This document shows positions 1-64,000 of a stretch of 64,000 nt of DNA, in pieces. Origin of the DNA: a virus; IMG/VR virus record IMGVR_UViG_3300020401_001540, positions 8,865 through 72,864 of that record. One strand, 5' to 3'. Each line of letters begins with the position of its first letter. Positions within the stretch are counted from its first letter, which is position 1. The position numbers and the translations under genes were made by a program. The notes under the pieces were generated by a model. It ran no database searches. It was given only the letters and a program-made list of their open reading frames with translations, and was not told the origin of the DNA.

Positions 1-3
1 CCA

Positions 4-318
4 GTGTCAAAACGGCTTCCTGATGATGTAGTAAGATATTGGCCAGACGTACTTAAAGACATTGATATAAAAACTATACCCATAGACTACTTGAGCTCTA
101 TAAGGATAGAATACAAGAACGGAAAGATCTGGGAAGTTGATTGCAATGCCAAAAGAAGTACTGGAGCCAAGCTCGATAACTCCATAGCTGATTTGTTTAA
201 AAACTATGGGGACGACATCTTACACGTAGATTTCAGGCTTAATACACCCAAATTAAAGCGAGATATAGAAAAAAAGACTCGTGCTTTCTTCAAGAACCCT
301 ACTAAAAAGAAGAAGTAA
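4..318 (+). CDS. hypothetical phage protein (104 aa)
   Basis: Open frame with GTG start at the window edge and a basic C-terminus. No motif recognised. Confidence 0.6.
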   Translation: MSKRLPDDVVRYWPDVLKDIDIKTIPIDYLSSIRIEYKNGKIWEVDCNAKRSTGAKLDNSIADLFKNYGDDILHVDFRLNTPKLKRDIEKKTRAFFKNPTKKKK

Positions 319-335
319 ATAAATGTGTATTTGGC

Positions 336-342
336 ATAAATA
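336..342 (+). promoter_or_regulatory. T4-like late promoter core (ATAAATA)
   Basis: ATAAATA lies 27 nt upstream of the 370 ATG, with an AGGAG RBS in between. It resembles the T4 gp55 consensus TATAAATA. Confidence 0.6.
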
Positions 343-369
343 TATATAACAATGAATTAGGAGCATTAC

Positions 370-1482
370 ATGGGTACTTTACGTTTAAAACGAGGCACTA
401 AAACAGCTTTACAAACTACTCCAGGTTTTACACCAGCTGAAGGTGAACTTGTTTATACCACAGATAGTAAGGAAGTGTTTGTAGGAGATGGGATTACTCA
501 GGGTGGGGTTCCAGTATCTGTAAGCACACAAAATTTAGAAGATTTAGGCAACGTTCAAGCATTAGCGGCACAGAAAGATCAAATACTTGTATACAACGGA
601 TCTAACTGGGCGGCAACAGATAATCCTCAAATTGATTTAAGAGGTAACATTTATGCAGATGATTCGACGCTCCTAGTTGATGCAATAAATGGAAAAATAG
701 TTGCTCCAGTAGAAACAAGTTCAGTAACTGCCACAAACATTGTTGGTAACCTTGTTGGTGATGTCACAGGATCCGTTACAGGTAATGTGGTAGGAAATAC
801 AACAGGAACACACTTTGGTAATGTAACAGGCAACCTACTTGGCGATATGCTAGGTAGTGTATTTTCAGATGATTCAAGTGTAATGATAGATTCAGTTGGT
901 AAGAGAGTAGTTGCTAACATTGAATCTCCAAGCATTACAACCACTAAAGAAATTTCAGTAACAACGGGTGGTGATAACTCAGTTATACTTGCAACTGGTA
1001 TTGCAGGTGCAGGATCAACTGGTCCTAAACTAATTGTTAGAAGTTCTAATGGTACTACAGTGGCTCCAACAGTAAGTGTTGGTGGAACAACTGGTGATGG
1101 ACTTATGGACTTGCATGGTATGGGATATGATGGCACAGATTACAAATTAGCAGGTATGTTAAGGGTAGCGGTTGATCTTGATGCTACTGTATCAGCAAAC
1201 ACTGTTCCAGGAAGAATTAATCTTATTACAGCAAATAGTTCAGGTAACCTAATTAATCTTTTAACTTTTAATAGTTCAGGTAACTTAGGTATTGGATTAC
1301 CTAGACCATTAGAAAAGTTACATGTAAACGGAAATGCTAGAGCTACAGGATTTGTGCAATTTGGTTCTTTAACAACTACTGAACGTGATGCACTTACAGC
1401 CGCTAACGGTATGGTAATTTATAATTCAAGCACTAATAAATTTCAAGGTTACGAAAACGGTAACTGGGTCAATTTAGTTTAA
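370..1482 (+). CDS. virion fibre/structural protein with Mtd/hyaluronidase-like N-terminal domain
   Basis: N-terminus LRLKRGT..FTPAEGELVYTTDSKEVFVGDG, GNxxGDVTG 4-residue repeats, and C-terminal LTTTERDALTAANGMVIYNSSTNKFQGY, all typical of phage fibre proteins. Confidence 0.75.
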   Translation: MGTLRLKRGTKTALQTTPGFTPAEGELVYTTDSKEVFVGDGITQGGVPVSVSTQNLEDLGNVQALAAQKDQILVYNGSNWAATDNPQIDLRGNIYADDSTLLVDAINGKIVAPVETSSVTATNIVGNLVGDVTGSVTGNVVGNTTGTHFGNVTGNLLGDMLGSVFSDDSSVMIDSVGKRVVANIESPSITTTKEISVTTGGDNSVILATGIAGAGSTGPKLIVRSSNGTTVAPTVSVGGTTGDGLMDLHGMGYDGTDYKLAGMLRVAVDLDATVSANTVPGRINLITANSSGNLINLLTFNSSGNLGIGLPRPLEKLHVNGNARATGFVQFGSLTTTERDALTAANGMVIYNSSTNKFQGYENGNWVNLV

Positions 1483-2452
1483 ATTTAGTAATCATTATTT
1501 CATCAAGAGTAGTACAAACTTCTTTTCCGCATATAGTCCATTCTTCGTTGAATATACTTAAATCCTTTTCAAAAATATTACCCACAATTCCTGTGTTAGC
1601 ACAGGTTCCGTATTGCACATCTCCGTTGGCCTGAATAAGTATTTTCTTATTTGTAATAGCACACTTCCAGCCTTTAAACTTATTTGTTCTTTTTTGTAAG
1701 AAATCTACCGCATTGGTTTGTATTGTGTCGTCTACCGTAAAATTAAGATAGTCAGGCATCTTTTGATCGAGTGTTTCTATATATTCTAATTCTTCTTTAG
1801 TATAATAATTCAAATCACCATTATCTAATCTTTGATGGTAACCTTTTAAATTTCTACTAGATTGATAAGTTTGATTTGTTACTTTAGTCTTTTTGTTATA
1901 TAAAGGATTAACAGGAATCTTTACAATAGGTGTTTCTTTAAGTTTCTTTTCTAATTCGAATATTTTATCAAACAAACCTTGTGCTAACATTGCTCTTACT
2001 TCAACATTGCCTCCATTGGTTTTAATCATGTTTACAAATTCTACTATTTTATTAATGTCTGCACTTTCAGGATGAAAACTAATCTTGATATTAATGTTTT
2101 TAAAAGATTCTTTACTGTAATCATATATACGTAATGGTAAACTGCCATTTGTAAATATACCAACACGCATTCCATTTTCGCCCATATAGTTAAACCACTT
2201 ATGTACGTCCTTGATTAAGAAAGGTTCTCCGCCTGTGATGTATACTAGGATAGACTTGTTTGCTGGTACTGAGTCTCTTATTTTTTTAGATGCTTTTATT
2301 AAATCATCTATTTTAGGTAGCTTAGACTTTACAATAGGTAAATGATTGCTAGGTTCACAATAACTGCAATCGTAATTACACATATCTGTAGGGCGCCAAT
2401 GTACAATATAATCTTCGTACCAATCAGATTTTTCTATCTTTGATATACTCAT
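1469..2452 (-). CDS. radical SAM protein with C-terminal SPASM/twitch-like Cys cluster
   Basis: CNYDCSYC (CxxxCxxC), TGGEP, TNGS, and C-terminal cysteines (WKC...GTC...IC...VC). Confidence 0.9.
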   Translation of the reverse strand: MSISKIEKSDWYEDYIVHWRPTDMCNYDCSYCEPSNHLPIVKSKLPKIDDLIKASKKIRDSVPANKSILVYITGGEPFLIKDVHKWFNYMGENGMRVGIFTNGSLPLRIYDYSKESFKNINIKISFHPESADINKIVEFVNMIKTNGGNVEVRAMLAQGLFDKIFELEKKLKETPIVKIPVNPLYNKKTKVTNQTYQSSRNLKGYHQRLDNGDLNYYTKEELEYIETLDQKMPDYLNFTVDDTIQTNAVDFLQKRTNKFKGWKCAITNKKILIQANGDVQYGTCANTGIVGNIFEKDLSIFNEEWTICGKEVCTTLDEIMITKFKLN

Positions 2453-3605
2453 TGTACAGATCTTTCCTGTTTATTTTTCCTTGACCTTTTCTCTTGATTT
2501 CATCTACTGAAAATATTTTTGGTATTTTATACCTTACTAGTTTGCTTTTCAATTTTTCTAAATCTACTTTACCTACTACTTCTGCATATACTCTATCATA
2601 TCCAAATACTACTGCATCTTTGGCTCCACATTGTAACAGTGCCTTTTCTACTTCGTAAGGCATAATTTTCCAACCACCCTTGATTATTGTTTCTTTTTTC
2701 CTACCAGTAATGAATAGATATCCGTCTTTGTCTATGTGTCCTATGTCTCCCGTAGCAAATCCGTTTACAATTATTTCATTATCGTCTTCAAATTTAATAT
2801 CAATTTTATCCAACACAAATCCTACACTATTGTATTTTTGCGGATAGTGCATAATGCTAATAGTTCCTATTTCATTTATGCCATAACTATCAGTTGTAAT
2901 GCAATTAAAATATTGTTGAGCTTTTATTTTAAAGTCTTTATACATTGGTGCACCAACGGTTCTTATATGTCTTATAGTCATATTTTCGTAAGGCACATCG
3001 GTCTCCATCATTCCATTTAAGACATTAGGACTTCCTATAATAAATGTTGGATTTACTTTTGGCCAGTCTTTCCAAGGATTGTTAAGAACATGATAGGTTG
3101 CTCCGTACTTGTAACAAGCAGAAAATGTTTGAAACCCTATACATACCCATAGAGGAATAAAGTTAACAGTGCTGTCTTTATTGCACAAATTTGCATGTAT
3201 TTGTATGTTATTATCTAAACCGTCTACTTCATATTGTTGTTTAGTAATTGGTACTATTCTTGGTTTGTCGGTACTACCGCTAGAACATATTCCTACCACT
3301 TCATCTTTCGCACACTGATTAAATTTAGGTTCTGGTAAAGTGTCATTCCATATATCAATATCATAAAAATCTAATTCAAAGGTTTTAGAATCTTTATCTA
3401 TTATTACCGGACTGCAAACCTTCATAGCACCAAATATCTTAAAAATATTTTTCCAATCACTATAAATGCCTATACGACAAGTTTTATCGTATCCCGCCTC
3501 TATTAGTTGATTAGTATATTCTTGAGCCAGCTTATCGAATTCTTGTTTGGTATAAGATTTTCCGCCCTCAAACTTTAGTATTATACTCACGTATTTCCTC
3601 TTCAA
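2424..3605 (-). CDS. adenylate-forming enzyme (acyl-CoA ligase/AMP-binding family), compact
   Basis: SSGSTDKP (A3), YGINE (A5), ATGDIG..DKDGYLFITGRKK (A7/A8) and GKINR (A10). The true start may be the GTG at 3590. Confidence 0.85.
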   Translation of the reverse strand: MKRKYVSIILKFEGGKSYTKQEFDKLAQEYTNQLIEAGYDKTCRIGIYSDWKNIFKIFGAMKVCSPVIIDKDSKTFELDFYDIDIWNDTLPEPKFNQCAKDEVVGICSSGSTDKPRIVPITKQQYEVDGLDNNIQIHANLCNKDSTVNFIPLWVCIGFQTFSACYKYGATYHVLNNPWKDWPKVNPTFIIGSPNVLNGMMETDVPYENMTIRHIRTVGAPMYKDFKIKAQQYFNCITTDSYGINEIGTISIMHYPQKYNSVGFVLDKIDIKFEDDNEIIVNGFATGDIGHIDKDGYLFITGRKKETIIKGGWKIMPYEVEKALLQCGAKDAVVFGYDRVYAEVVGKVDLEKLKSKLVRYKIPKIFSVDEIKRKGQGKINRKDLYNEYIKDRKI

Positions 3606-4254
3606 TCATGTTTAGGTATTGTAATCTATATTCATTATGCGATTTCAATGTCGTAGGTTGTGTCCTGTAACCATAACGTTCACCCAAATATTTATGATTA
3701 GGTTTAAGTTGATCAAACTCTTGTTGACTCATTACTTTTCCTATGTTACCATATCTAACCATATGAAAAGATCTATCAATATCGCTTACCATAAATGCAT
3801 GATGTACTCCAGGTAATTCATAATGTTTGGAAGGTGGATGCTTTAACATGTCTCTAAAAATTTTATACTTGTTTTGTCCATTATCTTCTGTACCAGCTAT
3901 TACCACTGCATTTCTATAATCTACATCAAGCATGAATTTTGCAATAGCAATACAGCCAGGATAAAATAGATAATTTTTCAAAAACTTTTTGTGATGAACA
4001 ATACCTAAAAATGCACCTAAACTAAATCCTATATGTATAAGATCACCTTCAGGAAAGTTTACATTAAACATTTCACTAAATGTGCAATCATGATCATCTT
4101 GGCGATGACTGTCACTCCACCATAGGTTTGTAATTCCGTGTGGTGTAAAGTAATCGATAAGATGTACTTCATAACCTTTGTCTTTGAAAAAATCATGGGT
4201 GAAGGTTTCGGCTGTGCCTATACCTCCACTACCATGTGATATAACTATTTTCAT
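3568..4254 (-). CDS. dienelactone hydrolase-like alpha/beta hydrolase
   Basis: HGSGG, nucleophile elbow GFSLG, GTED, and HHAF catalytic His. Confidence 0.8.
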   Translation of the reverse strand: MKIVISHGSGGIGTAETFTHDFFKDKGYEVHLIDYFTPHGITNLWWSDSHRQDDHDCTFSEMFNVNFPEGDLIHIGFSLGAFLGIVHHKKFLKNYLFYPGCIAIAKFMLDVDYRNAVVIAGTEDNGQNKYKIFRDMLKHPPSKHYELPGVHHAFMVSDIDRSFHMVRYGNIGKVMSQQEFDQLKPNHKYLGERYGYRTQPTTLKSHNEYRLQYLNMIEEEIREYNTKV

Positions 4255-5294
4255 TTTAAGCCAAGTTCGATCTTGAATACACTTTTCAAACCAAGTGCTT
4301 GTGTATTAAATGTTACAAGATCTTCTAGTGCTTCTACAGTTACAAATGTCATAAGTGTATCTCTATGATTATTACCTGCCTCACCAATTTTCCATTCGTA
4401 CTTGCCTACTTTCTTTTCGATGATAGCTCTGCTATCAGGATTATTTGACATAGCTGTTAAAGCATCTTGTAATTTTTCTGCATTAGGATTTCCTTGATTT
4501 ACCCATAGTGCTTTCTGCATTCCATCTCTAAATGACTTCACTAACTTATAAGCATTATAAAAATCACCACTTGGCTTTTGTCCCCAAAGCTGTTCAAATA
4601 ATACTTCGAATTGATAACCTGGATAGTTTGGATCATCTGCGTGACTTCCGTCAGCCTGTAGTATACCATGATGAAACCATATCACTGCATTTTCATCTGG
4701 CTCAACATGTTTTTTGTAAGCCGCAGGATTTTCTCTAGTTCCTGTTAACTCACCACGTTTAAATGCAAGACGTCTTTCACTACCGCTCATACCCTTGATC
4801 CATTTCACATTTTTCTTAAAGCAGGCAATATATTCGTCCATGCCTTTGTCAGGTCCACATATCAACATTGTCATTGCGTATGCTTCTGGTGTTTGTCCAC
4901 TACCAGCCGCAAAGCTAGGAGTTGTCATATCTTCACCAACACGTTTTCCTGCAATGATGTTAAGATTCATAAGACCAATACTTTCGTATTGACGATAATC
5001 ATAATCAACTTCTTCTTGTAAAAAGGCAACACCATTACCGCCGTGTGATACCATAATCACTTTGTCATCATTCCGCATTTCATTATGCCATTTGTTAAAT
5101 CCCGGAATATCTCTTGCTCCGGGGATATGTTTGATCTTAATGTTTTCTCCTAGATACTTTTCAAGTTCTTTAGCAACAATCTCTGCCCAGACACTTGTGC
5201 CGCCACCTGGCTTTTGGGGTACTACCATTGTATAATCTGCATGTGCAACTGTAGTAAACATTGCAAATACAAGTCCTAATAATAATTTACGCAT
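4251..5294 (-). CDS. tctC: tripartite tricarboxylate transporter substrate-binding protein (TctC/Bug)
   Basis: Signal peptide ending AHA, then the VVPQKPGGGTSVWA Bug motif. Adjacent to tctA. Confidence 0.8.
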   Translation of the reverse strand: MRKLLLGLVFAMFTTVAHADYTMVVPQKPGGGTSVWAEIVAKELEKYLGENIKIKHIPGARDIPGFNKWHNEMRNDDKVIMVSHGGNGVAFLQEEVDYDYRQYESIGLMNLNIIAGKRVGEDMTTPSFAAGSGQTPEAYAMTMLICGPDKGMDEYIACFKKNVKWIKGMSGSERRLAFKRGELTGTRENPAAYKKHVEPDENAVIWFHHGILQADGSHADDPNYPGYQFEVLFEQLWGQKPSGDFYNAYKLVKSFRDGMQKALWVNQGNPNAEKLQDALTAMSNNPDSRAIIEKKVGKYEWKIGEAGNNHRDTLMTFVTVEALEDLVTFNTQALGLKSVFKIELGLK

Positions 5295-6720
5295 AGTTTA
5301 TTTTCCTTTTTGATGTCAATCCCCATAAAAGTGTAACAGCTATTGTAACACACAAACCGAGGAATATTGGTTTGTCTAGCAGTTTATCTACCGTATAAAG
5401 TCCAGTCATTTGTACTGTGAGTGCTTCTATTCTATCTGCTAGAATAAATGCAAATAGCAGTGCTGGTCTGCTAAATTTGTATCGTTTTGCCAGTAGTCCT
5501 ACAATACTACAAATGGCAAGCATGAAATAATCTTCCCAACCGCCTGTATATTGGACACATGCCAAAATAATAAATCCAAGCAAAATTGGAAAGTAATACT
5601 TGTAAGGTATCTGTGCTATCTTCGCTATATATGGCGTCGTAAACAAGCATAGAGCGCCTACTAGCACGGTTGCAAGCATAAACCCGTACAACATACTATC
5701 AAAGAATTTAGAGTCATTTGCAAGCTCTAAAGTGCCCAATTCAAAATCCAAATATGCAAATAATCCAATTACAATAGCGGCAAAACTTGCACCAGGTATT
5801 CCAAATAAAACTGTCGGAATCATCGAAGTTGCTTTCTGTGCATTATTGGCTCCTTCAGGTCCAATCACTCCTTTAATATTTCCTTCACCAAATTTGTCTT
5901 TTGGATGGCTAGCTACTGTTGAACTATATGCCATCCAGTCTGCAACTGCTCCACCTAACCCAGGAAGCAGTCCTATAAATGCTCCTATAAATCCACCTCT
6001 GATAGCGTCCCATTTATTTTTCCATACAGCAAGTATTCCTTCTTTGGTTTGTTTACCATTACCAAGTGCCACCATGCTGGTATTTGTTCTTTGTTTTAAT
6101 CCTGATAATAATTCTGGTATAGCAAAAAGTCCTGCAACAAGTGGCATCAGTTGGACACCGTCACCTAGATATTCCCAACCGCCTGTCCACCTATCTGCAT
6201 TGGTGCTAGGATCAACTCCTATAAGTCCTACAAATAATCCTATACATAAAGCTAACAAACTTCTAAACCAAAACTTATTTGTTACAAAAGTTACACACAC
6301 AAGAGCTAACATTGTGAACGCCCATAATTCAGGTACTCCGAATATCATAATCAATTGTGTGTAGTAAGGCAATAGGAAAAATGTCAAAGATCCCCATATA
6401 AGCCCATTCAGTGTACTTGTGGTTACTGCTGAACTAATTGCATAAGTTGCCTGCCCTTTAAGTGCTAATGGAAAGCCATCTATCATTGTTGCCGCCGCAC
6501 TATTAGCACCGGGTATACCTAGCAACACTCCTGTATACGTATCTCCTGTAGTGCTTGCCGCTACCACTGCCATAACAAATATAACTGCCAAATAAGGATC
6601 TGGAAATAATGTTATAAAAGAGAATACAAAAATTAAACCCGTAGTTGCTCCTGCGCCTGGCAGTATACCAATTATCAGACCGTAAAATGTTCCTGCTAGT
6701 AATGCCAATACTGAAGCCAT
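5287..6720 (-). CDS. tctA: tripartite tricarboxylate transporter permease TctA
   Basis: Highly hydrophobic, with GILPGAG, GIPGANSAAATMIDGFPLA, GLLPGLGG and GPEGANNA motifs characteristic of TctA. Confidence 0.92.
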   Translation of the reverse strand: MASVLALLAGTFYGLIIGILPGAGATTGLIFVFSFITLFPDPYLAVIFVMAVVAASTTGDTYTGVLLGIPGANSAAATMIDGFPLALKGQATYAISSAVTTSTLNGLIWGSLTFFLLPYYTQLIMIFGVPELWAFTMLALVCVTFVTNKFWFRSLLALCIGLFVGLIGVDPSTNADRWTGGWEYLGDGVQLMPLVAGLFAIPELLSGLKQRTNTSMVALGNGKQTKEGILAVWKNKWDAIRGGFIGAFIGLLPGLGGAVADWMAYSSTVASHPKDKFGEGNIKGVIGPEGANNAQKATSMIPTVLFGIPGASFAAIVIGLFAYLDFELGTLELANDSKFFDSMLYGFMLATVLVGALCLFTTPYIAKIAQIPYKYYFPILLGFIILACVQYTGGWEDYFMLAICSIVGLLAKRYKFSRPALLFAFILADRIEALTVQMTGLYTVDKLLDKPIFLGLCVTIAVTLLWGLTSKRKINYA

Positions 6721-6736
6721 GCTATTTTCCTTCTAT

Positions 6737-6748
6737 ATAATTAATTAT
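6737..6748. promoter_or_regulatory. perfect palindrome ATAATTAATTAT in a divergent intergenic region (possible bidirectional late promoter or operator)
   Basis: 12-bp perfect palindrome between divergent tctA and the 6797 ORF. It contains TAATTA, a one-mismatch variant of TAAATA, on both strands. Confidence 0.35.
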
Positions 6749-6761
6749 GTAACAAATGTAC

Positions 6762-6799
6762 TTTTTTTAAAGAAAGTGGATTTTTTTTGAAAGAAAGTG
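6762..6799 (+). repeat. short imperfect tandem repeat T7-8(G)AAAGAAAGTG x2
   Basis: 6762-6778 TTTTTTTAAAGAAAGTG and 6781-6799 TTTTTTTTGAAAGAAAGTG. Confidence 0.6.
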
Positions 6800-7534
6800 A
6801 AAAAAATTATGAATACACGAATTTTTTCGTTAGTAATGGAAAATTTACAGCATACATTTAGCTTGCCTAAATACGCTGATTTACAGATAGATAAACAAAG
6901 CATCATTGATGACTTACCCTTTACTCCTGCACGTAAAGAAAAATTTTGCCAGAGTATAATGAATGAATTAGATATAGATTACTTAGATTTAACAGGTACA
7001 ATAGAAGAATTTGTGCAATCTTTAGATACTTTTTATATGAAAAGATTCTTTGGAGAAATTTGGAAACCAAATACAGATGAGCATACCTATAGTGGTTGGA
7101 GTATAGTTGACAGAATAAATGAACGCAATCCAAAAAATGTTCTTGACTTTGGGTGTGGTTACAATCAATTTAAACCACGAATAAAAAATTTAACTGGTAT
7201 TGATCCGTTTAATGAAAATGCAGACTACATGGTTGACATTTTAGATTTCAATGTAGATGAAAAATACGACCACATGATTGTATTTGGCAGTCTAAACTTT
7301 GGTGATGAAAACGATATAAGATTACGTTTCAAAAAATTATATTCCCTACTAGCAACAGGTGGTAGAATGTATTTTAGAGTCAATCCAGGAATACTTTGGC
7401 CTAAAGGTCCTTATGTAGATATCTTTCCGTGGAGTTTTGAATTTGCATACGCCCTTGCAAAAGAACATAATTGTAAATTAGAACAATACAAAAAAGATCG
7501 AAAACGCTTTTACTTTGAAATCTTAAAGATGTGA
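6797..7534 (+). CDS. class I SAM-dependent methyltransferase with N-terminal degenerate acyl-carrier-like domain
   Basis: VLDFGCG motif I, GIDP, and YDHMIVFGSLNF. The N-terminal ~80 aa follow the ACP helix pattern. Likely start is the ATG at 6809. Confidence 0.75.
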   Translation: MKKIMNTRIFSLVMENLQHTFSLPKYADLQIDKQSIIDDLPFTPARKEKFCQSIMNELDIDYLDLTGTIEEFVQSLDTFYMKRFFGEIWKPNTDEHTYSGWSIVDRINERNPKNVLDFGCGYNQFKPRIKNLTGIDPFNENADYMVDILDFNVDEKYDHMIVFGSLNFGDENDIRLRFKKLYSLLATGGRMYFRVNPGILWPKGPYVDIFPWSFEFAYALAKEHNCKLEQYKKDRKRFYFEILKM

Positions 7535-8275
7535 TCTATTTTCAAATAATACTTTACACTTATCATAATTTTCTTTATTAACAATTAGTCCTAATTTTTT
7601 ACACATCTCTTCATATACATCAAATTTCAACACATCATTTATTTCTGTAATAATAACATCTTTATCTGTTGAATGTGTTTTATAGTTTTTTATTTGATTT
7701 TCAAACTCGTTTACTAATACTTGCTTCATTGTTATGCCTTGCTGTTTAGCTTTGTCTTCATATAAATCTTTGTAAAGATATTCCTTATTTTTAGGATCAA
7801 CAAAATAATAGTAACTACTACGCATCCATCTTTCAATTAATAAATCAATGTCATTTGGAATAACCACTACATATTGAGCAGGATCAAAAAACTTTTTTGT
7901 CTCATCTAGATTATCGTGTAAAGTATAAATGAAATGATTAGGATATAATTTTTTCTTCCAGGCTTGTATATCATTTGGTGTTGTGTTTATTCCTCTTGAA
8001 CGGGCAAAACTCAAGACTGGTGGTATTGTATATTCAGGATCTAACCCTTTAGGCTTTGCTCCCTTGAATCTCTTGTTGAAATGCATTTTACTGAAATCTT
8101 TATCTTTACCCATATAAGGTAACCATGGATGTTCATTGTTTTGTTCATGATCGTACCATGCAACATTATCGCAACAAGCTATCATACGTCCTAGCATGTG
8201 TCCTCCACTGCCTTGCGGAAAATTTAATGTAATACAATTACTTTCTACCATAATACCAATAGCATCCGTTTTCAA
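7523..8275 (-). CDS. hypothetical protein, possible sulfotransferase/P-loop-like fold
   Basis: N-terminal LNFPQGSGGHMLGRMI resembles the 5'-PSB loop of sulfotransferase-like phage proteins. Weak evidence. Confidence 0.4.
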   Translation of the reverse strand: MKTDAIGIMVESNCITLNFPQGSGGHMLGRMIACCDNVAWYDHEQNNEHPWLPYMGKDKDFSKMHFNKRFKGAKPKGLDPEYTIPPVLSFARSRGINTTPNDIQAWKKKLYPNHFIYTLHDNLDETKKFFDPAQYVVVIPNDIDLLIERWMRSSYYYFVDPKNKEYLYKDLYEDKAKQQGITMKQVLVNEFENQIKNYKTHSTDKDVIITEINDVLKFDVYEEMCKKLGLIVNKENYDKCKVLFENRSHL

Positions 8276-8918
8276 ATTTTACAATATCACCTGTGGCAAA
8301 CCAATCATCATATACACAGATTTTACCTTTTACAAAAAGTTCTTTTCTTATAATTTTAACCTCACAAAAAGTTGTATCTCCAATTATTGTGTGTAAAGGT
8401 AAATCATAAGCCTCAGGATCTTGTTCTGTATAAGTTTTGTTTATTGCCATAGGTCCTATTTCACTCATTCCCCAATTAGCAATAAATGTTGCTCCTTTTG
8501 CTACATATCTATTAATGCATTCTGCAGGTACTCTATCACTACCACAAGCAATAATTTTATCTTTTAAATCTAGATTATTCCAACCTTTTGTTTTTGTGAT
8601 AGCAAGTGCCATACCCGGTGTAAGATGACTATGTGTAAAATGTTTTATCTTGCTAACCCAACTAAAAGGATTAAATTGTTCAATGTGTATTTCTGCATCA
8701 ATTTCTAAAGCTGGCAATGTTTGTGCAAATAAACCACCTGCATGGTCTAATTTACACACGGTATAAATTTTACTGGTTCTTGTAATTTTTTGAACATCAC
8801 GTGCGGCTTGATTTGCATGTTTTATTTTATCAGGGCTTTGATAAATTTGCTTTGCTGGTCCTGTTGTACCACTAGAACTAATACTAGTTCCGTTTTTTAA
8901 AATGTTTTTCAGTTCCAT
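8238..8918 (-). CDS. minimal AMP-binding (adenylation) domain protein
   Basis: SSSGTTGPAK, WGMSE, WFATGDIV...YGRK. The protein ends at the hinge, with no C-terminal subdomain. Confidence 0.8.
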   Translation of the reverse strand: MELKNILKNGTSISSSGTTGPAKQIYQSPDKIKHANQAARDVQKITRTSKIYTVCKLDHAGGLFAQTLPALEIDAEIHIEQFNPFSWVSKIKHFTHSHLTPGMALAITKTKGWNNLDLKDKIIACGSDRVPAECINRYVAKGATFIANWGMSEIGPMAINKTYTEQDPEAYDLPLHTIIGDTTFCEVKIIRKELFVKGKICVYDDWFATGDIVKFENGCYWYYGRK

Positions 8919-9090
8919 CAGTGATCTTCTTAGCTAATTTGTAAGGTGTAAAAGCAAATAAAAAAGGAAATATGGCATGTATTGTACCAGTTATAAAGAC
9001 TAACAAAGCTAGTATGTTAAAGTACATAGCATAAAAGAAGTGTTTAAAATAATTAGATTTTACTTTTTTAAGATGATTCCATTCTATCAT
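8884..9090 (-). CDS. small membrane protein, DUF6356-like
   Basis: HL...YFKHF..AM...IHAIFPFLF pattern. The ATG at 9090 overlaps the halogenase stop (ATGA). Confidence 0.6.
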   Translation of the reverse strand: MIEWNHLKKVKSNYFKHFFYAMYFNILALLVFITGTIHAIFPFLFAFTPYKLAKKITDGTEKHFKKRN

Positions 9091-10163
9091 AGCATATGAT
9101 CCTTCAACAAATTCCAACTATGTTTTCCCATAAGTCCTTGATGTCCATTCTCACTGTAAAAATATATATCATTTACAGCCTCCTCTTTATTCTCTTTGTA
9201 ATAATCCCAATACTTTCCTTTCCTAGTATTACACGAATATAATGCCTTTATCCATTTATGTATTCCTGTATATGTTTTATTAATCAATCTGTTATATGCA
9301 TCAGGCTTGTCCTCCAATAAAAGAAAATTTTTGATTCCGCTTTGAGCCGCAAAATTTGCAGTAGCATTTAAAGGTTCTATAAATCCTGCACTCAAACCTA
9401 AAAATAAAACATTATCTTTCCAAGCCTGCTCTGGTATTCTAGTTTCAAATTTGATTACGTTTTCATGTTTAATTCCTGTTGTGTTTTCAAATTCTTTTAT
9501 TGCATTGTTAATAGAAATGTATTTAGAACTAAAAACATAACCGTAACTTAATCTTGTTTGTAAACTTATACTCCATAACCACCCATTGCTTAGAGCTTGT
9601 GATTTAGTGTAAGGAATATATTTGCTTTGAGCATTACCAATCACTGCATAGTCATTTATAAGGAAATCACTTTTATGATGCACTAAACCTACTTGATCAG
9701 AAAGCACACCGTTTTGTCCTGTAGCATCAACATAAAACTCATCTTTATTATATTGATCTTTTGTAAATTGGGAATTTACAATTTCGAAATTATCTTGCTG
9801 TTCACACCATTTCTGTATCACTTGACAAAATCCAGGAGCATCTATATGATAAGCATAAGTTTGATGTCTATCCGTTTCTAATGCTTTAGGCTCATTTGCA
9901 GAGTAATAAAGCCAACTATTATTATCTTTCCAACCAGAAAATAATGTCCCGTATTTGAAAAAACCATTTACCTTGTTTAAAAATTCTTGATCTGACATAC
10001 CTATCAATTTAGGTATTTCGTTTATTGTAGGTACAGTAGATTCGCCTATTTTTCTAACGTTTGTATTTGGATCTCTAAATAATGTAACTTGTTTGTTTGC
10101 TTTTAGCAAATACAGACATGCTATCCAAGACGCAGTACCACTTCCAATTACATTAATTTTCAT
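9087..10163 (-). CDS. flavin-dependent (tryptophan) halogenase family protein, compact
   Basis: IGSGTASW FAD motif, IGESTVP, FKYG (conserved Lys), VDATG, GWLWSI (WxWxI) and GLSAGFIEPL. Confidence 0.85.
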   Translation of the reverse strand: MKINVIGSGTASWIACLYLLKANKQVTLFRDPNTNVRKIGESTVPTINEIPKLIGMSDQEFLNKVNGFFKYGTLFSGWKDNNSWLYYSANEPKALETDRHQTYAYHIDAPGFCQVIQKWCEQQDNFEIVNSQFTKDQYNKDEFYVDATGQNGVLSDQVGLVHHKSDFLINDYAVIGNAQSKYIPYTKSQALSNGWLWSISLQTRLSYGYVFSSKYISINNAIKEFENTTGIKHENVIKFETRIPEQAWKDNVLFLGLSAGFIEPLNATANFAAQSGIKNFLLLEDKPDAYNRLINKTYTGIHKWIKALYSCNTRKGKYWDYYKENKEEAVNDIYFYSENGHQGLMGKHSWNLLKDHML

Positions 10164-10680
10164 ACCGCTTCCTTATTTCAAAATATCTATCAACATTTAA
10201 TTTCCAAATACTTTGCCATGAATTGAAAACTTGCTCGTTACAGATCCATTCAACCATCTTACCTCTAGCCATAGCAGAAAAACTATTGTGTATCCTATTC
10301 ATTCTCCCACTGTTATCTCTATCAGTGTTTGTTGTTATGTACAAAGGCTTACCTTGTGCAAATTCTATTTGTAAAGGAAGATGTGCATATATACCCCAAC
10401 TTTGCATTTGATATCTATTGAGTCCTTTTATAGGTCTTGGTGATAATTGAGCACCTCTGTACAATGCTCTATATCCATCCTTGAACGGATGTATACCAGT
10501 CATTGCAATTATATGATTAAAGTCATTGTCATATGTTGCGTACCAAGCACCTTCTTCTAAACACCAATCCCAACGCATTTCTTTTAGACTGCTGTTATTT
10601 TTAAAACCTTTCAAGGAACATTTAAAAATAAATTCTTGCACAGCAGGATTTAATTCTTGCACTCTTTCTGTAGAAATCAT
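10153..10680 (-). CDS. hypothetical protein, possibly GNAT-fold
   Basis: Beta-strand pattern WYATYD..IIAMTGIH..GYRALYR is loosely GNAT-like. Translationally coupled to its neighbours. Confidence 0.4.
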   Translation of the reverse strand: MISTERVQELNPAVQEFIFKCSLKGFKNNSSLKEMRWDWCLEEGAWYATYDNDFNHIIAMTGIHPFKDGYRALYRGAQLSPRPIKGLNRYQMQSWGIYAHLPLQIEFAQGKPLYITTNTDRDNSGRMNRIHNSFSAMARGKMVEWICNEQVFNSWQSIWKLNVDRYFEIRKRYEN

Positions 10681-11297
10681 TTTGCTCTCATTCGCTCAAT
10701 GACTGTCATTACTGTTTTAGGATTAGTTCCTACATTAAGTACAATCATATAAGCATCTTCGCTCCCAGCATTAAACAAATGATGTTGTTTTGCAGTATTA
10801 AGAAAATATGCAGAGCCGTTTTTCCAAGGTAAAATTTTATCTTCTAGCATAAACGTAAACTTAGGATATTCCATATTTCTCATAGGCACAATTATTCTAA
10901 AAGAATGTAAGTCAGTAGATTTGAAATCTCTGTGTGGTGGAAAAAATCCTCCTGGAGGTATTTTTAAGAAGTGTGAACGTCCTACATAAGGTTGCCAATG
11001 TTCGCATAACTTTTTAATTTCAGGATGCTCGTAAACAGGTGTAGGTACATTAATATCCATCTCTGTTGGCATTGATGCAGGATCTTCTGCATAAAAGGAA
11101 TCAAGGTCAGGACGTCCTGACAGACCTCCGTCTAAACTTGTAATACTTAATCCCCAACGATTTATGTTTTTTCTTGGATTATATTTTACGTAGGTAAAAT
11201 TTTCTTCTGTCCATTGCACTATTTTTTTTGGATCTTTTAGTGTGATATCTAGTTCTATAAAATCTCCGTATGTGCATAATGTAACGTATTCTAGCAT
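10677..11297 (-). CDS. 2OG-Fe(II) oxygenase, aspartyl/asparaginyl beta-hydroxylase-like
   Basis: PGGFFPPHRD (HxD) plus NTAKQHHLFN (distal His), consistent with a DSBH pattern. Confidence 0.8.
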   Translation of the reverse strand: MLEYVTLCTYGDFIELDITLKDPKKIVQWTEENFTYVKYNPRKNINRWGLSITSLDGGLSGRPDLDSFYAEDPASMPTEMDINVPTPVYEHPEIKKLCEHWQPYVGRSHFLKIPPGGFFPPHRDFKSTDLHSFRIIVPMRNMEYPKFTFMLEDKILPWKNGSAYFLNTAKQHHLFNAGSEDAYMIVLNVGTNPKTVMTVIERMRAK

Positions 11298-11315
11298 TAA
11301 CCTCTCCTGATATTA

Positions 11316-11322
11316 TACTTAT
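11316..11322 (-). promoter_or_regulatory. late promoter variant ATAAGTA
   Basis: Upstream of the oxygenase start at 11297, with an AGGAGAGG RBS. Confidence 0.45.
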
Positions 11323-11359
11323 TTGGTTTCAACAACAAATTTTTGCATTATGGCACGTA

Positions 11360-11366
11360 ATAAATA
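11360..11366 (+). promoter_or_regulatory. late promoter core ATAAATA
   Basis: Upstream of the AAGGAG RBS and GTG start at 11392. Confidence 0.55.
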
Positions 11367-11391
11367 TGTATAACGAATCAAGGAGACTATT

Positions 11392-12378
11392 GTGGGTAAT
11401 AAATTTGGCAAAAGTAAAAAGTTTGGTGAAAGTGTAGAAGAAGGGAGAGGTGAATCCTGGACTAGAATTTGCCGTATTGCCTATGGGTTTAATGTAAAAG
11501 ATAAAACAAGAGACACTGCTATAAAGCACATGTTCTATAACTGGGACCAAGAGATGGAAGTTATACGCAATATGCAAAAGTGTCAGCGTAATTGGGATTA
11601 TAGCCAACCTGTACATCCTGAAACTATTGATTATCTACTATGGCACGCAGAAAATGCTCCATCAAAACAACACGAAGCATACTACGATGTATACTGGACA
11701 GCAGACAGAAAAGTAATTGAAGAATGTTCAAAGTATACCTGGGGATCAACACACACTAGAACTCCGCCTTCAACATGGCGTAACACACAAGCTAATGCTA
11801 ACTTGTACATACTTTTTGTAGCAAAGCAACCTGAAACACAACAAAACTGTAATAGTGACGGAACATTAAAAGATAACAAACATCATGCACGTTGGGAAAA
11901 TTCTTATGTCAGTATAGGTATTGCTATGGGACTTGTTATGAGAGCCGCAAATAGTTTAGGACTTGCAACAGGCTGTAATAAAAGTCATGGAGACCTAAAT
12001 GGCAATATGTTCTGGGAAAAGAAACTAGGAATAGAACAAGATGTGTTGGATGGTAAGAAAAAAATTGCCTATGGAATAGGAATAGGTACTCCACAAGAAG
12101 GTAGACCAAGATGGGAAACTGATGATTATGAATTAGCAATTGGTTCAGGTAACGGAAGTCATCTTACCACACTAGACGAAAGTCATCCTGACTGGACAGA
12201 AAGGCGTCAACTTCCTGCACCTTGGGACAAAAAGTTTAATAAAATTAAAATTGTAGACATAAGAACCACAGATAAAGCAACTGATCCTTATGGTGTAGAA
12301 CACAAAATACCAAGCGAATCTTCTATCAAAGTAAACACTATAAGGAAGAGAATAATCAACGTAACGGAAATAAAGTAA
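11392..12378 (+). CDS. nitroreductase-fold (FMN) protein
   Basis: QKCQRNWD, ENAPSKQ, IGIAMG...ANSLGLATGC and GIGIG. Confidence 0.75.
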   Translation: MGNKFGKSKKFGESVEEGRGESWTRICRIAYGFNVKDKTRDTAIKHMFYNWDQEMEVIRNMQKCQRNWDYSQPVHPETIDYLLWHAENAPSKQHEAYYDVYWTADRKVIEECSKYTWGSTHTRTPPSTWRNTQANANLYILFVAKQPETQQNCNSDGTLKDNKHHARWENSYVSIGIAMGLVMRAANSLGLATGCNKSHGDLNGNMFWEKKLGIEQDVLDGKKKIAYGIGIGTPQEGRPRWETDDYELAIGSGNGSHLTTLDESHPDWTERRQLPAPWDKKFNKIKIVDIRTTDKATDPYGVEHKIPSESSIKVNTIRKRIINVTEIK

Positions 12379-13076
12379 TGCAAACTAGATTACTAGCCTA
12401 TGGGTGTAGTAATACATTTGGTGAAGGTTTAGATGATGTCTGGCATCATGATCCTAATTTAAAGTATGGTAGCAATAGCATGAAACCTAGTCGCTACGCT
12501 TGGCCTCGAGAACTAGGCAAACTTATGAACTTTGATGAAGTTCATAATCACGCCGAAGGTGGTGCATCAAATAAGAAAATATGGCTTAATATTTTACAAA
12601 CAAAAATAGATCCTATTACAGATACTGTAGTTGTACAATGGACATTTGTTGCTAGATGGACAATTTTTTATGATGATGGTTCTAGTGAAAGATTTTTACC
12701 AAATGATATTGATAACAAAGAAGGTAAAATGAGAATGTCTAAAGGTATAGCGTTACAAAAGATAAAAGATGAAAAAACAAATAGGACTGAAGCTTGGTAT
12801 GGAAATTTTCATAGTGACATAGATGCCATTCTAGACACTTATTGTAGAATATCACATATCAAACATTATCTTGATAATAAAGGTGTGAGAAATTTTCATT
12901 TTATAAACGATAAAAGATGGGCGTGGCAAAGTGATTCCCAATTGATAGATCCAAAAATTTGTAAATGTTTATTGTTTAAAAAAGAACATGGCGTAGCACT
13001 AGACGGAATGCATCCTAGTAGAAAAGCACATAAGAAGTATGCTCAAGCAATTTATGAACATATGAGATCATCATGA
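12378..13076 (+). CDS. SGNH/GDSL hydrolase-like protein
   Basis: GCSNTFG block I, GASN block II and DGMHP block V. Confidence 0.75.
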   Translation: MQTRLLAYGCSNTFGEGLDDVWHHDPNLKYGSNSMKPSRYAWPRELGKLMNFDEVHNHAEGGASNKKIWLNILQTKIDPITDTVVVQWTFVARWTIFYDDGSSERFLPNDIDNKEGKMRMSKGIALQKIKDEKTNRTEAWYGNFHSDIDAILDTYCRISHIKHYLDNKGVRNFHFINDKRWAWQSDSQLIDPKICKCLLFKKEHGVALDGMHPSRKAHKKYAQAIYEHMRSS

Positions 13077-13705
13077 ATAGATTAGTAGCCTTTGGTTGTA
13101 GTCACACTTACGGCGAAGGTTTAAAGGATTGTTGGGTTAATGGGAAAGCAGGAAAACTTCCAAGCAAATATGCATGGCCTCAACTACTTGCAGATAGATT
13201 GAAAAGGAAGTGTTTTAATAAAGGTATGGAGGGTGCCTCTAATAAATTTATTTGGCATAAAATTTTAAACACAGAATTTACGGACAAAGACATTGTTGTA
13301 ATCTTATGGACATATTATAACCGCACATGTATTTTAGAAAACAAAGATTCATTCCAAAGAATTATGGTAAGTGATGTTGACAATCCTTTTAGACCAGAAC
13401 AAGAAAGATTGTTTGCAAAAAATTATTACGAAAATTATTACACCGACTATGACGTGGTTACACACAGTATAGGATATTTTAATCATATTAAGAGTTACTT
13501 AGATAACCTAAAAGTAAAAAACTTTCATCTAATTAATAAAGAACCTTTTGCAAGGCATCCTATTCCGGAATGGAATCAAGTTGTTTTACATCCTATAGAC
13601 TTGCATTTTGATTTACCTCTCGCCGAAGATAACAAACATCCTGGTGAGCAAGCACATCAATCGATAAGTGATCATGTATATTCTATAATCGACCAATCAA
13701 AGTAA
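13073..13705 (+). CDS. SGNH/GDSL hydrolase-like protein (paralog of the upstream gene)
   Basis: GCSHTYG, GASN and DNKHP. Confidence 0.75.
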   Translation: MNRLVAFGCSHTYGEGLKDCWVNGKAGKLPSKYAWPQLLADRLKRKCFNKGMEGASNKFIWHKILNTEFTDKDIVVILWTYYNRTCILENKDSFQRIMVSDVDNPFRPEQERLFAKNYYENYYTDYDVVTHSIGYFNHIKSYLDNLKVKNFHLINKEPFARHPIPEWNQVVLHPIDLHFDLPLAEDNKHPGEQAHQSISDHVYSIIDQSK

Positions 13706-14360
13706 ATCTTGTACCTCTTGGATCTGGTACTTCATCTTCAATTAATACCTCAGCGTTTTCAGGTAACTGGTCTTTGAACTCTTGTATAGTGTGTACACAA
13801 TTTGTATGTGTAGGTATATCAAACATAGCATTTGATTGAAAAGCAAAGTAAGCTGGCGATACTCTACTCCACCAAGGATTTTTGTACTTGGGCCAAGGTC
13901 CCCATTCCTTCATAGGAGCCATGTGTTCACAAGATGTATTAATAAACAAATCGCATGTCGTATATTGATCTCTGTATTTTTCAAAAACATCACCCGTAAT
14001 AAAATCTATATCGAATCCTTTAAACAATTCATATTTGGCTCGGTATATTACATCAGAATCAACATCGATACAAGTAATTTTTTTTACTTCGTTATAGAAA
14101 GCAGGTATTAAAATACTGCCATACCAACTACCCATTATAACTATTTCCGAATCTTTGTTTAAAAAATTTAAACTTTTAATATGATCAATTAAATTCAATT
14201 TTGATAAAAACTGATTTGAACTGAAACTATCTAACACATCTTTTTGTCTTAGTTGCCTTAGCCTATTCTTATCTGCATCAGGCGTATTTGCAAAGTCACG
14301 CATTTCTTGTGTAACTAAATTATCAATTATTGTTTGTAATTGTTTTACATCTATCGCCAT
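13683..14360 (-). CDS. class I SAM-dependent methyltransferase-like protein
   Basis: VIMGSWYG glycine loop, CIDVD, GDV and INTSCEH. Confidence 0.65.
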   Translation of the reverse strand: MAIDVKQLQTIIDNLVTQEMRDFANTPDADKNRLRQLRQKDVLDSFSSNQFLSKLNLIDHIKSLNFLNKDSEIVIMGSWYGSILIPAFYNEVKKITCIDVDSDVIYRAKYELFKGFDIDFITGDVFEKYRDQYTTCDLFINTSCEHMAPMKEWGPWPKYKNPWWSRVSPAYFAFQSNAMFDIPTHTNCVHTIQEFKDQLPENAEVLIEDEVPDPRGTRFTLIGRL

Positions 14361-15097
14361 TTTACTACATCCTGTATTGGTGGTTTACGATCTGTTCCTT
14401 TATTATCATGGTCTATTAGCCATTGGTATCTATAATATTCTCCGTATCCTATTGACATAATAGAATGAACTTTTGCCAATTGATTTTCGTTGTCATACCA
14501 CAACCAAGGCGTGTCTTTCCATTTATAGGGTCTTTTAGGAAGGCATGCACAATATGATACATCAATTCCTTGTTCTAAACATAAAACTGTTAAGGCTTGT
14601 GCAAATAAACCAACTTCAAAGCTAGTGCTTTCTGCTATGTGCTCTACTTTATCTACTTCACATTGTTCGGCATAATGGCCTTCTACTCTTACTTTTTCCT
14701 TGTAAAACTCATTAGGCTCAGGTACAACTCTTGAAGCAAATACTATCAAGTGTGAATTTTCTAATACGTGTGCATATGAGGGATTAATTTCAAACTTATA
14801 TTCTACCTTCATTTTAGGATTAGCTTTTGTGTCTACTTCAAGACCTTTCTCATCATAACGAATGTGATTACCTACTACTTTGTCATATATAATTTTTTTT
14901 CTTTTATCACCAGGACCCAAAACGTTTACAGTATATGGCATAAAATTATTCTTTGATGGAGAAACTTTCCATGCTTTATAGAGTATTTTTGATAAAACAT
15001 CATCAGATACATTTTTGTCACTGTATCTTAACACATGATGTCTTTTTTCCAATGTAGTGAGTATGTCTTTTTTCTTACTCATTTTTTCATACTCCAA
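14351..15097 (-). CDS. nitroreductase-fold protein
   Basis: KRHHVLRY, SPSKNNFMPY, EVGLF...GIDVSY and SIGYG. Confidence 0.75.
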   Translation of the reverse strand: MEYEKMSKKKDILTTLEKRHHVLRYSDKNVSDDVLSKILYKAWKVSPSKNNFMPYTVNVLGPGDKRKKIIYDKVVGNHIRYDEKGLEVDTKANPKMKVEYKFEINPSYAHVLENSHLIVFASRVVPEPNEFYKEKVRVEGHYAEQCEVDKVEHIAESTSFEVGLFAQALTVLCLEQGIDVSYCACLPKRPYKWKDTPWLWYDNENQLAKVHSIMSIGYGEYYRYQWLIDHDNKGTDRKPPIQDVVKWR

Positions 15098-16557
15098 TCA
15101 TTTATCACTAACATATCTAAATCAGTTTTATTAAAAGTTTCAATTGCATCTTGTGGTGTTTCAACAATAGGCTCTTGACAGTTAAAACTTGTATTCAGGA
15201 CCATAGGAATTCCTGTAAGTTTATAAAATTCATTTATTAGATCGTAATATAGTTCATTTTCCGATCTCTTGACTGTTTGTATTCTAGCAGTGCCGTCAAT
15301 ATGAGTTACGCCTGGAATCTCGCCAGATGTCACTGGCATAATTCTTGACATGTATGGACTTGGCTGGTTAGTATCAAAATAATCTTGATAATGTTCATAT
15401 AACACACTTGGTGCAAATGGTCTAAAGTCTTCACGTTTTTTAATCTTACTGTTGATTACATCTTTGATATTTGGATTCCTCGGATCTGCTAGTATGCTTC
15501 TATTTCCTAATGCACGGTTGCCGCTTTCGCTTTTACCTTGAAACCAACCCACTATTTTTCCATCAGCAATAGCTTGTGCAACTTCCTTCATATCTAATTT
15601 GTTTTTACCTTTGTACTCATATTCTTTGCCTGCATACACTGTTGGTATATGTACTTCGCCTTCTAAAAAATATTTGGCATGCATATATGTGCCTAGTGCT
15701 TGTCCTTCATCTCCTACCGCAGGAGGCACATGTACATTCTTATAATGTTTTGTAAGTTCTTCGTTCATATATCCGTTATATGCTACGCCGCCAGCTACAC
15801 ATATATTTTCGCTTGACTTCAACGGATAGACAAATTGTTTTACCAAATCAATAGTAACTTTCTGTAGTGTAAATGCAATATCTTCTCTAGCTACTCGTTC
15901 TATTACCTTATGTGAGAATTTAGGCAACGTGTGATTAGGATCCATTAGATATGCTTCTATCATTGCGTGGGCTCTGTGATTGTATGCGCCATAACCTGCT
16001 AGTCCCATTACCTTTCCTGCATCTAAATATTTGAAGCCTATATCCTGAGATAATCTATTCCATAAACCACCAATTGGTATTTTTTTACTCAGATCAGTAA
16101 TATCTCCTTGGGAATTAATAAAGATACAACTAAATTTCCAACCTCTTCCGTCTATAGCAAGAACATCAGATTGTTCATAGCCACTGCTTAATAGTGCGTA
16201 AGTGCCGTGTGATTGATGGTGATCAATGTAATATACATTGTCACGATAGTATGGTTCCCAAATATTTCTTGGCTTGAATTTTGTAAATTCTTGATCAACA
16301 AAATGCTCATTAATAAGTTCTTCAACAAATTGATATCCTAAATTGGATATTGTAAATGCAAATTGATTATCTGCGTCTCTTGATTTATACTTTGGTAATA
16401 CATGTTCCATAAAAAATTGTTTACTAGGATTAGGATCGTGCGGCCAATCATAATTTAAATTATGCTTGCGTCTGTTATGACGTTCTATTTGATTATGAAA
16501 CGTGCCATCATATGTGTTATGGTCATGTATGTTTAGTGCTACTGAATAAATGTTCAT
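15079..16557 (-). CDS. carbamoyltransferase (NodU/CmcH/TobZ family)
   Basis: HHQSH, DGRG, GKVMGLAGYG, AGGVAYN, GNRALGNRSILADPR, REDFRPFAPSV and LNTSFN. Confidence 0.93.
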   Translation of the reverse strand: MNIYSVALNIHDHNTYDGTFHNQIERHNRRKHNLNYDWPHDPNPSKQFFMEHVLPKYKSRDADNQFAFTISNLGYQFVEELINEHFVDQEFTKFKPRNIWEPYYRDNVYYIDHHQSHGTYALLSSGYEQSDVLAIDGRGWKFSCIFINSQGDITDLSKKIPIGGLWNRLSQDIGFKYLDAGKVMGLAGYGAYNHRAHAMIEAYLMDPNHTLPKFSHKVIERVAREDIAFTLQKVTIDLVKQFVYPLKSSENICVAGGVAYNGYMNEELTKHYKNVHVPPAVGDEGQALGTYMHAKYFLEGEVHIPTVYAGKEYEYKGKNKLDMKEVAQAIADGKIVGWFQGKSESGNRALGNRSILADPRNPNIKDVINSKIKKREDFRPFAPSVLYEHYQDYFDTNQPSPYMSRIMPVTSGEIPGVTHIDGTARIQTVKRSENELYYDLINEFYKLTGIPMVLNTSFNCQEPIVETPQDAIETFNKTDLDMLVINDWSMKK

Positions 16558-17390
16558 TGTTCTAATGCTATTTTTTCTAAAATTTCTAATCTACGTTTTG
16601 CAGGTCTTGGTGGAATAATATCCATACAAATTTTACAATAACTTTCAAATTGAAACAAATCAAAATTCATCATTTTATCTATGTTTTCTTTTGTAACGTC
16701 AAAGGCTCTTGAGCCATTAATTACCTTTCTACTGCAATGTCTTATCTTTTGAATTTCAAAATCAATTACAGGAACCAAAGGGAACTTTGCACATACCCTT
16801 CTGTCTAGTTCCGGTGCTTGTACCATTTCGTGATCACTAAAAAAGTCAGGAGATCTTGAATTGTATTCTTTGAATTCTGTGTTTTTATGATCAATAATAC
16901 TAAGATCATGTTTATCTCTATATGCAAAATATCCTGGTGTTTCGATTATAAGATTGTAATTATTTAAATCATTAGGCTCAAACCAATCATAGTTTCCTAA
17001 TTTTTCAATTCGGTCTTCATAAAAGTCAAGTATAAGGTGTTCAATATATATAATCTCAGGATCTTCTAATATTTCTGGATAAAACTTCCTAACAAGTGAG
17101 TTTGATAAAACCTGTATTTGAAGATTTTCATACTTTTTTATTTCTGCTATTACTTCATTAAGATTTTTTATAAGTCCAGGTTCGCCTCCCAGTAAACAAA
17201 TTCTAGTCTTGTATGGGCTTAAATACTGGCATGTTCTACGTAGAAAATCCATGTCTACTGTCAAATAACGCATTTCCAATGTCCATGCTGTACAATAGTG
17301 GCATGACTTGTTACAAGACTTTGACAGATAAAAGTCCACTGTAAGATAATCCGAATTCTTCAAATCAGCTAGAGTATTGATTTTTTTCAT
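16554..17390 (-). CDS. radical SAM protein
   Basis: CNKSCHYC, LGGEP, and C-terminal cysteines. Confidence 0.85.
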   Translation of the reverse strand: MKKINTLADLKNSDYLTVDFYLSKSCNKSCHYCTAWTLEMRYLTVDMDFLRRTCQYLSPYKTRICLLGGEPGLIKNLNEVIAEIKKYENLQIQVLSNSLVRKFYPEILEDPEIIYIEHLILDFYEDRIEKLGNYDWFEPNDLNNYNLIIETPGYFAYRDKHDLSIIDHKNTEFKEYNSRSPDFFSDHEMVQAPELDRRVCAKFPLVPVIDFEIQKIRHCSRKVINGSRAFDVTKENIDKMMNFDLFQFESYCKICMDIIPPRPAKRRLEILEKIALEQ

Positions 17391-17395
17391 ACTAA

Positions 17396-17401
17396 TATTT
17401 A
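17396..17401 (-). promoter_or_regulatory. late promoter core TAAATA, 5 nt before ATG
   Basis: Reads GTAAATA-TTAGT-ATG on the minus strand. Confidence 0.5.
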
Positions 17402-18046
17402 CTTTACGATACTGACGATTTCATCAAGAGTTGGCCGGGGGTTCTCCGGATCTTGCCAAGTATAAACTTTACCTTTGCCGATAGTCATTATCATAATAGG
17501 AGTTTCAGTAACGAAAGGTAATGTTTTCCAATTTTCTTTATTATTTCTAAAACATCCTGTATAACAGGAATCAATATTTTTTTGTAAAAGATAATACTGT
17601 AAAGCATTACAAAATAATCCAACTTCAAAACTTGCTATAGAATTAATTGCATCCTGTTTTTTGGGATCCATTTGTTCCGCTACATGGCCTTTATCTAATC
17701 TTTTCTGTTGGCAAACATTTGGTTTTGTAACCAATCGTTGTGTTATGATTAAGGCATAAGAACAATTAGTAATACTATGGTAACTAGGAGGACGGTGCTC
17801 ATATCTTTTAATTAATTGTTCATCGGATAAATTATCAACAGTACCTTCATTTCTAAGACACATGGCATAAAGTTTATCTTTCCATTCTTGGGCATCTGGG
17901 CCTATTACATGTATGCGATAAGGCATAAAGTTTTGTTTAGAGGGAGTAACTTTCCAAGCTTCATTGAACGACTCAGTAACTTCTTTCTCAATGTCAACGC
18001 TATTATCATAGGCATCCACATGTTTTCTGTTTGTAAAAAAGTCCAT
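17399..18046 (-). CDS. nitroreductase-fold protein (paralog of 14351-15097)
   Basis: RKHV, TPSKQNFMPY, FEVGLF and TIGKG. Confidence 0.75.
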   Translation of the reverse strand: MDFFTNRKHVDAYDNSVDIEKEVTESFNEAWKVTPSKQNFMPYRIHVIGPDAQEWKDKLYAMCLRNEGTVDNLSDEQLIKRYEHRPPSYHSITNCSYALIITQRLVTKPNVCQQKRLDKGHVAEQMDPKKQDAINSIASFEVGLFCNALQYYLLQKNIDSCYTGCFRNNKENWKTLPFVTETPIMIMTIGKGKVYTWQDPENPRPTLDEIVSIVK

Positions 18047-18047
18047 C

Positions 18048-19121
18048 TTAAAAACTTTCTTTGACTATTTTTATAATCTTGGCAATTTCTTCTTCTTTAA
18101 GATACGCATGGATAGGTAAAGATAGGACAGTATCAGCAACAAGACTGCTATTTACACAGTCATCTTTTTTGTATTCTATATTTTTGTACATAGAATTATT
18201 TGAAAGTGTAGTTTCATAATGTATACTAGCACCCAACGCATTTTTTATTTTCTTTCTTGTATCTTTGTTTTCTAATCTTATAACGTATTTGTGAAAATTG
18301 TGTTCTTGTTCTTCTATAGGATTTTGTGTGACTATAGGCAGATCTTTAAGTTCTTCGCTATATCTTTTAGCAATGTCTTGCCTTGTTTTTTGTGTGTTTA
18401 ACATGTTTTTCAATCTTTGTTCTATGATCCAAGAATTGAAAACATACATTCTTGAATTATATCCTAACATAGAAAAGTCTTTATCCTTACCGTGACGTCT
18501 TAGTTTTTTGACTAATTCAGCTTTGCTCTCATTATTAGTCATGAACACACCTCCGCCATTTATTCCAGCAACAACTTTATTTGTGTTAAAACTAAAAGAA
18601 CTGCAATGTCCGACACTCCCTGCTTTTGTGCCTTTGAAGCTAGAACCTATGCTTTGTGCGGCATCTTCAATAAAGTAAATTTTGTGTTCCTTACAATACT
18701 CAATAACATCAGTAACGTCAACCATGTTGCCAAAAAGATGTGTATATATGATTGCTTTTGTCTTTTCTGTTTTCATTTTTTTGATACTATCTAAACTTAT
18801 ATGATATGAGTCTAGGTCTATATCACAGAACACAGGAGTTGCACCAACCATACTAATACAAGATGATGTTGATATCCAACTAAAATCAGTGACTAGTACC
18901 TCATCTCCCGGACCTATTCCGTGACTTAATAAACTGAAAGCTAAAGCATCAGTTGCTGTAGCCACCGACACCACATGCGGCCTTCCAGATAGATTTGAAA
19001 TATATTTTTCAAAGTCTTCCGTGTTCTCATAGTTTGTTTGACTCATAAACTTATCAAACAGTTCTGCGTATTCTTTTTTATTTTCTTGGTATTCTCTATC
19101 CCATCCTTCGTATGCAATCAT
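18048..19121 (-). CDS. DegT/DnrJ/EryC1/StrS PLP-dependent sugar aminotransferase
   Basis: ATDAL, GPGDEV, GATPVFCD, IEDAAQSIG, SFNTNK (PLP Lys), GYNSRM and LSLPIH. Confidence 0.93.
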   Translation of the reverse strand: MIAYEGWDREYQENKKEYAELFDKFMSQTNYENTEDFEKYISNLSGRPHVVSVATATDALAFSLLSHGIGPGDEVLVTDFSWISTSSCISMVGATPVFCDIDLDSYHISLDSIKKMKTEKTKAIIYTHLFGNMVDVTDVIEYCKEHKIYFIEDAAQSIGSSFKGTKAGSVGHCSSFSFNTNKVVAGINGGGVFMTNNESKAELVKKLRRHGKDKDFSMLGYNSRMYVFNSWIIEQRLKNMLNTQKTRQDIAKRYSEELKDLPIVTQNPIEEQEHNFHKYVIRLENKDTRKKIKNALGASIHYETTLSNNSMYKNIEYKKDDCVNSSLVADTVLSLPIHAYLKEEEIAKIIKIVKESF

Positions 19122-19460
19122 TTATATTTCCCTTACATGTTTAAATTTTTTGTTAGAAGTATCGACGTGTTCATCTCTTCTAACACCTTTTCCTTTTTCT
19201 TTTATTGAACATACTTGCATACACGCTGGAGGTCCAACGTGTCTTTTTAAGTTCTTATAAAATCTTGCCCATTCTTTTTTTGCTAAAATTTCTTTAATAC
19301 TTTCATTGTCATCTAACTTACTTACAGCCATTAATTTTTGAAATTCTGGATCATTAGTTGTAGGCGGATCATCGCAATAACAACACGGTAGCAAGTAACC
19401 TTCGTTTGTCACTGCAAAAGGAAATCCGTTGAAACATGCTGGGTTCAATCTTACATTCAT
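19122..19460 (-). CDS. stand-alone SPASM/twitch-like Fe-S domain protein
   Basis: C..VTNEGYLLPCCYCD...PACMQVC. Confidence 0.65.
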   Translation of the reverse strand: MNVRLNPACFNGFPFAVTNEGYLLPCCYCDDPPTTNDPEFQKLMAVSKLDDNESIKEILAKKEWARFYKNLKRHVGPPACMQVCSIKEKGKGVRRDEHVDTSNKKFKHVREI

Positions 19461-20104
19461 TTTCGTTTTACTTCCCTTACTTCCAAACTATATTGGTCTA
19501 AAGTTGGTTTAAAAGGATCGTTAGGACCTCGCCACCTTGAACTTATTAACTTGTAAAAATCAACACCAATGGAATCAGCCATATCAATTGCCTCGTCTAT
19601 ATCATTTTGATTATATTTAAACACTATGTATTGCCAAGTAGGTTTTACTTTTAGATAATTTACCGATTCTTTCATAATATTGAACAGCTTTTCGCCGTCT
19701 TGATTAATTCTATATTGATGACTATCTTTTGGCAAGCCATCTATACTGAATACCCATTGGGCATAAGGGTGTGCCTCAAATGCTTTTATATACCATTTTA
19801 AAGATTTGACTGATGAAGCATTATGTATTTCTACTCTTACTTCACGATCATAGCACTTTTTTAAAAATTCTATAAATCTTGGATGATGTACTGGGTCAGA
19901 TAACTGTCCTTCAAAATCTATTTTCATCATAAAATTTAAAATTTTTTCAAAATTACTATCTGAAAGATCATGACCAGGAACCTTCAATCCTCTATACCTA
20001 TACAAAAATTGTCTTGGACAATTAGGACATTCTATTGCACATCTGTGGGTAAGGTCTAAGTTTACAGCACGTCTGTTAAAAAATGGATTGTTTCTATTCA
20101 TCAA
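19457..20104 (-). CDS. radical SAM core-domain protein (short)
   Basis: CAIECPNC, FSIDG and WQYIVFKYN. Confidence 0.85.
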   Translation of the reverse strand: MMNRNNPFFNRRAVNLDLTHRCAIECPNCPRQFLYRYRGLKVPGHDLSDSNFEKILNFMMKIDFEGQLSDPVHHPRFIEFLKKCYDREVRVEIHNASSVKSLKWYIKAFEAHPYAQWVFSIDGLPKDSHQYRINQDGEKLFNIMKESVNYLKVKPTWQYIVFKYNQNDIDEAIDMADSIGVDFYKLISSRWRGPNDPFKPTLDQYSLEVREVKRK

Positions 20105-20948
20105 ATTGTCCTAATGCTTGTTCAATAGCTGTTATATCAGGTGTGCTTGGTTGTCTATTCCAATAAACATTTCCACCATCATTCATATTTTTGTCTCTTG
20201 CATAAATTACATTTTTATTAAAGTATTTACATTCTTGGAAAATCCTTGGTGCTGGATCAAATGTATCTTTTGTGTACACATAGGTATCGAACAAACTCAT
20301 TAAATTTTTTACAGGAACAAATATATTGTTGTTTTTAGGATTTATGTAATCAGCATCATAAGTTAAAATACCATGATCTGGGTATTGATCAATTACTTTT
20401 TCTACTGTTGCATAATATTTGTCATTAGTTCCCAAGAATAAGTGTTTGAATTGTATATTATCTTTGTGTGGTTTATATATTTCAAAATTAATTGTTTTTT
20501 CAAAATGTATACCTACGCCTTCTGGATATACTTGTTTATCACATAAGTCAACTATCTTTGCAGGATCATAAAATTTTACAGCCAAAGGATATTTTGCAGG
20601 GTGATTTTCCGAATACACGCTTATTAGATTGCCACCGAACAAGGTTCTAAGGATCATTTGCTGTTGAATTGTGTAACTATCAAAGTCTTGGTAACTGAGA
20701 GTCATCATACTCCTACCCATAATTAGTGTAGCGTCACCTGTCCAACCGTCTAATGAATTAAACAGAACATTATGTTGGTGTATGTATTTGTATTTTAACA
20801 CGTTAAGATAATCTTGTTGAGTAAAATTTCTGTGTGTAATAACTATAACTCTTGCCTTTATTCCTTTGCTATTTAGATATGAACAATATTCATAACTATA
20901 ATAAAACAATCCATCTACAGGTTTACTTGTTACAACTATATTAAGCAT
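20094..20948 (-). CDS. putative GT-B-like glycosyltransferase
   Basis: C-terminal FDPAPRIFQECKYFNKNVI resembles the GT4 E-x7-E/GxPVI nucleotide-binding motif. Confidence 0.45.
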   Translation of the reverse strand: MLNIVVTSKPVDGLFYYSYEYCSYLNSKGIKARVIVITHRNFTQQDYLNVLKYKYIHQHNVLFNSLDGWTGDATLIMGRSMMTLSYQDFDSYTIQQQMILRTLFGGNLISVYSENHPAKYPLAVKFYDPAKIVDLCDKQVYPEGVGIHFEKTINFEIYKPHKDNIQFKHLFLGTNDKYYATVEKVIDQYPDHGILTYDADYINPKNNNIFVPVKNLMSLFDTYVYTKDTFDPAPRIFQECKYFNKNVIYARDKNMNDGGNVYWNRQPSTPDITAIEQALGQFDE

Positions 20949-21645
20949 TGAATTGTTCCTTTAACCAATCAAAGTTGTTTATCAGCCGAAGATCAGTCCT
21001 CCGAGAAAAGCCAAACTCCATACCAGCGGTAGCGCCTGCCAAAGCATATTCGCCATACTGTCTATCGTGTCCCACGGTTGTCCAAGTTTTGAGTCTTTCA
21101 TTTGTTTCCTCCTCGTTTTGTCTTTCAATTGTTTTACTTGCTAATTTTGCACACTCTCTAAATGCACTTTTCCATGTGTTAAAAGGATCTGTGTTAAATG
21201 CAGTAATATTTGATATTGTGTCTATAACTTGAAAATTTTTTGATATACTTGTTGTCATGTCATTTGTGTTTGTATCCATTTTTAGTGTTTTGTGTTTAGG
21301 TAATATTTTAACACCTCCGTAACCATATACTAGATCATTAATAGGATTTACACTTTTATATACGAACACTGTGCTTTCATTCCTATCTTTATCTGTCAAA
21401 GGTGTAGGTACAATAAAATTAAATTTAAAATTTAAATCAACTACAGCGTCACCGTCAACTACATAAAAATAATTTGTGTTTGCAATTTCAGCCGCTTTAA
21501 CATGAGCTTGATGTATTCCTTTTACTCCATCAACTCTTTTTACTTTGGCTCCTAATGTTCCAGTGTAATTGAACCTACCATAGAGATTACTGTAGTTTTG
21601 TTCAGCATTAGGTTCATTATAAGATATAAAGATTATATCATACAT
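20941..21645 (-). CDS. GT-A-like glycosyltransferase
   Basis: DIIFISYNEP, GIHQAH, VVDGD (DxD) and AFRECAKL. Confidence 0.6.
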   Translation of the reverse strand: MYDIIFISYNEPNAEQNYSNLYGRFNYTGTLGAKVKRVDGVKGIHQAHVKAAEIANTNYFYVVDGDAVVDLNFKFNFIVPTPLTDKDRNESTVFVYKSVNPINDLVYGYGGVKILPKHKTLKMDTNTNDMTTSISKNFQVIDTISNITAFNTDPFNTWKSAFRECAKLASKTIERQNEEETNERLKTWTTVGHDRQYGEYALAGATAGMEFGFSRRTDLRLINNFDWLKEQFNA

Positions 21646-22982
21646 TTTTTACACTCCAACCAAAATTCGTGCAATTCAGGAAAAGTTTTATGAAATTTAG
21701 TTTCTCGCCTTTTATCATATTGAACAATCCATTCAATAAACATTCTTCTATTTTCCTGTGCAATAGTACCAAACTCGTTTGGTTTTTTAAATCTTGTTTC
21801 TAAATCATTGATAATCCTATCTAAGTCTTGGGTTTCTTTTTTATCAAATACTGCCTTGTTTGCTTTCATGTAACTTAATGCTGGATAAAGGTATTTTTCT
21901 ACCAGAGGTTTCGTTGCAATTTTAGCATCTAAAAATCCAGGATTTCTTACATAAGGAATACTGAGCCAAATTCTAGGTTTGAATTTATACTTTAAATTTC
22001 CTACATACTTTACAAAAGGAAAAAATGTTGGAAAACTTAATATGTTGAACGCACTCATAAAGACGCAAACTGCTTTTGTATTTTCTAAATAGTAATTTAC
22101 ATTTTTAGAAAACATATCCCAGTCCATTCCAAATCTGTTATATTCAGCTTGTTCGCCCATGCTTTCTGCACTTACAAATAATGTAAATCTTTTAATACAT
22201 TTTTTATCCTCTAAAGTTTTAATTTTCTTAACAAAATCTTTCCATTTGTTTCCAGGAGGACATGCGTTACTGTTTACAGCAAATTCTAAATTTGGTTGTG
22301 GATTTTTTAATAAATGATCTAAAACTTTATTTGTATGTTTACTCATTAAAGGTTCTCCACCTGTAATTCTAAAAGTATGCATGTGTTTTACTGCTGTTGG
22401 AAACCATTTCCAAAAGGCTTCAATGTAAGGATTAGTTTCACGTTCAGGAATCTGTTTTTGATATTCATCTATTTGATTATATTTCCAACTGAGTCCTTTA
22501 AAGTTATATGGTCCATGCCTGTTTATTTCATCTCCCCATTTACTACTAAATGCAGGACCACAGTATCCACATTTAAAATTACACACATTTGAAAAACTTA
22601 TTTCTACATACCTAGGATAAAAATCTTCTTGGGCATTAGCTTTTCTTATTTTATGAAAATCTGGCCAACTCCAATCATCTGCACTTTTGTATATTCTATC
22701 ACTAAAATTTTCTGTGTTATCTTCTATTCTCCAGCAATAGTCGCATTCACTAGGGCGTTCGCCTTGCAACATCAAGTGTCTTGTGTTTTTCTTAAATTGT
22801 GTATTGTGCAATACGTTTGGATTATCTTTAAGCTCTTTGAGAGGAATAGCATGTGCTTTTACATGATGACAGCTATGATTTATTCCTGAACCCAAATGAA
22901 TAGTCACCTGTGTCCACTTTGCAAGACAAAATCCTGGTCCAACTTGATTCAGTTTTTCTTTTACTTTTTCTGGACTGGTCAT
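21633..22982 (-). CDS. radical SAM protein with N-terminal twitch-like Cys domain
   Basis: FCLAKW..SCHH..ECDYCW, followed by CNFKCGYC and TGGEP. Confidence 0.9.
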   Translation of the reverse strand: MTSPEKVKEKLNQVGPGFCLAKWTQVTIHLGSGINHSCHHVKAHAIPLKELKDNPNVLHNTQFKKNTRHLMLQGERPSECDYCWRIEDNTENFSDRIYKSADDWSWPDFHKIRKANAQEDFYPRYVEISFSNVCNFKCGYCGPAFSSKWGDEINRHGPYNFKGLSWKYNQIDEYQKQIPERETNPYIEAFWKWFPTAVKHMHTFRITGGEPLMSKHTNKVLDHLLKNPQPNLEFAVNSNACPPGNKWKDFVKKIKTLEDKKCIKRFTLFVSAESMGEQAEYNRFGMDWDMFSKNVNYYLENTKAVCVFMSAFNILSFPTFFPFVKYVGNLKYKFKPRIWLSIPYVRNPGFLDAKIATKPLVEKYLYPALSYMKANKAVFDKKETQDLDRIINDLETRFKKPNEFGTIAQENRRMFIEWIVQYDKRRETKFHKTFPELHEFWLECKKCMI

Positions 22983-23881
22983 TTGTAATTGTTTTTCCTA
23001 ACTGCACTATCATTTACGCTTTTAAAAAAATTGCTTTGTTCTTGATTAAGAGGTTGTACTGCAATTGGTATTTCAAGTTTATCAATAAGTTGATTACCTA
23101 AATTAAAAATTTCACTATGTAATACATCTTCAGGAAGCTCGTCTCTTCCTCCCCATAATTCATTTAAGCAATCAAAGTCTCTTACATTAACATAATCCCA
23201 ATCACTACACATTGTCATGAACAAGCCTTCCCTTGCTCCATATATGGCCCAAGAACCGTTTTTGACATCTGCTCCCACCATGCACCAAATATACAACATG
23301 GCTAAATTTTTTTGATGGCTTTTTAAAAATTGCTCCTTTGGAATACGTGCTCCTCTATTTAATGCTAGTTTGACTCCTTCTCTAAAACCTGCTCTCCAGG
23401 CTTGGTAAGGTGTTGCATTGTTATGTACATTACTAAAGCAATCTGCCATCTGGACATATCTAGCGTCCCAACAAAATTCTATTTGTGCGTTTATGTTTTC
23501 TTTGTCTGCGTTTTCGTGTGTTTTCATATTCAACACGTATTGTTTTGGCCAACATTTAAGCCCACCGTTTCCATAAACCAAACCGTTAATTGTATTCTTT
23601 CCACACCAACTTATAACACTATTCTCTAAATTTTCCTTTGGATCAAATTCAAGAACTTGATTAATAAAATTTTGATCTACTGTATTGTCGCCGTCTACTG
23701 TAACAAATCTATCTGTTTCTGAAAGTTCTGCACAGGCCTTATGAGCGGCATCTGATCCTTTTATTCCATGTATACGCTTTGCCCAAGGAACCTTACTTAA
23801 CAAGTCTGTATAATTTTGTTCTGCATTTGGTTCATCATAACTAAGATATATTATATCTATTTCGCCGACATTAAGTTTCAT
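22979..23881 (-). CDS. GT-A-like glycosyltransferase (paralog of 20941-21645)
   Basis: DIIYLSYDEP, AAHKAC, TVDGD, YGNGGLK and AGFREGVKL. Confidence 0.6.
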   Translation of the reverse strand: MKLNVGEIDIIYLSYDEPNAEQNYTDLLSKVPWAKRIHGIKGSDAAHKACAELSETDRFVTVDGDNTVDQNFINQVLEFDPKENLENSVISWCGKNTINGLVYGNGGLKCWPKQYVLNMKTHENADKENINAQIEFCWDARYVQMADCFSNVHNNATPYQAWRAGFREGVKLALNRGARIPKEQFLKSHQKNLAMLYIWCMVGADVKNGSWAIYGAREGLFMTMCSDWDYVNVRDFDCLNELWGGRDELPEDVLHSEIFNLGNQLIDKLEIPIAVQPLNQEQSNFFKSVNDSAVRKNNYK

Positions 23882-24413
23882 ATTTCACTCCACAGTCTAT
23901 TGTAAGACAATTTGTGTATACACTAAAATTATCAAGAGTAAACTTGTACGTTTGTTGCTTTTGTGTATCAAAATTTAAATGTGTGTACAACATATGAGGA
24001 TCACCTTTTTTAGTAATACTAAATGCTAGTCTTTCTTTTATTAAATTTTCTAAACCTTCTTTTAATTTTATGTAACATGTTTTATTAATTCTGTCAATGA
24101 CTAAGAACAAGTCTGCTTGATCGTTTTCTTTTACTTCTACAAAAGGAAAATTCTGTTCTAAATCTAAAGTAATTTTTCGTAATTCATATCTTTGTTTTTT
24201 TGTATTAAGCACAACTGCGTAATCAGACATTGTTTCTTTCAATGACGTAATCGGTTCTATTTCTTTTTCAGATACTTCAATGCTACTATAGTCTAAATCC
24301 TTGTTAGGCCCAACTGATTTTACTTCTCCAGTCTTCTTATCATAATTTACATATTGTTGTGTGGAAACTGCTACTTCAACTAATTGCATTGTATTTTTCC
24401 TTATAAGTTTCAA
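23871..24413 (-). CDS. hypothetical protein
   Basis: Open frame coupled to its neighbours. No motif recognised. Confidence 0.55.
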   Translation of the reverse strand: MKLIRKNTMQLVEVAVSTQQYVNYDKKTGEVKSVGPNKDLDYSSIEVSEKEIEPITSLKETMSDYAVVLNTKKQRYELRKITLDLEQNFPFVEVKENDQADLFLVIDRINKTCYIKLKEGLENLIKERLAFSITKKGDPHMLYTHLNFDTQKQQTYKFTLDNFSVYTNCLTIDCGVKYET

Positions 24414-25188
24414 ACACTGTATTACAAAAATTATTATCTACATAATGGAACAGTCCATGTTGTTTATAGTTTCCTATCTTTAAATCATCTCCAACAAAGT
24501 ATTGTATTTCATTTACCCAACTATCTTGTTGCCAATCCACGTTCTGTATTTTAGATTTCATATGAACAAAATCAATACTAGACGTTTTATAATTGTTATT
24601 GTTATTGTGTATCATACATATAGCATGGTTAACATCCATACTATCTAACCTAGGTGTGTTTTTTGGCAGGTATTCTTTGTAATATGATTGCCAGTTCCTA
24701 ACAATATGTTTTAAATTTTTATAATATTTCAAACTGTTGTCATTCTTTTTAAAATATTGATATGCATTATACACATTTGGTAAATTATTTTCAGTAAAAG
24801 TTTTTCTATAGTAATCATCGGTCACTGTTTCATTTTTGTATGTTCTAACTTTTTCAACAAGGCAAACATCGTACCTATTAAATATATCCCAGTGATGTGA
24901 TAGATCACTTAAAAATAACATATCTGTATCTAAAACAATAGTTTCTTCATATGGACTTACGTGATATGCTTTCCATCTATTCTGTGTGTCATAAAAACAA
25001 ACTGTTTCTTCATGCCAAGGTATCTCAATTATATGATCAAACAGGTTTTCAAATTGTTTTTCAACTGTATCATTTGTTATAATTGAAACATTCTGTATTT
25101 TCTGTGTCAGTTTGATTGACATTGCACATAGACACGCTTGTTTTACATAATCTTTCCCAGATGCTATCATTACATATCCTTTTGTCAT
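24376..25188 (-). CDS. GT-A (GT8-like) glycosyltransferase
   Basis: YVKQACLCAMSIK, SPYEETIVLDTD (DxD) and FVHMK. Confidence 0.65.
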   Translation of the reverse strand: MTKGYVMIASGKDYVKQACLCAMSIKLTQKIQNVSIITNDTVEKQFENLFDHIIEIPWHEETVCFYDTQNRWKAYHVSPYEETIVLDTDMLFLSDLSHHWDIFNRYDVCLVEKVRTYKNETVTDDYYRKTFTENNLPNVYNAYQYFKKNDNSLKYYKNLKHIVRNWQSYYKEYLPKNTPRLDSMDVNHAICMIHNNNNNYKTSSIDFVHMKSKIQNVDWQQDSWVNEIQYFVGDDLKIGNYKQHGLFHYVDNNFCNTVFETYKEKYNAIS

Positions 25189-25991
25189 AGTAATCTTTCC
25201 AAACTAAATTTATTCATGACATGAACATTTGCATCACGTATCGAACCTAAAATATACTCGTTACGAGTATGTTCTTTTTCTAGTAAGAACTTTAATTTTT
25301 CTTTATCAATTTCAATTAATTCATCTCTATCAAGAGTGTAGTACATTTTTCCTGGCATAGGTTTTGCCCAGTCATTATCTTCAAATCCGTTCATCATATG
25401 TATTCCAATACTGAAAAGATGATCATTCCTGAAATTTCTTGCATCTATATCGTATACCATTTTGTAATGATTCCAATTTTCACTTATGTGTTTTAGAAGA
25501 TCAAAGAAAATCTTATGCTCTTGATTTTTTACAAAGTAAAAACATGTTGCCCAATAAAAAGGAACTCCTTTATCGTTTATGAAATCAAACTCTTTGTATT
25601 TTCTCCATGGACATAAATCTACTCCATGTCTGTAAATTTTAAAATCCCCATTAATAAATGCATCAGATAATTTATTGTTTGTAATAATGTAATCAACATC
25701 AAGAACTAATGTTTTATCATATGGAGATAGATCATAACTTTTACAACGACTATAGTTTTTGAAGTTTAAAGTTTTAAAGTCAACTGTATCGTAATATCTT
25801 TTATTGTTAGGTTGGCCTTCTTTTAATTTAATTATCTTATCAAAAATTTTACCACTGTTAGAATATTGATCTGATGTGCATAAAGATGTAGGAAGTCCCA
25901 TGTATTTTTTGATTCGAATTGCTAACTGTTCAGCTTGCTTTATATAATTGATTTCATTATTGTTAGCAAAACATAAAACGCCATTAGACAT
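25185..25991 (-). CDS. GT-A (GT8-like) glycosyltransferase, paralog
   Basis: YIKQA, SPYDKTLVLDVD, FRND and HVMNK. Confidence 0.65.
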   Translation of the reverse strand: MSNGVLCFANNNEINYIKQAEQLAIRIKKYMGLPTSLCTSDQYSNSGKIFDKIIKLKEGQPNNKRYYDTVDFKTLNFKNYSRCKSYDLSPYDKTLVLDVDYIITNNKLSDAFINGDFKIYRHGVDLCPWRKYKEFDFINDKGVPFYWATCFYFVKNQEHKIFFDLLKHISENWNHYKMVYDIDARNFRNDHLFSIGIHMMNGFEDNDWAKPMPGKMYYTLDRDELIEIDKEKLKFLLEKEHTRNEYILGSIRDANVHVMNKFSLERLL

Positions 25992-26319
25992 CCACTATAC
26001 CTTCAACACTTCTTTTGTTGCTAATCGCTTTATATCTGCTGAGAAAATTATCACTAGCTGTTGTGTAATGAGACTTTACTAAATTTTTAAATTCTTCTAC
26101 TTCAATCTTGACTGGTACATTGTTTTCATCTATAATTACAGCATCTTCACTGTCAAGATTGCATACAAAAGAAAACAAAGTTCGATCTGCTTTGAACTTA
26201 CCGCCAGCATGATAAAAAACCAATTCTTCATCATACTGTTCTTTTAGAATCCGTTTTTGGTTGTTCAAAATAGTTGCTAAATTAGAAAAACCAAGAGCTT
26301 TTTCTAGCTTTTCATCCAT
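25984..26319 (-). CDS. hypothetical phage protein
   Basis: Open frame with a GGAG RBS. First gene downstream of the 26343 late motif. Confidence 0.6.
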   Translation of the reverse strand: MDEKLEKALGFSNLATILNNQKRILKEQYDEELVFYHAGGKFKADRTLFSFVCNLDSEDAVIIDENNVPVKIEVEEFKNLVKSHYTTASDNFLSRYKAISNKRSVEGIVDV

Positions 26320-26342
26320 AGTAATACTCCATTAAGCACTAC

Positions 26343-26348
26343 TATTTA
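26343..26348 (-). promoter_or_regulatory. late promoter core TAAATA
   Basis: Intergenic, upstream of the glycosyltransferase/radical SAM gene run. Confidence 0.5.
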
Positions 26349-26351
26349 ATA

Positions 26352-27266
26352 TTATAGGTTGTTTGTTGTATTGAAAGTTGGCTTGCTAATGTTTACGGAA
26401 TTTATGTTGTTTGGACGTTTACATTCAACGATACTTCCTGTAGTTGCTGTTACAGCTTCGTCAAAATTTGGATTTGGTCCTTTATCTTCGTTAAATGTTA
26501 TTCTAAATGAAAGCACATTTCCGTTTTTCTTGCCTTCAATAAGATAGTCGTTTGCACTATAAGCAGATGCTGTCTTATTGAATATTGTGGTATAACTTGT
26601 AGGTAAGTTTACAAAACCAAAACTAGTTCCTACAGAACCATTACTTGTATTATCTCTATCAAAAGTTACAGTACCAACCGAAGTCATTAAGTTTCGCCAG
26701 TCGTTATTAATTGTAGTATTACCTGATCCAATTGTTCCTCTGAAAAGTATTGCACCACCTGCATTAAAAAATACTCGCATATGATCTTCGCCTGTCAATG
26801 CAGTTGTAGTTCCGTCACCATTAGTTACACTATATCCTGGAAATGTTACAGTAACAATATGATTAATATCAGTTGCCCAGTCTGCTGTTCTTGAACTGCT
26901 TTCTCCTGATTCAATTCCTACTTGATTGGATGCAAAGTTTAACCTTGCTGATTGAGCAGTGATACTTAAATCTTCATATTGCACATAACCTTCTTTTGTA
27001 GTTGTGTTTGAATCTTCTACAGTATCGCCTATCGATGGTTGTGCTATTTCAGTAACTGCGTTACCTGTTTGATGGACTCTACATTTATTAATATCAACAA
27101 ACAAATTTGCCATGTCCAGTGCTGTTACTGTAGCACCCACACTTACTGTTTGACTTGTAATTGCTTGTCCATAACCTTCGTCACCTGCTCCTTTTCCTAG
27201 AACAGCCGCTATCCTTGCTCTGATAATATTATATCTCGCCGCGGTAATTGTATCGCCTACTGCCAT
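26352..27266 (-). CDS. virion structural protein (tail/baseplate-associated)
   Basis: Thr/Gly-rich, with G.GD.GYGQ and FFNAGG motifs. Lies within the tail gene run. Confidence 0.6.
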   Translation of the reverse strand: MAVGDTITAARYNIIRARIAAVLGKGAGDEGYGQAITSQTVSVGATVTALDMANLFVDINKCRVHQTGNAVTEIAQPSIGDTVEDSNTTTKEGYVQYEDLSITAQSARLNFASNQVGIESGESSSRTADWATDINHIVTVTFPGYSVTNGDGTTTALTGEDHMRVFFNAGGAILFRGTIGSGNTTINNDWRNLMTSVGTVTFDRDNTSNGSVGTSFGFVNLPTSYTTIFNKTASAYSANDYLIEGKKNGNVLSFRITFNEDKGPNPNFDEAVTATTGSIVECKRPNNINSVNISKPTFNTTNNL

Positions 27267-27280
27267 CTTACTTCCTTATT

Positions 27281-28750
27281 TTATAACTTCAAAATACATT
27301 CAACTAATGTCTCTTCGTGCCTGTCATTGCTTTCTAAGGCAATACCAATCATGTCTCCGCTTCCATCAACACTTGCTGTACCGTTTTTAGCAACATGTAC
27401 AGGCTCCCCTTTATTTACCGGACCTGTTATACGCACTGGCACTCTTCCGACTAACGCTACGGCTTGTCCTTCGGCTTCTGAATTCATTAAGTAAGCAGGT
27501 TTTGTACTGATTACTCCAATACAAATACCATGTTCATCTTCACATGCAGTTGCTTCAGCTTCTCCACCTATCATCATTAGTGTTCCTACAGGGTAATTTT
27601 TATCAGTTGTATATTTTTCTGCCAAGTCAGCGTATCTTGCTTGTGTAGATATACCATTGAAAACGTTTGCCGCTAAATTACCACTTGAATCTCTTACTGC
27701 TACAGTATTATTTGTTGCACTTACGTCACCTGTTCTATAGTTAGAACCAACTTGTAAGTTAATTGCGTTAGTTGCTAATCCATTAAATGCAGTAGCATAC
27801 ATATTTCTGAACTTGAAGTTTACATCACCAATATCAAATGTGTTAGTAGTTGTTGGAATTAATCCTACACTTTGAATATGGAATGGTTCAGTTGCAACTC
27901 CTCCACTTGATCTTACCTTTAATCTAATTTTTGTTCCAACAGTATTTTCTATTACACCTTCATCACCGTTGGTAATAAACACAGCAAGGTCATTTGCCGC
28001 ACCAACTGTAAAACCTGCGTCAGCAAATCTTGTGATACTTGTAAAGTTTGCACTTCCTGCCAATGCATAATCACTTGCAGGCAAACCATTTAATCTTTCT
28101 GCGTTTGTAGCAGTACCATGGAATCTGTGAGCTGTTGCTGTTACACCATTTGTAGCCGCTGTTGTGTTTCTTAGTGTTAAACCTTGTCTTACAACATCAA
28201 ATCCTGTAATAACATTGCTTGGATCTGTAGCATCAATTGTAAATTCTGCATTACTTATAATGAATACAACACCATCATCAACTGTACCTTTGATTATAGT
28301 TCTGTTTACCTGGTTATTGTCGCGTACAATACTTGTAACCATTGCAGAAACTGTTTCACCTATGGACTGTGGACCGATTAGGACAAATCCACCATTTGCG
28401 TTTTGTGCATATAACTGATTGTTATTGGTATCCCACCAAAAATCTCCAGTTGTAAGTCCAACTGGTTGTGTAGTGGATACTTCCGCTCCGCCTGTTGTTC
28501 TAAATTTTGTTCCGTCGTAAAATTTTAGTTTTTTTACTGCACTATCAAACCAAATCTGTCCTGACAAAGGACTTGCAGGTTGGTTTGCACTTGAAAAATT
28601 CTCAAGCAAATGGACGAAGTTTTCGTTTTGTATTTCACCATAACCAGCATAGTTTTTACCAACTAATTTAAGCGTTGTGCTTTGGTCGATAGTTCCATCT
28701 TCAACCGAAGTTAACTGTGTGCCATTTGTTAAATTTATTATGTACGCCAT
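27281..28750 (-). CDS. tail fibre protein with C-terminal intramolecular chaperone-like domain
   Basis: Shared N-terminal GKNYAGYGE..NENF..LLENF module. C-terminal ARYADLAEKY...GVISTKPAYLMN...VALVGRVPV. Confidence 0.75.
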   Translation of the reverse strand: MAYIINLTNGTQLTSVEDGTIDQSTTLKLVGKNYAGYGEIQNENFVHLLENFSSANQPASPLSGQIWFDSAVKKLKFYDGTKFRTTGGAEVSTTQPVGLTTGDFWWDTNNNQLYAQNANGGFVLIGPQSIGETVSAMVTSIVRDNNQVNRTIIKGTVDDGVVFIISNAEFTIDATDPSNVITGFDVVRQGLTLRNTTAATNGVTATAHRFHGTATNAERLNGLPASDYALAGSANFTSITRFADAGFTVGAANDLAVFITNGDEGVIENTVGTKIRLKVRSSGGVATEPFHIQSVGLIPTTTNTFDIGDVNFKFRNMYATAFNGLATNAINLQVGSNYRTGDVSATNNTVAVRDSSGNLAANVFNGISTQARYADLAEKYTTDKNYPVGTLMMIGGEAEATACEDEHGICIGVISTKPAYLMNSEAEGQAVALVGRVPVRITGPVNKGEPVHVAKNGTASVDGSGDMIGIALESNDRHEETLVECILKL

Positions 28751-28778
28751 TTATTAACCCCTAATCATGTGTTACATG

Positions 28779-28786
28779 TATTTATA
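28779..28786 (-). promoter_or_regulatory. T4 late promoter TATAAATA (perfect)
   Basis: Exact TATAAATA on the minus strand, upstream of the 28750 ATG. Confidence 0.7.
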
Positions 28787-30617
28787 CTAAATTGCCCGGA
28801 GTTAAGTCTTGCACATACTCCCAGGAACCGTTGTTTACTCTAAATAATTTTAATGTTCTTGCTACTGTTGATGTAATTGCACCAGTAACATCGTTAAATG
28901 TTGCATCTCCTATAACAGATGCTGACCCATCATCTGCACCATTTCCGTCTAATTTTTGTACTACTTCTAAACTTTTGTTGAAACTAGTGTTCAAATTCGC
29001 CGCAGATAGTGTTGCTTGGGCTCCTACAGTGGATGTACAGTGTACTCTAGCTTCTGTACCGTTTATTTTTGTTGCACTCGGAGCAATATCATTTATAATT
29101 GTGGCGATATTTGAGTGTAGCGTAGAACCTGTACCTAAACCTGTTATATCTAGTGTCAAAGGAATAACTTCCAAATCAATACTGCTATCTACGTATGCTT
29201 TAGTTGCAACATCTTGCGGTGCAATAGGATCTGCTACATTTCTAATTTTCACTTGATTAACATAGTTCATGTCTCCAGCTAATGTTAAGTTTAAGCCGTT
29301 GCCACTTGCGTCTGTAACTCCTGTGCTTATACCTATTCCGCCAGTAAAACTGATGTTTCCTATGTTTGCCTGTGTCAAATTACCAATACTAGTAAGTCCA
29401 GGAGCACTTGTTCCATCAATTAAGTCAATTCCGTTGTATTTTAGCTTTGCTGAACCAGTTAAATTTATACTTACATTTGTTGTCCAAGCATTATTTGCAT
29501 TTCTCCAAAGCCATTCTTTGTTTCCATTTAAACCTTCTACTGTGATTCCTGACTCATCTGCTTGTGCATCTGTCAATAAAGTACTATCGTCACCTCTTGC
29601 TAGTTGGATTTGTTTATCTCTTACACGCAAAGTATCAACATCAATAATAGTTTGCGTACCATTTACCTTTAAATTACCTGTTATATTGACATCGCCACCA
29701 ACATCTAGTGTAGCTGATGGACTAGTATTGAAAATTCCAACTCTACCTAATGAAGATTTAATTGTAACTGCATCTGCTTTACCTGTGCTTGTAGTCATTC
29801 TCAGCGTATAATCTTCACCACTAACGTTATTCTCTGCAACAACACCCAAATTAGTGACTTTGACAACATGGTTATCAGTCAATCCAACTGTCATTCCATT
29901 ATTGTTTCTTACCGTTAATGCACCACTTGTTGAATCATCTGAATCACTAGCAAGGAACTGTCCTGCTGTCCTTACATTTCCTTGTGCATCAATAAGCGAT
30001 TGTGTCCTTGTTGCTGTGCCTGCAAATAGAAAATCATTATCTACAACATTAAATCCTTTTACAACGTCTCCGGTGAAGCCTGGTATTGTGTCAATGTTCT
30101 GAGGACTGAAAGCAATCTTACTCCATAATCCTACTAGAGTACCTCCAACCCAATATTTTACAATAGTTCTACTTGTTCCAGTGTTATCTAGAACTGTAAC
30201 AACCTGCGGCCCTGATCGTCCTTGGAAAGCATTATAAATTGGACCTGCTAATTCTAAATCAGTTCCATCAAAAAAGTATAATTGATTTTGATCATTGTTA
30301 ATCCAAAGGTCGCCTGCCACCATTGTTGGTCTAGCCGGACCTACTAATGGTCCTCCACCAGTGGTCCAAGCAGTACCTGTATATACTTTCAATCTAGATG
30401 ATGCTGTGTCCCACCAAATTTGACCAGCTAAAGGATTTGCCGGAGCACTTGCATTCGCAAAGTTTTCCAACATTTTTACAAAGTTTTCGTTTATTGCTTC
30501 ACCAAAACCTGAATAGTTTTTTCCTATTAATGTAATATCCGTTGATGCTACATCAATTTGTCCGTCTGCTAGATTTACAAGTAAAGCGCCGCTTGTTTTA
30601 TTAATTTGATATGCCAT
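28782..30617 (-). CDS. tail fibre protein
   Basis: Same N-terminal module, RVGIFNTSPSATLDVGG repeat and DVATKAYVD motif. Confidence 0.75.
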   Translation of the reverse strand: MAYQINKTSGALLVNLADGQIDVASTDITLIGKNYSGFGEAINENFVKMLENFANASAPANPLAGQIWWDTASSRLKVYTGTAWTTGGGPLVGPARPTMVAGDLWINNDQNQLYFFDGTDLELAGPIYNAFQGRSGPQVVTVLDNTGTSRTIVKYWVGGTLVGLWSKIAFSPQNIDTIPGFTGDVVKGFNVVDNDFLFAGTATRTQSLIDAQGNVRTAGQFLASDSDDSTSGALTVRNNNGMTVGLTDNHVVKVTNLGVVAENNVSGEDYTLRMTTSTGKADAVTIKSSLGRVGIFNTSPSATLDVGGDVNITGNLKVNGTQTIIDVDTLRVRDKQIQLARGDDSTLLTDAQADESGITVEGLNGNKEWLWRNANNAWTTNVSINLTGSAKLKYNGIDLIDGTSAPGLTSIGNLTQANIGNISFTGGIGISTGVTDASGNGLNLTLAGDMNYVNQVKIRNVADPIAPQDVATKAYVDSSIDLEVIPLTLDITGLGTGSTLHSNIATIINDIAPSATKINGTEARVHCTSTVGAQATLSAANLNTSFNKSLEVVQKLDGNGADDGSASVIGDATFNDVTGAITSTVARTLKLFRVNNGSWEYVQDLTPGNLV

Positions 30618-32698
30618 TAGCCCCCAACTCCTGTATAAATGATATACTTAACTGTCAAGAACGGGTTCATTACGTTGTATGGTGTTCCAAGTTCTGTAAT
30701 ATCAAATGTTTGGTATTCTTCAACACCTGTATTTTGATTGTATGCAATATTTCTTCTGTTAAGCACACCACCTGATGATGTTCTAGCTTGTCCTGCACCT
30801 GTACCAGTAGGAGCATCATAAGAAATAGTGTCAGCATCTTGTGGAGTGCCACTATCATCTAAGATAACATAAAACTGAGCACCTTTTGGTGATCTTAAAT
30901 CGTGTTCGTGTTCTGGTAAATTTCTAACATCAATTGCTCTACTTTCAACACCAGATGCTAATCCAACTGTGTCAGCGTTTACATCTGATACTCTATTTGC
31001 ACTTGTGCCACCCAAGTTGTCAGCACCAAGAGGAAATCTACCACGTAAATCAGGTAAACCAAATTGTCCCGATGTAACCTGGCTTTGATCTTTAAACTGA
31101 TATTGTATTGTATTAAACAATGTTAAATAATCTGCTATTCTTACTTCCGTTCCATCACAAAGTAACCAACCTGCAGGAGTGCTTACACCTGCAAAAGGCA
31201 CAATAGTTCCAATTGGAATAACAGGTACCGAGCTTACTAATGCTTGTTGTGAAATTTTAAATACGCCTGTTTCATCGCCTGATATTCTGTTAATAATAAT
31301 TTCATCATCATTATTTGGAGTCGTAGTTAAAGTTTTGTTAGCAATAAAAGTGTTGCTTATAGATGTGTTAAAAGTTTTTGTAGTACCACCAGTTTGTCCA
31401 TCAAAGGTAATTTGATTTGAACTTACGTCTCCTGTCAGTTCAAAAGTCGATGCACTAGTAAGTTTGTTTGCGTTTGCCGCGCCACCTGTAACTGTACCTG
31501 TAATGTTTCCTACTAAATTACCTCTAAATTCAACTGCATGTACTTGCGACCATCTCTTGTCACTTGATCCTAAGTTCGAAGTTTGTGTGTTTGCTGGTAA
31601 AATGGATCCTGTTGTACTTGTCCCAGCAACATTTAAATCTGTACCTACATAAAGTTTTTTGGCAATTCCTACACCACCTGATATCTTAACTGCACCTGTA
31701 CCAATACTTGCACTATCTGTAGTACCTTGAATAATAAGATTTGTACTTGCTTGTATTGATCCTGCTACGTCTAATGCTTCAGCAGGTGATAAAGTATTAA
31801 TTCCTACCTTTTCTGTTGAGTCAATTCTAATTACGTTTGCTTGTGTTCCTAAATTGTTAACTTTGAAATCTATAGGTGCACCTGACGTTAAGTTTGTAAT
31901 TACTCCAGATGTACCTTGGACGTCAAATGTAACAATAGCATCTTGTCCTACTTGCAAACCTTTGTTGTTACTAATAACAATTTGTTCATTTGATGTACTT
32001 GAAACATCACTTCTTAAAAAGTTTGTAGCTGAAACACTGACTCCGCCTATAACTAAATTTTCTGCTTTTTCACTTGTTCCTAAAAATTTTCCTACACCGG
32101 CGCCACCTATGTCAGCACTTGATAAGTTAAGTCCTGGTTGAATAATTGTAAATCCAACAATAGTTGATTTAGGTTGGAAAGTTTTTGTTGAATAAATTGC
32201 AACAGGACTTCCCCCAACTTCAACTTGTAGTATGGTATAGTTTATTTCATCTTTACCTGTAACTACAACAGGCTTAGATCCTGTCAATAAACCGTCACTG
32301 TATTCTGGGCCAACCAATGTCCAACCAGAACCAGTAAAAATATAAAGCTGATTATTATCAGTATCTGACCAAAGGTCTCCAGTCAAAGCAGAACTTACAT
32401 CAGGAGCATTATTTCCTTTTTTCAATCCACTTGCATTAATCCAACCAGTACCATCATATAACTTCAATGTGTTTACACCAGTTGAACTATCATACCATAA
32501 TTGTCCTTGCACAGGATTACGTGGTGCCGCGTTATTTGCAAAATTTTCTAATAAGTGTAAAAAGCTCTCTGCAATAACTGATCCATAACTTGTTGTATTA
32601 CGTCCTGGAATATCTAAGCTGGTAGCTTGATTAATTGTACTATCTTCAATTGATATAGTACCTTTGTTGCTGTCTGAGTAATTAATAGTATAAGCCAT
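30617..32698 (-). CDS. tail fibre protein with tail collar domain (gp12-like short fibre)
   Basis: IPIGTIVPFAG..PAGWLLCDG...LPDLRGRFPLG collar, LPEHEH and MNPFLTVKYII. Confidence 0.85.
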   Translation of the reverse strand: MAYTINYSDSNKGTISIEDSTINQATSLDIPGRNTTSYGSVIAESFLHLLENFANNAAPRNPVQGQLWYDSSTGVNTLKLYDGTGWINASGLKKGNNAPDVSSALTGDLWSDTDNNQLYIFTGSGWTLVGPEYSDGLLTGSKPVVVTGKDEINYTILQVEVGGSPVAIYSTKTFQPKSTIVGFTIIQPGLNLSSADIGGAGVGKFLGTSEKAENLVIGGVSVSATNFLRSDVSSTSNEQIVISNNKGLQVGQDAIVTFDVQGTSGVITNLTSGAPIDFKVNNLGTQANVIRIDSTEKVGINTLSPAEALDVAGSIQASTNLIIQGTTDSASIGTGAVKISGGVGIAKKLYVGTDLNVAGTSTTGSILPANTQTSNLGSSDKRWSQVHAVEFRGNLVGNITGTVTGGAANANKLTSASTFELTGDVSSNQITFDGQTGGTTKTFNTSISNTFIANKTLTTTPNNDDEIIINRISGDETGVFKISQQALVSSVPVIPIGTIVPFAGVSTPAGWLLCDGTEVRIADYLTLFNTIQYQFKDQSQVTSGQFGLPDLRGRFPLGADNLGGTSANRVSDVNADTVGLASGVESRAIDVRNLPEHEHDLRSPKGAQFYVILDDSGTPQDADTISYDAPTGTGAGQARTSSGGVLNRRNIAYNQNTGVEEYQTFDITELGTPYNVMNPFLTVKYIIYTGVGG

Positions 32699-33309
32699 TA
32701 TTCATTAAATCCTGATAAACTTTGTACTCTTACAGTGTAATCTATCTGTACCAGACGATTTAAACTCTTTTGTACTGGGTGGAAAATTACGTGAGTTAAC
32801 AATCTTCCCTGTCCGGAAGGACTATAACTTACTAAACCTAATTCATCAAATACATACAAACTGTCTGCGTTTGTTGCATTATCAATGGCATCCTGTCCTG
32901 TAGGCTCACCATAATCTAGTAAACAACTTACTAATATGTCCGTGTAGTTAGTTCCGCTTACATGTCTTGATTCTATCTTATTACGAGCAGGATCTGTGTT
33001 ATTAACACTTCTATCGTCAACTACCTTAATAAATGTTTGATTGTATAAACTTGCATTTGTACCAGTTGAATTTGGTGTTAGATACGTAATAATACCTGTA
33101 GGATCGATACTAGTACCACCGTTTCCAAATGCCATTTGATATATAAAACCTTCTCCAGCATTAGCTAAACTTTCTGCTAGTGAAATACTCATGTTTTCAT
33201 AATGGATAGCATTGCGTTTATCCACTAATATTTCACCTGTTTCCGGGTTGGTTATTTTAATGTGTCCTTGGAGTAAAACTCCGTTTTCTTCTTTAAGTTT
33301 GTCAATCAT
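32698..33309 (-). CDS. virion/baseplate structural protein
   Basis: GHIKI..KRNAIHYEN..MAFGNGG..FDELGL..LLTHVIFHPVQKSLNR, located in the baseplate operon. Confidence 0.65.
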   Translation of the reverse strand: MIDKLKEENGVLLQGHIKITNPETGEILVDKRNAIHYENMSISLAESLANAGEGFIYQMAFGNGGTSIDPTGIITYLTPNSTGTNASLYNQTFIKVVDDRSVNNTDPARNKIESRHVSGTNYTDILVSCLLDYGEPTGQDAIDNATNADSLYVFDELGLVSYSPSGQGRLLTHVIFHPVQKSLNRLVQIDYTVRVQSLSGFNE

Positions 33310-33327
33310 AATGTTTTCCTACAACTG

Positions 33328-33334
33328 TATTTAT
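33328..33334 (-). promoter_or_regulatory. late promoter core ATAAATA
   Basis: Overlaps the stop of the giant gene, upstream of the 33309 ATG. Confidence 0.55.
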
Positions 33335-36300
33335 TTTGGTAGCTCCACCTTTTCTGCCTTAAAGAAACGTGCTACCGAACTTTCCGAATCATTAAGCGAA
33401 ACTCCAGGATCTGCCCAAACTGTACCTTGTCTGCGTATAATTTGTACCTTAACACCACTTGCTGGTGTATTTAACAAAGTTACTGCCGGCGTATTACCTG
33501 TGACTGAGAATTCTGCAGGAGCAGTAATATCTGCTTCTGGACTATCTTGATCTTTTGTTGGATCAAATACCTGAATTTCTGTTTTTCTTAGACGTTTACC
33601 AGCAACAAAAACTTCAAATTCATTGACTGAATTAGGTGTAAATCCGAGATCAAATACCGAAGTTGAACCGTCACCTATTTGTGTATCGGTAATTGTTTGA
33701 TCTGCATATGGAGCAGTTTGTTGGATACCTTGGTTATATACATCACTTCCGGCAAAATGCACTTCTGGTGCACCTGTTCCAAACGTACCACGCTGTATTT
33801 GGCGTAAAGTGTTACCCTGTCTAATTAAGAATTCTATACGTTCTCCATTAATGAATATAATTCCTGGTACACTACTAGTTTTATCAGGAGAACTTATTGT
33901 GCTTGCATCATCTAATACAATTTCTTTGTCTGTTACAAGTAAATCTTGTGCAAGTTTGATTGGTGCTACATCACCTAAACGTTTATATATGTTTCTATTA
34001 AGAATATCTTTAAACTGACTAAATCCAAACTTAGGTTCTGTTGCTCCTGTTGCACTGAATTGTATTACTTCTATTACGTCATTATCATTTAATATTCCAT
34101 TATATTTTACAAATTTCTTATCATCAGTTAGTTTATAATCAACGCTTGGAGTTTTCAAAATACCATTTACTGTCAACCAAACAAATTGTGCATCTATTGC
34201 TGGGTTACGTAATTTAACTAATCCAGCCTTTAAATGATTGTATTGAATATGATCATCGGTTCCAACTGACAATGTTGATCTAGCAACGACATCAAAATTA
34301 ATTCTTTCAAAGTCTTGGAAATCATGTTTGTTAAATGTATATACTGTCAGCAATTCTCCTTCTGCCGGAGCAGTATTTAATTGTAATACATTACCACTAT
34401 CGACCCATGTGTTTTGATTGTTTATAACTTGTATACTACCAAATGCATAATCCCCATCTGTTCTAATATAAACTTCTAATTTATCTCCGTCTGTGCCTAT
34501 TCCAGGTTCTAATATTATAGAACTATTTGCAGGACGTATATTATATTCAGTTGCAATTTTTAATTCAGTACCATTTAACAATACTAACACGTCTGAGTTA
34601 TCAAAACTTCCTATAGGTCTTTGCCAAATTTCTAAAAAGTATTCACGCACACCATCTTCAACATTAAATTGTTGATTGTAACCAGGATTTAAAATTTTAT
34701 TTCCTTGTTTTACAATAACATTATGACTGTTTGGTTTTGCACTGTAAGGAGTTTTAGCAAGAGTAAAGTTTACTGTTGATCCATCACCAGTAAATTCTTG
34801 CGTTTCTAATTTACTGAAACTATCTATTTTACTGTAGATTGCAAAATTAATAACACTTTGATCAGGTGGTGGACTACCAAAGAATAGCACTGCCTTGGTA
34901 TCTTCAGATCCACTATCATCACTTGCAATTAAGACTGATTCTACCTGCTTGCCATTTACAGTTGCATAATAATCTAGATTAGCACTCCAGCGAGCCTTTG
35001 TAACATATTGAACTGAACAACCATCACCAATGAATTCATCAAACTCTACAATGTTATCACCGTTGCCGCTCACAGAAAGTATGTTTATAAAATCTCCTGC
35101 ACTAGGTGGTGTTCTAAATTTAACTTTTTTAAGTCTATAATCAACAATGTATGTATTTTGATTTTGTATTATTTCGTTTACCCTAACAATTAAACCATCT
35201 TTATTTTGCGGTTGTATTCCAAATCCAAATTCTACATTTACGCCGTCGGCATTATAAGAGTTACTTGACAATAGACTTCCACCTTTGCTTTGTCTATGGA
35301 AAACTCTTATATCTACAGTGTCTAAAATTTGTCCTGGAACTTGCTCTTCAGGTCCTTTAGATGTTGTAGGTGTTACAAATCCATCTCCGTCCACAATGAT
35401 CTCTTCTGGATTGATTCCTTTAGCAGTGAAGAATTGTAAATCTCCTCCACTTAATATTGTGTCATAAGATCTTGGATCAGGTAAAAATGCTCCATCTGAT
35501 GTTGTCTTTCTAAATACCACAACATCATTAGCAACAAATTTTTGTACATCATTTGTAATTTCTACTGTTGTTTGTCCTGCACCTACTATACTTTGTAATA
35601 CTGCATTGGCATTCGTTTGTGCATTTGTTCCAAAATTAGGATCATCAATTCTTGTTCCGTTCAGATATACATTGTACACAACACCATTTTCTAAAGGCTT
35701 TGATAAATTAAATATTTCTGTGCTACCATCCATTTGGAATATTTCATCATCAAATGTTGTATCAAAAGTATCATATGTAGTTGTAAACCATTCATCTGAA
35801 TCCCAACCAGTTCCTGACCCAAAGCTATAACTGCTTACTTCAACTCCTCCATAGTCTATGCCTTCTAAAATTTGTCCTAAATCATTTCCATACATTCCGG
35901 TTGCTGGATTATAATAAAGATTAATTCTATCTTGTGCTTGTAACAAGTCTGGTGCTTTATCGTATTCTATAATAACATTTTGACCTGTCCTTAAAGGAAG
36001 AGTAAAAGTTATTCTTCCATAATATCTTGTGTAACCTTTAGAAGTGTCTTTAATGTTTTCAAAAGTATATTCACTACGTAAACTATCAAGTCCGTCAACT
36101 GTAACTTTTATTCTTGTAGATTTAAGTTGAACAGGCCATTTTAAATTAAATATCTGTTGGTTAATAACACTTGTAAATGTTTGTGTTTCATTAAGTTTAC
36201 TAAACAGATATACTCCAGTAACTCTATCAAACTTGCATCTTACATGCATGCCTCTTGCTTTACCTTTACCTAACACAGGACTTAATCTAGCAGTAGTTCC

Positions 36301-39300
36301 GCCTTCTTCCAACGATCCGATAATTTCAACATTTGGTTGTGAAAGATAACCGCTTCCTGATTTAGTTACTTCTACTGTTGTAACCCTGCCATTAGTACCT
36401 ATGTAAGCTCTTGCTTCTGCACCTGAGCCGCCTCCGCCGGAAATTTTAATTTGAGGTGGTATTGAGTAACCACTACCTGCATCAGCTATATTCAATTCCA
36501 ACAATTCAAAGCCAACATTCTCTGCCCAATGTTTGCTTGGATATTTTGTTATTTCAGAAGTTCCTGAAACAATTTGATTTTCCATCACTTGAACACTCTG
36601 TGGAATTATTTTTCCTGCGTCTGCATTGTAAACTGGAGGTAAATCAAAGTCGGTCATTACAGTTGAAGAAGGATCAATCTTTTCATACGAACTTAGATAT
36701 TCTCTAATTTTTGTTTTGTATGGTTTAACTTCTTCAACAAAATTTTCGTAACTTGATAAATTATCGTTTTGGAAATTAGTTTTTTGTTTTAATTCGCCGA
36801 TATTGTGTTTTGCTTTTATGAAGCTAGTTTTGAAAACCCAATCTACATTTGGTTGTTCTGCAAAAACGTATCTAATACTTGCAAAGAATAATTCGTTCCA
36901 TTTGCCTGCTAATTCATCTATGAAGATATCATTTTTAATTGCATCTATTAGAACTCTAAATTCCTCAACAGGCTCAGTGTCATAGAATATCTTATCAAAA
37001 CTTGCTCCATCATATGCAATATTTTCGTTTGTTACATCATACAAGCTATTCAAAAATTCAATAGTACCGTTTTGTCTTCCAATCGTATTGTAATTTATTG
37101 AATAATCATCTGTCTCTTGATTATCTTTTTTCTGTAACAGTAACCATCCGCCAGTTCCAACATTATCTATTTTTACGACATCTCCTATGTTATCACCTAA
37201 TCCAGATAATTCATAGCTTGACGAAAGCTGGAAAGATATAGGTGTAAATTGATTGAATCCTGTCGCATACCAATCAATGTATTTCCAATAAGCATTAACA
37301 TCATATGCTTGTGTAAGAGTTCTTTGCCATTCGGTACCTATCCATTCAAAAATTGCCCATTTACCACCAACTGTCTCATCATTTTGCACAAGGACACTGA
37401 ATTTTCTTATTAATATAGAAACGTTATTTGTATAGTTTTGTCCTGCACTAACAATTTCAACATCTGATATAGCACCGTTTGCATCTAGTGTAAATTTAAG
37501 TTCACAACCTGTTCCTTGTGCATCGGATATTGTGTAAGTTGGAGGATTAATATATCCTTGTCCGCCATCATTTATTATGACGTTTATGATGTTACCATTT
37601 TCAACTTCTAGTGTAAGGCTAGCTTGTCTAACTTTAGCAACACTTACAAAATTTAATTCTGCAAAGCTATCACTAGTAGTATCAAACTTTCCTTCTGCAT
37701 TTGTAGGCAAAGGATCTATTCTGGTCAGTTTTGTTAAATCTTTATCATCAACAATTAAATTTTCTTTTAATGTTTTATTAATTCTTTCTACAAACTGCTT
37801 TCTAGCTTCAGTTTTATTAACGAACCAAGATTGTCTAGGTTCATTTAAGTTTCCATATTTTTGTCTTACTGGAAGATTTATATCTGGCACTGGTCTATCG
37901 TTTTTGTCAAAACCGACCAAACTATCATACCATTTCTGTTCTAAATCTGCACGTGGTATGCTTGTTTCTAAACCATCTGTTATAATTTGATATTCATTGT
38001 GTGTATTTTGTTCTTGATTTTCTATTGTCCACCAATTCCAACTTATACCAACATTTTTGTCTTTAATGAATGGTTCACAATTGAACAAGCTAAATCTGTT
38101 TGATCCTAAAGGAGCAACAAATCTTGTACCAGCTGATGCTGGATCTGATATTGCGGCCGCCACATCAAATGCACTTGTTCTTCTAGTATCCACTGACGGT
38201 AAAGTAGCTTTGTTCCTTACCCAGTAATAATAATAATTTGTAAATGTTTGTGTAGCTGTATCGTATCTTCGTCTTACACTATATGCACTGTCACCGTACT
38301 TTGTTGTACCACTAATACCTTGTGTTAATCCAGCTTCAGAACCAGATTGTTCATCCCATTCGCTAGGAAGTAATGTAGTCTCTACCCATTCATAAACATC
38401 TACAACAGAACCTGGAAATAATTTGTTAAAGTTTTGTGTGGATTCAATTACATCTCCTTGATGGAAGTTTATAAATTTAGCACTTCCGATGTCCCACCAA
38501 ATCTTTCCTATCCATTTTTCTGCTGTATAATCCATTGGATAAGCTGTAACAGAATCAATAGTGCTGACACTATATCTCGCAGGATCATAACTTACTTTAA
38601 AATCAATTTCTTGATCTGCTATGCCTGATATTTTTCCTTGTAATGGATCTATGTAATCTAAGTATGTAACTAAACTATTATCAGTTTTATCAAATAAGTA
38701 TACTCCTTTTAATTTTGATGTGTCTACAGGATCTACTGGACTTCTAGCAATAGTCCAGTTTGTCATACCTTGTGGTTTTCTGTATTCTGCGACTAGTCCT
38801 CTGTCAATTTCATTTGTTAAATTGACTTGTTGTTTAGGCAATCCTAAGTAAATGTGATTATCATTTACACGCATGATATTTCCAAAGTCTTGCGTATCTG
38901 TATTATATGCAAAGTCTTGGGCATACAATAATGTATCGTTGATTGTTTCATATATACTTACTAGACCGCTATCATTGTCTATTAATTTAAATTCTGTACT
39001 TGCATTATCAAATTGTGTTGAAGATTGATCGAATGTTGTTACTTTTTCTAAGTCACCGCCACGTGAAGTAATTGCTAATGTATTTCCGTCAAAGTCTAAT
39101 TTAAAACCAAAACGTGTGTTTGGCTGTTTATCTCTCGGACGTATGGTTTGTCTATATGAAAATGTTGTTCCGTTTTGCACATAGATATATACACAACCAC
39201 CGTTTGGAACTAGTTCACTATTAAACGGAGCTCCCACTGCAATTTTCTTTCCGTCATTTGATATAGCTATGCTTCTACCATAATCTTCAAACTGATTAAA

Positions 39301-42300
39301 AGGTTCAAGAATTTGACTATATTCATATTGATCTGCAACTTTTCTGTATACAACTATTTTGGTACTGGCGAGTGAACTATCTACTGCATCGCCTTCTGCA
39401 TATAATAATGTTCCATCAGTAGAATCAATTTGATATTGACTCGTATACATAGATGATGCAATTAAAACATCTGCAGATTTACTTACATCAAAGTTTTCTC
39501 CAAATGCTTCCAGTTTGTTTTGTTCTAAAACACTTTCACTTATACTAAAATTAGTATCATTAGGCACATATCCTAGCAAATCTAATCCGCTTGTTTTACG
39601 GGTCCATAAAGCTAAATTAAATGCTCCAGGAATAGTGTTAGTGTTTGCTTCATATATTTCATTGCCAAACCTTACTAGGTCTCCTTCAAAATAAGTTGCA
39701 GAAGATCTATGAAAGCCTTTGTATTTTCTTTCAATACCTAAAGACCAATCTTCAGTAGCATTTTTTTCTACAAAGTAAATTCGACCTTGATTGTGTTCTG
39801 TTCCATCACCTTTGGCATGTACAAAAAGTTTATATGTATCTGCGTCTATCTGTCTAAACTCAACTTTATTTCCTAACCTTCTTCCAGGTCGTGCATTAGG
39901 AACAGTGTAATAGTTAATTAATTGATAGGTTGCACCTCTTTTTTCATATATAGCAAATGTGCCTTGAGCATCCATATCACTTGCCGCAGTGTAACCGCTT
40001 GAGTTGAGAGGTATATTATAAACTCTAGTCCAGTCTAGATTTAATGCTCCTGGAGGATTTGCACTATCTGATATTCCTTGTATAGTGTTGCTAGAATAAA
40101 TCCAATATTCTGTATCTTGAATAAAGCTATTTCCTGTAGGAATTTCTATGTTTGATCCTTTGTCTACAACCAGCAATGGTCCTGATAAATTATTTTCAAC
40201 ATGTGTATTGTTAATCGGACCAACAGTTCTTACTGTTGAATCATTTTCGATAAATGTACAATTACTTGGTTCAGAAAAGTCGCTTCCCCTTGACCATGTT
40301 CCGTTTCTATTTTTAAGCCAAAATCTTGCTATTGCAAATGAACGTTGAATGTAAGCAACTTCAGCTGTGCTTCCTGTAGCAGTATCAGTTACTATATCTC
40401 CTATGTTAGGTAAGAAGGGATCACCATTCAAATCAAAATTTGTAAGTCGTACGTCAACCCAACCATTCCAAATATCTGCAACAGTATGTTCAGTGTTGTT
40501 TACATAGGTATAATCCAAACCTATTGCTGAGGGATCTTGTCTTACTCCGCTTACATATATGTCGTTTATCCAGGTTCTAAATTTATCTCCAACTGTGAAA
40601 CTATTTCCGTGTGCTAATTCTGTTCTAATTACCCACCTTGAATCTAAGAGGTTTATTTCAGTTGCTCCTTGCTGGTGACTTAGAACAGCGTAATAACTTG
40701 CTCTAGTTGGATTGTTTATAATATCTTCGTTTTGTTTAGTATCAAGAATATTTGTAAAAGCAGGATCGTTTGTAGTATCGCCTTCGAGTGTAATATTTTG
40801 TACGACTAGATTTGGCTTTGTCTCTTGTAAATTTGTACTGTTAAATGATGTTCCAACATTTATGTACCACCAACCTGTATGATAGTTGTCAGCAATATGG
40901 TTCACTGCATTATAAGTTCCTATTGTAATATTATTTTGTAATATTGTTCCAGAAGTTTCTAGTTGACCATTTACATCATTTAGGTAAAGAATCAGCCTGT
41001 TATCATTATCAATGAATCTGTATTGTACTTTTGCTCTTGCTGTATCAGTAGTTATTTCGTCGCCAACATCAGGAGTTGCCAAAGCACTAACAATTTCAAC
41101 AACCATTTTAACTTTACCAACAATGATATGTTGTCCGTTAAAGAAGTTTGCATTTAAAACAGGATCTCCGTTGAAAGGCAATACTCCTCCTGCTGATGTT
41201 GTTGTAAACTGATTCCATTTCAGTGTAAGTTTATCACCTGGCTTGGTTCCTTCCCATTGTTCTTTTTCAGCTCTGATTAAAACGTGATCTGTTGCTTCTG
41301 TAGGCATACTATAGTTTCCACGCATCATGAATACTATTTCTGGATATTGTGATGTTTCTGCATTGTAATCGTCTGATATACTTTGTTGATTAGATGCATG
41401 ACTTTCAAAAGTCTGTATTGCATCTGCTGTTACATTTCTTTTTGCTCTCCAAAGTTGATCACTATATAAAACTATATCTCCTGAAGCGTATGCTTCTGTA
41501 TTGACATAGTCGCCTTTTAATTTTGATTTAGCATTTGATGCATTTGGTGACCCTATAGCAAGATATTTTCCATCAGGTGTGATAGACACACTTGTTCCAA
41601 ACCCACCATTACTATCATATAAGAAAGCCTGTTCGTCTATTTGTTGTAATAATCCTAATTCTGTATTATCACTAGGCCTCGTAAAGACATAAACACTTCC
41701 ATTTAAATCCTTAGGTGCTGTAATTGCTACAGTATTATTATCCTGACTTACACTTACGCTTGATCCAAAATCTTTTTGAGTGCTATCTAATAATCCTGCT
41801 GTTGTATTCAAAATATTAGGTTTAAGTTCATATACCTGTTTACTTTTTAAAACAATCCATTTTCCTGTGTCGTCATCATCTACCCATATAGTTTGGCCAG
41901 CCGCGGAACTTCCTGTTAATGAGAACGGAGTAATACCTCCGTCTTTTATGTTTTCATTTGCTTCAGTAAGATTTGAAACTCTTACTTTTTTATACTTGGT
42001 TAAGAATCCTTCACCTGTGTAATCTGCTGTTGAGTCTGATATGCTGTCTGTTGAATCTAGGGATAATACATTCAATTGTATTTTATTGACTGTGTAAAAT
42101 CCGTCAGTTTCATCGTTAACATCTTTGATTCCAATTACATCTCCTATTTCAAAATCAGGTTCGTTATTTAGAGTAAGTTGAAATACATCATTCTGGGTAC
42201 CGGTAACTGATTGTATTTTCAAATCGGTAGCCATGTATTTGTAAACTGCCCAATTTATTTGATCTTTTTCAAGTGCAGTCCAAATGTAAGATCCTGCTTG

Positions 42301-45300
42301 TAAAGTTGTAATATCTTGATCTTTAAGTTGTGAATAATTTAAAATACTTGTGTACACATCTGTTGGATTAACATATCCTGCTGATGGTACAAAAATATTA
42401 TCATCATTAAAATACTTTGTAGGTAAAGGCTTATGGTCATAATTTTTAGATTTGACGTAAACATTATTCCTGTCAATTTTATATACTAATGATGTGTCCT
42501 GTGGAGGTACTACATCAACTAGTTCAACTGTCTGCGGTTCTAATCTATACTTACTTTCATCCAATAAAACTTCAAAAGTATCAGTACCTTCAGTTGCACC
42601 GTAACGTCCTACCCTTACTGCCCATTCTTCAAAAAATTCTATGCTATCTTTATTGATGCTTCCTAATTTATCAAATAATTTTGTAAGAACATTTTTGGTA
42701 CCTTTGTCCTGAATCATACCTTGGAAAAATTTGTACTGACTAACATCATCTGGAATAATGTTTTCTAAATATTTTCTTTTTTGATATCCTATTAAATGCT
42801 GAGCAAGTTTTTGTTGTTCTATATCAAAGTTATCACTGTCTAAATCGTAAAAATCTTCGAATTGTTTTGCTTTGTAATCAAAATTAGGAAGAAGTTCTGA
42901 CTTAGGTTTTCCGTTTAATAGTACAAATGCCCTATCATTAAATACGCTAGAGCCTGCAATGTTTCTATTAGCGACATAAAAATACTGCTTATATTTTACT
43001 AAATCACCAATTTTATAATCTTGCCAAGCTGTCCATTCGTATACTGTTGCATCTGAGAAAATAAATCCAGGAACATTTAAGCCTCCATTCCAGCCATCAC
43101 TTTTATATCCTTTTACCTTGATTCTTTCTTGTCTATATCCTTGTGGTCTAGTATAAATTTTATCATTGAATACTGTTTGGTTATCAATAATAATTGCATG
43201 TTCAGTTTGTACTGTAGGAATTTTTAAATGATATATTCCTTCTTGAGTATTCTTAACATACATTCCAAAATCGTTTGTTGTATCTCTTTCTGTTGTTGCA
43301 AAATCTGCAAGTAATCTTTTACCGTCTGCTTTCAAAAGACTGTAGTCATAAAAATTATCATAGATATCATCAACCACTGCAAATGGATTTGTAAATGCAA
43401 TTTGTCTAGCACTAGGACTAATTGTTAATACAGCACCTTCGCCCCAATTCTGTGTAGTCCAAAACATAAACTCTTTACAACTTAATTTCCAGTTCTCAAT
43501 TTCTTGCAGTGTTTTATTATATGTGTCAAAAATAAATCCTGAACTTTGTAGGTATTCTTGATAACCGAGCAAGAAATCTACTACATCTTGTATCTCTGGA
43601 AATACTGTACCGTAGCTGACTTCAAAAATTTCGTTGTCAAAGTTAGTAGCAAATGTAGCATTGGCTCCACCTTCTGTTGGAAGGTCTGCCATTTGTTGAA
43701 AATTATCTGTATTAAAAGCATCACTACTAGTATGACCAATTTTCACTCTATAATATGTGCCTTTGAAGTCAACAACTTGTCCAGGTTCATACACTTTTCC
43801 TGTTGACCATGTTAAGAAGTTTTCACTTATACCACCAATGTTAACTACTTGATCAGTTGCTTTCTTTAGCACAGGATATGTTTTGAATGTTGGACTATCT
43901 TTGTCGTAACCTGATACTTTAAAACCTCTTGGTAATTTTTCTACAATGACACCACTATAAGAATATACATTAGTAGGAACACTTTTTGTTAAGACTATAT
44001 TGTAATTTTCTTCCGGAATAAAAATATTACCTTCATTTGTAGGTGTTCTACTATCAAGTATAAGTCTAAATTTATTTTTTTGTGTAAATCCACCAATCTT
44101 ACAACCTAACTTGTTTTCTATGCGTTTTAGTTTATTTGAATATTCGTTAAATCGTAACGTTTCATTTGCAGACAAATATCCTTGCATGTAGTTTACAAGG
44201 CCAGCTGTTAAAACTCTATTTTGATCGTTTGCACTATTAGGAAACTGTAGTGTTGACAATTCAATTCTTTTTGACGTATCAGTTCTTACTAATTGGTCTG
44301 CTTCATTTCTAGCAATTCTACTTCTGTCAAATGCAAGCCCAAAATACTGTGCAGGTTGTAGTAATGACCAAGCCTTTACTAGTGCAAACGGATAATGGGA
44401 ACTTCTTCTCCAAGCAGTTTCTACAGGTCCTTCATCACCAAATCTAAAATCTATTCCGTATGTGCTATCAACTCCTCCCTGTGCATAACCAATTTCTGCA
44501 GGACTCAACAGATCTCCATTTTTATCAACTGGAATATATTTTAAAATATCACTATTTTTAAATTTATTTCTGTAAACAATTTTTTTATTAGGCTCTCTAA
44601 CTATACCTTTGCTTAAATCTTGCCATAGTAAATTATTATTTCTTGTATAAGGTGCAGGACCGTACACATCGTCAAACCAGTCTGGCTTTAATTTATATCC
44701 TAATATTTCCCAAGGATGAGTGTGAGGTCTATCTGTGTTGAAAATATCTTTATAAATTGATCTCCAAAATCCTGGAAGTGGTTTATTGTATGGATTACCA
44801 AAGTAAGAATAATTATATGTAAAACTATTACCCCTAGTGAAAACTTTATTTGTAGAATAATCTGGAACTCCTACAGTTTCTAACCAAGCGTTAAATTCGG
44901 ATATAATTACCTTGCTAATATTTTTTCTAGTAAATCCAGTTGGTCTAAAATCAGTTTCAATAAAGTCTGCTAAATCTATTACGTTTTCATCATAAGATAT
45001 TTTTAAATTATTGTAAATTCTTTTTTCATATTCTAACAACAACTTATCTCTAAAATCACCAAAGCATCTCCATATAGATCCATCATGACCTTGAAGCACA
45101 GGTTTAGCAACCTCCCATTCAGGATATTCTATAGTGTCGCCAGTAGCATGACTCATGGAAGAATTTGGCATAAAGAAAATTCTGTTATGGCCATCAAACT
45201 TGTGCGTATGAGCAAGTCCTGTTCCGCCATTGTTTTTATCAAATGCCTGTGCTGAAGTTTCATCAGTAAACAATGGATAGAACCAACCTAGCTTGTTTTT

Positions 45301-48300
45301 ATATCCTTTGGTCGTTGTAGAATCAATACCGTAAATTTTATAAGGTCCTGTACTGTCTGGTATTGTTGAGATATAAGTGTCGTCTAAAAATATCTGTGGT
45401 TGGTACTTAGGATATAATCCTAATTTAGTTGGCGTAGGAGGTATCCAACAACCATCGGTAGTTTCGTATTCTACGATCTTGATTTTGTCGCCTGCTTTAA
45501 TATTTGTTGTTATAGTTACAAAGCCATCTGTGCTTAAAGTATAATCTTTGTCCTTTATCAATTGTTCAAGATTAAGATATATCAATACAGCGTTTTCATT
45601 TAGATTTGTAAAGGATACAGTTCTTGTAAGATTAAAAATTGTTTGACTTGTATCTTCTATTTCATATTCTTGAACTGTGTCTCCACCAAATGGAATCATG
45701 TCGCTAAAATAAAAAGGATCCTTTGTGCCTCTAGTCTTAGTAAGTTCTAATAAAATTTTATCTACATGCGTTTTATCATCTGATTCAAAACCTAGGTCAT
45801 TTGCTATTCTTAGAAATTCTCTTTTTTGTTTGATATATTCTCTACCAGAATATTCAATTGCCTTTATCATATTGTAATCTTTGCTTGTTAAATTAAACAA
45901 AGCAAGATTAATTGGTCCAGAATGTTGTACAAAACGCAATCCAAATTGTGATACCGGACCTAAGTCTCTTAAATTTCCAACTCCTGGAAAACTTCCTGTA
46001 AAATCATTTACATTATCAACTATACTGCTTACATGATCTAAAACCTCACCAAACGTAAAATCAACTACGTTTTCATTCATAGGATTTTTTTCGAAGTTAA
46101 TAGGAAACTTGTAATAGCCTCTATGATTTTTTGCAGTTGCAGATGTTGATTCTATAACTACTTTTTGATTTAACTGTAAATCAGTGTTGAACTTAATGTA
46201 TGCATAACCATTTTGTCTAAAAATAGTATAATCAGTTGTGTCATACATTCTTACATTATCAACATAAATTTTTACTTTCAAATCATTTAGATCGCCGCTT
46301 CGCAGATAACAATCTATAATAAAATTGTTCGTCCTTGGCCCTGACACATATTGCAACACAACTGGTTGCTCTGATAACATAGGAGCTTTTTTCCAACCCG
46401 ATACGCTAGAAAAAGTTGTTCTGGCTGTATATTTTCTAAGTAATGCTGTATCTGTTTTTACTGTTAAAACATCTGTCAATACATCGTATTGATATGTATC
46501 ATTCAGTAAATTAAAATCAAACGTGATATCACCACTGTTCTCAATCGTTCTATAAGATAAAGGAAAACCTAATTCAGTGTCGTTAGATCCGACACCAGTT
46601 TTATAAGAAAAAATCTTATTACCTGCAAAAGTACTTCCTTCTAAAGATGAAAGTGGTGTACCTGCATCATTATACAAGTCAAAAACAGGCGCTTGGTTAA
46701 TACCAGTTTTGTTTTGACCTTGCTTCCAACTAGTTCCGTCATAGTAAAAAATTGTTCCCCTAAAATTTGTACCTGCTTTTACCAACACAGTTTGATTTAA
46801 TAATGGTGTGGTATCTGTAGTTTCTTTGAGGGCAATTTGATTTGTACCATTTTGATTTATAAATGTTACCGTATAAATTTTTCCGTTTACAAGAGAGTCT
46901 GGGTCAGCAGTAAATAAAACACGCATACCTGTTACTAGTTCTGTGCCGTCAACAAAGTAACCAACTTGGCCTTCAATATCAGAGAACACATCTGTTGTCA
47001 CAGTATCTACAAGATCAACTGCTGTCTTTGCTTCTGTACCAAAGTTATACAGTTTTAATCCAGCTTCAAATTCAATAATAGGTCTTGTAGCTCTAAATTG
47101 TTGATCAATAGTTACCGCTGTGTTATTAATTGCACTAGTTGTTTCAATTACAGATTTATGAGTCCATAAGTTATATCTACTCCATTGGTTTCTATCTTTA
47201 GATCCCTTGTTAATGACTATATAATCTTTTTGGTTTGTGTATGATAATGCATCGTCAAATGGTAAAGCATCAAATGCTTGTCCATCAAATTGTGTTTTAA
47301 TATCACTTAGATAGCCTGCACTAACACTCAAATCACTTTCAGCTATTAGTTTTATACTATCTCCTACTCCTTCAACGTACCAAGTGCCTTCTCCATATTT
47401 AGAGGGAGATACATCTCCAAAAAATTCTAACTTCATTCCATTGGATAACTCGTATCCGTTTTGCATTTTGTAGGTTTTCTTACCTACAATATCTAAGTCT
47501 ACATCTAAAAAAGTGTTGTCTATTATGTTTTTAATGATTATTAATCCACTTGCTTCTATATCATTTCCATTAACATAATATAAAGTATCAGGAGCTTCTA
47601 AATCAATCTTCCAAGTAATCTTTCCATTTTCAATTTTTTGTTGGCTTACTCCTTCATTGTAAAGATTAGAATCATCGTCAACATTAATAGATGTCCTAAT
47701 GCTAAACGGCATGTCTGTAGCATTTATATCAAATGTATATGATTGTCCTTTGTATAATGTAAGTGTTGGATTGCTAACAATATTTTCCTCAGAGAAAGCG
47801 TAAGCGTCATTATCTACATTATTTTGTTTTGTAACCTTGAATGTGCTTTCTATATCTCTTGCTGTACCATAAACAGGAATGCTGTTAGGACCAGTAGGTA
47901 ACCAATAATACTCTCTAAAATTTGTAAACTTATCCCAATCAATGTGCGGTTCCCAAGCATAGTATTCTTGGCTATTTAAAAGACTATGATTGCTTGTATC
48001 TGCATTTCTAATTTTAGCACTGTTTACATAATCTCTATAATCTCTATATAATGTATTATTACCGAGATCGTCTGTAATTGTAGCTACAGGTTCTAATTGA
48101 TAATTTTCTCTATCATCGGATACATCAGACAGGTAATTGTCATCAGCCTTGAATGCTTTTGCATCACGTCTTCCTATAAAGCCGTCTACTTTCTCAATGA
48201 CACCTGGTTGCATCATTTGATCAAGTGTGCTACTTAGAAACTTTCTGTTTGCAGTGGTTCTAAAGTATCTAGGAAGTAAAGATGCTACTTCTCTTTTTTC

Positions 48301-48339
48301 ATCTTTTCCAGTCTGGATTGGTTTTTCGTCTTGCGCCAT
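33331..48339 (-). CDS. giant (5002 aa) baseplate wedge/structural protein, positional gp7 analogue
   Basis: Uninterrupted 15-kb ORF directly after gp6. Contains FG-GAP-like propeller repeats, CBM5/12-like repeats, GSGY repeats and GDGST repeats. Confidence 0.8.
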   Translation of the reverse strand: MAQDEKPIQTGKDEKREVASLLPRYFRTTANRKFLSSTLDQMMQPGVIEKVDGFIGRRDAKAFKADDNYLSDVSDDRENYQLEPVATITDDLGNNTLYRDYRDYVNSAKIRNADTSNHSLLNSQEYYAWEPHIDWDKFTNFREYYWLPTGPNSIPVYGTARDIESTFKVTKQNNVDNDAYAFSEENIVSNPTLTLYKGQSYTFDINATDMPFSIRTSINVDDDSNLYNEGVSQQKIENGKITWKIDLEAPDTLYYVNGNDIEASGLIIIKNIIDNTFLDVDLDIVGKKTYKMQNGYELSNGMKLEFFGDVSPSKYGEGTWYVEGVGDSIKLIAESDLSVSAGYLSDIKTQFDGQAFDALPFDDALSYTNQKDYIVINKGSKDRNQWSRYNLWTHKSVIETTSAINNTAVTIDQQFRATRPIIEFEAGLKLYNFGTEAKTAVDLVDTVTTDVFSDIEGQVGYFVDGTELVTGMRVLFTADPDSLVNGKIYTVTFINQNGTNQIALKETTDTTPLLNQTVLVKAGTNFRGTIFYYDGTSWKQGQNKTGINQAPVFDLYNDAGTPLSSLEGSTFAGNKIFSYKTGVGSNDTELGFPLSYRTIENSGDITFDFNLLNDTYQYDVLTDVLTVKTDTALLRKYTARTTFSSVSGWKKAPMLSEQPVVLQYVSGPRTNNFIIDCYLRSGDLNDLKVKIYVDNVRMYDTTDYTIFRQNGYAYIKFNTDLQLNQKVVIESTSATAKNHRGYYKFPINFEKNPMNENVVDFTFGEVLDHVSSIVDNVNDFTGSFPGVGNLRDLGPVSQFGLRFVQHSGPINLALFNLTSKDYNMIKAIEYSGREYIKQKREFLRIANDLGFESDDKTHVDKILLELTKTRGTKDPFYFSDMIPFGGDTVQEYEIEDTSQTIFNLTRTVSFTNLNENAVLIYLNLEQLIKDKDYTLSTDGFVTITTNIKAGDKIKIVEYETTDGCWIPPTPTKLGLYPKYQPQIFLDDTYISTIPDSTGPYKIYGIDSTTTKGYKNKLGWFYPLFTDETSAQAFDKNNGGTGLAHTHKFDGHNRIFFMPNSSMSHATGDTIEYPEWEVAKPVLQGHDGSIWRCFGDFRDKLLLEYEKRIYNNLKISYDENVIDLADFIETDFRPTGFTRKNISKVIISEFNAWLETVGVPDYSTNKVFTRGNSFTYNYSYFGNPYNKPLPGFWRSIYKDIFNTDRPHTHPWEILGYKLKPDWFDDVYGPAPYTRNNNLLWQDLSKGIVREPNKKIVYRNKFKNSDILKYIPVDKNGDLLSPAEIGYAQGGVDSTYGIDFRFGDEGPVETAWRRSSHYPFALVKAWSLLQPAQYFGLAFDRSRIARNEADQLVRTDTSKRIELSTLQFPNSANDQNRVLTAGLVNYMQGYLSANETLRFNEYSNKLKRIENKLGCKIGGFTQKNKFRLILDSRTPTNEGNIFIPEENYNIVLTKSVPTNVYSYSGVIVEKLPRGFKVSGYDKDSPTFKTYPVLKKATDQVVNIGGISENFLTWSTGKVYEPGQVVDFKGTYYRVKIGHTSSDAFNTDNFQQMADLPTEGGANATFATNFDNEIFEVSYGTVFPEIQDVVDFLLGYQEYLQSSGFIFDTYNKTLQEIENWKLSCKEFMFWTTQNWGEGAVLTISPSARQIAFTNPFAVVDDIYDNFYDYSLLKADGKRLLADFATTERDTTNDFGMYVKNTQEGIYHLKIPTVQTEHAIIIDNQTVFNDKIYTRPQGYRQERIKVKGYKSDGWNGGLNVPGFIFSDATVYEWTAWQDYKIGDLVKYKQYFYVANRNIAGSSVFNDRAFVLLNGKPKSELLPNFDYKAKQFEDFYDLDSDNFDIEQQKLAQHLIGYQKRKYLENIIPDDVSQYKFFQGMIQDKGTKNVLTKLFDKLGSINKDSIEFFEEWAVRVGRYGATEGTDTFEVLLDESKYRLEPQTVELVDVVPPQDTSLVYKIDRNNVYVKSKNYDHKPLPTKYFNDDNIFVPSAGYVNPTDVYTSILNYSQLKDQDITTLQAGSYIWTALEKDQINWAVYKYMATDLKIQSVTGTQNDVFQLTLNNEPDFEIGDVIGIKDVNDETDGFYTVNKIQLNVLSLDSTDSISDSTADYTGEGFLTKYKKVRVSNLTEANENIKDGGITPFSLTGSSAAGQTIWVDDDDTGKWIVLKSKQVYELKPNILNTTAGLLDSTQKDFGSSVSVSQDNNTVAITAPKDLNGSVYVFTRPSDNTELGLLQQIDEQAFLYDSNGGFGTSVSITPDGKYLAIGSPNASNAKSKLKGDYVNTEAYASGDIVLYSDQLWRAKRNVTADAIQTFESHASNQQSISDDYNAETSQYPEIVFMMRGNYSMPTEATDHVLIRAEKEQWEGTKPGDKLTLKWNQFTTTSAGGVLPFNGDPVLNANFFNGQHIIVGKVKMVVEIVSALATPDVGDEITTDTARAKVQYRFIDNDNRLILYLNDVNGQLETSGTILQNNITIGTYNAVNHIADNYHTGWWYINVGTSFNSTNLQETKPNLVVQNITLEGDTTNDPAFTNILDTKQNEDIINNPTRASYYAVLSHQQGATEINLLDSRWVIRTELAHGNSFTVGDKFRTWINDIYVSGVRQDPSAIGLDYTYVNNTEHTVADIWNGWVDVRLTNFDLNGDPFLPNIGDIVTDTATGSTAEVAYIQRSFAIARFWLKNRNGTWSRGSDFSEPSNCTFIENDSTVRTVGPINNTHVENNLSGPLLVVDKGSNIEIPTGNSFIQDTEYWIYSSNTIQGISDSANPPGALNLDWTRVYNIPLNSSGYTAASDMDAQGTFAIYEKRGATYQLINYYTVPNARPGRRLGNKVEFRQIDADTYKLFVHAKGDGTEHNQGRIYFVEKNATEDWSLGIERKYKGFHRSSATYFEGDLVRFGNEIYEANTNTIPGAFNLALWTRKTSGLDLLGYVPNDTNFSISESVLEQNKLEAFGENFDVSKSADVLIASSMYTSQYQIDSTDGTLLYAEGDAVDSSLASTKIVVYRKVADQYEYSQILEPFNQFEDYGRSIAISNDGKKIAVGAPFNSELVPNGGCVYIYVQNGTTFSYRQTIRPRDKQPNTRFGFKLDFDGNTLAITSRGGDLEKVTTFDQSSTQFDNASTEFKLIDNDSGLVSIYETINDTLLYAQDFAYNTDTQDFGNIMRVNDNHIYLGLPKQQVNLTNEIDRGLVAEYRKPQGMTNWTIARSPVDPVDTSKLKGVYLFDKTDNSLVTYLDYIDPLQGKISGIADQEIDFKVSYDPARYSVSTIDSVTAYPMDYTAEKWIGKIWWDIGSAKFINFHQGDVIESTQNFNKLFPGSVVDVYEWVETTLLPSEWDEQSGSEAGLTQGISGTTKYGDSAYSVRRRYDTATQTFTNYYYYWVRNKATLPSVDTRRTSAFDVAAAISDPASAGTRFVAPLGSNRFSLFNCEPFIKDKNVGISWNWWTIENQEQNTHNEYQIITDGLETSIPRADLEQKWYDSLVGFDKNDRPVPDINLPVRQKYGNLNEPRQSWFVNKTEARKQFVERINKTLKENLIVDDKDLTKLTRIDPLPTNAEGKFDTTSDSFAELNFVSVAKVRQASLTLEVENGNIINVIINDGGQGYINPPTYTISDAQGTGCELKFTLDANGAISDVEIVSAGQNYTNNVSILIRKFSVLVQNDETVGGKWAIFEWIGTEWQRTLTQAYDVNAYWKYIDWYATGFNQFTPISFQLSSSYELSGLGDNIGDVVKIDNVGTGGWLLLQKKDNQETDDYSINYNTIGRQNGTIEFLNSLYDVTNENIAYDGASFDKIFYDTEPVEEFRVLIDAIKNDIFIDELAGKWNELFFASIRYVFAEQPNVDWVFKTSFIKAKHNIGELKQKTNFQNDNLSSYENFVEEVKPYKTKIREYLSSYEKIDPSSTVMTDFDLPPVYNADAGKIIPQSVQVMENQIVSGTSEITKYPSKHWAENVGFELLELNIADAGSGYSIPPQIKISGGGGSGAEARAYIGTNGRVTTVEVTKSGSGYLSQPNVEIIGSLEEGGTTARLSPVLGKGKARGMHVRCKFDRVTGVYLFSKLNETQTFTSVINQQIFNLKWPVQLKSTRIKVTVDGLDSLRSEYTFENIKDTSKGYTRYYGRITFTLPLRTGQNVIIEYDKAPDLLQAQDRINLYYNPATGMYGNDLGQILEGIDYGGVEVSSYSFGSGTGWDSDEWFTTTYDTFDTTFDDEIFQMDGSTEIFNLSKPLENGVVYNVYLNGTRIDDPNFGTNAQTNANAVLQSIVGAGQTTVEITNDVQKFVANDVVVFRKTTSDGAFLPDPRSYDTILSGGDLQFFTAKGINPEEIIVDGDGFVTPTTSKGPEEQVPGQILDTVDIRVFHRQSKGGSLLSSNSYNADGVNVEFGFGIQPQNKDGLIVRVNEIIQNQNTYIVDYRLKKVKFRTPPSAGDFINILSVSGNGDNIVEFDEFIGDGCSVQYVTKARWSANLDYYATVNGKQVESVLIASDDSGSEDTKAVLFFGSPPPDQSVINFAIYSKIDSFSKLETQEFTGDGSTVNFTLAKTPYSAKPNSHNVIVKQGNKILNPGYNQQFNVEDGVREYFLEIWQRPIGSFDNSDVLVLLNGTELKIATEYNIRPANSSIILEPGIGTDGDKLEVYIRTDGDYAFGSIQVINNQNTWVDSGNVLQLNTAPAEGELLTVYTFNKHDFQDFERINFDVVARSTLSVGTDDHIQYNHLKAGLVKLRNPAIDAQFVWLTVNGILKTPSVDYKLTDDKKFVKYNGILNDNDVIEVIQFSATGATEPKFGFSQFKDILNRNIYKRLGDVAPIKLAQDLLVTDKEIVLDDASTISSPDKTSSVPGIIFINGERIEFLIRQGNTLRQIQRGTFGTGAPEVHFAGSDVYNQGIQQTAPYADQTITDTQIGDGSTSVFDLGFTPNSVNEFEVFVAGKRLRKTEIQVFDPTKDQDSPEADITAPAEFSVTGNTPAVTLLNTPASGVKVQIIRRQGTVWADPGVSLNDSESSVARFFKAEKVELPK

Positions 48340-48530
48340 TAGTATCCATAGCCTCCGCCGCCACCGCCGCTTGAACCTCCTCCTCCGGAACTACCACCGC
48401 CTCCAGAACTGCTACCGCCTCCGCTTGATCCAGATCCTGTGCTAGATTGATTACTGCTTGATGTACTTGTACTTGAAGTTGACGGAGTAGATGAGGACGT
48501 AGTTGTGGATGTAGTTGAAGTAGTTGTTAC
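48339..48530 (-). repeat. low-complexity Ser/Thr then Gly/Ser tail ending GYGY
   Basis: TTTSTTSTTTSSSTPSTSSTSTSSS...SSGGGGSSGGGGSSGGGGGGYGY. Confidence 0.8.
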
Positions 48531-51500
48531 GCTTAACGCCTGGCTTTGTATACCTGTGTTATTTGTATTAGTTGCTGATACAACATTTCCAGCGGCTTGT
48601 ATTCTTGACGCTGTAACAGAATCAATAATTTCAACATCTGCAACTTTTGCATCACTTACAAATATTTCATCGTTTTCACTTTTTATTTCGTACAAGCTAC
48701 CAAAAGTTAATGTACCTTGTTTAGGCACAATTAAAAAGTTTAATAAGTCTGGCGCCATTGCATTCATTACAAATGTTGCCATTTCAGTAAAATGAAAAGT
48801 TTCTCCAAATTCCCAATTTTGTAAAGAGAAATAAGAATTAATTGCAGAAATTACTCTTACTTTAATATCATTATTATTAACTACATTCTCTGTGTTTTTT
48901 ACAACTTTAAAAACTGCCTGTAGATTTTCTTCTGCTTTACTTCCAAAAAGAATTTTGTATTTTGCGGGATGGTAAATTACTTCATCGCTTATTGATTTGA
49001 TCTTGTTAATATTTTGTCCGTATTGTTGAAACAAAGAATCAACGCTAGGCGGTAAAGGTTTCACGCTACTTGTTCCGTCTAAATAACTTCTAAAGGCACT
49101 GTCATAACTTTTTGTAAGCATGTATACATCAATTATATTAGATACACTTGGATCTATTCTATTGCTTTCATCAGCACTATGAATGTAATGAAATTTTAAA
49201 TTATCTCTACCAACAAATGCAGTATAATCACTTGTTAAACTTAAACTACCACCGCTTAATATTTTAAAATTATTTTGATCTACAATATAGAATATTGTTG
49301 GATCGTTTTCGTATTGGGTATATGCACCTATTTCAACCTCGCTAGATTTTACAATAATTTCAGATCCTCTATCATAGTAATTGTATTTGTTAAATCCTTG
49401 ATCAGAAAGTTCTCTTTTTAAGAAAATGTATTTTGTTAAGCTATTTGTTTCAGGAGCAACAACATTATCAAAAATATCTGGATCGTCAATTGACCCGTCG
49501 TCATTAAGATCAAAAAAGCTGACTTCTACTTTTTTGCTATTCACGTATCCATCTAGATTTCTATATTCTTTTACTATTTCCCAATTGATGTCATTATTAA
49601 AATTTTGTAAACCATCTGGTACAGTATTAAAATTCATAATACTAATTTTGTCTTTTACTAATTGTCCTGTTGCAGAATCATAAATTTTATTTTGTCCGTC
49701 ATAATAAAAAGATAATTCTTTATCACTTTCAAAGATGTATCTTAATCCTCTGTTAGTTACTGTATACTTTTCACCATTCGTTTCAAATAGAATTATCCAA
49801 CTAGCATCTAATTGGTTATTTGTTACATCACCTGTTTTACCGTTACTAAATGTATCGTAAATATTTAGGTTCTCATTAATAATTACACGCCAAATTCTAT
49901 TAACTTGATCATATCTTAATCCAAAAGTTTTATATGCAAAGACTTGATCAATTATTTGCGATCTTACATCACTTGTAATATCTTTAACAAGTTTAGGTTT
50001 TACTTCTTCAAGCACACTATTTTTTGGTAGTATTTCATTAAACACTATAGGTCCTTGTCCAGTTGTTGTATCAACTGATGTTCCTGCACCACTTACACTA
50101 ATAACTTTTACCCATTTGTAACTGCTTGCACCTTTTGCAGTTGCATCGCTAGTCAGTTCTCCTTGACCTATAAAATAAAATCCTGCTGGTGGTACAAATT
50201 TTAATAATGCACCAGCTTCAACATATTTTAAAGAACCTCCTGTAAACGCTCCAACTTGATATGGATTGTTACTAGCACTGTTTAAAAATCCTGTTGATTG
50301 ATTAGTAGATTTTGTACTTTGTACCCAAACTGCATTTAGATCACTAACAATAATTTTTGCATAGTTACTAAAATAAAAATTACTTACTGCTCTGCTTTGT
50401 ATGGTAGGTAAAATTAGGTTTTCAATCTGTCCTTCTATATCAGTTTGATTACTAAATGTAAAACTATTTTTAGCTACATAAGATTCTCTATAAAGTATAC
50501 CATCTGATCCGTATAGGTTTGTGCTAGAATATTTTCCAGTCACATCTTTTAAATCAAAATATCTACTAATACCACTTGAAATTCTATTGGTTGATTTTAC
50601 TTTTACAATTTCCTGATTAGATGTAAGGGGAGCAATATTATAATCCTCACCTGTTATCATTCTATTTTGTGTGTAGTAAGTTTGTGGTGCATTTGTTCTA
50701 ATACTAGCACTTGTTTCTGTTATACTAGCATTTGTAACAACATCTTTTAATTCTAAACCTAATGTCAAAGTTTCTAATTTACCTGACTTACTAACATAGT
50801 CTATGCTTAAATCAATATCAGTCAATTCTTCAGGAGATATACGCATAGATCTGTTTGCACTTTGTCTATAAAAAGTTCTAAACAATCCATTTGGCACATT
50901 ACCAAAAGTGCCGTCCGCAAACACAAAAGTTATTTCATCATCTTTTCTTGTTTGTACAACGTAAAAGTCTCTAATATTTTTTGCTAATCCATTGTAGATT
51001 GCGTTGTTGCCTTCGATAGCATCAACTTTCGTCCATAATTTTTCAACTTGTCCGTTTCCATCTAGTTTATACAACCAGACATCAGTGTCGTTAATGTTAG
51101 AAGCTTCGATGTTTATTCTTTGATTAGCACTTGGACTGTCCACGTTGAACTCTCCAGAATTCAAAGAACCTTGTCTAAAATGCATAAAGTAACCTGTGTT
51201 ACTACTTCCGTTTCCTCTGCCATCTTCTCTATACAAGAACGAAACTTGATTTCCTGGTAATGGAATTTCTTCTTGGATTATATCTTTATCTAAATTTATA
51301 TCAGTTGATACTATTTCAAAAGTAGTAGGAAGTCCGTTTACTCCTTTACTGAAACTGAATACTGGAACATCTGCACTTGAAGAATTGAATCTATAAGTTT
51401 GTGTTAACACACCATTTAGTTGCGTAGACTTTCCTGGCTTTCCTATAATATTGTTTTCAGGTAAAGCAGAATTTAAAACTCGTTGAAATTGCTCTGCCCA

Positions 51501-51953
51501 ATTTGCGTTGGAAGGATCATTCCAAGTAATTGTTTGTTCTGCTAAATTTGTTCCGTTGCTATCTACTACACTTTCTGTTGTGGTGACAGTCTCAAATTTT
51601 AGCAGTCCATTTGCCGCTTGGTTTCTTTTTGGATTGTATGATAAAAGTCTAGCTAATCTTAAAACAGATTCTCTACGTTCTGCTAATTCTAAATAATTTT
51701 CTCTTGCATTAAGATCAACTCTATATGCAATGTTTTGTCCAAGAAATGCAATGATGTCAATCAACGCAAGATATTCAGAAGTTTCAATGTAATCGTTGAA
51801 ATCTTCAGGATAATTATTCCTTAGATAGGTAATCATTGCCCTTCTAAGGGTATCAAAATCATAACTTTTGAATTCAGCGTTTCTAAAACTTTGATAGATT
51901 TTACGCCAATCCTCAGCTAGTAATAGTCTATTTTGTCTATCGGTAGATGACAT
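48339..51953 (-). CDS. gp6: baseplate wedge subunit, gp6-like
   Basis: YDFDTLR..YLRNNYPEDFNDY.E.SE, ENYLELAERRESVLRLA..L.Y.PKR, FADGTFG and QNRMITGEDY. Ends in an S/T/G-rich tail. Confidence 0.85.
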   Translation of the reverse strand: MSSTDRQNRLLLAEDWRKIYQSFRNAEFKSYDFDTLRRAMITYLRNNYPEDFNDYIETSEYLALIDIIAFLGQNIAYRVDLNARENYLELAERRESVLRLARLLSYNPKRNQAANGLLKFETVTTTESVVDSNGTNLAEQTITWNDPSNANWAEQFQRVLNSALPENNIIGKPGKSTQLNGVLTQTYRFNSSSADVPVFSFSKGVNGLPTTFEIVSTDINLDKDIIQEEIPLPGNQVSFLYREDGRGNGSSNTGYFMHFRQGSLNSGEFNVDSPSANQRINIEASNINDTDVWLYKLDGNGQVEKLWTKVDAIEGNNAIYNGLAKNIRDFYVVQTRKDDEITFVFADGTFGNVPNGLFRTFYRQSANRSMRISPEELTDIDLSIDYVSKSGKLETLTLGLELKDVVTNASITETSASIRTNAPQTYYTQNRMITGEDYNIAPLTSNQEIVKVKSTNRISSGISRYFDLKDVTGKYSSTNLYGSDGILYRESYVAKNSFTFSNQTDIEGQIENLILPTIQSRAVSNFYFSNYAKIIVSDLNAVWVQSTKSTNQSTGFLNSASNNPYQVGAFTGGSLKYVEAGALLKFVPPAGFYFIGQGELTSDATAKGASSYKWVKVISVSGAGTSVDTTTGQGPIVFNEILPKNSVLEEVKPKLVKDITSDVRSQIIDQVFAYKTFGLRYDQVNRIWRVIINENLNIYDTFSNGKTGDVTNNQLDASWIILFETNGEKYTVTNRGLRYIFESDKELSFYYDGQNKIYDSATGQLVKDKISIMNFNTVPDGLQNFNNDINWEIVKEYRNLDGYVNSKKVEVSFFDLNDDGSIDDPDIFDNVVAPETNSLTKYIFLKRELSDQGFNKYNYYDRGSEIIVKSSEVEIGAYTQYENDPTIFYIVDQNNFKILSGGSLSLTSDYTAFVGRDNLKFHYIHSADESNRIDPSVSNIIDVYMLTKSYDSAFRSYLDGTSSVKPLPPSVDSLFQQYGQNINKIKSISDEVIYHPAKYKILFGSKAEENLQAVFKVVKNTENVVNNNDIKVRVISAINSYFSLQNWEFGETFHFTEMATFVMNAMAPDLLNFLIVPKQGTLTFGSLYEIKSENDEIFVSDAKVADVEIIDSVTASRIQAAGNVVSATNTNNTGIQSQALSVTTTSTTSTTTSSSTPSTSSTSTSSSNQSSTGSGSSGGGSSSGGGGSSGGGGSSGGGGGGYGY

Positions 51954-51979
51954 CAGTAATCCTTTATCTTAACTTACAG

Positions 51980-51986
51980 TATTTAT
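51980..51986 (-). promoter_or_regulatory. late promoter core ATAAATA
   Basis: Intergenic, upstream of gp6, with an AAGGA RBS. Confidence 0.6.
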
Positions 51987-52016
51987 GATATTTAATAATA
52001 CTAGCGGTTAATTCTA

Positions 52017-52451
52017 TCACAGAAGACCGATGTCTTTATCAAACTGTAAACGTAAGTTTTCGCTAATGTTATAATCCTTATACAGTAATGTACATTCTAT
52101 TTGAATTCCTTTTTCAAATTCTGTTACACTTACTGCTGTGGCTTGTGTTCTTGGGTCAAAATTTACAATATTTGTAACATTTTCTGTTATTGCATCTTTT
52201 AGTTCTGTAGTAAGTGGTTCATACAAAGCGTCCCATATAATGCAACCAAATGCAGGATTGTTTATCTTTTCACCTTGGCGTATGTTAAAATGATTCAGTA
52301 AGTCTTGTTTGATTAAAGACAAATCATACTGCTGAAAACTGTTGTTCTCAGGATTTACCGTGCTAAACCCTCTGTATGCTTTTTGTTTGACAGGTGGTTC
52401 TGGTCTTCTTTTTGGTGTAATCGATATTTCTTTGTATAAGTTCTGTGCCAT
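52017..52451 (-). CDS. gp25: baseplate wedge subunit gp25-like
   Basis: LIKQDLLNHFNIRQGEK..NPAFGCIIWDALYEP and FDPR. Confidence 0.85.
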   Translation of the reverse strand: MAQNLYKEISITPKRRPEPPVKQKAYRGFSTVNPENNSFQQYDLSLIKQDLLNHFNIRQGEKINNPAFGCIIWDALYEPLTTELKDAITENVTNIVNFDPRTQATAVSVTEFEKGIQIECTLLYKDYNISENLRLQFDKDIGLL

Positions 52452-52456
52452 ATTAA

Positions 52457-52463
52457 TATTTAT
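52457..52463 (-). promoter_or_regulatory. late promoter core ATAAATA, 5 nt before ATG
   Basis: Reads ATAAATA-TTAAT-ATG on the minus strand. Confidence 0.55.
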
Positions 52464-52468
52464 CCTGC

Positions 52469-52756
52469 CTAATCACCCACAAAAACTGTGCCACTTCCTT
52501 GATCTGTATCTGGATTACAATGTCCAGGAGCTGGACAAAGATCATCAGCACTAGCGGTATCTGGCGTATGATTTACAACTGCTTTTCCATTTATGAATAC
52601 ATTGTTAGATCCTGCTGAAAGGTTACCAGAGCCGTGACTATTTTGGTCTTGATCTACTGATACTAATTGTGTTTCGACATATACATTGCTTTGTCCTGAA
52701 ACAACTGTTGTTCCACCGCAAGTTCTTACATGTCCGTGTATGTGAATTCCTGGCAT
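52469..52756 (-). CDS. PAAR-like spike tip protein (gp5.4 analogue)
   Basis: Three pseudo-repeats (GQSNVYVE / GSNNVFING / GSGTVFVG) with His/Cys ligands. Follows gp5. Confidence 0.8.
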   Translation of the reverse strand: MPGIHIHGHVRTCGGTTVVSGQSNVYVETQLVSVDQDQNSHGSGNLSAGSNNVFINGKAVVNHTPDTASADDLCPAPGHCNPDTDQGSGTVFVGD

Positions 52757-55449
52757 TATATAACCTGTCCTGTTCCTGTACCCATCGGTGTTGGCGATGA
52801 TACATCCGGTAATGGTGTAAGATCACCATTTTTAATTTGTTGCCAAATACCTTGTCCTAATTTTCTTCTTTCAACAGTCTTGCTTCCAGACGGGTCAGCA
52901 TATCCTACTGCATTTTTAAATTGGTTTGCTAGAGAAGTAAAATTAGTATCTGTCCAAGTAATAAATCTTGCCTTAGGTGGTTTTGTAAGATAAGCTACTG
53001 CTAACTTACAAGCATTCTTAGGATCATTAGCTAACTCTGGATTGTTATAAATGTCTACTCCGGCATATCCTCCATATAATTTGTAGTTGTCTGTACCTGT
53101 AATTTGAATCAAGCCACGTCCTCTGTATCTCCATCCGTCTCCAGTTTCAGGACCACCATTGCCCATTCTACTTCCATAAACCACGCTACCTATTTCAACA
53201 GGCTTACGATGAAGCTGTTCAGACAATTCAAATCCCCCTGGCTTTCTAAACATTTTAAATGTTGCTCGTAAACCTTTCGCACTGTAATTTAAATTTTCAC
53301 TTTGTGGTTCATAATTACTTTCTGCTTTTATCTGAGCACATGCCATAGCTAATGCTTCTCCGGCTCCTCCAACAGATCCGCTTTTTAATGCCTCCACAGG
53401 ATCTAAGCCTAAGCCTTTTATAAGTTCACTTAAGAAAAATCTTTGTGACTCACGTCTTGATATTGGCTCTGCTGGTAATGCTCCGACCTCTCCGTCATCG
53501 TTAGTCTTGAATACCTTGTTTATATCTACCACTGCTGGATCTGTGTCACCTGCTCTAAATACACCCGAAGTACTGTTACGTTCAGGCATGTCTGATTCTT
53601 TTTCTAACGTTGGTGACGAACGTCTTAGTGAAGGAGATGATTGTATAATTGCTTCTGTCTCGCCTGAAGTATGTGCAGACGGATTCAAGTTTTCGTGTTC
53701 TGGCCAAGGTTCATGCAATGGCACACGTCTTGGAGTGTTTGCTTCTTTGGCTTCAATTGCTCTTGTGGCATCTGCTGTCACACGTAAGTCTGCAATAGGA
53801 TTTCCGTCTTTGTCTAAAACTTGATCGCTATCATCAACTGATTCTTCTGTAGCAGGTTTTGTAAATGTATCACCAATTGAATCTGCTGTATCTGAAGCTG
53901 TTGCAACAGGACTGCTATTCATGTGTATTTGTGATGCAGTTTCTATATGAAATCCTCCTGACAGTATTTCTGTATCAACTCCTGCATCCATTTTATTACG
54001 AAGGGAACTTTTAATTTGTGTATTCAAACCACTTGTAAGTTTATTGTCTCCTACTGTATTCAAATTAAAGCTACCATTTACTGTTTGTCTATAATCGCCT
54101 ACTACTTTACTGTGGAAGTTTGCGTTAACGGCAATATGACCGTCTTGGCTAACCTGTAAATTATAGTCGCCTGAAATTGTAGATCTTTGTGTGCCAGCTA
54201 TTTGAACATCCTCATCTGCTCCAATTGCTTTTTGTCTAGATCCACTTACTCTTAAATCTTGATTAACCCCAACATTTTTAGTATCATTTTGACCAATGAT
54301 CACATCATTGTCTACACCTATGTTCTCTTTCTTATCTCTACCGGTTGTTAGGTTATAGTCTCTACCTGCCCTAATATTGATATCTCTATCAGCTGTTATG
54401 TTGAGGTCTGTTTCAGTTCTAATGTTTATACTGTCATTTGCGTAGATATCTATTTTACCGTTTGACGTTAATTCTACCCAGGCACTGCCTGAAGAATTTC
54501 CTATGTATATAAGATCCTCGGAGTTATGCATTAAGATTTGGTGGCCTGTTCGCGTTCTAAATCTTAATGAATCGCCGTATGGAAATGATTTATCAACCTT
54601 AGAATTATTTTTAGGTTCTGCTCCTAAATCATAATAAACAGAACCTGTTGTTCCAGGATTTCCTTGTCTAAATATTTCTTGATCACCGTCATCCATTACA
54701 AAGCTAGATCCACCTAGTCTACTTCTTGGATATTGAATTGATCTTCCTTGTTCACCGTATGTACCTTTTGGTGCACCATCTGACCTATCTAAAGGTCCAG
54801 GACTGTTCATTCCAAATACAGTATTAGGAACATCTCTTCTTGCACTTGCAGTTGATTGTCCTCTGTTTACATCATTTATTAATCCTTGTGTTGCTACTGC
54901 TCTAGTGTAAAAAGGATTATGTGGCTTACGAAACTTATCTGGGTCATCTCCTCTTAGATCGTTTCTTTTTTTATTGTATTCGCCAACTGGTAATCTTTTG
55001 TTTTTTAGATCATTAGGTAATTGGTCTTGTATAATGTTTTCTGGTTTATCAACAGGTTGTCCTTGTGGAACCTGATAGTTCATAAATTCATCTTGAATAC
55101 AACCAATCCAATACGCCTGATTGGATTGACCTTCTGCAAATATTACAAGAACCTTTGTGCCTGGATCAGGAGGTACAGCCCAAAAGCCATAGCTTTGTTG
55201 ACTTGCACTATAATCTAAATTTTTAGTATTGGTTTCTACATTAGTTACACCATAGAATGGCATGCAATATCTTGCTGTGAAAAGTTCTCCTGGTTCTAAA
55301 CTTTTGTTTCCTTCAGTAACATTCGATAAAAGTTCTACTCTTAATGCACCGCCTCTTCTTGGATCAAGATGACTGACTACCTTGGCCACATACGGACCAG
55401 GAGGCATTTTTCTTGACATTGCTCCTACTGTTCTTTTTAAATTAGCCAT
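52756..55449 (-). CDS. gp5: baseplate hub spike gp5-like, with C-terminal GH19 lysozyme/chitinase domain
   Basis: N-terminal OB fold (SYGFWAVPPDPGTKVLVIF), RTRTGHQILMH, 8-residue beta-helix repeats, and GH19 motifs AQIKAES..ENLNYS..GDGWRYRGRGLIQITG. Confidence 0.85.
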   Translation of the reverse strand: MANLKRTVGAMSRKMPPGPYVAKVVSHLDPRRGGALRVELLSNVTEGNKSLEPGELFTARYCMPFYGVTNVETNTKNLDYSASQQSYGFWAVPPDPGTKVLVIFAEGQSNQAYWIGCIQDEFMNYQVPQGQPVDKPENIIQDQLPNDLKNKRLPVGEYNKKRNDLRGDDPDKFRKPHNPFYTRAVATQGLINDVNRGQSTASARRDVPNTVFGMNSPGPLDRSDGAPKGTYGEQGRSIQYPRSRLGGSSFVMDDGDQEIFRQGNPGTTGSVYYDLGAEPKNNSKVDKSFPYGDSLRFRTRTGHQILMHNSEDLIYIGNSSGSAWVELTSNGKIDIYANDSINIRTETDLNITADRDINIRAGRDYNLTTGRDKKENIGVDNDVIIGQNDTKNVGVNQDLRVSGSRQKAIGADEDVQIAGTQRSTISGDYNLQVSQDGHIAVNANFHSKVVGDYRQTVNGSFNLNTVGDNKLTSGLNTQIKSSLRNKMDAGVDTEILSGGFHIETASQIHMNSSPVATASDTADSIGDTFTKPATEESVDDSDQVLDKDGNPIADLRVTADATRAIEAKEANTPRRVPLHEPWPEHENLNPSAHTSGETEAIIQSSPSLRRSSPTLEKESDMPERNSTSGVFRAGDTDPAVVDINKVFKTNDDGEVGALPAEPISRRESQRFFLSELIKGLGLDPVEALKSGSVGGAGEALAMACAQIKAESNYEPQSENLNYSAKGLRATFKMFRKPGGFELSEQLHRKPVEIGSVVYGSRMGNGGPETGDGWRYRGRGLIQITGTDNYKLYGGYAGVDIYNNPELANDPKNACKLAVAYLTKPPKARFITWTDTNFTSLANQFKNAVGYADPSGSKTVERRKLGQGIWQQIKNGDLTPLPDVSSPTPMGTGTGQVI

Positions 55450-58247
55450 TAAAGTCCTCTACCCCTTGTAGTACCATCTCTGTTTAATCTTAAATTTCCG
55501 CCGCCGGTTGATTCTATCTGTTTGTTCTTAGCATCAAGTTCAGCTTTCTTTTTGGCTTCCTTGTCTTTTGCTCTTGCTTCATCTGCTTGACCTGTTGCTT
55601 TAATTTTTGCATTTTTAAATTCATCTGAATCTACACCAACCAATGTTGCAAATTCTCTTTCTTCTGCAAGAGTAAGTTTTCCGTCAGCATTTTTATCAGC
55701 TTTGGCAAAGGCAACATCATATTTGTCACCGTCTTTTTTCGCCGCCGCAAGAGCCGCATCATATTTCTTTTTAACTTCTTGCTGTTTTTCTGTTATCAAA
55801 GTTTGTGCATCTTTCATCTGGTAATTCTTACGTCTTACCATTTGTAATTCTTGGGTAAATTCATTTTGTCTAAAACTATTATTAACACTAATTACCTGAT
55901 AAAGACCACTGAAATCCTTAACTCCGATTGCACTTCCTGCAAACTGTGGTCCTTGTTGTGTAATATCCAATGGAGTTCTAAAATTTATTAAAACGTCAAC
56001 TTGGCTACTGCTGTGATTCATTGAACCATCTGCATTTAAATTTAAAAATTTTGTAGCTTCACTATTGAAATTTCCTACACCACTATCTGCAAGAAAATAA
56101 GGATCACCCATTATGGTCATAGTTCCTGTGATTAAGTCAGCATCACTGTTCATAACAGCTTCATTGAAAGCTCTTGCAATTCTTTGTTCTGGTCCTTCAG
56201 CTGTGGCTCCTCCTGATTCTGAGTTTGACGGAGCATTATCATGCAGAGCTTTTTGTGCTTCGTTGTACTGAGTTTTGATTTCTCCTGTAGCTTCATATTC
56301 AGTTTCTTTTTTGTCTTTACCTTTTTCACTTGCTTTGGTGCTTAAAGCGTTGTTTGCACTACTAATTGCGGCGTAAAAAGCATTGTTAAATTGTAAATCA
56401 AATTCTAGTATATCTTTGTTTTGTCCTGTGTACATGTAATTGTAATGCTTTACAGCTTCTTTTTCTAATTCTGCATATCCTGGAGGAGGGTCATTTGGCA
56501 TTTGGAATACACTTTTATGTACTTCATAAGGTGTTACTCTAAAAACATAAATTCTAGGCGGACGACCATATACTGATTCGTGTTCAGGACTATCCAATTG
56601 AAAAACATTTGATTGTATTCTAAACCAATCAATCATTCCATTTGGTTTTGCTGTTACACCTTTGTCAGTAATTTTGTTTCCGTAATCACTTAACAAAACA
56701 ATCTCTTCTATAATTTTTTGTATTTTTGTGCCTGCTCTAAATTGTATTGATCTTCCGGTCTTATCTATTTTTACACCTTGACGTTCAATTATATTTGTGT
56801 CTTTATTATAAGCAAACTGAGAAAGTCCAAAATTCATATTACCTGGACTTAGACTATCTTTGGTTAGTATTTTTTGTGTTCCTATTTCATTTACCTCACC
56901 GCCAATGCCTGTAAATTTTTTCTTTAATGCTTCACTTAGATTACTTCTTTCAACACTAAAGCCAAGTTGGTTTTCTACAAATTTCTTTTTTGCAAATTTA
57001 GTGACATATTTTCTTCCTGTATCGTCCATAAGATTTGCTAGTGTTGTATCTGCTGTGGTTAGTGCATCATCTAGTTGTTCGTCTGTAAATTCTTTTTGTG
57101 CTATATCACCAATTTTTGCACTTGTGTCTGTAGTGCCAAATTCATTTGCAAAATCTTTACTTGCTTGTTCTTTTGGAAAAATAATTATGTATTCATCCGT
57201 ATCAATTTTAGGATTTTTAGATTCCTTCTGTGCATTTAATTTTGCTGTGTTAATTGCTGTTGATAAACTGTTGAGTCCAGACTGTAATATTTCTTCTACA
57301 GTTCTTCCTGATATGTTTACATTAACCATAAGTCCTTGAGCTTGATCCGTAAATGCTTCATCATTAAACGCACTACAAACAAAATCATACACTGCTCCCT
57401 CAGTAGTAACATTGAAGTTCACTGATACTACCTTCATTGGAAAGATCCTTTTTGGTCCTTGTATTATATTTTGATTATCATCATATCCTATGGTTTCAAG
57501 TATTAGTAACCAAGGTGATTCAAGATAGTTTTGATGTCCGGCATTCCTTGCACAAATCTGCATAGTCTGTAATAACTGTCCCATGCTGTAAGGTTCTGTA
57601 ACCTTGAAACTAATTTGAAAAAAGTTTGTACCTCTACTTTTAGGGTTTGGAGCAATATATGTTCCAATTTCCACTTCATCTATAAAATATTCAGTATCTG
57701 TCCCGTAAACTTTTTCTGCATAGGTGCGTGGTTTTTTATTTCCTATACCTCCGCTTCTTAAAACTTGTTGGCCAGCACGTAGTCCGTTGACTCTATATGT
57801 TTTATCTGGAAAATTAAGTTCAGCGTTAGAAATACAACCAAAGCTAAAAATATGATTTATTGATGCAAATTTTTCTAATTCATTAGGAAGAGGAAGAGTA
57901 TTCCCCTCAAAAGTCTCTGTAATTTTTTTAGCGGCGGCTTTTAAGATAGCGTCTTGATAAACTGTATCTGTATCACCAACAACACTGCTTTCTTCTTTTA
58001 CAGCGGCAGGTTTAATTACATTAGTCTTTCCAAGACTTCCATCTTTGCCTACATAAAGTCCTGCCGGAACAACACCTGCGTCTACTAAACTATTCCATTG
58101 TTGACGTCCTGCTTCTTGTTCTTCAGGAGTGAGTTGCTTTTTTGGTTCTTCTTTTTCTACCTTGCCAGATCTAACGGGATTGCCGTTACTGTCTCTGACA
58201 AACTTTCTGTTTCTACCTGTGCCTGAGTAAACATACCCTTGGGCCAT
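55449..58247 (-). CDS. baseplate hub/tail protein (gp27-like position) with a C-terminal EF-hand loop
   Basis: Located between gp53 and gp5. Has I.GDPYFL and FSGLYQVISV..F...FTQEL motifs, plus DKNADGKLTLAE. Confidence 0.6.
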   Translation of the reverse strand: MAQGYVYSGTGRNRKFVRDSNGNPVRSGKVEKEEPKKQLTPEEQEAGRQQWNSLVDAGVVPAGLYVGKDGSLGKTNVIKPAAVKEESSVVGDTDTVYQDAILKAAAKKITETFEGNTLPLPNELEKFASINHIFSFGCISNAELNFPDKTYRVNGLRAGQQVLRSGGIGNKKPRTYAEKVYGTDTEYFIDEVEIGTYIAPNPKSRGTNFFQISFKVTEPYSMGQLLQTMQICARNAGHQNYLESPWLLILETIGYDDNQNIIQGPKRIFPMKVVSVNFNVTTEGAVYDFVCSAFNDEAFTDQAQGLMVNVNISGRTVEEILQSGLNSLSTAINTAKLNAQKESKNPKIDTDEYIIIFPKEQASKDFANEFGTTDTSAKIGDIAQKEFTDEQLDDALTTADTTLANLMDDTGRKYVTKFAKKKFVENQLGFSVERSNLSEALKKKFTGIGGEVNEIGTQKILTKDSLSPGNMNFGLSQFAYNKDTNIIERQGVKIDKTGRSIQFRAGTKIQKIIEEIVLLSDYGNKITDKGVTAKPNGMIDWFRIQSNVFQLDSPEHESVYGRPPRIYVFRVTPYEVHKSVFQMPNDPPPGYAELEKEAVKHYNYMYTGQNKDILEFDLQFNNAFYAAISSANNALSTKASEKGKDKKETEYEATGEIKTQYNEAQKALHDNAPSNSESGGATAEGPEQRIARAFNEAVMNSDADLITGTMTIMGDPYFLADSGVGNFNSEATKFLNLNADGSMNHSSSQVDVLINFRTPLDITQQGPQFAGSAIGVKDFSGLYQVISVNNSFRQNEFTQELQMVRRKNYQMKDAQTLITEKQQEVKKKYDAALAAAKKDGDKYDVAFAKADKNADGKLTLAEEREFATLVGVDSDEFKNAKIKATGQADEARAKDKEAKKKAELDAKNKQIESTGGGNLRLNRDGTTRGRGL

Positions 58248-58248
58248 T

Positions 58249-58539
58249 TTAATCTCCTAAGGTTTCTTTGACTTTGTCTGCTTGAGGGAGATAAATTTGT
58301 TTTCCTGCTGTTAAGTCGTAAATAGGATCTTCCATTACATCTAAATTCCTTTGAGCGAATATCCACCAAAGTCTTGAATCTTTATATAAATCAAAAGCAA
58401 GTAAATCTGGCCTTTGATGGTATTGAGGCTCTATAGTATATAAAGCATCACTCGAAAATGCAGGCACCGGTCTGATTGTCAAAATATCTAGTGTATTATC
58501 AAATGTTGTGTTTGTTTTAGAATAAGGACTGCTACTCAT
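58249..58539 (-). CDS. gp53: baseplate wedge subunit gp53-like (LysM-like)
   Basis: YHQRPDLLAFDLY.DSRLWWIFAQRN. Confidence 0.8.
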   Translation of the reverse strand: MSSSPYSKTNTTFDNTLDILTIRPVPAFSSDALYTIEPQYHQRPDLLAFDLYKDSRLWWIFAQRNLDVMEDPIYDLTAGKQIYLPQADKVKETLGD

Positions 58540-59462
58540 TAAATATATCCTTTGCTTATATCACTACCTTGAACAAATGTGCTGTAATCAAATTTCTGTA
58601 CTTTTGATCTGCTGTATACTGGTTGACAAGTTACTGTGAATTGTGATTCTGCAGGTGCCCAAGTTACGTCCATGTGACCTCCTTCTTCGTCAACATCTTC
58701 TCCAGCAAATCCGGTTCCGAGATAATCTACTTCGTTTGGTAGGTCAACTGTAAACTGTGTAATTAACACAGGAACATTTTTAAACACATAATCTCCGTAT
58801 CCATTTAATTTTACGATAGGAGGAGGTGCACCTACATTACTTTTTTCAAATGTATCGTCTCCGTATGACATTTTCGTTACTGATCTCAAATACTGTAAAC
58901 AACCAATCCAATATCTTGCTTCTATAGCATTTTGACAATAAAACTGTCCAGTGATAACAAGTTGATCCACTTGTGAGTTGTTGTATGCAAAGAACGGATA
59001 ATTATTATGTATAGGTTGAATTTGATTATAATTCGCAGAGTGACTAAGAATGATTGTGGGCGTATAAGGAAATACCATTCTACCACCTGTTTGTCTAAGG
59101 GGTTCCATTAAAGGTGACTGTTTATATGCATTATGTTCCGGCATGCTCAATGATACACGCCAATCTCGATCTTCGATATCTCCGTATCCCCAGTATGCTG
59201 TTTCTTTTGATGATATTTCAGTTGCTTTTCCTGGCAAATTCTTTCCACGGATATTACTCATGAAATTTTCAGCAGTATCACCAACACCACTGAATATTTT
59301 TTGTCCAATATCTTTGACTTTGTCTACTCCTCCACTTAAAAAATCTGGCACATTTCCAGAGGCAGTATTCTGTCCTGATGCATTTGTACCGTCAGGTGGT
59401 ACTGACACTCCCATGTTTTTACCATTTTTTGAAATGACTCCGTTTTTAAAAAGTGTTGGCAT
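58539..59462 (-). CDS. baseplate tail-tube initiator/cap-like protein (gp48/gp54-like)
   Basis: VFPYTPTI..ANY..HNNY, LRSVTKM and GAPPPIVKLNGYG. Confidence 0.6.
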   Translation of the reverse strand: MPTLFKNGVISKNGKNMGVSVPPDGTNASGQNTASGNVPDFLSGGVDKVKDIGQKIFSGVGDTAENFMSNIRGKNLPGKATEISSKETAYWGYGDIEDRDWRVSLSMPEHNAYKQSPLMEPLRQTGGRMVFPYTPTIILSHSANYNQIQPIHNNYPFFAYNNSQVDQLVITGQFYCQNAIEARYWIGCLQYLRSVTKMSYGDDTFEKSNVGAPPPIVKLNGYGDYVFKNVPVLITQFTVDLPNEVDYLGTGFAGEDVDEEGGHMDVTWAPAESQFTVTCQPVYSRSKVQKFDYSTFVQGSDISKGYI

Positions 59463-59482
59463 AATTGGATCTCCTATAACAT

Positions 59483-59488
59483 TATTTA
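59483..59488 (-). promoter_or_regulatory. late promoter core TAAATA heading the tail/baseplate operon
   Basis: Upstream of the AGGAG RBS and 59462 ATG, back-to-back with a sigma70 promoter. Confidence 0.55.
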
Positions 59489-59489
59489 G

Positions 59490-59518
59490 TTGACAAAATT
59501 AACAGAGTAGTTTATAAT
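59490..59518 (+). promoter_or_regulatory. sigma70 consensus promoter for gp55
   Basis: TTGACA (59490-95), 17-nt spacer, TATAAT (59513-18). Confidence 0.85.
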
Positions 59519-59540
59519 ATGATATAATCTTGGAGATAAC

Positions 59541-60392
59541 ATGAACAAACGCATTAATTACTTAAACAACAAGGACATATTGGCAGAAATAGCAAGGTCC
59601 AAAAATACTTTCTGTAGTTATACAGACCCAGAGTATGCAAAATATGACATAATATTACCTAGTAAAGACAAAGTTAACATTAGAACTATAGCAGAAGCAA
59701 AAAGAAATAAGGCAAAGAGATTACAGCAAGAAGCATTTGAAGAAGCAAAAGCACAAAACAAAAGAGTAAAATTGGCAGAATTTGCCATAGATTACAAAAA
59801 GATTGACAAATATGACTTGATCTTTAGAATTATGACTTTTGATCATATACCTGAAGAACCAGGACGTAAGAAAAATCCTAAAACAGTTGCAGATACAAAA
59901 GTAAAATTAAATTTTCCTCCTTTTCAACATTATAAATTTAACGATAAGGATGAGCTCGTATGCATAGGCAAGAGCCATTGGGAAGGCGGAATGGAAAACG
60001 GTTATTTTAACAAAGGTCATGGTCAGGCAACAAATAAGTTAGCTATGATGTGGATGAAACTGTGTGATAGGTATGCTACTAGAGGCAATGTAAGGGGTTA
60101 TACCTATAATGACGAAATGCGAGGACAAGCAATTTTACAATTATCACAAATTGGATTGCAGTTTGACGAATCAAAATCAAATAATCCTTTTGCATATTAC
60201 ACCGCGGCTGTTACTAATTCATTTGTTAGAGTAATCAATATTGAAAAAAGAAACCAAAACATTAGAGATGATATACTAGAAATGAATAATATGAATCCTA
60301 GTTACACAAGACAAGCTCAAGGTGAATGGGAAAGATCAAAAGAAAGACACGGTGAAGTAACTACTCCAACCACTTCGTCCGAAAAGTCTTGA
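59541..60392 (+). CDS. gp55: late transcription sigma factor gp55-like
   Basis: NYLNNKDIL, RGYTYNDEM, QFDESKSNNPFAYYT and T4-like 55-47-46 synteny. Confidence 0.85.
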   Translation: MNKRINYLNNKDILAEIARSKNTFCSYTDPEYAKYDIILPSKDKVNIRTIAEAKRNKAKRLQQEAFEEAKAQNKRVKLAEFAIDYKKIDKYDLIFRIMTFDHIPEEPGRKKNPKTVADTKVKLNFPPFQHYKFNDKDELVCIGKSHWEGGMENGYFNKGHGQATNKLAMMWMKLCDRYATRGNVRGYTYNDEMRGQAILQLSQIGLQFDESKSNNPFAYYTAAVTNSFVRVINIEKRNQNIRDDILEMNNMNPSYTRQAQGEWERSKERHGEVTTPTTSSEKS

Positions 60393-60417
60393 CATTATAC
60401 AATTTTTAAGCTATAAT
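60389..60417 (+). promoter_or_regulatory. sigma70 consensus promoter for gp47/gp46
   Basis: TTGACA (60389-94), 17-nt spacer, TATAAT (60412-17). Confidence 0.85.
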
Positions 60418-60437
60418 GACAAAGGAAGGATTGCGAA

Positions 60438-61448
60438 GTGTTTAAAAAAGCGGCGGTATTTACGGACATCCATTTAGGTTTAAAGTCCAATAGTAAAATT
60501 CATTTGCAGGATTGTGAAGAATTTGTAGATTGGTTTATCCAAAAAGCAAAAGAAAACAACTGCGAAACTGGTATCTTTTGTGGCGATTGGCATCACAATA
60601 GAAACAGTATTAATGTTCAGACCCTTGACAGTACAACAAGATGTTTAGAAAAACTTGGAAAAGCATTTGATAAGTTTTATTTCTTTGCTGGTAACCATGA
60701 CTTATATTACAAAGATAAGCGAGACATTTATTCTCTTGAGTTTGGAAAACATATTCCAGGTATAACTTATATTGATGAAATAGTAGAAGAAGATAATGTT
60801 GCTCTAGTTCCTTGGTTAGTAGGCGATGAATGGAAAAAGATTTCTAAAATAAAAGCCAAGTATATGTTTGGACATTTTGAATTACCACACTTCTATATGA
60901 ATGCAATGGTAAAGATGCCAGAACACGGTGAACTAAGAGCTGAACATTTCAAACATCAAGATTATGTGTTCAGTGGACATTTTCATAAAAGGCAAGTTCA
61001 AGGAAAAATTCATTACATGGGTAATGCATTTCCGCACAACTATGCAGATGCATGGGATGATGAACGTGGCATGATGATACTTGATAAAGAAAATAACAAA
61101 GAACCAGAATATATCAACTGGGAAAATTGTCCTAAGTATCGTACAATAAAACTTTCTAAACTCTTAGATGAAAAAGACACACTGTTAAAAGATAAAATGT
61201 ATCTGAGAGTTACATTAGACTTGCCAATATCATACGAAGAAGCTAGTTTTATTAAAGAAACATTTGTAAACGACTATGACTGTAGAGAAATAACACTAAT
61301 TCCTAGCCAACAGGACGAAGAAATACACACTGACATTGATATAAGTCAGTTTGAAAGCGTTGATCAGATTGTCACGAAGGAGATTACTGCAATTGACACA
61401 GAACAATACGACAAGAACTTGCTGTTGAGGATTTATGACGAAATATGA
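60438..61448 (+). CDS. gp47: recombination endonuclease subunit (Mre11/SbcD-like)
   Basis: TDIHLG, GDWHH, GNHD, GHFE and SGHFH metallophosphoesterase motifs. Confidence 0.92.
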   Translation: MFKKAAVFTDIHLGLKSNSKIHLQDCEEFVDWFIQKAKENNCETGIFCGDWHHNRNSINVQTLDSTTRCLEKLGKAFDKFYFFAGNHDLYYKDKRDIYSLEFGKHIPGITYIDEIVEEDNVALVPWLVGDEWKKISKIKAKYMFGHFELPHFYMNAMVKMPEHGELRAEHFKHQDYVFSGHFHKRQVQGKIHYMGNAFPHNYADAWDDERGMMILDKENNKEPEYINWENCPKYRTIKLSKLLDEKDTLLKDKMYLRVTLDLPISYEEASFIKETFVNDYDCREITLIPSQQDEEIHTDIDISQFESVDQIVTKEITAIDTEQYDKNLLLRIYDEI

Positions 61449-63220
61449 TTAAGATAAAAAATTTAACAGTAAAAAACTTTATGAGTGTGGGTAATCAAAC
61501 CCAGGCTGTTGACTTTGACAAACAACAATTAACATTAGTGCTTGGTGAAAATCTTGACCAAGGTGGTGATGATATGGGGTCAAGAAACGGTACTGGTAAA
61601 ACCACAATAATAAACGCATTAAGTTACGCCTTATATGGTGTTGCTTTAACAAATATCAAAAGAAATAACTTAATTAACAAAACCAACAACAAAGGCATGT
61701 TGGTTACACTTACATTTGAAAAAGATAATGTAAATTATAAGGTAGAAAGAGGCAGAAGTCCTAATGTACTAAAGTTTTTTGTAAATGATGAAGAACAAGA
61801 ACTAATAGACGAAAGTCAAGGTGACAGTAGAAAAACACAAGAAACTATAAATGAACTACTTGGAATGAGTCATAACATGTTCAAGCACATTCTTGCATTG
61901 AACACTTATACAGAACCTTTCCTAAGCATGAAAGTAAACGATCAAAAAGATATCATTGAACAGTTACTTGGTATAACAATACTTTCAGAAAAAGCAGAAA
62001 AACTAAAAGAAAAAATACGTGAAACAAAAGATTCAATTACAGAAGAAAATGCAAAAATAAATGCACAACAACAAAGCAATGAAAGAATTACAGAAACTAT
62101 TGACAGTTTAAAACTAAAGCAAAGTGCATGGGAATCTACTAAGAAAACAAATATTGAAAAATTACAAAAGGGAATTGATGAGTTAGAACATCTTGATGTT
62201 GATTCTGAACTTGACAAGCATGAAAAACTACAAAACTGGGAAGAGTTAAACACAAAAATAAATAACCTTAAGAAAGAAACTTCCACACTCGAGTCTGCAT
62301 TACTAAGAGCAGATAAATCAGTAGATAAAGTAACAAAGGATATATCAGAACTTGACAACGCTGTTTGTTATGCTTGTGGTCAAGAGCTACAAGAAGATAA
62401 GGTCAAAGAAATTGAAGATAAAAAAGCCAAAGAGCTTGAAGATGCCCTGGCCTATCAAAAAGAAATAACAGACAAATTAAAAGTTGCAACAGATCAATTA
62501 AATGATATAGGCGATATAAATGGACGCCCTGATACCTTTTATGAAACTATAAAAGAAGTTTATGATCATAAACAAAATGTTGCACAGCTACAACAAGCAT
62601 TGCAAAATACAAATACTGAAACTGATCCTTATCAAGAACAGATTGACGATTTAACAAATACAGGAATTCAAGAAATTGATTGGTCAACAATCAATGCATT
62701 CAATGATCTAAAAGAACATCAAGAGTTCTTACTAAAACTGCTTACTAATAAAGACAGCTTTATTCGTAAGAAGATCATTGATCAAAACCTTTCATATCTG
62801 AACAACAGGCTTACACATTATCTTGACAAGCTAGGTCTGCCCCATCAAGTTGTGTTTATGAATGACCTAAGTGTTGAAATTACACAGCTTGGACAAGATC
62901 TTGACTTTGACAATCTTTCCAGAGGTGAGCGTAATAGACTGATATTAGGAATGAGCTTCGCATTTCGCGATGTTTGGGAGAGTTTATATCAGAATATTAA
63001 CTTACTGTTCATTGACGAGCTTGTTGATTCAGGTATGGATACCAGTGGTGTTGAAAATTCGTTGGCCATATTGAAGAAAATGGGTCGTGAACGTGAAAAG
63101 AATGTTTATCTTATATCACACAAAGACGAACTTGTTGGAAGAGTAACACACGTATTAAAGGTATTGAAGGAAAACGGATTCACATCATATGAAAATGATG
63201 TGGAAATACATAATGAATGA
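61445..63220 (+). CDS. gp46: recombination ATPase subunit (Rad50/SbcC-like)
   Basis: KNFMSVG, NGTGKTT Walker A, coiled coil with CYAC zinc hook, LSRGE signature and FIDE Walker B. Confidence 0.93.
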   Translation: MIKIKNLTVKNFMSVGNQTQAVDFDKQQLTLVLGENLDQGGDDMGSRNGTGKTTIINALSYALYGVALTNIKRNNLINKTNNKGMLVTLTFEKDNVNYKVERGRSPNVLKFFVNDEEQELIDESQGDSRKTQETINELLGMSHNMFKHILALNTYTEPFLSMKVNDQKDIIEQLLGITILSEKAEKLKEKIRETKDSITEENAKINAQQQSNERITETIDSLKLKQSAWESTKKTNIEKLQKGIDELEHLDVDSELDKHEKLQNWEELNTKINNLKKETSTLESALLRADKSVDKVTKDISELDNAVCYACGQELQEDKVKEIEDKKAKELEDALAYQKEITDKLKVATDQLNDIGDINGRPDTFYETIKEVYDHKQNVAQLQQALQNTNTETDPYQEQIDDLTNTGIQEIDWSTINAFNDLKEHQEFLLKLLTNKDSFIRKKIIDQNLSYLNNRLTHYLDKLGLPHQVVFMNDLSVEITQLGQDLDFDNLSRGERNRLILGMSFAFRDVWESLYQNINLLFIDELVDSGMDTSGVENSLAILKKMGREREKNVYLISHKDELVGRVTHVLKVLKENGFTSYENDVEIHNE

Positions 63221-63413
63221 CGATACACATGATAAATTAACCAAGGCATATATGGCATACTTCAAGGCTAACGAAAACTTTGAGGCAAGAAACTCCGTAC
63301 GAACTCACAGAGAAAGCCGTAAATGGCTTAGAGAGATTAGATCACTAGCAAAAGAACGTATGGACGAGATACATCACAAGCATAATTCCAAGAAAGAGGC
63401 ACCAGAAGAATAG
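63213..63413 (+). CDS. small basic helical protein (possibly Hc1-like DNA-binding)
   Basis: Likely start MNDD at 63213. Contains the ANENFE..RESRKWLREIRSLAKER pattern. Confidence 0.45.
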   Translation: MNDDTHDKLTKAYMAYFKANENFEARNSVRTHRESRKWLREIRSLAKERMDEIHHKHNSKKEAPEE

Positions 63414-63420
63414 GCTAGGG

Positions 63421-63426
63421 TAAGTA
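63421..63426 (+). promoter_or_regulatory. late promoter variant TAAGTA, 5 nt before ATG
   Basis: Reads TAAGTA-TCCAT-ATG. Confidence 0.45.
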
Positions 63427-63431
63427 TCCAT

Positions 63432-63854
63432 ATGCTATGGACTTATCAGGGTGAAAATATAGACGAACTACCAGAGGATTGCGAAGGATTCGTATATCTA
63501 ATAACCAATAAGACCAATAATAAAAAGTATATAGGCAAGAAACTAGCCAAATTTAAGAAAACACGCCCACCACTCAAAGGCAAAAAAAACAAAAGAAGAA
63601 GCAAAATAGAAAGCGATTGGCGAGATTACTGGGGTTCCTCAGATCATTTGCTCGCTGATGTTGAACAACTAGGATCAGAAAACTTTACAAGAGAGATTTT
63701 GTATCTATGTCAAAGCAGAGGCGCTATGAGCTATTTAGAGGCAAAGGAACAGTTTGACCGCAGAGTGCTAGAAACAGACGAATACTACAACGGAATTATA
63801 AATGTGCGGGTAGGCGGTTCAAAGATTCTAAGAGAACAACTCAAAAAATTATAG
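63432..63854 (+). CDS. stand-alone GIY-YIG endonuclease (Seg-like catalytic domain only)
   Basis: GFVYLITN...KYIGKK, YWGSS, FTREIL, conserved E and YYN. 140 aa with no appended NUMOD/HTH domain. Confidence 0.85.
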   Translation: MLWTYQGENIDELPEDCEGFVYLITNKTNNKKYIGKKLAKFKKTRPPLKGKKNKRRSKIESDWRDYWGSSDHLLADVEQLGSENFTREILYLCQSRGAMSYLEAKEQFDRRVLETDEYYNGIINVRVGGSKILREQLKKL

Positions 63855-64000
63855 GCAATATACGGACAGTGTTTGATCGGGGTAGCTCGATCCGCTTTGA
63901 GGACATGGATACCCATGTTCGGAATCTAGCGAGTCCAATAATCTGTTGCTCCTAAAAACCCCTTGCAAAGGAACGAAGCGGGGGATAGCGAGAGATCCGC
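63855..64000 (+). ncRNA. candidate structured non-coding RNA (5' part, truncated by the window)
   Basis: About 51% GC by manual count against an AT-rich background. Hairpins at 63875-63892, 63901-63920 and 63961-63971, and a long-range helix 63893-98/63975-80 with G-U pairs. Confidence 0.45.

Follow-up and report, generated by a model that had tools for sequence, protein, structure and literature searches.

The block of genes at 1469..6720 raises the question of whether a virus carries its own uptake system for a small organic acid together with enzymes that activate and modify it. The window, the whole stretch of 64,000 nucleotides that was analysed, comes from a 72.9-kb IMG/VR record that represents a fragment of a jumbo-phage genome. 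The open reading frame listing showed five minus-strand genes with overlapping ends in the block (Table 1), and the overlapping stops and starts claimed for them in the original prediction were borne out when the junctions were read. The overlaps were 8 nt between tctA and tctC, with AAGGA preceding the tctC ATG, 4 nt (ATGA) between tctC and the hydrolase gene, and 29 nt between the ligase and radical SAM genes. Between the hydrolase and ligase genes the overlap is 38 nt with a ligase start at TTG 3605; an overlap of 23 nt with the start at GTG 3590 is more likely, because this GTG, codon 6, follows AAGAGGAAA and the resulting 388 aa match homologues of 387 to 389 aa. The radical SAM gene shares 14 nt at its stop with the convergent Mtd_N gene, and the sole gap at the block is the 76 nt upstream of tctA. 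These overlaps are compatible with the five genes being on a single transcript. The T4 late promoter consensus was found once in the window, compared with 11 occurrences expected by chance, and was absent at the block, and a generic promoter and terminator scan performed no better than shuffles.

Table 1. Coordinates of the block and of its neighbours upstream of tctA
Feature	Position	Strand	Length
tctA	5287..6720	-	477 aa
tctC-like solute-binding protein	4251..5294	-	347 aa
alpha/beta serine hydrolase	3568..4254	-	228 aa
compact ANL ligase	2424..3605	-	393 aa from TTG 3605, 388 aa from GTG 3590
radical SAM enzyme	1469..2452	-	327 aa
spacer separating tctA from the methyltransferase-like gene	6721..6796	-	76 nt
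methyltransferase-like gene	6797..7534	+	245 aa, divergent from tctA
AMP-binding protein (short ligase)	8238..8918	-	226 aa
protein with sulfotransferase-like lead	7523..8275	-	250 aa

The assignment of this DNA to a virus was confirmed by its setting. Downstream of the block lie baseplate, tail-fibre, late sigma factor, and SbcCD genes, and upstream lie exonuclease, MoxR-type ATPase, and DUF2201 genes. The GC content was 0.32 to 0.38 in positions 1-8000 and 0.28 to 0.39 in the whole window, with no compositional break, and the arrangement recurred across many independent contigs, which reach 328 kb in length. A join of host and phage DNA through misassembly or recent capture could account for close copies of the block in metagenome-assembled genome (MAG) contigs labelled as six bacterial groups (47 to 69% TctA identity), one of which (G002:C39) had a GC content of 48 to 49% and clearly bacterial neighbours. 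However, two such MAGs carry a jumbo-phage baseplate gene on other contigs and probably contain binned phage DNA, and the same position beside the Mtd_N, DUF2201, and MoxR genes recurs in independent viral contigs. Because phage genes stand on both flanks within one contig, the block belongs to viral DNA and a host chimera is rejected; the even GC content and the recurrence also speak against such an origin, which we regard as extremely improbable. A DNA search of an isolate-phage collection with the 5.25-kb block gave zero matches, and the TctA protein matched only 7 isolate-phage records at 24 to 29% identity, several of them unannotated or bacterial looking, with no cultured relative.

The product of tctA was a clear TctA permease, as originally labelled. 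It matched PF01970 with an E value of 2.9e-94 (316.6 bits against a cut-off of 28.9) over profile positions 2 to 422 of 423 and contained at least nine hydrophobic segments. We take the family to which it belongs, the tripartite tricarboxylate transporters (TTT), to be TC 2.A.80. Among 8000 candidates scored, 2548 relatives were found at an E value of 1e-10 or below. The protein was 41 to 95% identical to TctA from 40 viral loci, which include many near-duplicates and form 24 groups at 98% tctA nucleotide identity, and 28 to 36% identical to cellular TctA. In a quick tree, the viral clade was placed on a long branch apart from TctB-linked TctA proteins (length, 3.55; SH-aLRT, 100). The tree was built from the window, one viral locus per group for 20 of the 24 identity groups (L003-L042), L043-L049, and 8 of the 9 cellular loci; near-duplicates, the groups of L004, L010, L018, and L023, and the partial locus L055 were left out. 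Neither TctA nor the products of the next two genes matched any NCBIfam or PHROG family.

The second gene had been called tctC, and this label held after fold and profile work, yet without a Pfam match. No family was found for the protein in Pfam at an E value of 0.01 or below, and PF03401 was not matched at an E value of 1 or below in six frames of the whole record. The protein carries a signal peptide (MRKLLLGLVFAMFTTVAHA) without a lipobox cysteine. A profile search of PDB sequences returned only BugD (E value, 0.018) and MatC (E value, 0.26), both aligned in register across the P-x-x-x-GG-x-T loop. With the AlphaFold2 (AF2) model (pLDDT, 84.4) as a Foldseek query, ranks 1 to 17 were all TTT binding proteins, with E values from 4e-10 to 1e-7, including TphC, MatC, Bug27, BugD, BugE, AdpC, and a terephthalate-binding protein. 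Among 2835 candidates scored, 1610 relatives were found at an E value of 1e-3 or below, on source contigs of up to 346,728 bases. PF03401 was matched by 5 of 28 distant relatives, 3 of them above the cut-off, and a tblastn search aligned the protein with TctC genes of Virgibacillus and Lentibacillus at 23% identity over about 305 aa. On the predicted fold, the gene product is a secreted, very divergent binding protein of the TctC/Bug two-lobe fold.

The binding protein was also modelled to dock on TctA. The model of TctA with residues 20 to 347 of the binding protein gave a median score of 0.65, compared with 0.00 for the best of three controls; for reference, 116 of 157 solved complexes and 2 of 215 mismatched pairs attained this score. 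The runs had at least 94% of contacts in common, with a partner pLDDT of at least 85. Both lobes were placed in contact with TctA, including the GGGT loop (residues 28 to 32) and the AGSG loop (residues 127 to 132).

The third subunit of the family was missing, as had been noted for the window from its letters alone. PF07331 (TctB) gave zero matches at an E value of 1 or below in the whole 72.9-kb record, and the only multi-transmembrane (multi-TM) open reading frames of at least 40 aa in positions 1-30000, apart from TctA, were antisense frames inside larger genes. No TctB was found within 10 kb in 40 related viral contigs; as a control, 7 of 8 cellular loci (L050-L057) showed an adjacent frame of 146 to 208 aa with 4 to 5 TM segments. 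A conserved 77-aa membrane open reading frame at 8884-9117 was rejected as a stand-in for TctB, having only one or two hydrophobic stretches and homologues in 11 of 40 loci. With TctB absent, the permease may depend on a subunit from the host or have another mode of action.

The absence of TctB, the strong divergence of the binding protein, and the long branch of the TctA clade in the quick tree would also fit a use of the pair other than metabolite import, such as sensing, keeping other phages out, or exporting a product of the island. In contrast, both lobes face TctA with their cleft side in the docking model, in line with delivery, and the neighbourhood showed neither a sensor kinase gene nor any other signalling gene. 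To our knowledge, all characterised TTT systems that have a binding protein are importers, which also counts against a role without import. We consider such a role improbable. Import is the presumed direction of transport, and a carboxylate the presumed cargo.

The original prediction had proposed a search of viral sequences for tctA and tctC and for their co-occurrence with the ligase. This search found the tctA-tctC pair kept in 34 of 34 assessable viral loci, and the ANL ligase in 15 of 29 assessable tctA loci, being missing from the other 14. Only the closest relatives carried the hydrolase gene (7 of 26 assessable loci, absent from 19) or this radical SAM gene (7 of 24 assessable loci, absent from 17). 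Other relatives carry B12-type or SPASM radical SAM enzymes, class I methyltransferases, or 2OG oxygenases beside the pair. In one locus (L030), genes for a short ligase, an unknown protein, a methyltransferase-like protein, TctA, TctC, two AMP-binding proteins, and a hydroxylase-like protein run in the same direction. Since the ligase, hydrolase, and radical SAM genes are often absent and relatives carry other enzymes, the pair behaves like a cassette that is joined to many different sets of enzymes.

When the ligase was followed in turn, its orthologues stood directly behind tctC in 17 of 17 assessable loci of the viral collection, with or without the hydrolase gene in between. A total of 20 ligase loci were reached with a ligase alignment, whereas scans with single proteins gave only 3 loci for the ligase and 3 for the hydrolase; the scans of the viral collection rely on few peptide patterns. 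The protein matched PF00501 (E value, 1.2e-18) and has both domains, with the AMP-binding core motifs and a C-terminal domain bearing the catalytic lysine. We take SSGSTDKPR, YGINE, TGD, GRKKE, and GKI to be the ANL motifs. The ligase is thus a complete ANL enzyme. Its best PDB sequence matches were oxalyl-CoA synthetase (4e-16), MenE, and malonyl-CoA synthetase, mostly through the C-terminal domain, which including GKI aligns with that of oxalyl-CoA synthetase. The C-terminal domain of ANL enzymes is not the determinant of specificity. All 77 NCBIfam matches were far under their cut-offs (best, 85.9 bits against 476), and no substrate subfamily could be named from them.

These counts bear on another explanation, in which the transporter is a stand-alone auxiliary pair that boosts uptake of a common nutrient acid, such as a C4-dicarboxylate, citrate, or an amino acid, and its neighbours are unrelated passengers of a hypervariable island with enzymes for other targets, for example a sugar, a virion protein, or DNA. 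The constancy of the pair beside varying neighbours fits this explanation, as does the resemblance of the island enzyme set to sugar or peptide tailoring, and marine myovirus islands gathering host-like genes have been described (PMC8115048). However, in the assessable loci the ligase orthologues were found only directly behind tctC, the block genes overlap, and a methyltransferase-like gene accompanies tctA almost without exception. In addition, the binding protein is far from characterised TctC proteins, and a special cargo fits this better than a common one. We therefore consider the stand-alone pair somewhat unlikely. The reading in which import is followed by adenylation is backed by synteny, because the pair is constant and the ligase lies behind tctC in every locus that could be assessed for it.

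The two remaining genes were less widely kept. The hydrolase, labelled as such in the original prediction, matched no Pfam family, and an alignment-profile search gave no PDB match; fold and profile work still favoured the label. Its neighbours in the Atlas were dienelactone hydrolase (DLH)-family clusters (0.93 to 0.95), and a candidate triad of S78 (in GFSLG), D124, and H151 or H152 was invariant in five sequences. The AF2 model was weak (pLDDT, 64.7), and the listed Foldseek matches to it were all alpha/beta hydrolases, themselves weak (E value, about 1e-3; TM score, about 0.4). The protein is best described as a probable alpha/beta serine hydrolase of dienelactone-hydrolase or esterase-like type, accessory to the cassette. 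The radical SAM gene product matched PF04055 (E value, 1.8e-10; 41.7 bits against a cut-off of 29.5) and contains CNYDCSYC at residues 25 to 32 (C25, C29, and C32). Its NCBIfam matches, twitch and SPASM families among them, were all sub-threshold. Four more cysteines lie in its C-terminal part and possibly form a twitch/SPASM-like cluster. The PHROG matches were phrog_13987 and QueE-like PHROGs, and the sole match in a PDB sequence search was MoaA (E value, 9e-4). Both genes are add-ons of the present phage sub-lineage.

The 76-nt spacer contains a direct repeat, CACTTTCTTT(C)A7-8, at 6799-6781 and 6778-6762, an AT-rich palindrome, ATAATTAATTAT (6748-6737), with TATAAT-like boxes, and an AAGGA ribosome-binding site (RBS) before the tctA ATG. 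The palindrome and the RBS were kept in 9 of 12 related loci aligned, and the spacer is probably the promoter/operator region of the block, as judged from these sequence features. On its other side, the methyltransferase-like gene showed a weak match to Methyltransf_23 (E value, 6e-4; 20 bits against a cut-off of 27), and its product had no match in a PDB sequence search. Its homologue adjoins tctA in 37 of 38 loci with upstream DNA and is the most constant neighbour. The 226-aa AMP-binding protein matched PF00501 (E value, 3.8e-10) and ends at the hinge motif; of the 23 loci that extend for 3 kb in both directions, 18 contained a homologue. Both genes lie outside 1469..6720; the first is a constant partner of the pair and the second a frequent one. 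The 250-aa protein between them had Atlas sulfotransferase neighbours at 0.92 to 0.93 with just 137 to 145 shared features, which is a lead only. Other members of the island, which lies between the conserved MoxR/DUF2201/Mtd_N genes and the tail fibres, are DegT aminotransferase, carbamoyltransferase, and nitroreductase-like genes, a halogenase-like gene, and several further radical SAM genes.

Altogether, we favour, as somewhat more probable than all else taken together, a phage-encoded, binding-protein-dependent uptake module of TTT kind in two parts, accompanied by the ligase and add-on enzymes. The secreted TctC-fold protein would act in the periplasm of a Gram-negative host, catching a small organic acid there and passing it on to the TctA permease. 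The compact ANL ligase of this phage sub-lineage would presumably act on the transported cargo, adenylating the acid and so trapping it in the form of an acyl-AMP, a thioester, or an amide. As later add-ons, the hydrolase, of esterase or thioesterase type, and the radical SAM enzyme may process a precursor or the product, and both their roles and the end product are proposed on this footing. Of the pathway first suggested, in which an imported compound is hydrolysed, adenylated, and modified by radical chemistry, import and adenylation were supported by synteny, whereas a fixed five-step pathway was not, given how often the hydrolase, radical SAM, and ligase genes are missing. A broader proposal is that an abundant clade of ocean jumbo phages combines a TctB-independent, two-component TTT branch with a mini-ANL ligase for viral "import and trap" of a dissolved marine compound, which would become a phage-specific metabolite or modification precursor; we put this forward tentatively, as possible rather than probable.

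Like the TTT systems of cells (Salmonella TctCBA, Bordetella BctCBA and the Bug proteins, TphC, MatC, and AdpC), the phage block has a PF01970 TctA permease and a secreted binding protein of TctC/Bug fold, and in the phage the two genes are adjacent and their products are modelled to dock. The phage loci differ in lacking TctB within 10 kb (40 loci), whereas the small TM frame is adjacent in 7 of 8 cellular loci. The phage binding protein fails PF03401, the gene order is A then C, and the TctA, at 28 to 36% identity to cellular proteins, forms a separate long branch in a module carried by phages. Archaeal stand-alone TctA proteins (arCOG04469) are likewise described as without TctB and mostly without TctC (Makarova et al. 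2015, PMC5898192); the phage keeps its binding protein (34 of 34 loci), and the archaeal loci mostly do not. The view that a TTT system is unheard of in phages was too strong, since tctA is listed as a viral auxiliary metabolic gene (AMG) in SUP05 viruses (Roux et al. 2014, PMC4164917) and tricarboxylate-transport genes are given for a norB/nirK viral island (Gazitua et al. 2020, PMC8115048). Both reports likewise concern TTT genes of marine viral contigs, located among the host-like genes of an island; in their available parts they give a domain match or table entry only and mention neither a binding protein nor linked enzymes nor a missing TctB. In the literature searched, phage tctA was mentioned merely in passing.

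The two-part module is a natural test of the dependence of TctA on TctB in the TTT family, and the soluble binding protein and the ligase offer a tractable way into the tailoring-enzyme islands of marine jumbo phages. Most auxiliary genes of phages encode enzymes; if true, the presence of a conserved importer that depends on a binding protein would mean that the virus alters what the infected cell takes up from seawater. Gene sets that join a transporter to an acyl-CoA ligase are familiar from bacterial acid catabolism, for example in the uptake of dicarboxylates or aromatic acids. The phage block differs from these sets in having no downstream catabolic genes and in its unusually short ligase (about 388 aa), which scores far below NCBIfam cut-offs, and it shares with them the same logic, uptake and then ATP-dependent activation of one acid.

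The record IMGVR_UViG_3300020401_001540 comprises 72,864 bases, of which the window covers 8865-72864, and is rated 15% complete in IMG/VR, from which we infer a full genome of about 0.4 to 0.5 Mb. PHROG matches in the window revealed a myovirus-type set of structural and replication genes, including a baseplate wedge (6.4e-285), a baseplate hub/lysozyme, tail fibre and tail proteins, a late sigma factor, and SbcC/SbcD-type nuclease subunits. The wedge protein showed 34-37% identity to its counterparts in jumbo phages of 337-490 kb (Sinorhizobium phage Phosso, Agrobacterium phage Atu_ph07, Salicola phage SCTP-2, and the Rak2-like group). In the 8.9 kb that precede the window are genes for GTP cyclohydrolase I, a QueE-like enzyme, a 5'-3' exonuclease, a MoxR-type ATPase, and a DUF2201 protein, and the GC content was uniform over the whole window. 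The phage genes on the flanks and the even GC content indicate that the block lies well within phage DNA. In addition, the GTP cyclohydrolase I and QueE-like genes suggest a 7-deazaguanine pathway in the phage.

Features of the transporter block and its surroundings (window coordinates unless marked L002, the record bases upstream of the window; L008, L016, L025, and L030 are viral tctA loci)
Feature	Position	Strand	Observation
GTP cyclohydrolase I gene	L002 1-399		
QueE-like radical SAM gene	L002 1089-2018		
Mtd_N (major tropism determinant N-terminal) protein	370-1482	+	constant edge of island; homologues in L008, L016, L025, L030
Radical SAM gene of block	1469-2452	-	
Ligase	2424-3605	-	
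Hydrolase	3568-4254	-	
TctC-like binding protein	4251-5294	-	
tctA	5287-6720	-	
Region upstream of tctA	6735-6799	-	direct repeat CACTTTCTTT and A-run; AT-rich palindrome, ATATAATTAATTATAT in relatives
Methyltransferase-like gene	6797-7534	+	divergent from tctA
Island of tailoring-type genes	7523-27266		about 20 kb, running on past block
AMP-binding protein	8238-8918	-	226 aa; starts at phosphate-loop motif, ends exactly at hinge motif
Small hydrophobic ORF	8884-9117	-	77 aa (68 aa from internal ATG); between halogenase-like gene and short ligase
Island radical SAM gene	16554-17390		phrog_13987
phrog_11259 gene	32698-33309		after tail-fibre-like genes
Single ORF of 5002 aa	33331-48339	-	between phrog_11259 gene and baseplate wedge gene

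The first gene of the block encodes an unambiguous TctA by Pfam. The second gene product, which had no match in Pfam, PHROG, or NCBIfam, belongs to the TctC/Bug superfamily on four lines of evidence. A search of all PDB sequences with a profile built from 16 members of its family returned just two hits, BugD (E 0.018) and MatC (E 0.26), each aligned in register over a stretch that begins at the N-terminal strand and takes in the glycine-rich loop. In a Foldseek search with its AF2 model (pLDDT 84.4, pTM 0.82), ranks 1-17 were all binding proteins of tripartite tricarboxylate transporters (TTT; E 3.6e-10 to 1e-7), and other periplasmic binding protein classes appeared only below rank 17. An exhaustive HMMER search yielded 396 proteins at E <= 1e-3; of 28 full-length distant relatives taken from it, five matched PF03401 at E <= 0.01, three of them over the cut-off. 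Finally, tblastn aligned the protein with Virgibacillus and Lentibacillus TctC genes at 23% over approximately 305 residues. This protein carries a classical signal peptide and lacks a lipobox cysteine, and the host is presumably Gram-negative. When TctA and the mature binding protein were docked, the median score of three runs was 0.65, and the best of three controls scored 0.00; 116 of 157 solved complexes attained this mark of 0.65, as did 2 of 215 mismatched pairs. The runs had at least 94% of contacts in common, with a partner pLDDT of at least 85. The docking model supports a predicted association of the two proteins.

The absence of TctB, noted in the original prediction, was borne out. 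PF07331 (TctB) had no match in the whole 72.9 kb record, and a hydrophobicity scan over the window's first 30 kb detected no small multi-TM gene. Within up to 10 kb per side, all 40 related viral loci contained no ORF besides TctA with three or more hydrophobic segments. As a positive control, the same scan recovered an ORF of 146-208 aa with 4-5 segments adjoining TctA in seven of eight cellular loci (L050-L057). In a maximum-likelihood tree of TctA, obtained by a quick search with a small and pattern-biased cellular sample, 21 viral and seven MAG-contig TctB-less proteins formed one group, with a branch 3.55 long (SH-aLRT 100) between it and eight TctB-linked cellular proteins.

Scanning IMG/VR with TctA identified 40 loci at 41-95% identity, one of them on a 328 kb contig, which fell into 24 groups at 98% tctA nucleotide identity. 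Counted over the loci whose DNA extended far enough for a call, the binding protein was present in 34 of 34, the methyltransferase-like neighbour in 37 of 38, the hydrolase in 7 of 26, and the block's radical SAM gene in 7 of 24. An alignment-based ligase scan found 20 loci, of which 15 were on contigs already known to carry tctA, two began within tctC, and three began too late for judgement. Thus, viewed from the ligase, the co-occurrence of tctA/tctC and ligase held at 17 of 17 assessable loci, where the ligase stood behind tctC; viewed from tctA, the ligase was present at 15 of 29 assessable loci. The arrangements included TctC-ligase, TctC-hydrolase-ligase, TctC-hydrolase-ligase-radical SAM (the window), and TctC-AMP-binding fragment-ligase-hydroxylase. 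Among more distant loci, six radical SAM/SPASM genes lie next to the pair in the viral loci L037 and L040, B12-type radical SAM genes in the viral locus L027, and B12-type radical SAM and class I methyltransferase genes in the MAG-contig loci L047-L049. The block-side edge of the island is always an Mtd_N gene, followed by DUF2201 and a MoxR-type ATPase. The proposed import-activate-modify operon is supported in part: a two-component TTT-type uptake pair of a phage clade stands as the solid core, the adenylating ligase appears linked to it with good synteny support, and the hydrolase and radical SAM enzyme are accessories of the window's sub-lineage.

The five minus-strand genes were confirmed as ORFs, with successive overlaps of 8, 4, 38, and 29 nt. 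For the 38-nt overlap, 23 nt is the likelier value, since a ligase start at GTG 3590 is preceded by a good ribosome-binding site and yields the homologue length. The sole spacer, of 76 nt, precedes tctA, and the layout would fit a single transcription unit. The AT-rich palindrome (in 9 of 12 aligned related loci) and the ribosome-binding site before tctA are kept, and the repeat and palindrome may form a promoter or operator. The ligase is an ANL enzyme, complete though short; its closest solved relatives, oxalyl-CoA, o-succinylbenzoate-CoA, and malonyl-CoA ligases, tell little of the substrate because they match mostly in the C-terminal domain. The hydrolase is probably an alpha/beta serine hydrolase, judging by its motif and invariant Ser, Asp, and His, its Atlas neighbours, and the uniformly alpha/beta-hydrolase Foldseek matches of a weak AF2 model. 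The radical SAM protein has the canonical cluster motif and additional C-terminal cysteines, and family-profile and PDB sequence searches gave no subfamily assignment. Because it shares phrog_13987 with an island radical SAM gene, it may belong to the wider island chemistry as much as to the transporter.

The island also contains a tryptophan-halogenase-like gene, an Asp/Arg-hydroxylase-like gene, three nitroreductase-like genes, a carbamoyltransferase, a DegT aminotransferase, more radical SAM genes, and a SPASM-like ORF. The 226-aa AMP-binding protein, ending at the hinge motif, is without a C-terminal domain and is conserved as a gene of its own at 18 of 23 assessable loci; the 250-aa protein after it gave only a weak sulfotransferase lead. 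Homologues of the 77-aa ORF occur in 11 of the 40 loci at 63-95% identity.

Scanning a genome collection gave seven MAG contigs that carry the A-then-C pair (TctA identity 47-69%), labelled as six unrelated bacterial groups and one unclassified bacterium. Two of these MAGs probably include binned phage DNA, since a jumbo-phage baseplate gene is present on their other contigs. On one contig, G002:C39 (33.7 kb, GC 48-49%), the pair shows 55% (TctA) and 57% (binding protein) identity, and its neighbours are plainly bacterial (an outer-membrane efflux protein, a Band 7 protein, ABC transporter genes, an LpxA-like gene, DnaJ, and YcaO/TfuA), indicating that the TctB-less pair occurs in at least one real bacterium. 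This contig, whose full length is covered by L059/L060, also carries a 2OG-Fe(II) oxygenase, a 585-aa radical SAM gene, and, like these close to the pair and to YcaO/TfuA, a class III aminotransferase.

In the literature searched on TctA/TTT in phages, viral contigs, and TctB absence, we found no description of this two-gene phage transporter, of its lack of TctB, or of the linked ligase. In PMC4164917, tctA is entered among the viral AMGs by "protein domain hit only" and its role is called unknown, and a table footnote of PMC6359870 repeats this entry. A passage of PMC8115048 notes tricarboxylate-transport genes within a viral island. Among cellular systems, the flexible islands of SAR11 hold many TctCBA/TctAB versions according to PMC11796062 and a 2026 bioRxiv preprint (10.64898/2026.10.07.757358), and PMC5898192 describes stand-alone archaeal TctA, with the idea that TctA may function without the other subunits.

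Follow-up and report, generated by a model that had tools for sequence, protein, structure and literature searches.

A large, conserved, pseudoknotted RNA follows a GIY-YIG nuclease gene in uncultured aquatic T4-like myophages

The stretch of viral DNA analysed here (the window: 64,000 nucleotides of IMG/VR record IMGVR_UViG_3300020401_001540) ends with a small GIY-YIG nuclease gene and, directly behind it, a sequence that was suspected of encoding a structured RNA. The locus raises the question of what this RNA is, and whether it works with the nuclease, as in the original prediction of a ribonucleoprotein or RNA-guided nuclease, or is a gene in its own right. The sequence is the beginning of a large, conserved and pseudoknotted RNA carried by uncultured aquatic T4-like myophages. 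It is the last element of a plus-strand block of gp55, gp47, gp46, orf74 and the nuclease gene (Table 1), and begins at or within the nuclease stop codon.

Table 1. Genes, RNA and RNA helices at the 3' end of the window, with the evidence for each.
Feature	Position	Strand	Evidence
gp55-like late sigma factor, first of the plus-strand block	59541..60392	+	phrog_12791, E 7e-78
gp47-like Mre11/SbcD-type phosphoesterase	60438..61448	+	PF00149, E 4e-6; syntenic in relatives
gp46-like Rad50/SbcC-type ATPase	61445..63220	+	phrog_77, E 3e-102; PF13476
orf74, small conserved basic ORF	63189..63413	+	ORF list; kept between gp46 and the nuclease in most relatives
GIY-YIG nuclease gene, 140 aa, catalytic domain only	63432..63854	+	PF19835, E 4e-36, residues 3-123; phrog_447 full length, E 4e-39
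Structured RNA, 5' domain, truncated where the contig ends	63862..64000	+	covariance model R1, 140 bits (window in seed)
Helix H0: GGAC (63864-63867) with GTCC (63933-63936), closing a three-way junction	63864..63936	+	cells 100% paired; 4/4 pairs changed on both sides (GC, CG, UA, AU; alignment A2)
Hairpin H1: GATCGGG-GTAG-CTCGATC	63875..63892	+	cells 100% paired; 5/7 pairs changed on both sides
Helix H2: CGCT (63893-63896) with AGCG (63928-63931), around H3	63893..63931	+	cells 92% paired; 4/4 pairs changed on both sides
Hairpin H3: GGACATGG-ATAC-CCATGTTC, variable sequence and loop length	63901..63920	+	cells 74% paired; 7/7 pairs changed on both sides
Pseudoknot 5' strand TTGCTCC; partner past the contig end	63946..63952	+	complementary pairs in relatives
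Helix H5: CCCCT (63959-63963) with GGGGG (63980-63984); invariant loop with GGAACGAAGC (63970-63979)	63959..63984	+	cells 95% paired; 5/5 pairs changed on both sides
Start of stem H6, variable length, broken off by the contig end	63987..64000	+	relatives: stem of 0 to ~80 nt with covarying base

The nuclease consists of a SegE-type GIY-YIG domain, in which Y22, Y33, G35, R55, E88, E103 and N120 are invariant among eight homologues down to 42% identity; the conserved Tyr, Tyr, Arg, Glu and Asn are presumably the catalytic residues. It is a catalytic domain only, as first described: Pfam finds no second domain and no separate DNA-binding domain in the 140 aa, and a PDB sequence search gave no hit at E up to 1. 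The basic stretch reported in it is present, not as an insert but as a feature of the whole protein family. That family, phrog_447 (about 148 aa), occurs in 781 phage records, and the members inspected leave no room for such an RNA. The preceding orf74 has no match in Pfam or PHROG.

In relatives, the homologous RNA behind the GIY-YIG stop codon is 330-480 nt long (about 330-360 nt in the window's subtype, up to about 480 nt in other subtypes), and ends in a small hairpin, after which come a conserved GA-hairpin and a terminator-like one. The contig stops within it, and the stretch 3' of the nuclease gene holds its first 146 bases, about one third of the whole. The rise in GC content to about 51% after the stop codon was recovered (0.507 in 63855-64000 vs 0.340 for the window), as was the repeat GATCCGC at 63889 and 63994. 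The stretch is not the longest non-coding one in the window, as had been stated, since gaps of 168 and 232 nt exist when ATG-started ORFs of at least 70 aa are considered.

The covariation that was to be sought downstream of GIY-YIG genes is strong. Over the 56 hits of the covariance model, 92.1% of helix cells are paired and 25 of 27 pairs have changed on both sides; none of 500 shuffles scored as high, and slid controls reached 32-48%. The RNA is read from the plus strand, as G-U pairs had indicated: such pairs occur in the conserved helices, and the fold z-score is -1.91 on the plus strand vs -0.14 on the minus strand. Thermodynamic folding by itself is weak evidence, 10 of 200 shuffles being as stable at this z of -1.91.

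The 5' domain of the window type is a three-way junction, H0-H3. Two of the four helices originally drawn, H1 and H3, covary, and the other two were wrong: the CGCT of the supposed enclosing helix CGCTTT/GAAGCG pairs instead with AGCG in H2, the counterparts of which in relatives are CACC/GGTG and CTCCA/TGGAG, and the hairpin CCTT-GCA-AAGG competes with the better supported H5. The lower proportion of paired cells in H3 is due to differing loop lengths. One pair of H5 is changed from C-G to U-A in 13 of 36 cells, and its loop is invariant both in 22 sequences and in 56. At H6, contigs of one DNA run break between strains.

The RNA is modular, with an exchangeable 5' domain, a nearly invariant core and an internal duplication. 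About 100 bases of the core are invariant, and the core sequence is not the same between subtypes. In the 3' core, 95.5% of cells are paired, and 0/500 shuffles match this, either for cells or for score. The core contains at least one long-range pseudoknot supported by covariation, with TTGCTCC(A) pairing with (T)GGAGCAA in four close relatives (L004, L005, L023 and L128), and other complementary pairs in other types. The best run of complementarity averages 6.75; with the partners permuted 200 times, it averages 5.66 +/- 0.15 and never exceeds 6.04. A second, loop-to-tail pairing, GGUCAGA with UCUGACU, is proposed. Covariation cannot prove this pairing or helices Pb, H8 and H11, in which the sequence is invariant or has changed on just one side. 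A small hairpin CCGA/UCGG after ACCUAC was displaced by the better supported RUCUYG/YRAGAU (C-G 25, U-A 8 and unpaired 18, of 54 cells). GUCGA/UCGGC and GUCGACG/CGUC-U-GAC are candidate pairings in invariant sequence.

The duplicated unit is about 30 nt long, and each copy terminates in an identical tail of 6-10 nt (ACAUGAAG for the window's subtype). Module alignment scores were 8 vs -6.9 +/- 3.1, and 9 vs -5.4 +/- 3.2, values reached by none of 2000 shuffles. Of 136 distinct RNAs, 135 have two tails that are alike (no more than one mismatch over 8 nt), and the tails differ between lineages (ACAUGA, ACAUAA, ACGUGA, GUAUGA, GCAUGA, AGAUAA). They are thus co-varying direct repeats, 50-67 nt apart in every subtype, an unusual and testable design. 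The tails are the only lineage-variable single-stranded pieces seen, with hairpins forming after the second, and no third strand complementary to them was found by eye in any subtype. Interpretations of the tails as RNase P-like, C/D-box or K-turn, T-loop, anticodon-loop, start-codon or stop-codon elements are each broken by natural variants (ACAUAA, AGAUAA, and AUCAUCAAG in L120), and the same variants break a tail-tail pairing via CAUG.

No known RNA family covers the window. Rfam gave no match to it at E up to 10, and a permissive search with Rfam 15 of the window and type A loci returned only noise (CRISPR-DR, snoRNA, TD-1), far under gathering scores. ARAGORN found no tRNA or tmRNA in window positions 60000-64000 or in 10 full loci, in agreement with the statement that the sequence does not look like a tRNA. 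Group I introns may carry a GIY-YIG ORF, as T4 td carries that of I-TevI, and resemble the locus in combining a GIY-YIG ORF with a pseudoknotted conserved RNA core that follows. The Rfam group I model, however, matches neither the window nor 10 type A loci, nor L061 (E up to 10), nor 7 loci of other types, and the hand-mapped order of strands and helices does not fit P3-P9. There is also no interrupted host gene: the gap between orf74 and the nuclease start is just 18 nt, and the plus strand has no exon further on. GOLLD and ROOL are large, ornate and strongly conserved orphan non-coding RNAs carried by phages. The window-type RNA has no sequence or model match to them and differs in being smaller, in its two-fold duplication with identical tails, and in its fixed place after gp46 and the nuclease gene. 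A large phage non-coding RNA, offered originally as an alternative to the nuclease-RNA unit, is the better description of the two.

In one sibling subtype, the 5' domain of the RNA is the Polynucleobacter-1 motif (RF01718). RF01718 matches the sibling loci L024, L058 and L072 with 59.4, 107.8 and 62.2 bits (gathering score 37), in the same slot as the window RNA, 13-66 nt past the GIY-YIG stop codon. The model of this orphan motif spans 141 nt only. Behind it, a profile of the window-type 3' module (nhmmer) was found at the expected position in L072 (E 0.004) and L024 (E 0.02), not in L058, and this module has the same duplicated tails as the window type. The window's own 5' domain is a different fold, and positions 63000-64000 do not match RF01718 at E up to 10. 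In the table of Weinberg et al. 2010 (PMC2864571), the motif is assigned to Burkholderiales and to fresh water and estuary, not to phages. A motif that is 16 years old and an orphan thereby finds its genomic place, at the 5' end of a larger RNA that phages encode after gp46 and a nuclease gene.

The RNA so defined is large, widespread and under strong constraint. Pattern scans of IMG/VR recovered at least 120 stretches for each of two motifs, and 67 for a third. The RNA appears to be absent from cultured phages: a blastn search of 50,697 GenBank phage records with the window tail and with complete RNAs of types A and C gave no match beyond one 24-nt chance hit (E 6). The main text of Fremin et al. 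2023 (PMC10690425) does not mention GIY-YIG, and the approximately 10,000 candidates in its supplementary tables may include the RNA.

The RNA and the nuclease gene are closely linked. The covariance model starts 8 nt past the stop codon in the window, between 15 nt before and 13 nt after the stop-codon end in most loci; in L026, L038 and L049 it begins before the ORF has ended. As this leaves no room for a promoter, the two are almost certainly co-transcribed, in accordance with the original prediction. In L061, there is no promoter-like site on the plus strand between the nuclease ORF and the RNA, a terminator-like hairpin is found at 3755-3776, and the gene after the RNA is convergent, on the other strand. 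A GIY-YIG gene lies just upstream of the RNA in 74/75, 74/74 and 57/64 testable loci of three sets, the last being the motif loci (missing in 1, 0 and 7, respectively), and is intact in all loci examined.

The two also occur apart. In three of the loci without GIY-YIG, L337, L365 and L369, the RNA has neither an adjoining nuclease ORF nor the gp46/gp47 context: it lies 5' of a phosphoesterase-like ORF in L337 and L365, and 3' of a cold-shock-like ORF in L369. The phosphoesterase-like ORF of L337 has its own promoter-like TTGACA-17-TATAAT. In L120, the RNA is without GIY-YIG, near an HNH ORF and a terminase-like ORF (all of these ORFs were named by eye). In L121 and L133, the RNA itself has a promoter-like site, TTGACA-17-TATACT. 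Conversely, the RNA is missing beside close GIY-YIG homologues in 6 of 69 testable loci, and also in phage Melnitz and cyanophages, and GIY-YIG homologues at 75% identity are found in RNA-less contexts. In L329, an unrelated PD-(D/E)XK nuclease (PF24608, E 2.5e-29) replaces the GIY-YIG gene between orf74 and the RNA. The gp46 tree places the window together with L061 (support 98), whereas the GIY tree puts L061 in a 25-row clade (support 95) with the window outside. Judged by these trees, the history of the GIY-YIG gene is decoupled from that of the flanking genes, and the 5' type of the RNA switches independently. RNA-type labels change 10 times along the GIY tree and 8 times along that of gp46, where shuffled labels average about 26.5 changes; as the types cluster on either tree, this count does not discriminate between them.

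The RNA is therefore best explained, with reasonable though not high confidence, as an autonomous RNA gene of phages that closes the gp47-gp46 operon, is co-transcribed with it and lies beside a free-standing homing-type nuclease. The GIY-YIG protein would then be a mobile neighbour of the RNA gene and not its protein partner. By analogy with T4 SegB, the nuclease gene would hold its slot next to a very conserved RNA gene, the invariant DNA of which could offer it both a place to cut in competing genomes and the homology needed for repair. The RNA itself might act in trans as a folded particle, with its pair of identical single-stranded tails perhaps exposed to a partner that is present twice, be it a dimeric protein or a nucleic-acid site that is repeated.

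The closest parallel is SegB of T4, which lies among tRNA genes and cuts them, with a recognised DNA-binding part and a mapped 27-bp site (PMC2330249, PMC13096335). SegB recognises a conserved tRNA-gene motif and spreads itself together with tRNA genes (PMC2330249), and is described as often tRNA-associated and as amplifying anti-defence loci (PMC13096335). The present locus is similar in having a GIY-YIG gene beside a conserved structured-RNA gene in a T4-like phage, with gene-flow conflict around it. Shared with Seg-type genes are the GIY-YIG domain with its conserved residues, the decoupled history, and a slot that can be taken by PF24608. If the parallel holds, the theme of a homing nuclease riding on conserved RNA genes would extend to aquatic T4-like phages. 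Unlike SegB, however, the window protein has nothing beyond its catalytic domain and occurs in almost all of the genomes, and the RNA beside it is no tRNA. The presence of GIY-YIG in nearly all RNA loci speaks against homing, as a near-constant, intact gene is unusual for a selfish element, and a functional pairing would also fit. Two different small nucleases before the same RNA could also be read as 'any nuclease plus this RNA', and the missing DNA-recognition domain counts against homing to a site by the protein alone.

A broader proposal, which we regard as unlikely, is that the locus encodes a large, pseudo-symmetric RNA of a new class, catalytic or serving as a scaffold, with Polynucleobacter-1 as one interchangeable 5' module. 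Its identical, lineage-specific tails would program recognition of a repeated target, either alone (as an anti-defence decoy or two-site ribozyme) or for whichever small nuclease, GIY-YIG or PD-(D/E)XK, lies upstream.

Two narrower functions are each rather improbable. The RNA may be a ribozyme, in which the invariant pseudoknotted core cleaves or ligates and the tails are equivalent reaction sites, for example releasing about 58 nt; as the activity of the RNA, this is compatible with an autonomous RNA gene. The pseudoknot topology, the regular spacing of the tails in every subtype, and the extreme conservation of junctions and loops across phages with gp46 only 58-60% identical are consistent with catalysis, but no Rfam 15 ribozyme family matched, inspection by eye revealed no internal guide that could pair with the tails, and the core sequence differs among subtypes. 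Alternatively, the RNA may be a cis-acting 3' untranslated element, not autonomous, that stabilises, processes or terminates the gp47-gp46-nuclease transcript, or tunes a potentially toxic nuclease. Its position at the operon 3' end, directly at the stop codon and followed by terminator-like hairpins, suggests this, as does the convergent next gene in L061, which leaves nothing to regulate downstream. However, a pseudoknotted core of 330-480 nt with so many invariant bases exceeds the needs of a terminator or stabiliser, and in L121, L133, L337, L365 and L369, the same RNA stands by itself after unrelated genes or has a promoter-like site of its own.

The nuclease-RNA particle of the original prediction is improbable. 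Here, the RNA would scaffold or guide a domain-poor GIY-YIG or PD-(D/E)XK nuclease, with the two tails as short guides, in loose analogy with OMEGA or bridge RNAs. HEARO and OMEGA RNAs are structured RNAs of a few hundred nt that adjoin or overlap a small nuclease ORF (IscB, TnpB), a description that the locus resembles. The very tight linkage and shared transcript, the overlap of RNA start and ORF end in some loci, the nuclease without a DNA-binding module, and tails that differ between lineages and are identical within one RNA could all be understood in this way. On the other hand, HEARO/OMEGA nucleases have RuvC and/or HNH domains of the IscB/TnpB lineage, whereas the window protein has PF19835 GIY-YIG only. 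The locus also has no transposon ends, and the Rfam HEARO model has no match. Among the single-stranded pieces seen to vary between lineages, no long guide segment was found: these pieces are the tails of just 6-10 nt, a guide being expected to have about 15 nt or more at one end of a constant scaffold. RNA and nuclease are not obligately linked, given the RNAs lacking the nuclease, the GIY-YIG homologues and phrog_447 members lacking the RNA, the PD-(D/E)XK enzyme in the same slot, and the decoupled trees. The tempting claim of a new RNA-guided nuclease is thus removed as unsupported.

That the stretch is not RNA but the last part of a protein gene on the minus strand, or a signal at the DNA level (an origin, a packaging site, or iterons, as the direct repeats could be), is very improbable, because the compensatory changes with G-U pairs fit only a plus-strand RNA. 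A 49-aa minus-strand frame is open across the RNA to the window end, and in 65 of 73 relatives it is the minus strand that holds the longest open frame of the RNA (median 76 aa), but the minus frame is closed in 7 of 22 close relatives, and the minus-strand products match no Pfam family. By phase, the column entropy is 0.76/0.78/0.65 in the RNA vs 0.40/0.26/0.92 in the nuclease ORF, and spacers of 2/3/4 and 5-8 nt between invariant blocks disrupt any reading frame. Without three-base periodicity and with such frame-breaking length variation, the 49-aa frame is a composition artefact, and the stretch is not coding, which answers the original concern that it might be the end of a downstream ORF.

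Contigs from RNA libraries cover the nuclease ORF (63319-63841) and touch 63954-63991, with no contig cover of 63866-63947 in three RNA runs; such libraries can hold DNA, and contigs give neither levels nor ends. The locus is also present on two mis-binned contigs of genome collections, of 335 and 153 kb.

A structured RNA begins at 63862 on the plus strand, with only its 5' part inside the window. It has conserved helices, a pseudoknot, a modular 5' domain and a 3' module that is duplicated and ends in identical tails; it is located at the end of an operon, at the stop codon of a GIY-YIG nuclease gene, and is separable from that nuclease. The genes ahead of it are listed below, and the T4-type baseplate and tail genes elsewhere in the window, which also holds a block of radical-SAM and sugar-modification genes, identify the host genome as a T4-like myophage. 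The nuclease ORF matches PF19835 (E 4e-36, residues 3-123) and phrog_447 (E 4e-39, entire 148-position profile covered), and is a SegE-type GIY-YIG catalytic domain with no other part, in agreement with the original prediction. The basic insert pointed out there is present but not special: it occurs, slightly shorter and with an invariant Arg, in homologues from cyanophages (42-52% identity), and is a feature of the nuclease family, which occurs in 781 GenBank phage records.

Positions of genes, RNA helices (H0-H5) and RF01718 (Polynucleobacter-1) matches, in window or locus-internal coordinates
Feature	Sequence	Position	Strand	Source
gp55-like late sigma factor	window	59541-60392	+	ORF list, Pfam, PHROG
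gp47-like phosphoesterase	window	60438-61448	+	ORF list, Pfam, PHROG
gp46-like SbcC/Rad50 ATPase	window	61445-63220	+	ORF list, Pfam, PHROG
orf74, small basic ORF, 74 aa	window	63189-63413	+	ORF list
GIY-YIG ORF, 140 aa	window	63432-63854	+	ORF list, Pfam, PHROG
H0	window	5' strand 63864-63867, 3' strand 63933-63936		
H1, hairpin	window	5' strand 63875-63881, 3' strand 63886-63892		
H2	window	5' strand 63893-63896, 3' strand 63928-63931		
H3, hairpin	window	5' strand 63901-63908, 3' strand 63913-63920		
H5, invariant loop with GGAACGAAGC	window	5' strand 63959-63963, 3' strand 63980-63984		
RF01718 match	L024	3492-3636		
RF01718 match	L058	1465-1611		
RF01718 match	L072	3096-3242		

At least 595 IMG/VR stretches were found to encode relatives of the nuclease in a protein-guided scan, and the best 80 were taken as loci (L-numbers). 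Directly upstream of the nuclease, gp46 and/or orf74 is present in 74 of the 80, and in many of them the window tail aligns directly after the nuclease stop codon. The conserved element is about 325 nt long (L061 3424-3750), with parts present in 48 loci, and is followed first by a small hairpin, next by a conserved one, GUUUGAGCG-NN-AGCGAAAAC, and last by one that is terminator-like. Seven sequence subtypes were distinguished and named A-G in this analysis: A and B have a common 3' core and differing 5' domains, C and D share another core, and E, F and G are additional variants. Of the 69 loci in which 330 nt or more lie downstream, 57 fit a subtype pattern, 6 are variants recognised by eye, and 6, which are those outside the gp46 context, have no RNA. 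About 100 positions are invariant across RNAs from phages whose gp46 is only 58-60% identical to that of the window. The conserved hairpin (L061 3815-3860, and equivalent sites in most loci, with the terminator-like hairpin next) contains tandem G-A/A-G pairs, and some loci have GAGUG...AACGA instead of GAGCG...AGCGA.

The fold was drawn by hand on the window and 21 type A relatives. In this alignment 87.1% of cells are paired and 16 pairs are changed on both sides (0/500 shuffles as high). A covariance model built from it gave 56 matches in 75 sources, all on the nuclease strand and with type C loci at 41-50 bits, and no match in loci without the gp46 context. In the resulting model-fitted alignment of 45 distinct rows, which leans towards its own structure but agrees with the unfitted one, 92.1% of cells are paired and 25 of 27 pairs are changed on both sides; sliding the partners by 1-3 columns reduces pairing to 32-48%. 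The covariation originally proposed as a check for regions downstream of GIY-YIG homologues is present, with a score of 0.327 against 0.137 in shuffles (0/500 as high). Two of the hairpins first drawn from the window sequence, H1 and H3, are retained in this fold, while H2 and H5 take the place of the enclosing helix and the CCTT/AAGG hairpin. A sub-hairpin of H6, the variable stem, starts with the second GATCCGC (63994), and the repetition of this motif is therefore incidental.

Beyond the window, 56 distinct type A/B sequences were aligned, with 95.5% of cells paired over seven helices. Both-side changes are numerous in H5 and at the base of H6. GUAGGU/ACCUAC, UGGG/CCCA, GGAACC/GGUUCC and a proposed loop-to-tail pairing GGUCAGA/UCUGACU are never broken, and since they are invariant or changed on one side only, they are unproven. 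For the RUCUYG-YRAGAU pairing, one pair is C-G in 25 cells and U-A in 8, and 18/54 cells are unpaired. In a long-range helix, the segment right after UGGG...CCCA pairs with the 7-10 nt immediately 5' of the A-run in front of H5 (window TTGCTCC, 63946-63952). Its strands are wholly different between lineages yet complementary (UUGCUCCA/UGGAGCAA, UAUGCUAC/GUAGCAUA, UUGUACA/UGUACAG, UUACACA/UGUGUAG, ACCGUG/CACGGU), and the mean best run is 6.75, compared with 5.66 +/- 0.15 under permutation of partners across 69 sequences (maximum of 200 permutations 6.04). As this helix crosses GUAGGU/ACCUAC, the core is pseudoknotted.

The RNA status rests on the relatives, and folding of a single sequence would not suffice: the gain of the window tail over shuffles is modest for the plus strand (z -1.91) and nil for the minus strand (z -0.14). 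The rise in GC noted after the nuclease stop is confirmed (0.507 over 146 nt, 0.340 for the whole window), as is the lack of resemblance to a tRNA, neither tRNA nor tmRNA being detected in the tail. An open minus-strand frame spans the tail, and such frames are common in relatives (median 76 aa); the 51% GC island would have fewer chance stop codons, as stop codons are A+T-rich. That the stretch is a protein gene, or the end of a downstream ORF as the original prediction allowed, is ruled against by closure of this frame in 7/22 close relatives, by variability of RNA columns without a 3-base period (0.76/0.78/0.65 by phase, with 0.40/0.26/0.92 in the periodic nuclease ORF of the same loci), by spacers between invariant blocks that differ by 1-2 nt between relatives, and by the lack of a Pfam match for the minus-strand products.

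The 3' part of the RNA contains a pair of homologous modules, each about 30 nt long. Aligned to one another, the consensus modules score 8 in types A/B (-6.9 +/- 3.1 shuffled) and 9 in types C/D (-5.4 +/- 3.2 shuffled), with 0/2000 shuffles as high in either case. Both finish in an identical short tail, with 50-67 nt from tail to tail, and there is no more than one mismatch between the two tails (8 nt) in 135 of 136 distinct RNAs. Between lineages the tail varies (ACAUGA, ACAUAA, ACGUGA, GUAUGA, GCAUGA, AGAUAA; AUCAUCAAGU, present twice, in L120) and both copies change together. This co-variation is that of direct repeats, not complements, and no third strand able to pair with both tails was found.

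A Rfam scan of the window tail at E up to 10 returned zero families, and the window RNA does not match the RF01718 model. In scans of the other subtypes a single family was matched, Polynucleobacter-1 (RF01718), which corresponds to the type F 5' domain (59.4, 107.8 and 62.2 bits, gathering score 37) and begins 13-66 nt past the nuclease stop codon. With the type A/B 3'-module profile, the 3' end is matched at the expected place in L072 (E 0.004) and L024 (E 0.02), two of the three RNAs of type F, and type F RNAs also carry these duplicated tails. RF01718 is the 5' portion of a far longer RNA, and because type F shares the slot, the 3' module and the tails, the window RNA is a sibling of a larger RNA with RF01718 as one 5' module. 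The table of Weinberg et al. 2010 (PMC2864571) places Polynucleobacter-1 in Burkholderiales and fresh water/estuary and gives no function. Its IMG/VR context, the gp47-gp46-orf74-GIY-YIG order of T4-like phages with GIY-YIG just upstream in 57/64 testable loci (3 too short), suggests that the motif is phage-borne.

Starting from the RNA, linkage to the nuclease is very tight. Among the matches listed, GIY-YIG is just upstream in 74/75 testable loci for the types A/B core (5 too short) and in 74/74 for types C/D (6 too short). Complete RNA copies are nonetheless found in phage contexts with neither gp46/gp47 nor GIY-YIG (ORFs named by eye): near HNH and terminase-like ORFs in L120 (~6650-7030, reverse strand of the locus), preceding a phosphoesterase-like ORF in L337 and L365, with a promoter-like TTGACA-17-TATAAT in front of that ORF in L337, and after a cold-shock-like ORF in L369. 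In L329 a 173-aa PF24608 PD-(D/E)XK nuclease (3963-4484, E 2.5e-29) replaces GIY-YIG between orf74 and the RNA, and L331, L389 and L392 have a 718-nt gap where one or other nuclease sits elsewhere. Conversely, the RNA is absent beside nuclease homologues of 75-79% identity in phage Melnitz and six IMG/VR loci, and beside the two cyanophage homologues inspected the space is too small for it. These cases speak against the nuclease-RNA unit of the original prediction. In quick trees with a single kind of support value, the window gp46 joins L004 + L005 and then L061, L060 and L074 (SH-aLRT 98), whereas the nucleases of the latter three fall in a 25-row clade (support 95) with the window outside, its next-nearest after L004/L005 being phages with the deepest-branching gp46. 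The 5' domain of the RNA also switches among close kin (L060 type A, L074 type B). Given the exceptions, the RNA-less homologues and the tree conflict, the RNA gene is the constant element and the nuclease gene a replaceable, recombining neighbour, and genetic exchange has a boundary in this region.

T4 SegB, a GIY-YIG nuclease gene within a tRNA cluster, recognises a conserved tRNA-gene motif and drives inheritance of itself and the adjoining RNA genes (PMC2330249); it often accompanies tRNAs, and anti-defence loci can be amplified by it (PMC13096335). The same logic is proposed here for a GIY-YIG gene beside a conserved RNA gene, and the nuclease may be related to the RNA gene in homing-type fashion. 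However, the nuclease is nearly universal and intact, while typical homing genes are sporadic, and no DNA-binding domain can be recognised in it. The occurrence of two different nucleases ahead of one RNA also fits functional pairing.

The RNA is probably co-transcribed with the operon in most phages. A near-consensus sigma-70-type promoter-like site (TTGACA-17-TATACT) within 60 nt after the GIY-YIG stop and before the RNA in L121 and L133 suggests independent transcription in some. RNA-library contigs, which give no levels or ends and come from libraries that can hold DNA, cover the nuclease ORF over 63319-63841 (23 differences from the window), and one of 446 nt touches 63954-63991. As a guess, a trans-acting RNA particle might present the two identical tails, single-stranded, to a partner that is dimeric or repeated; catalysis, or anti-defence in analogy to phage tRNA genes, is possible. 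The window subtype has no match in Rfam 15 or, by blastn, in 50,697 phage records, and a literature search returned no described RNA behind gp46 and GIY-YIG, although the catalogue of >10,000 candidates in PMC10690425 may include it. Rfam has contained one sibling 5' module since 2010, and the element is accordingly classed with the large orphan phage RNAs, not as a system of a new kind.

The final base of the contig is that of the window. In a marine DNA run, contigs break at 63849-63979, their loose ends matching other variants of the RNA's variable stem, and many IMG/VR contigs stop 50-300 nt past the nuclease gene. Strain-level variation in this stem fragments assemblies, and the window's contig probably ends inside the RNA because contigs of co-occurring strains break there. 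Three matches in a bacterial genome collection (L325, L326, L327; MAG taxa Neomarinimicrobiota and Crocinitomicaceae) are all MAG contigs with the gp47-gp46-orf74-nuclease-RNA order and, as this phage order is retained, are probably mis-binned phage DNA. Judging by the joint size of L326 and L327 (335 kb and 153 kb, one MAG) and by an estimated completeness of 15% for the 72.9-kb contig, the phage genome might measure several hundred kb.

orf74 and its homologues keep their position between gp46 and the nuclease but vary strongly in sequence (33-97% identity); they match no family, and a nucleic-acid-binding protein is possible. On the minus strand, one open frame of 5002 aa (33331-48339) lies amid the tail and baseplate genes, and a long run (1472-27266) of radical-SAM, carbamoyltransferase, aminotransferase and tryptophan-halogenase-like genes with many family-less ORFs is possibly a phage-borne glycan or secondary-metabolite cluster.
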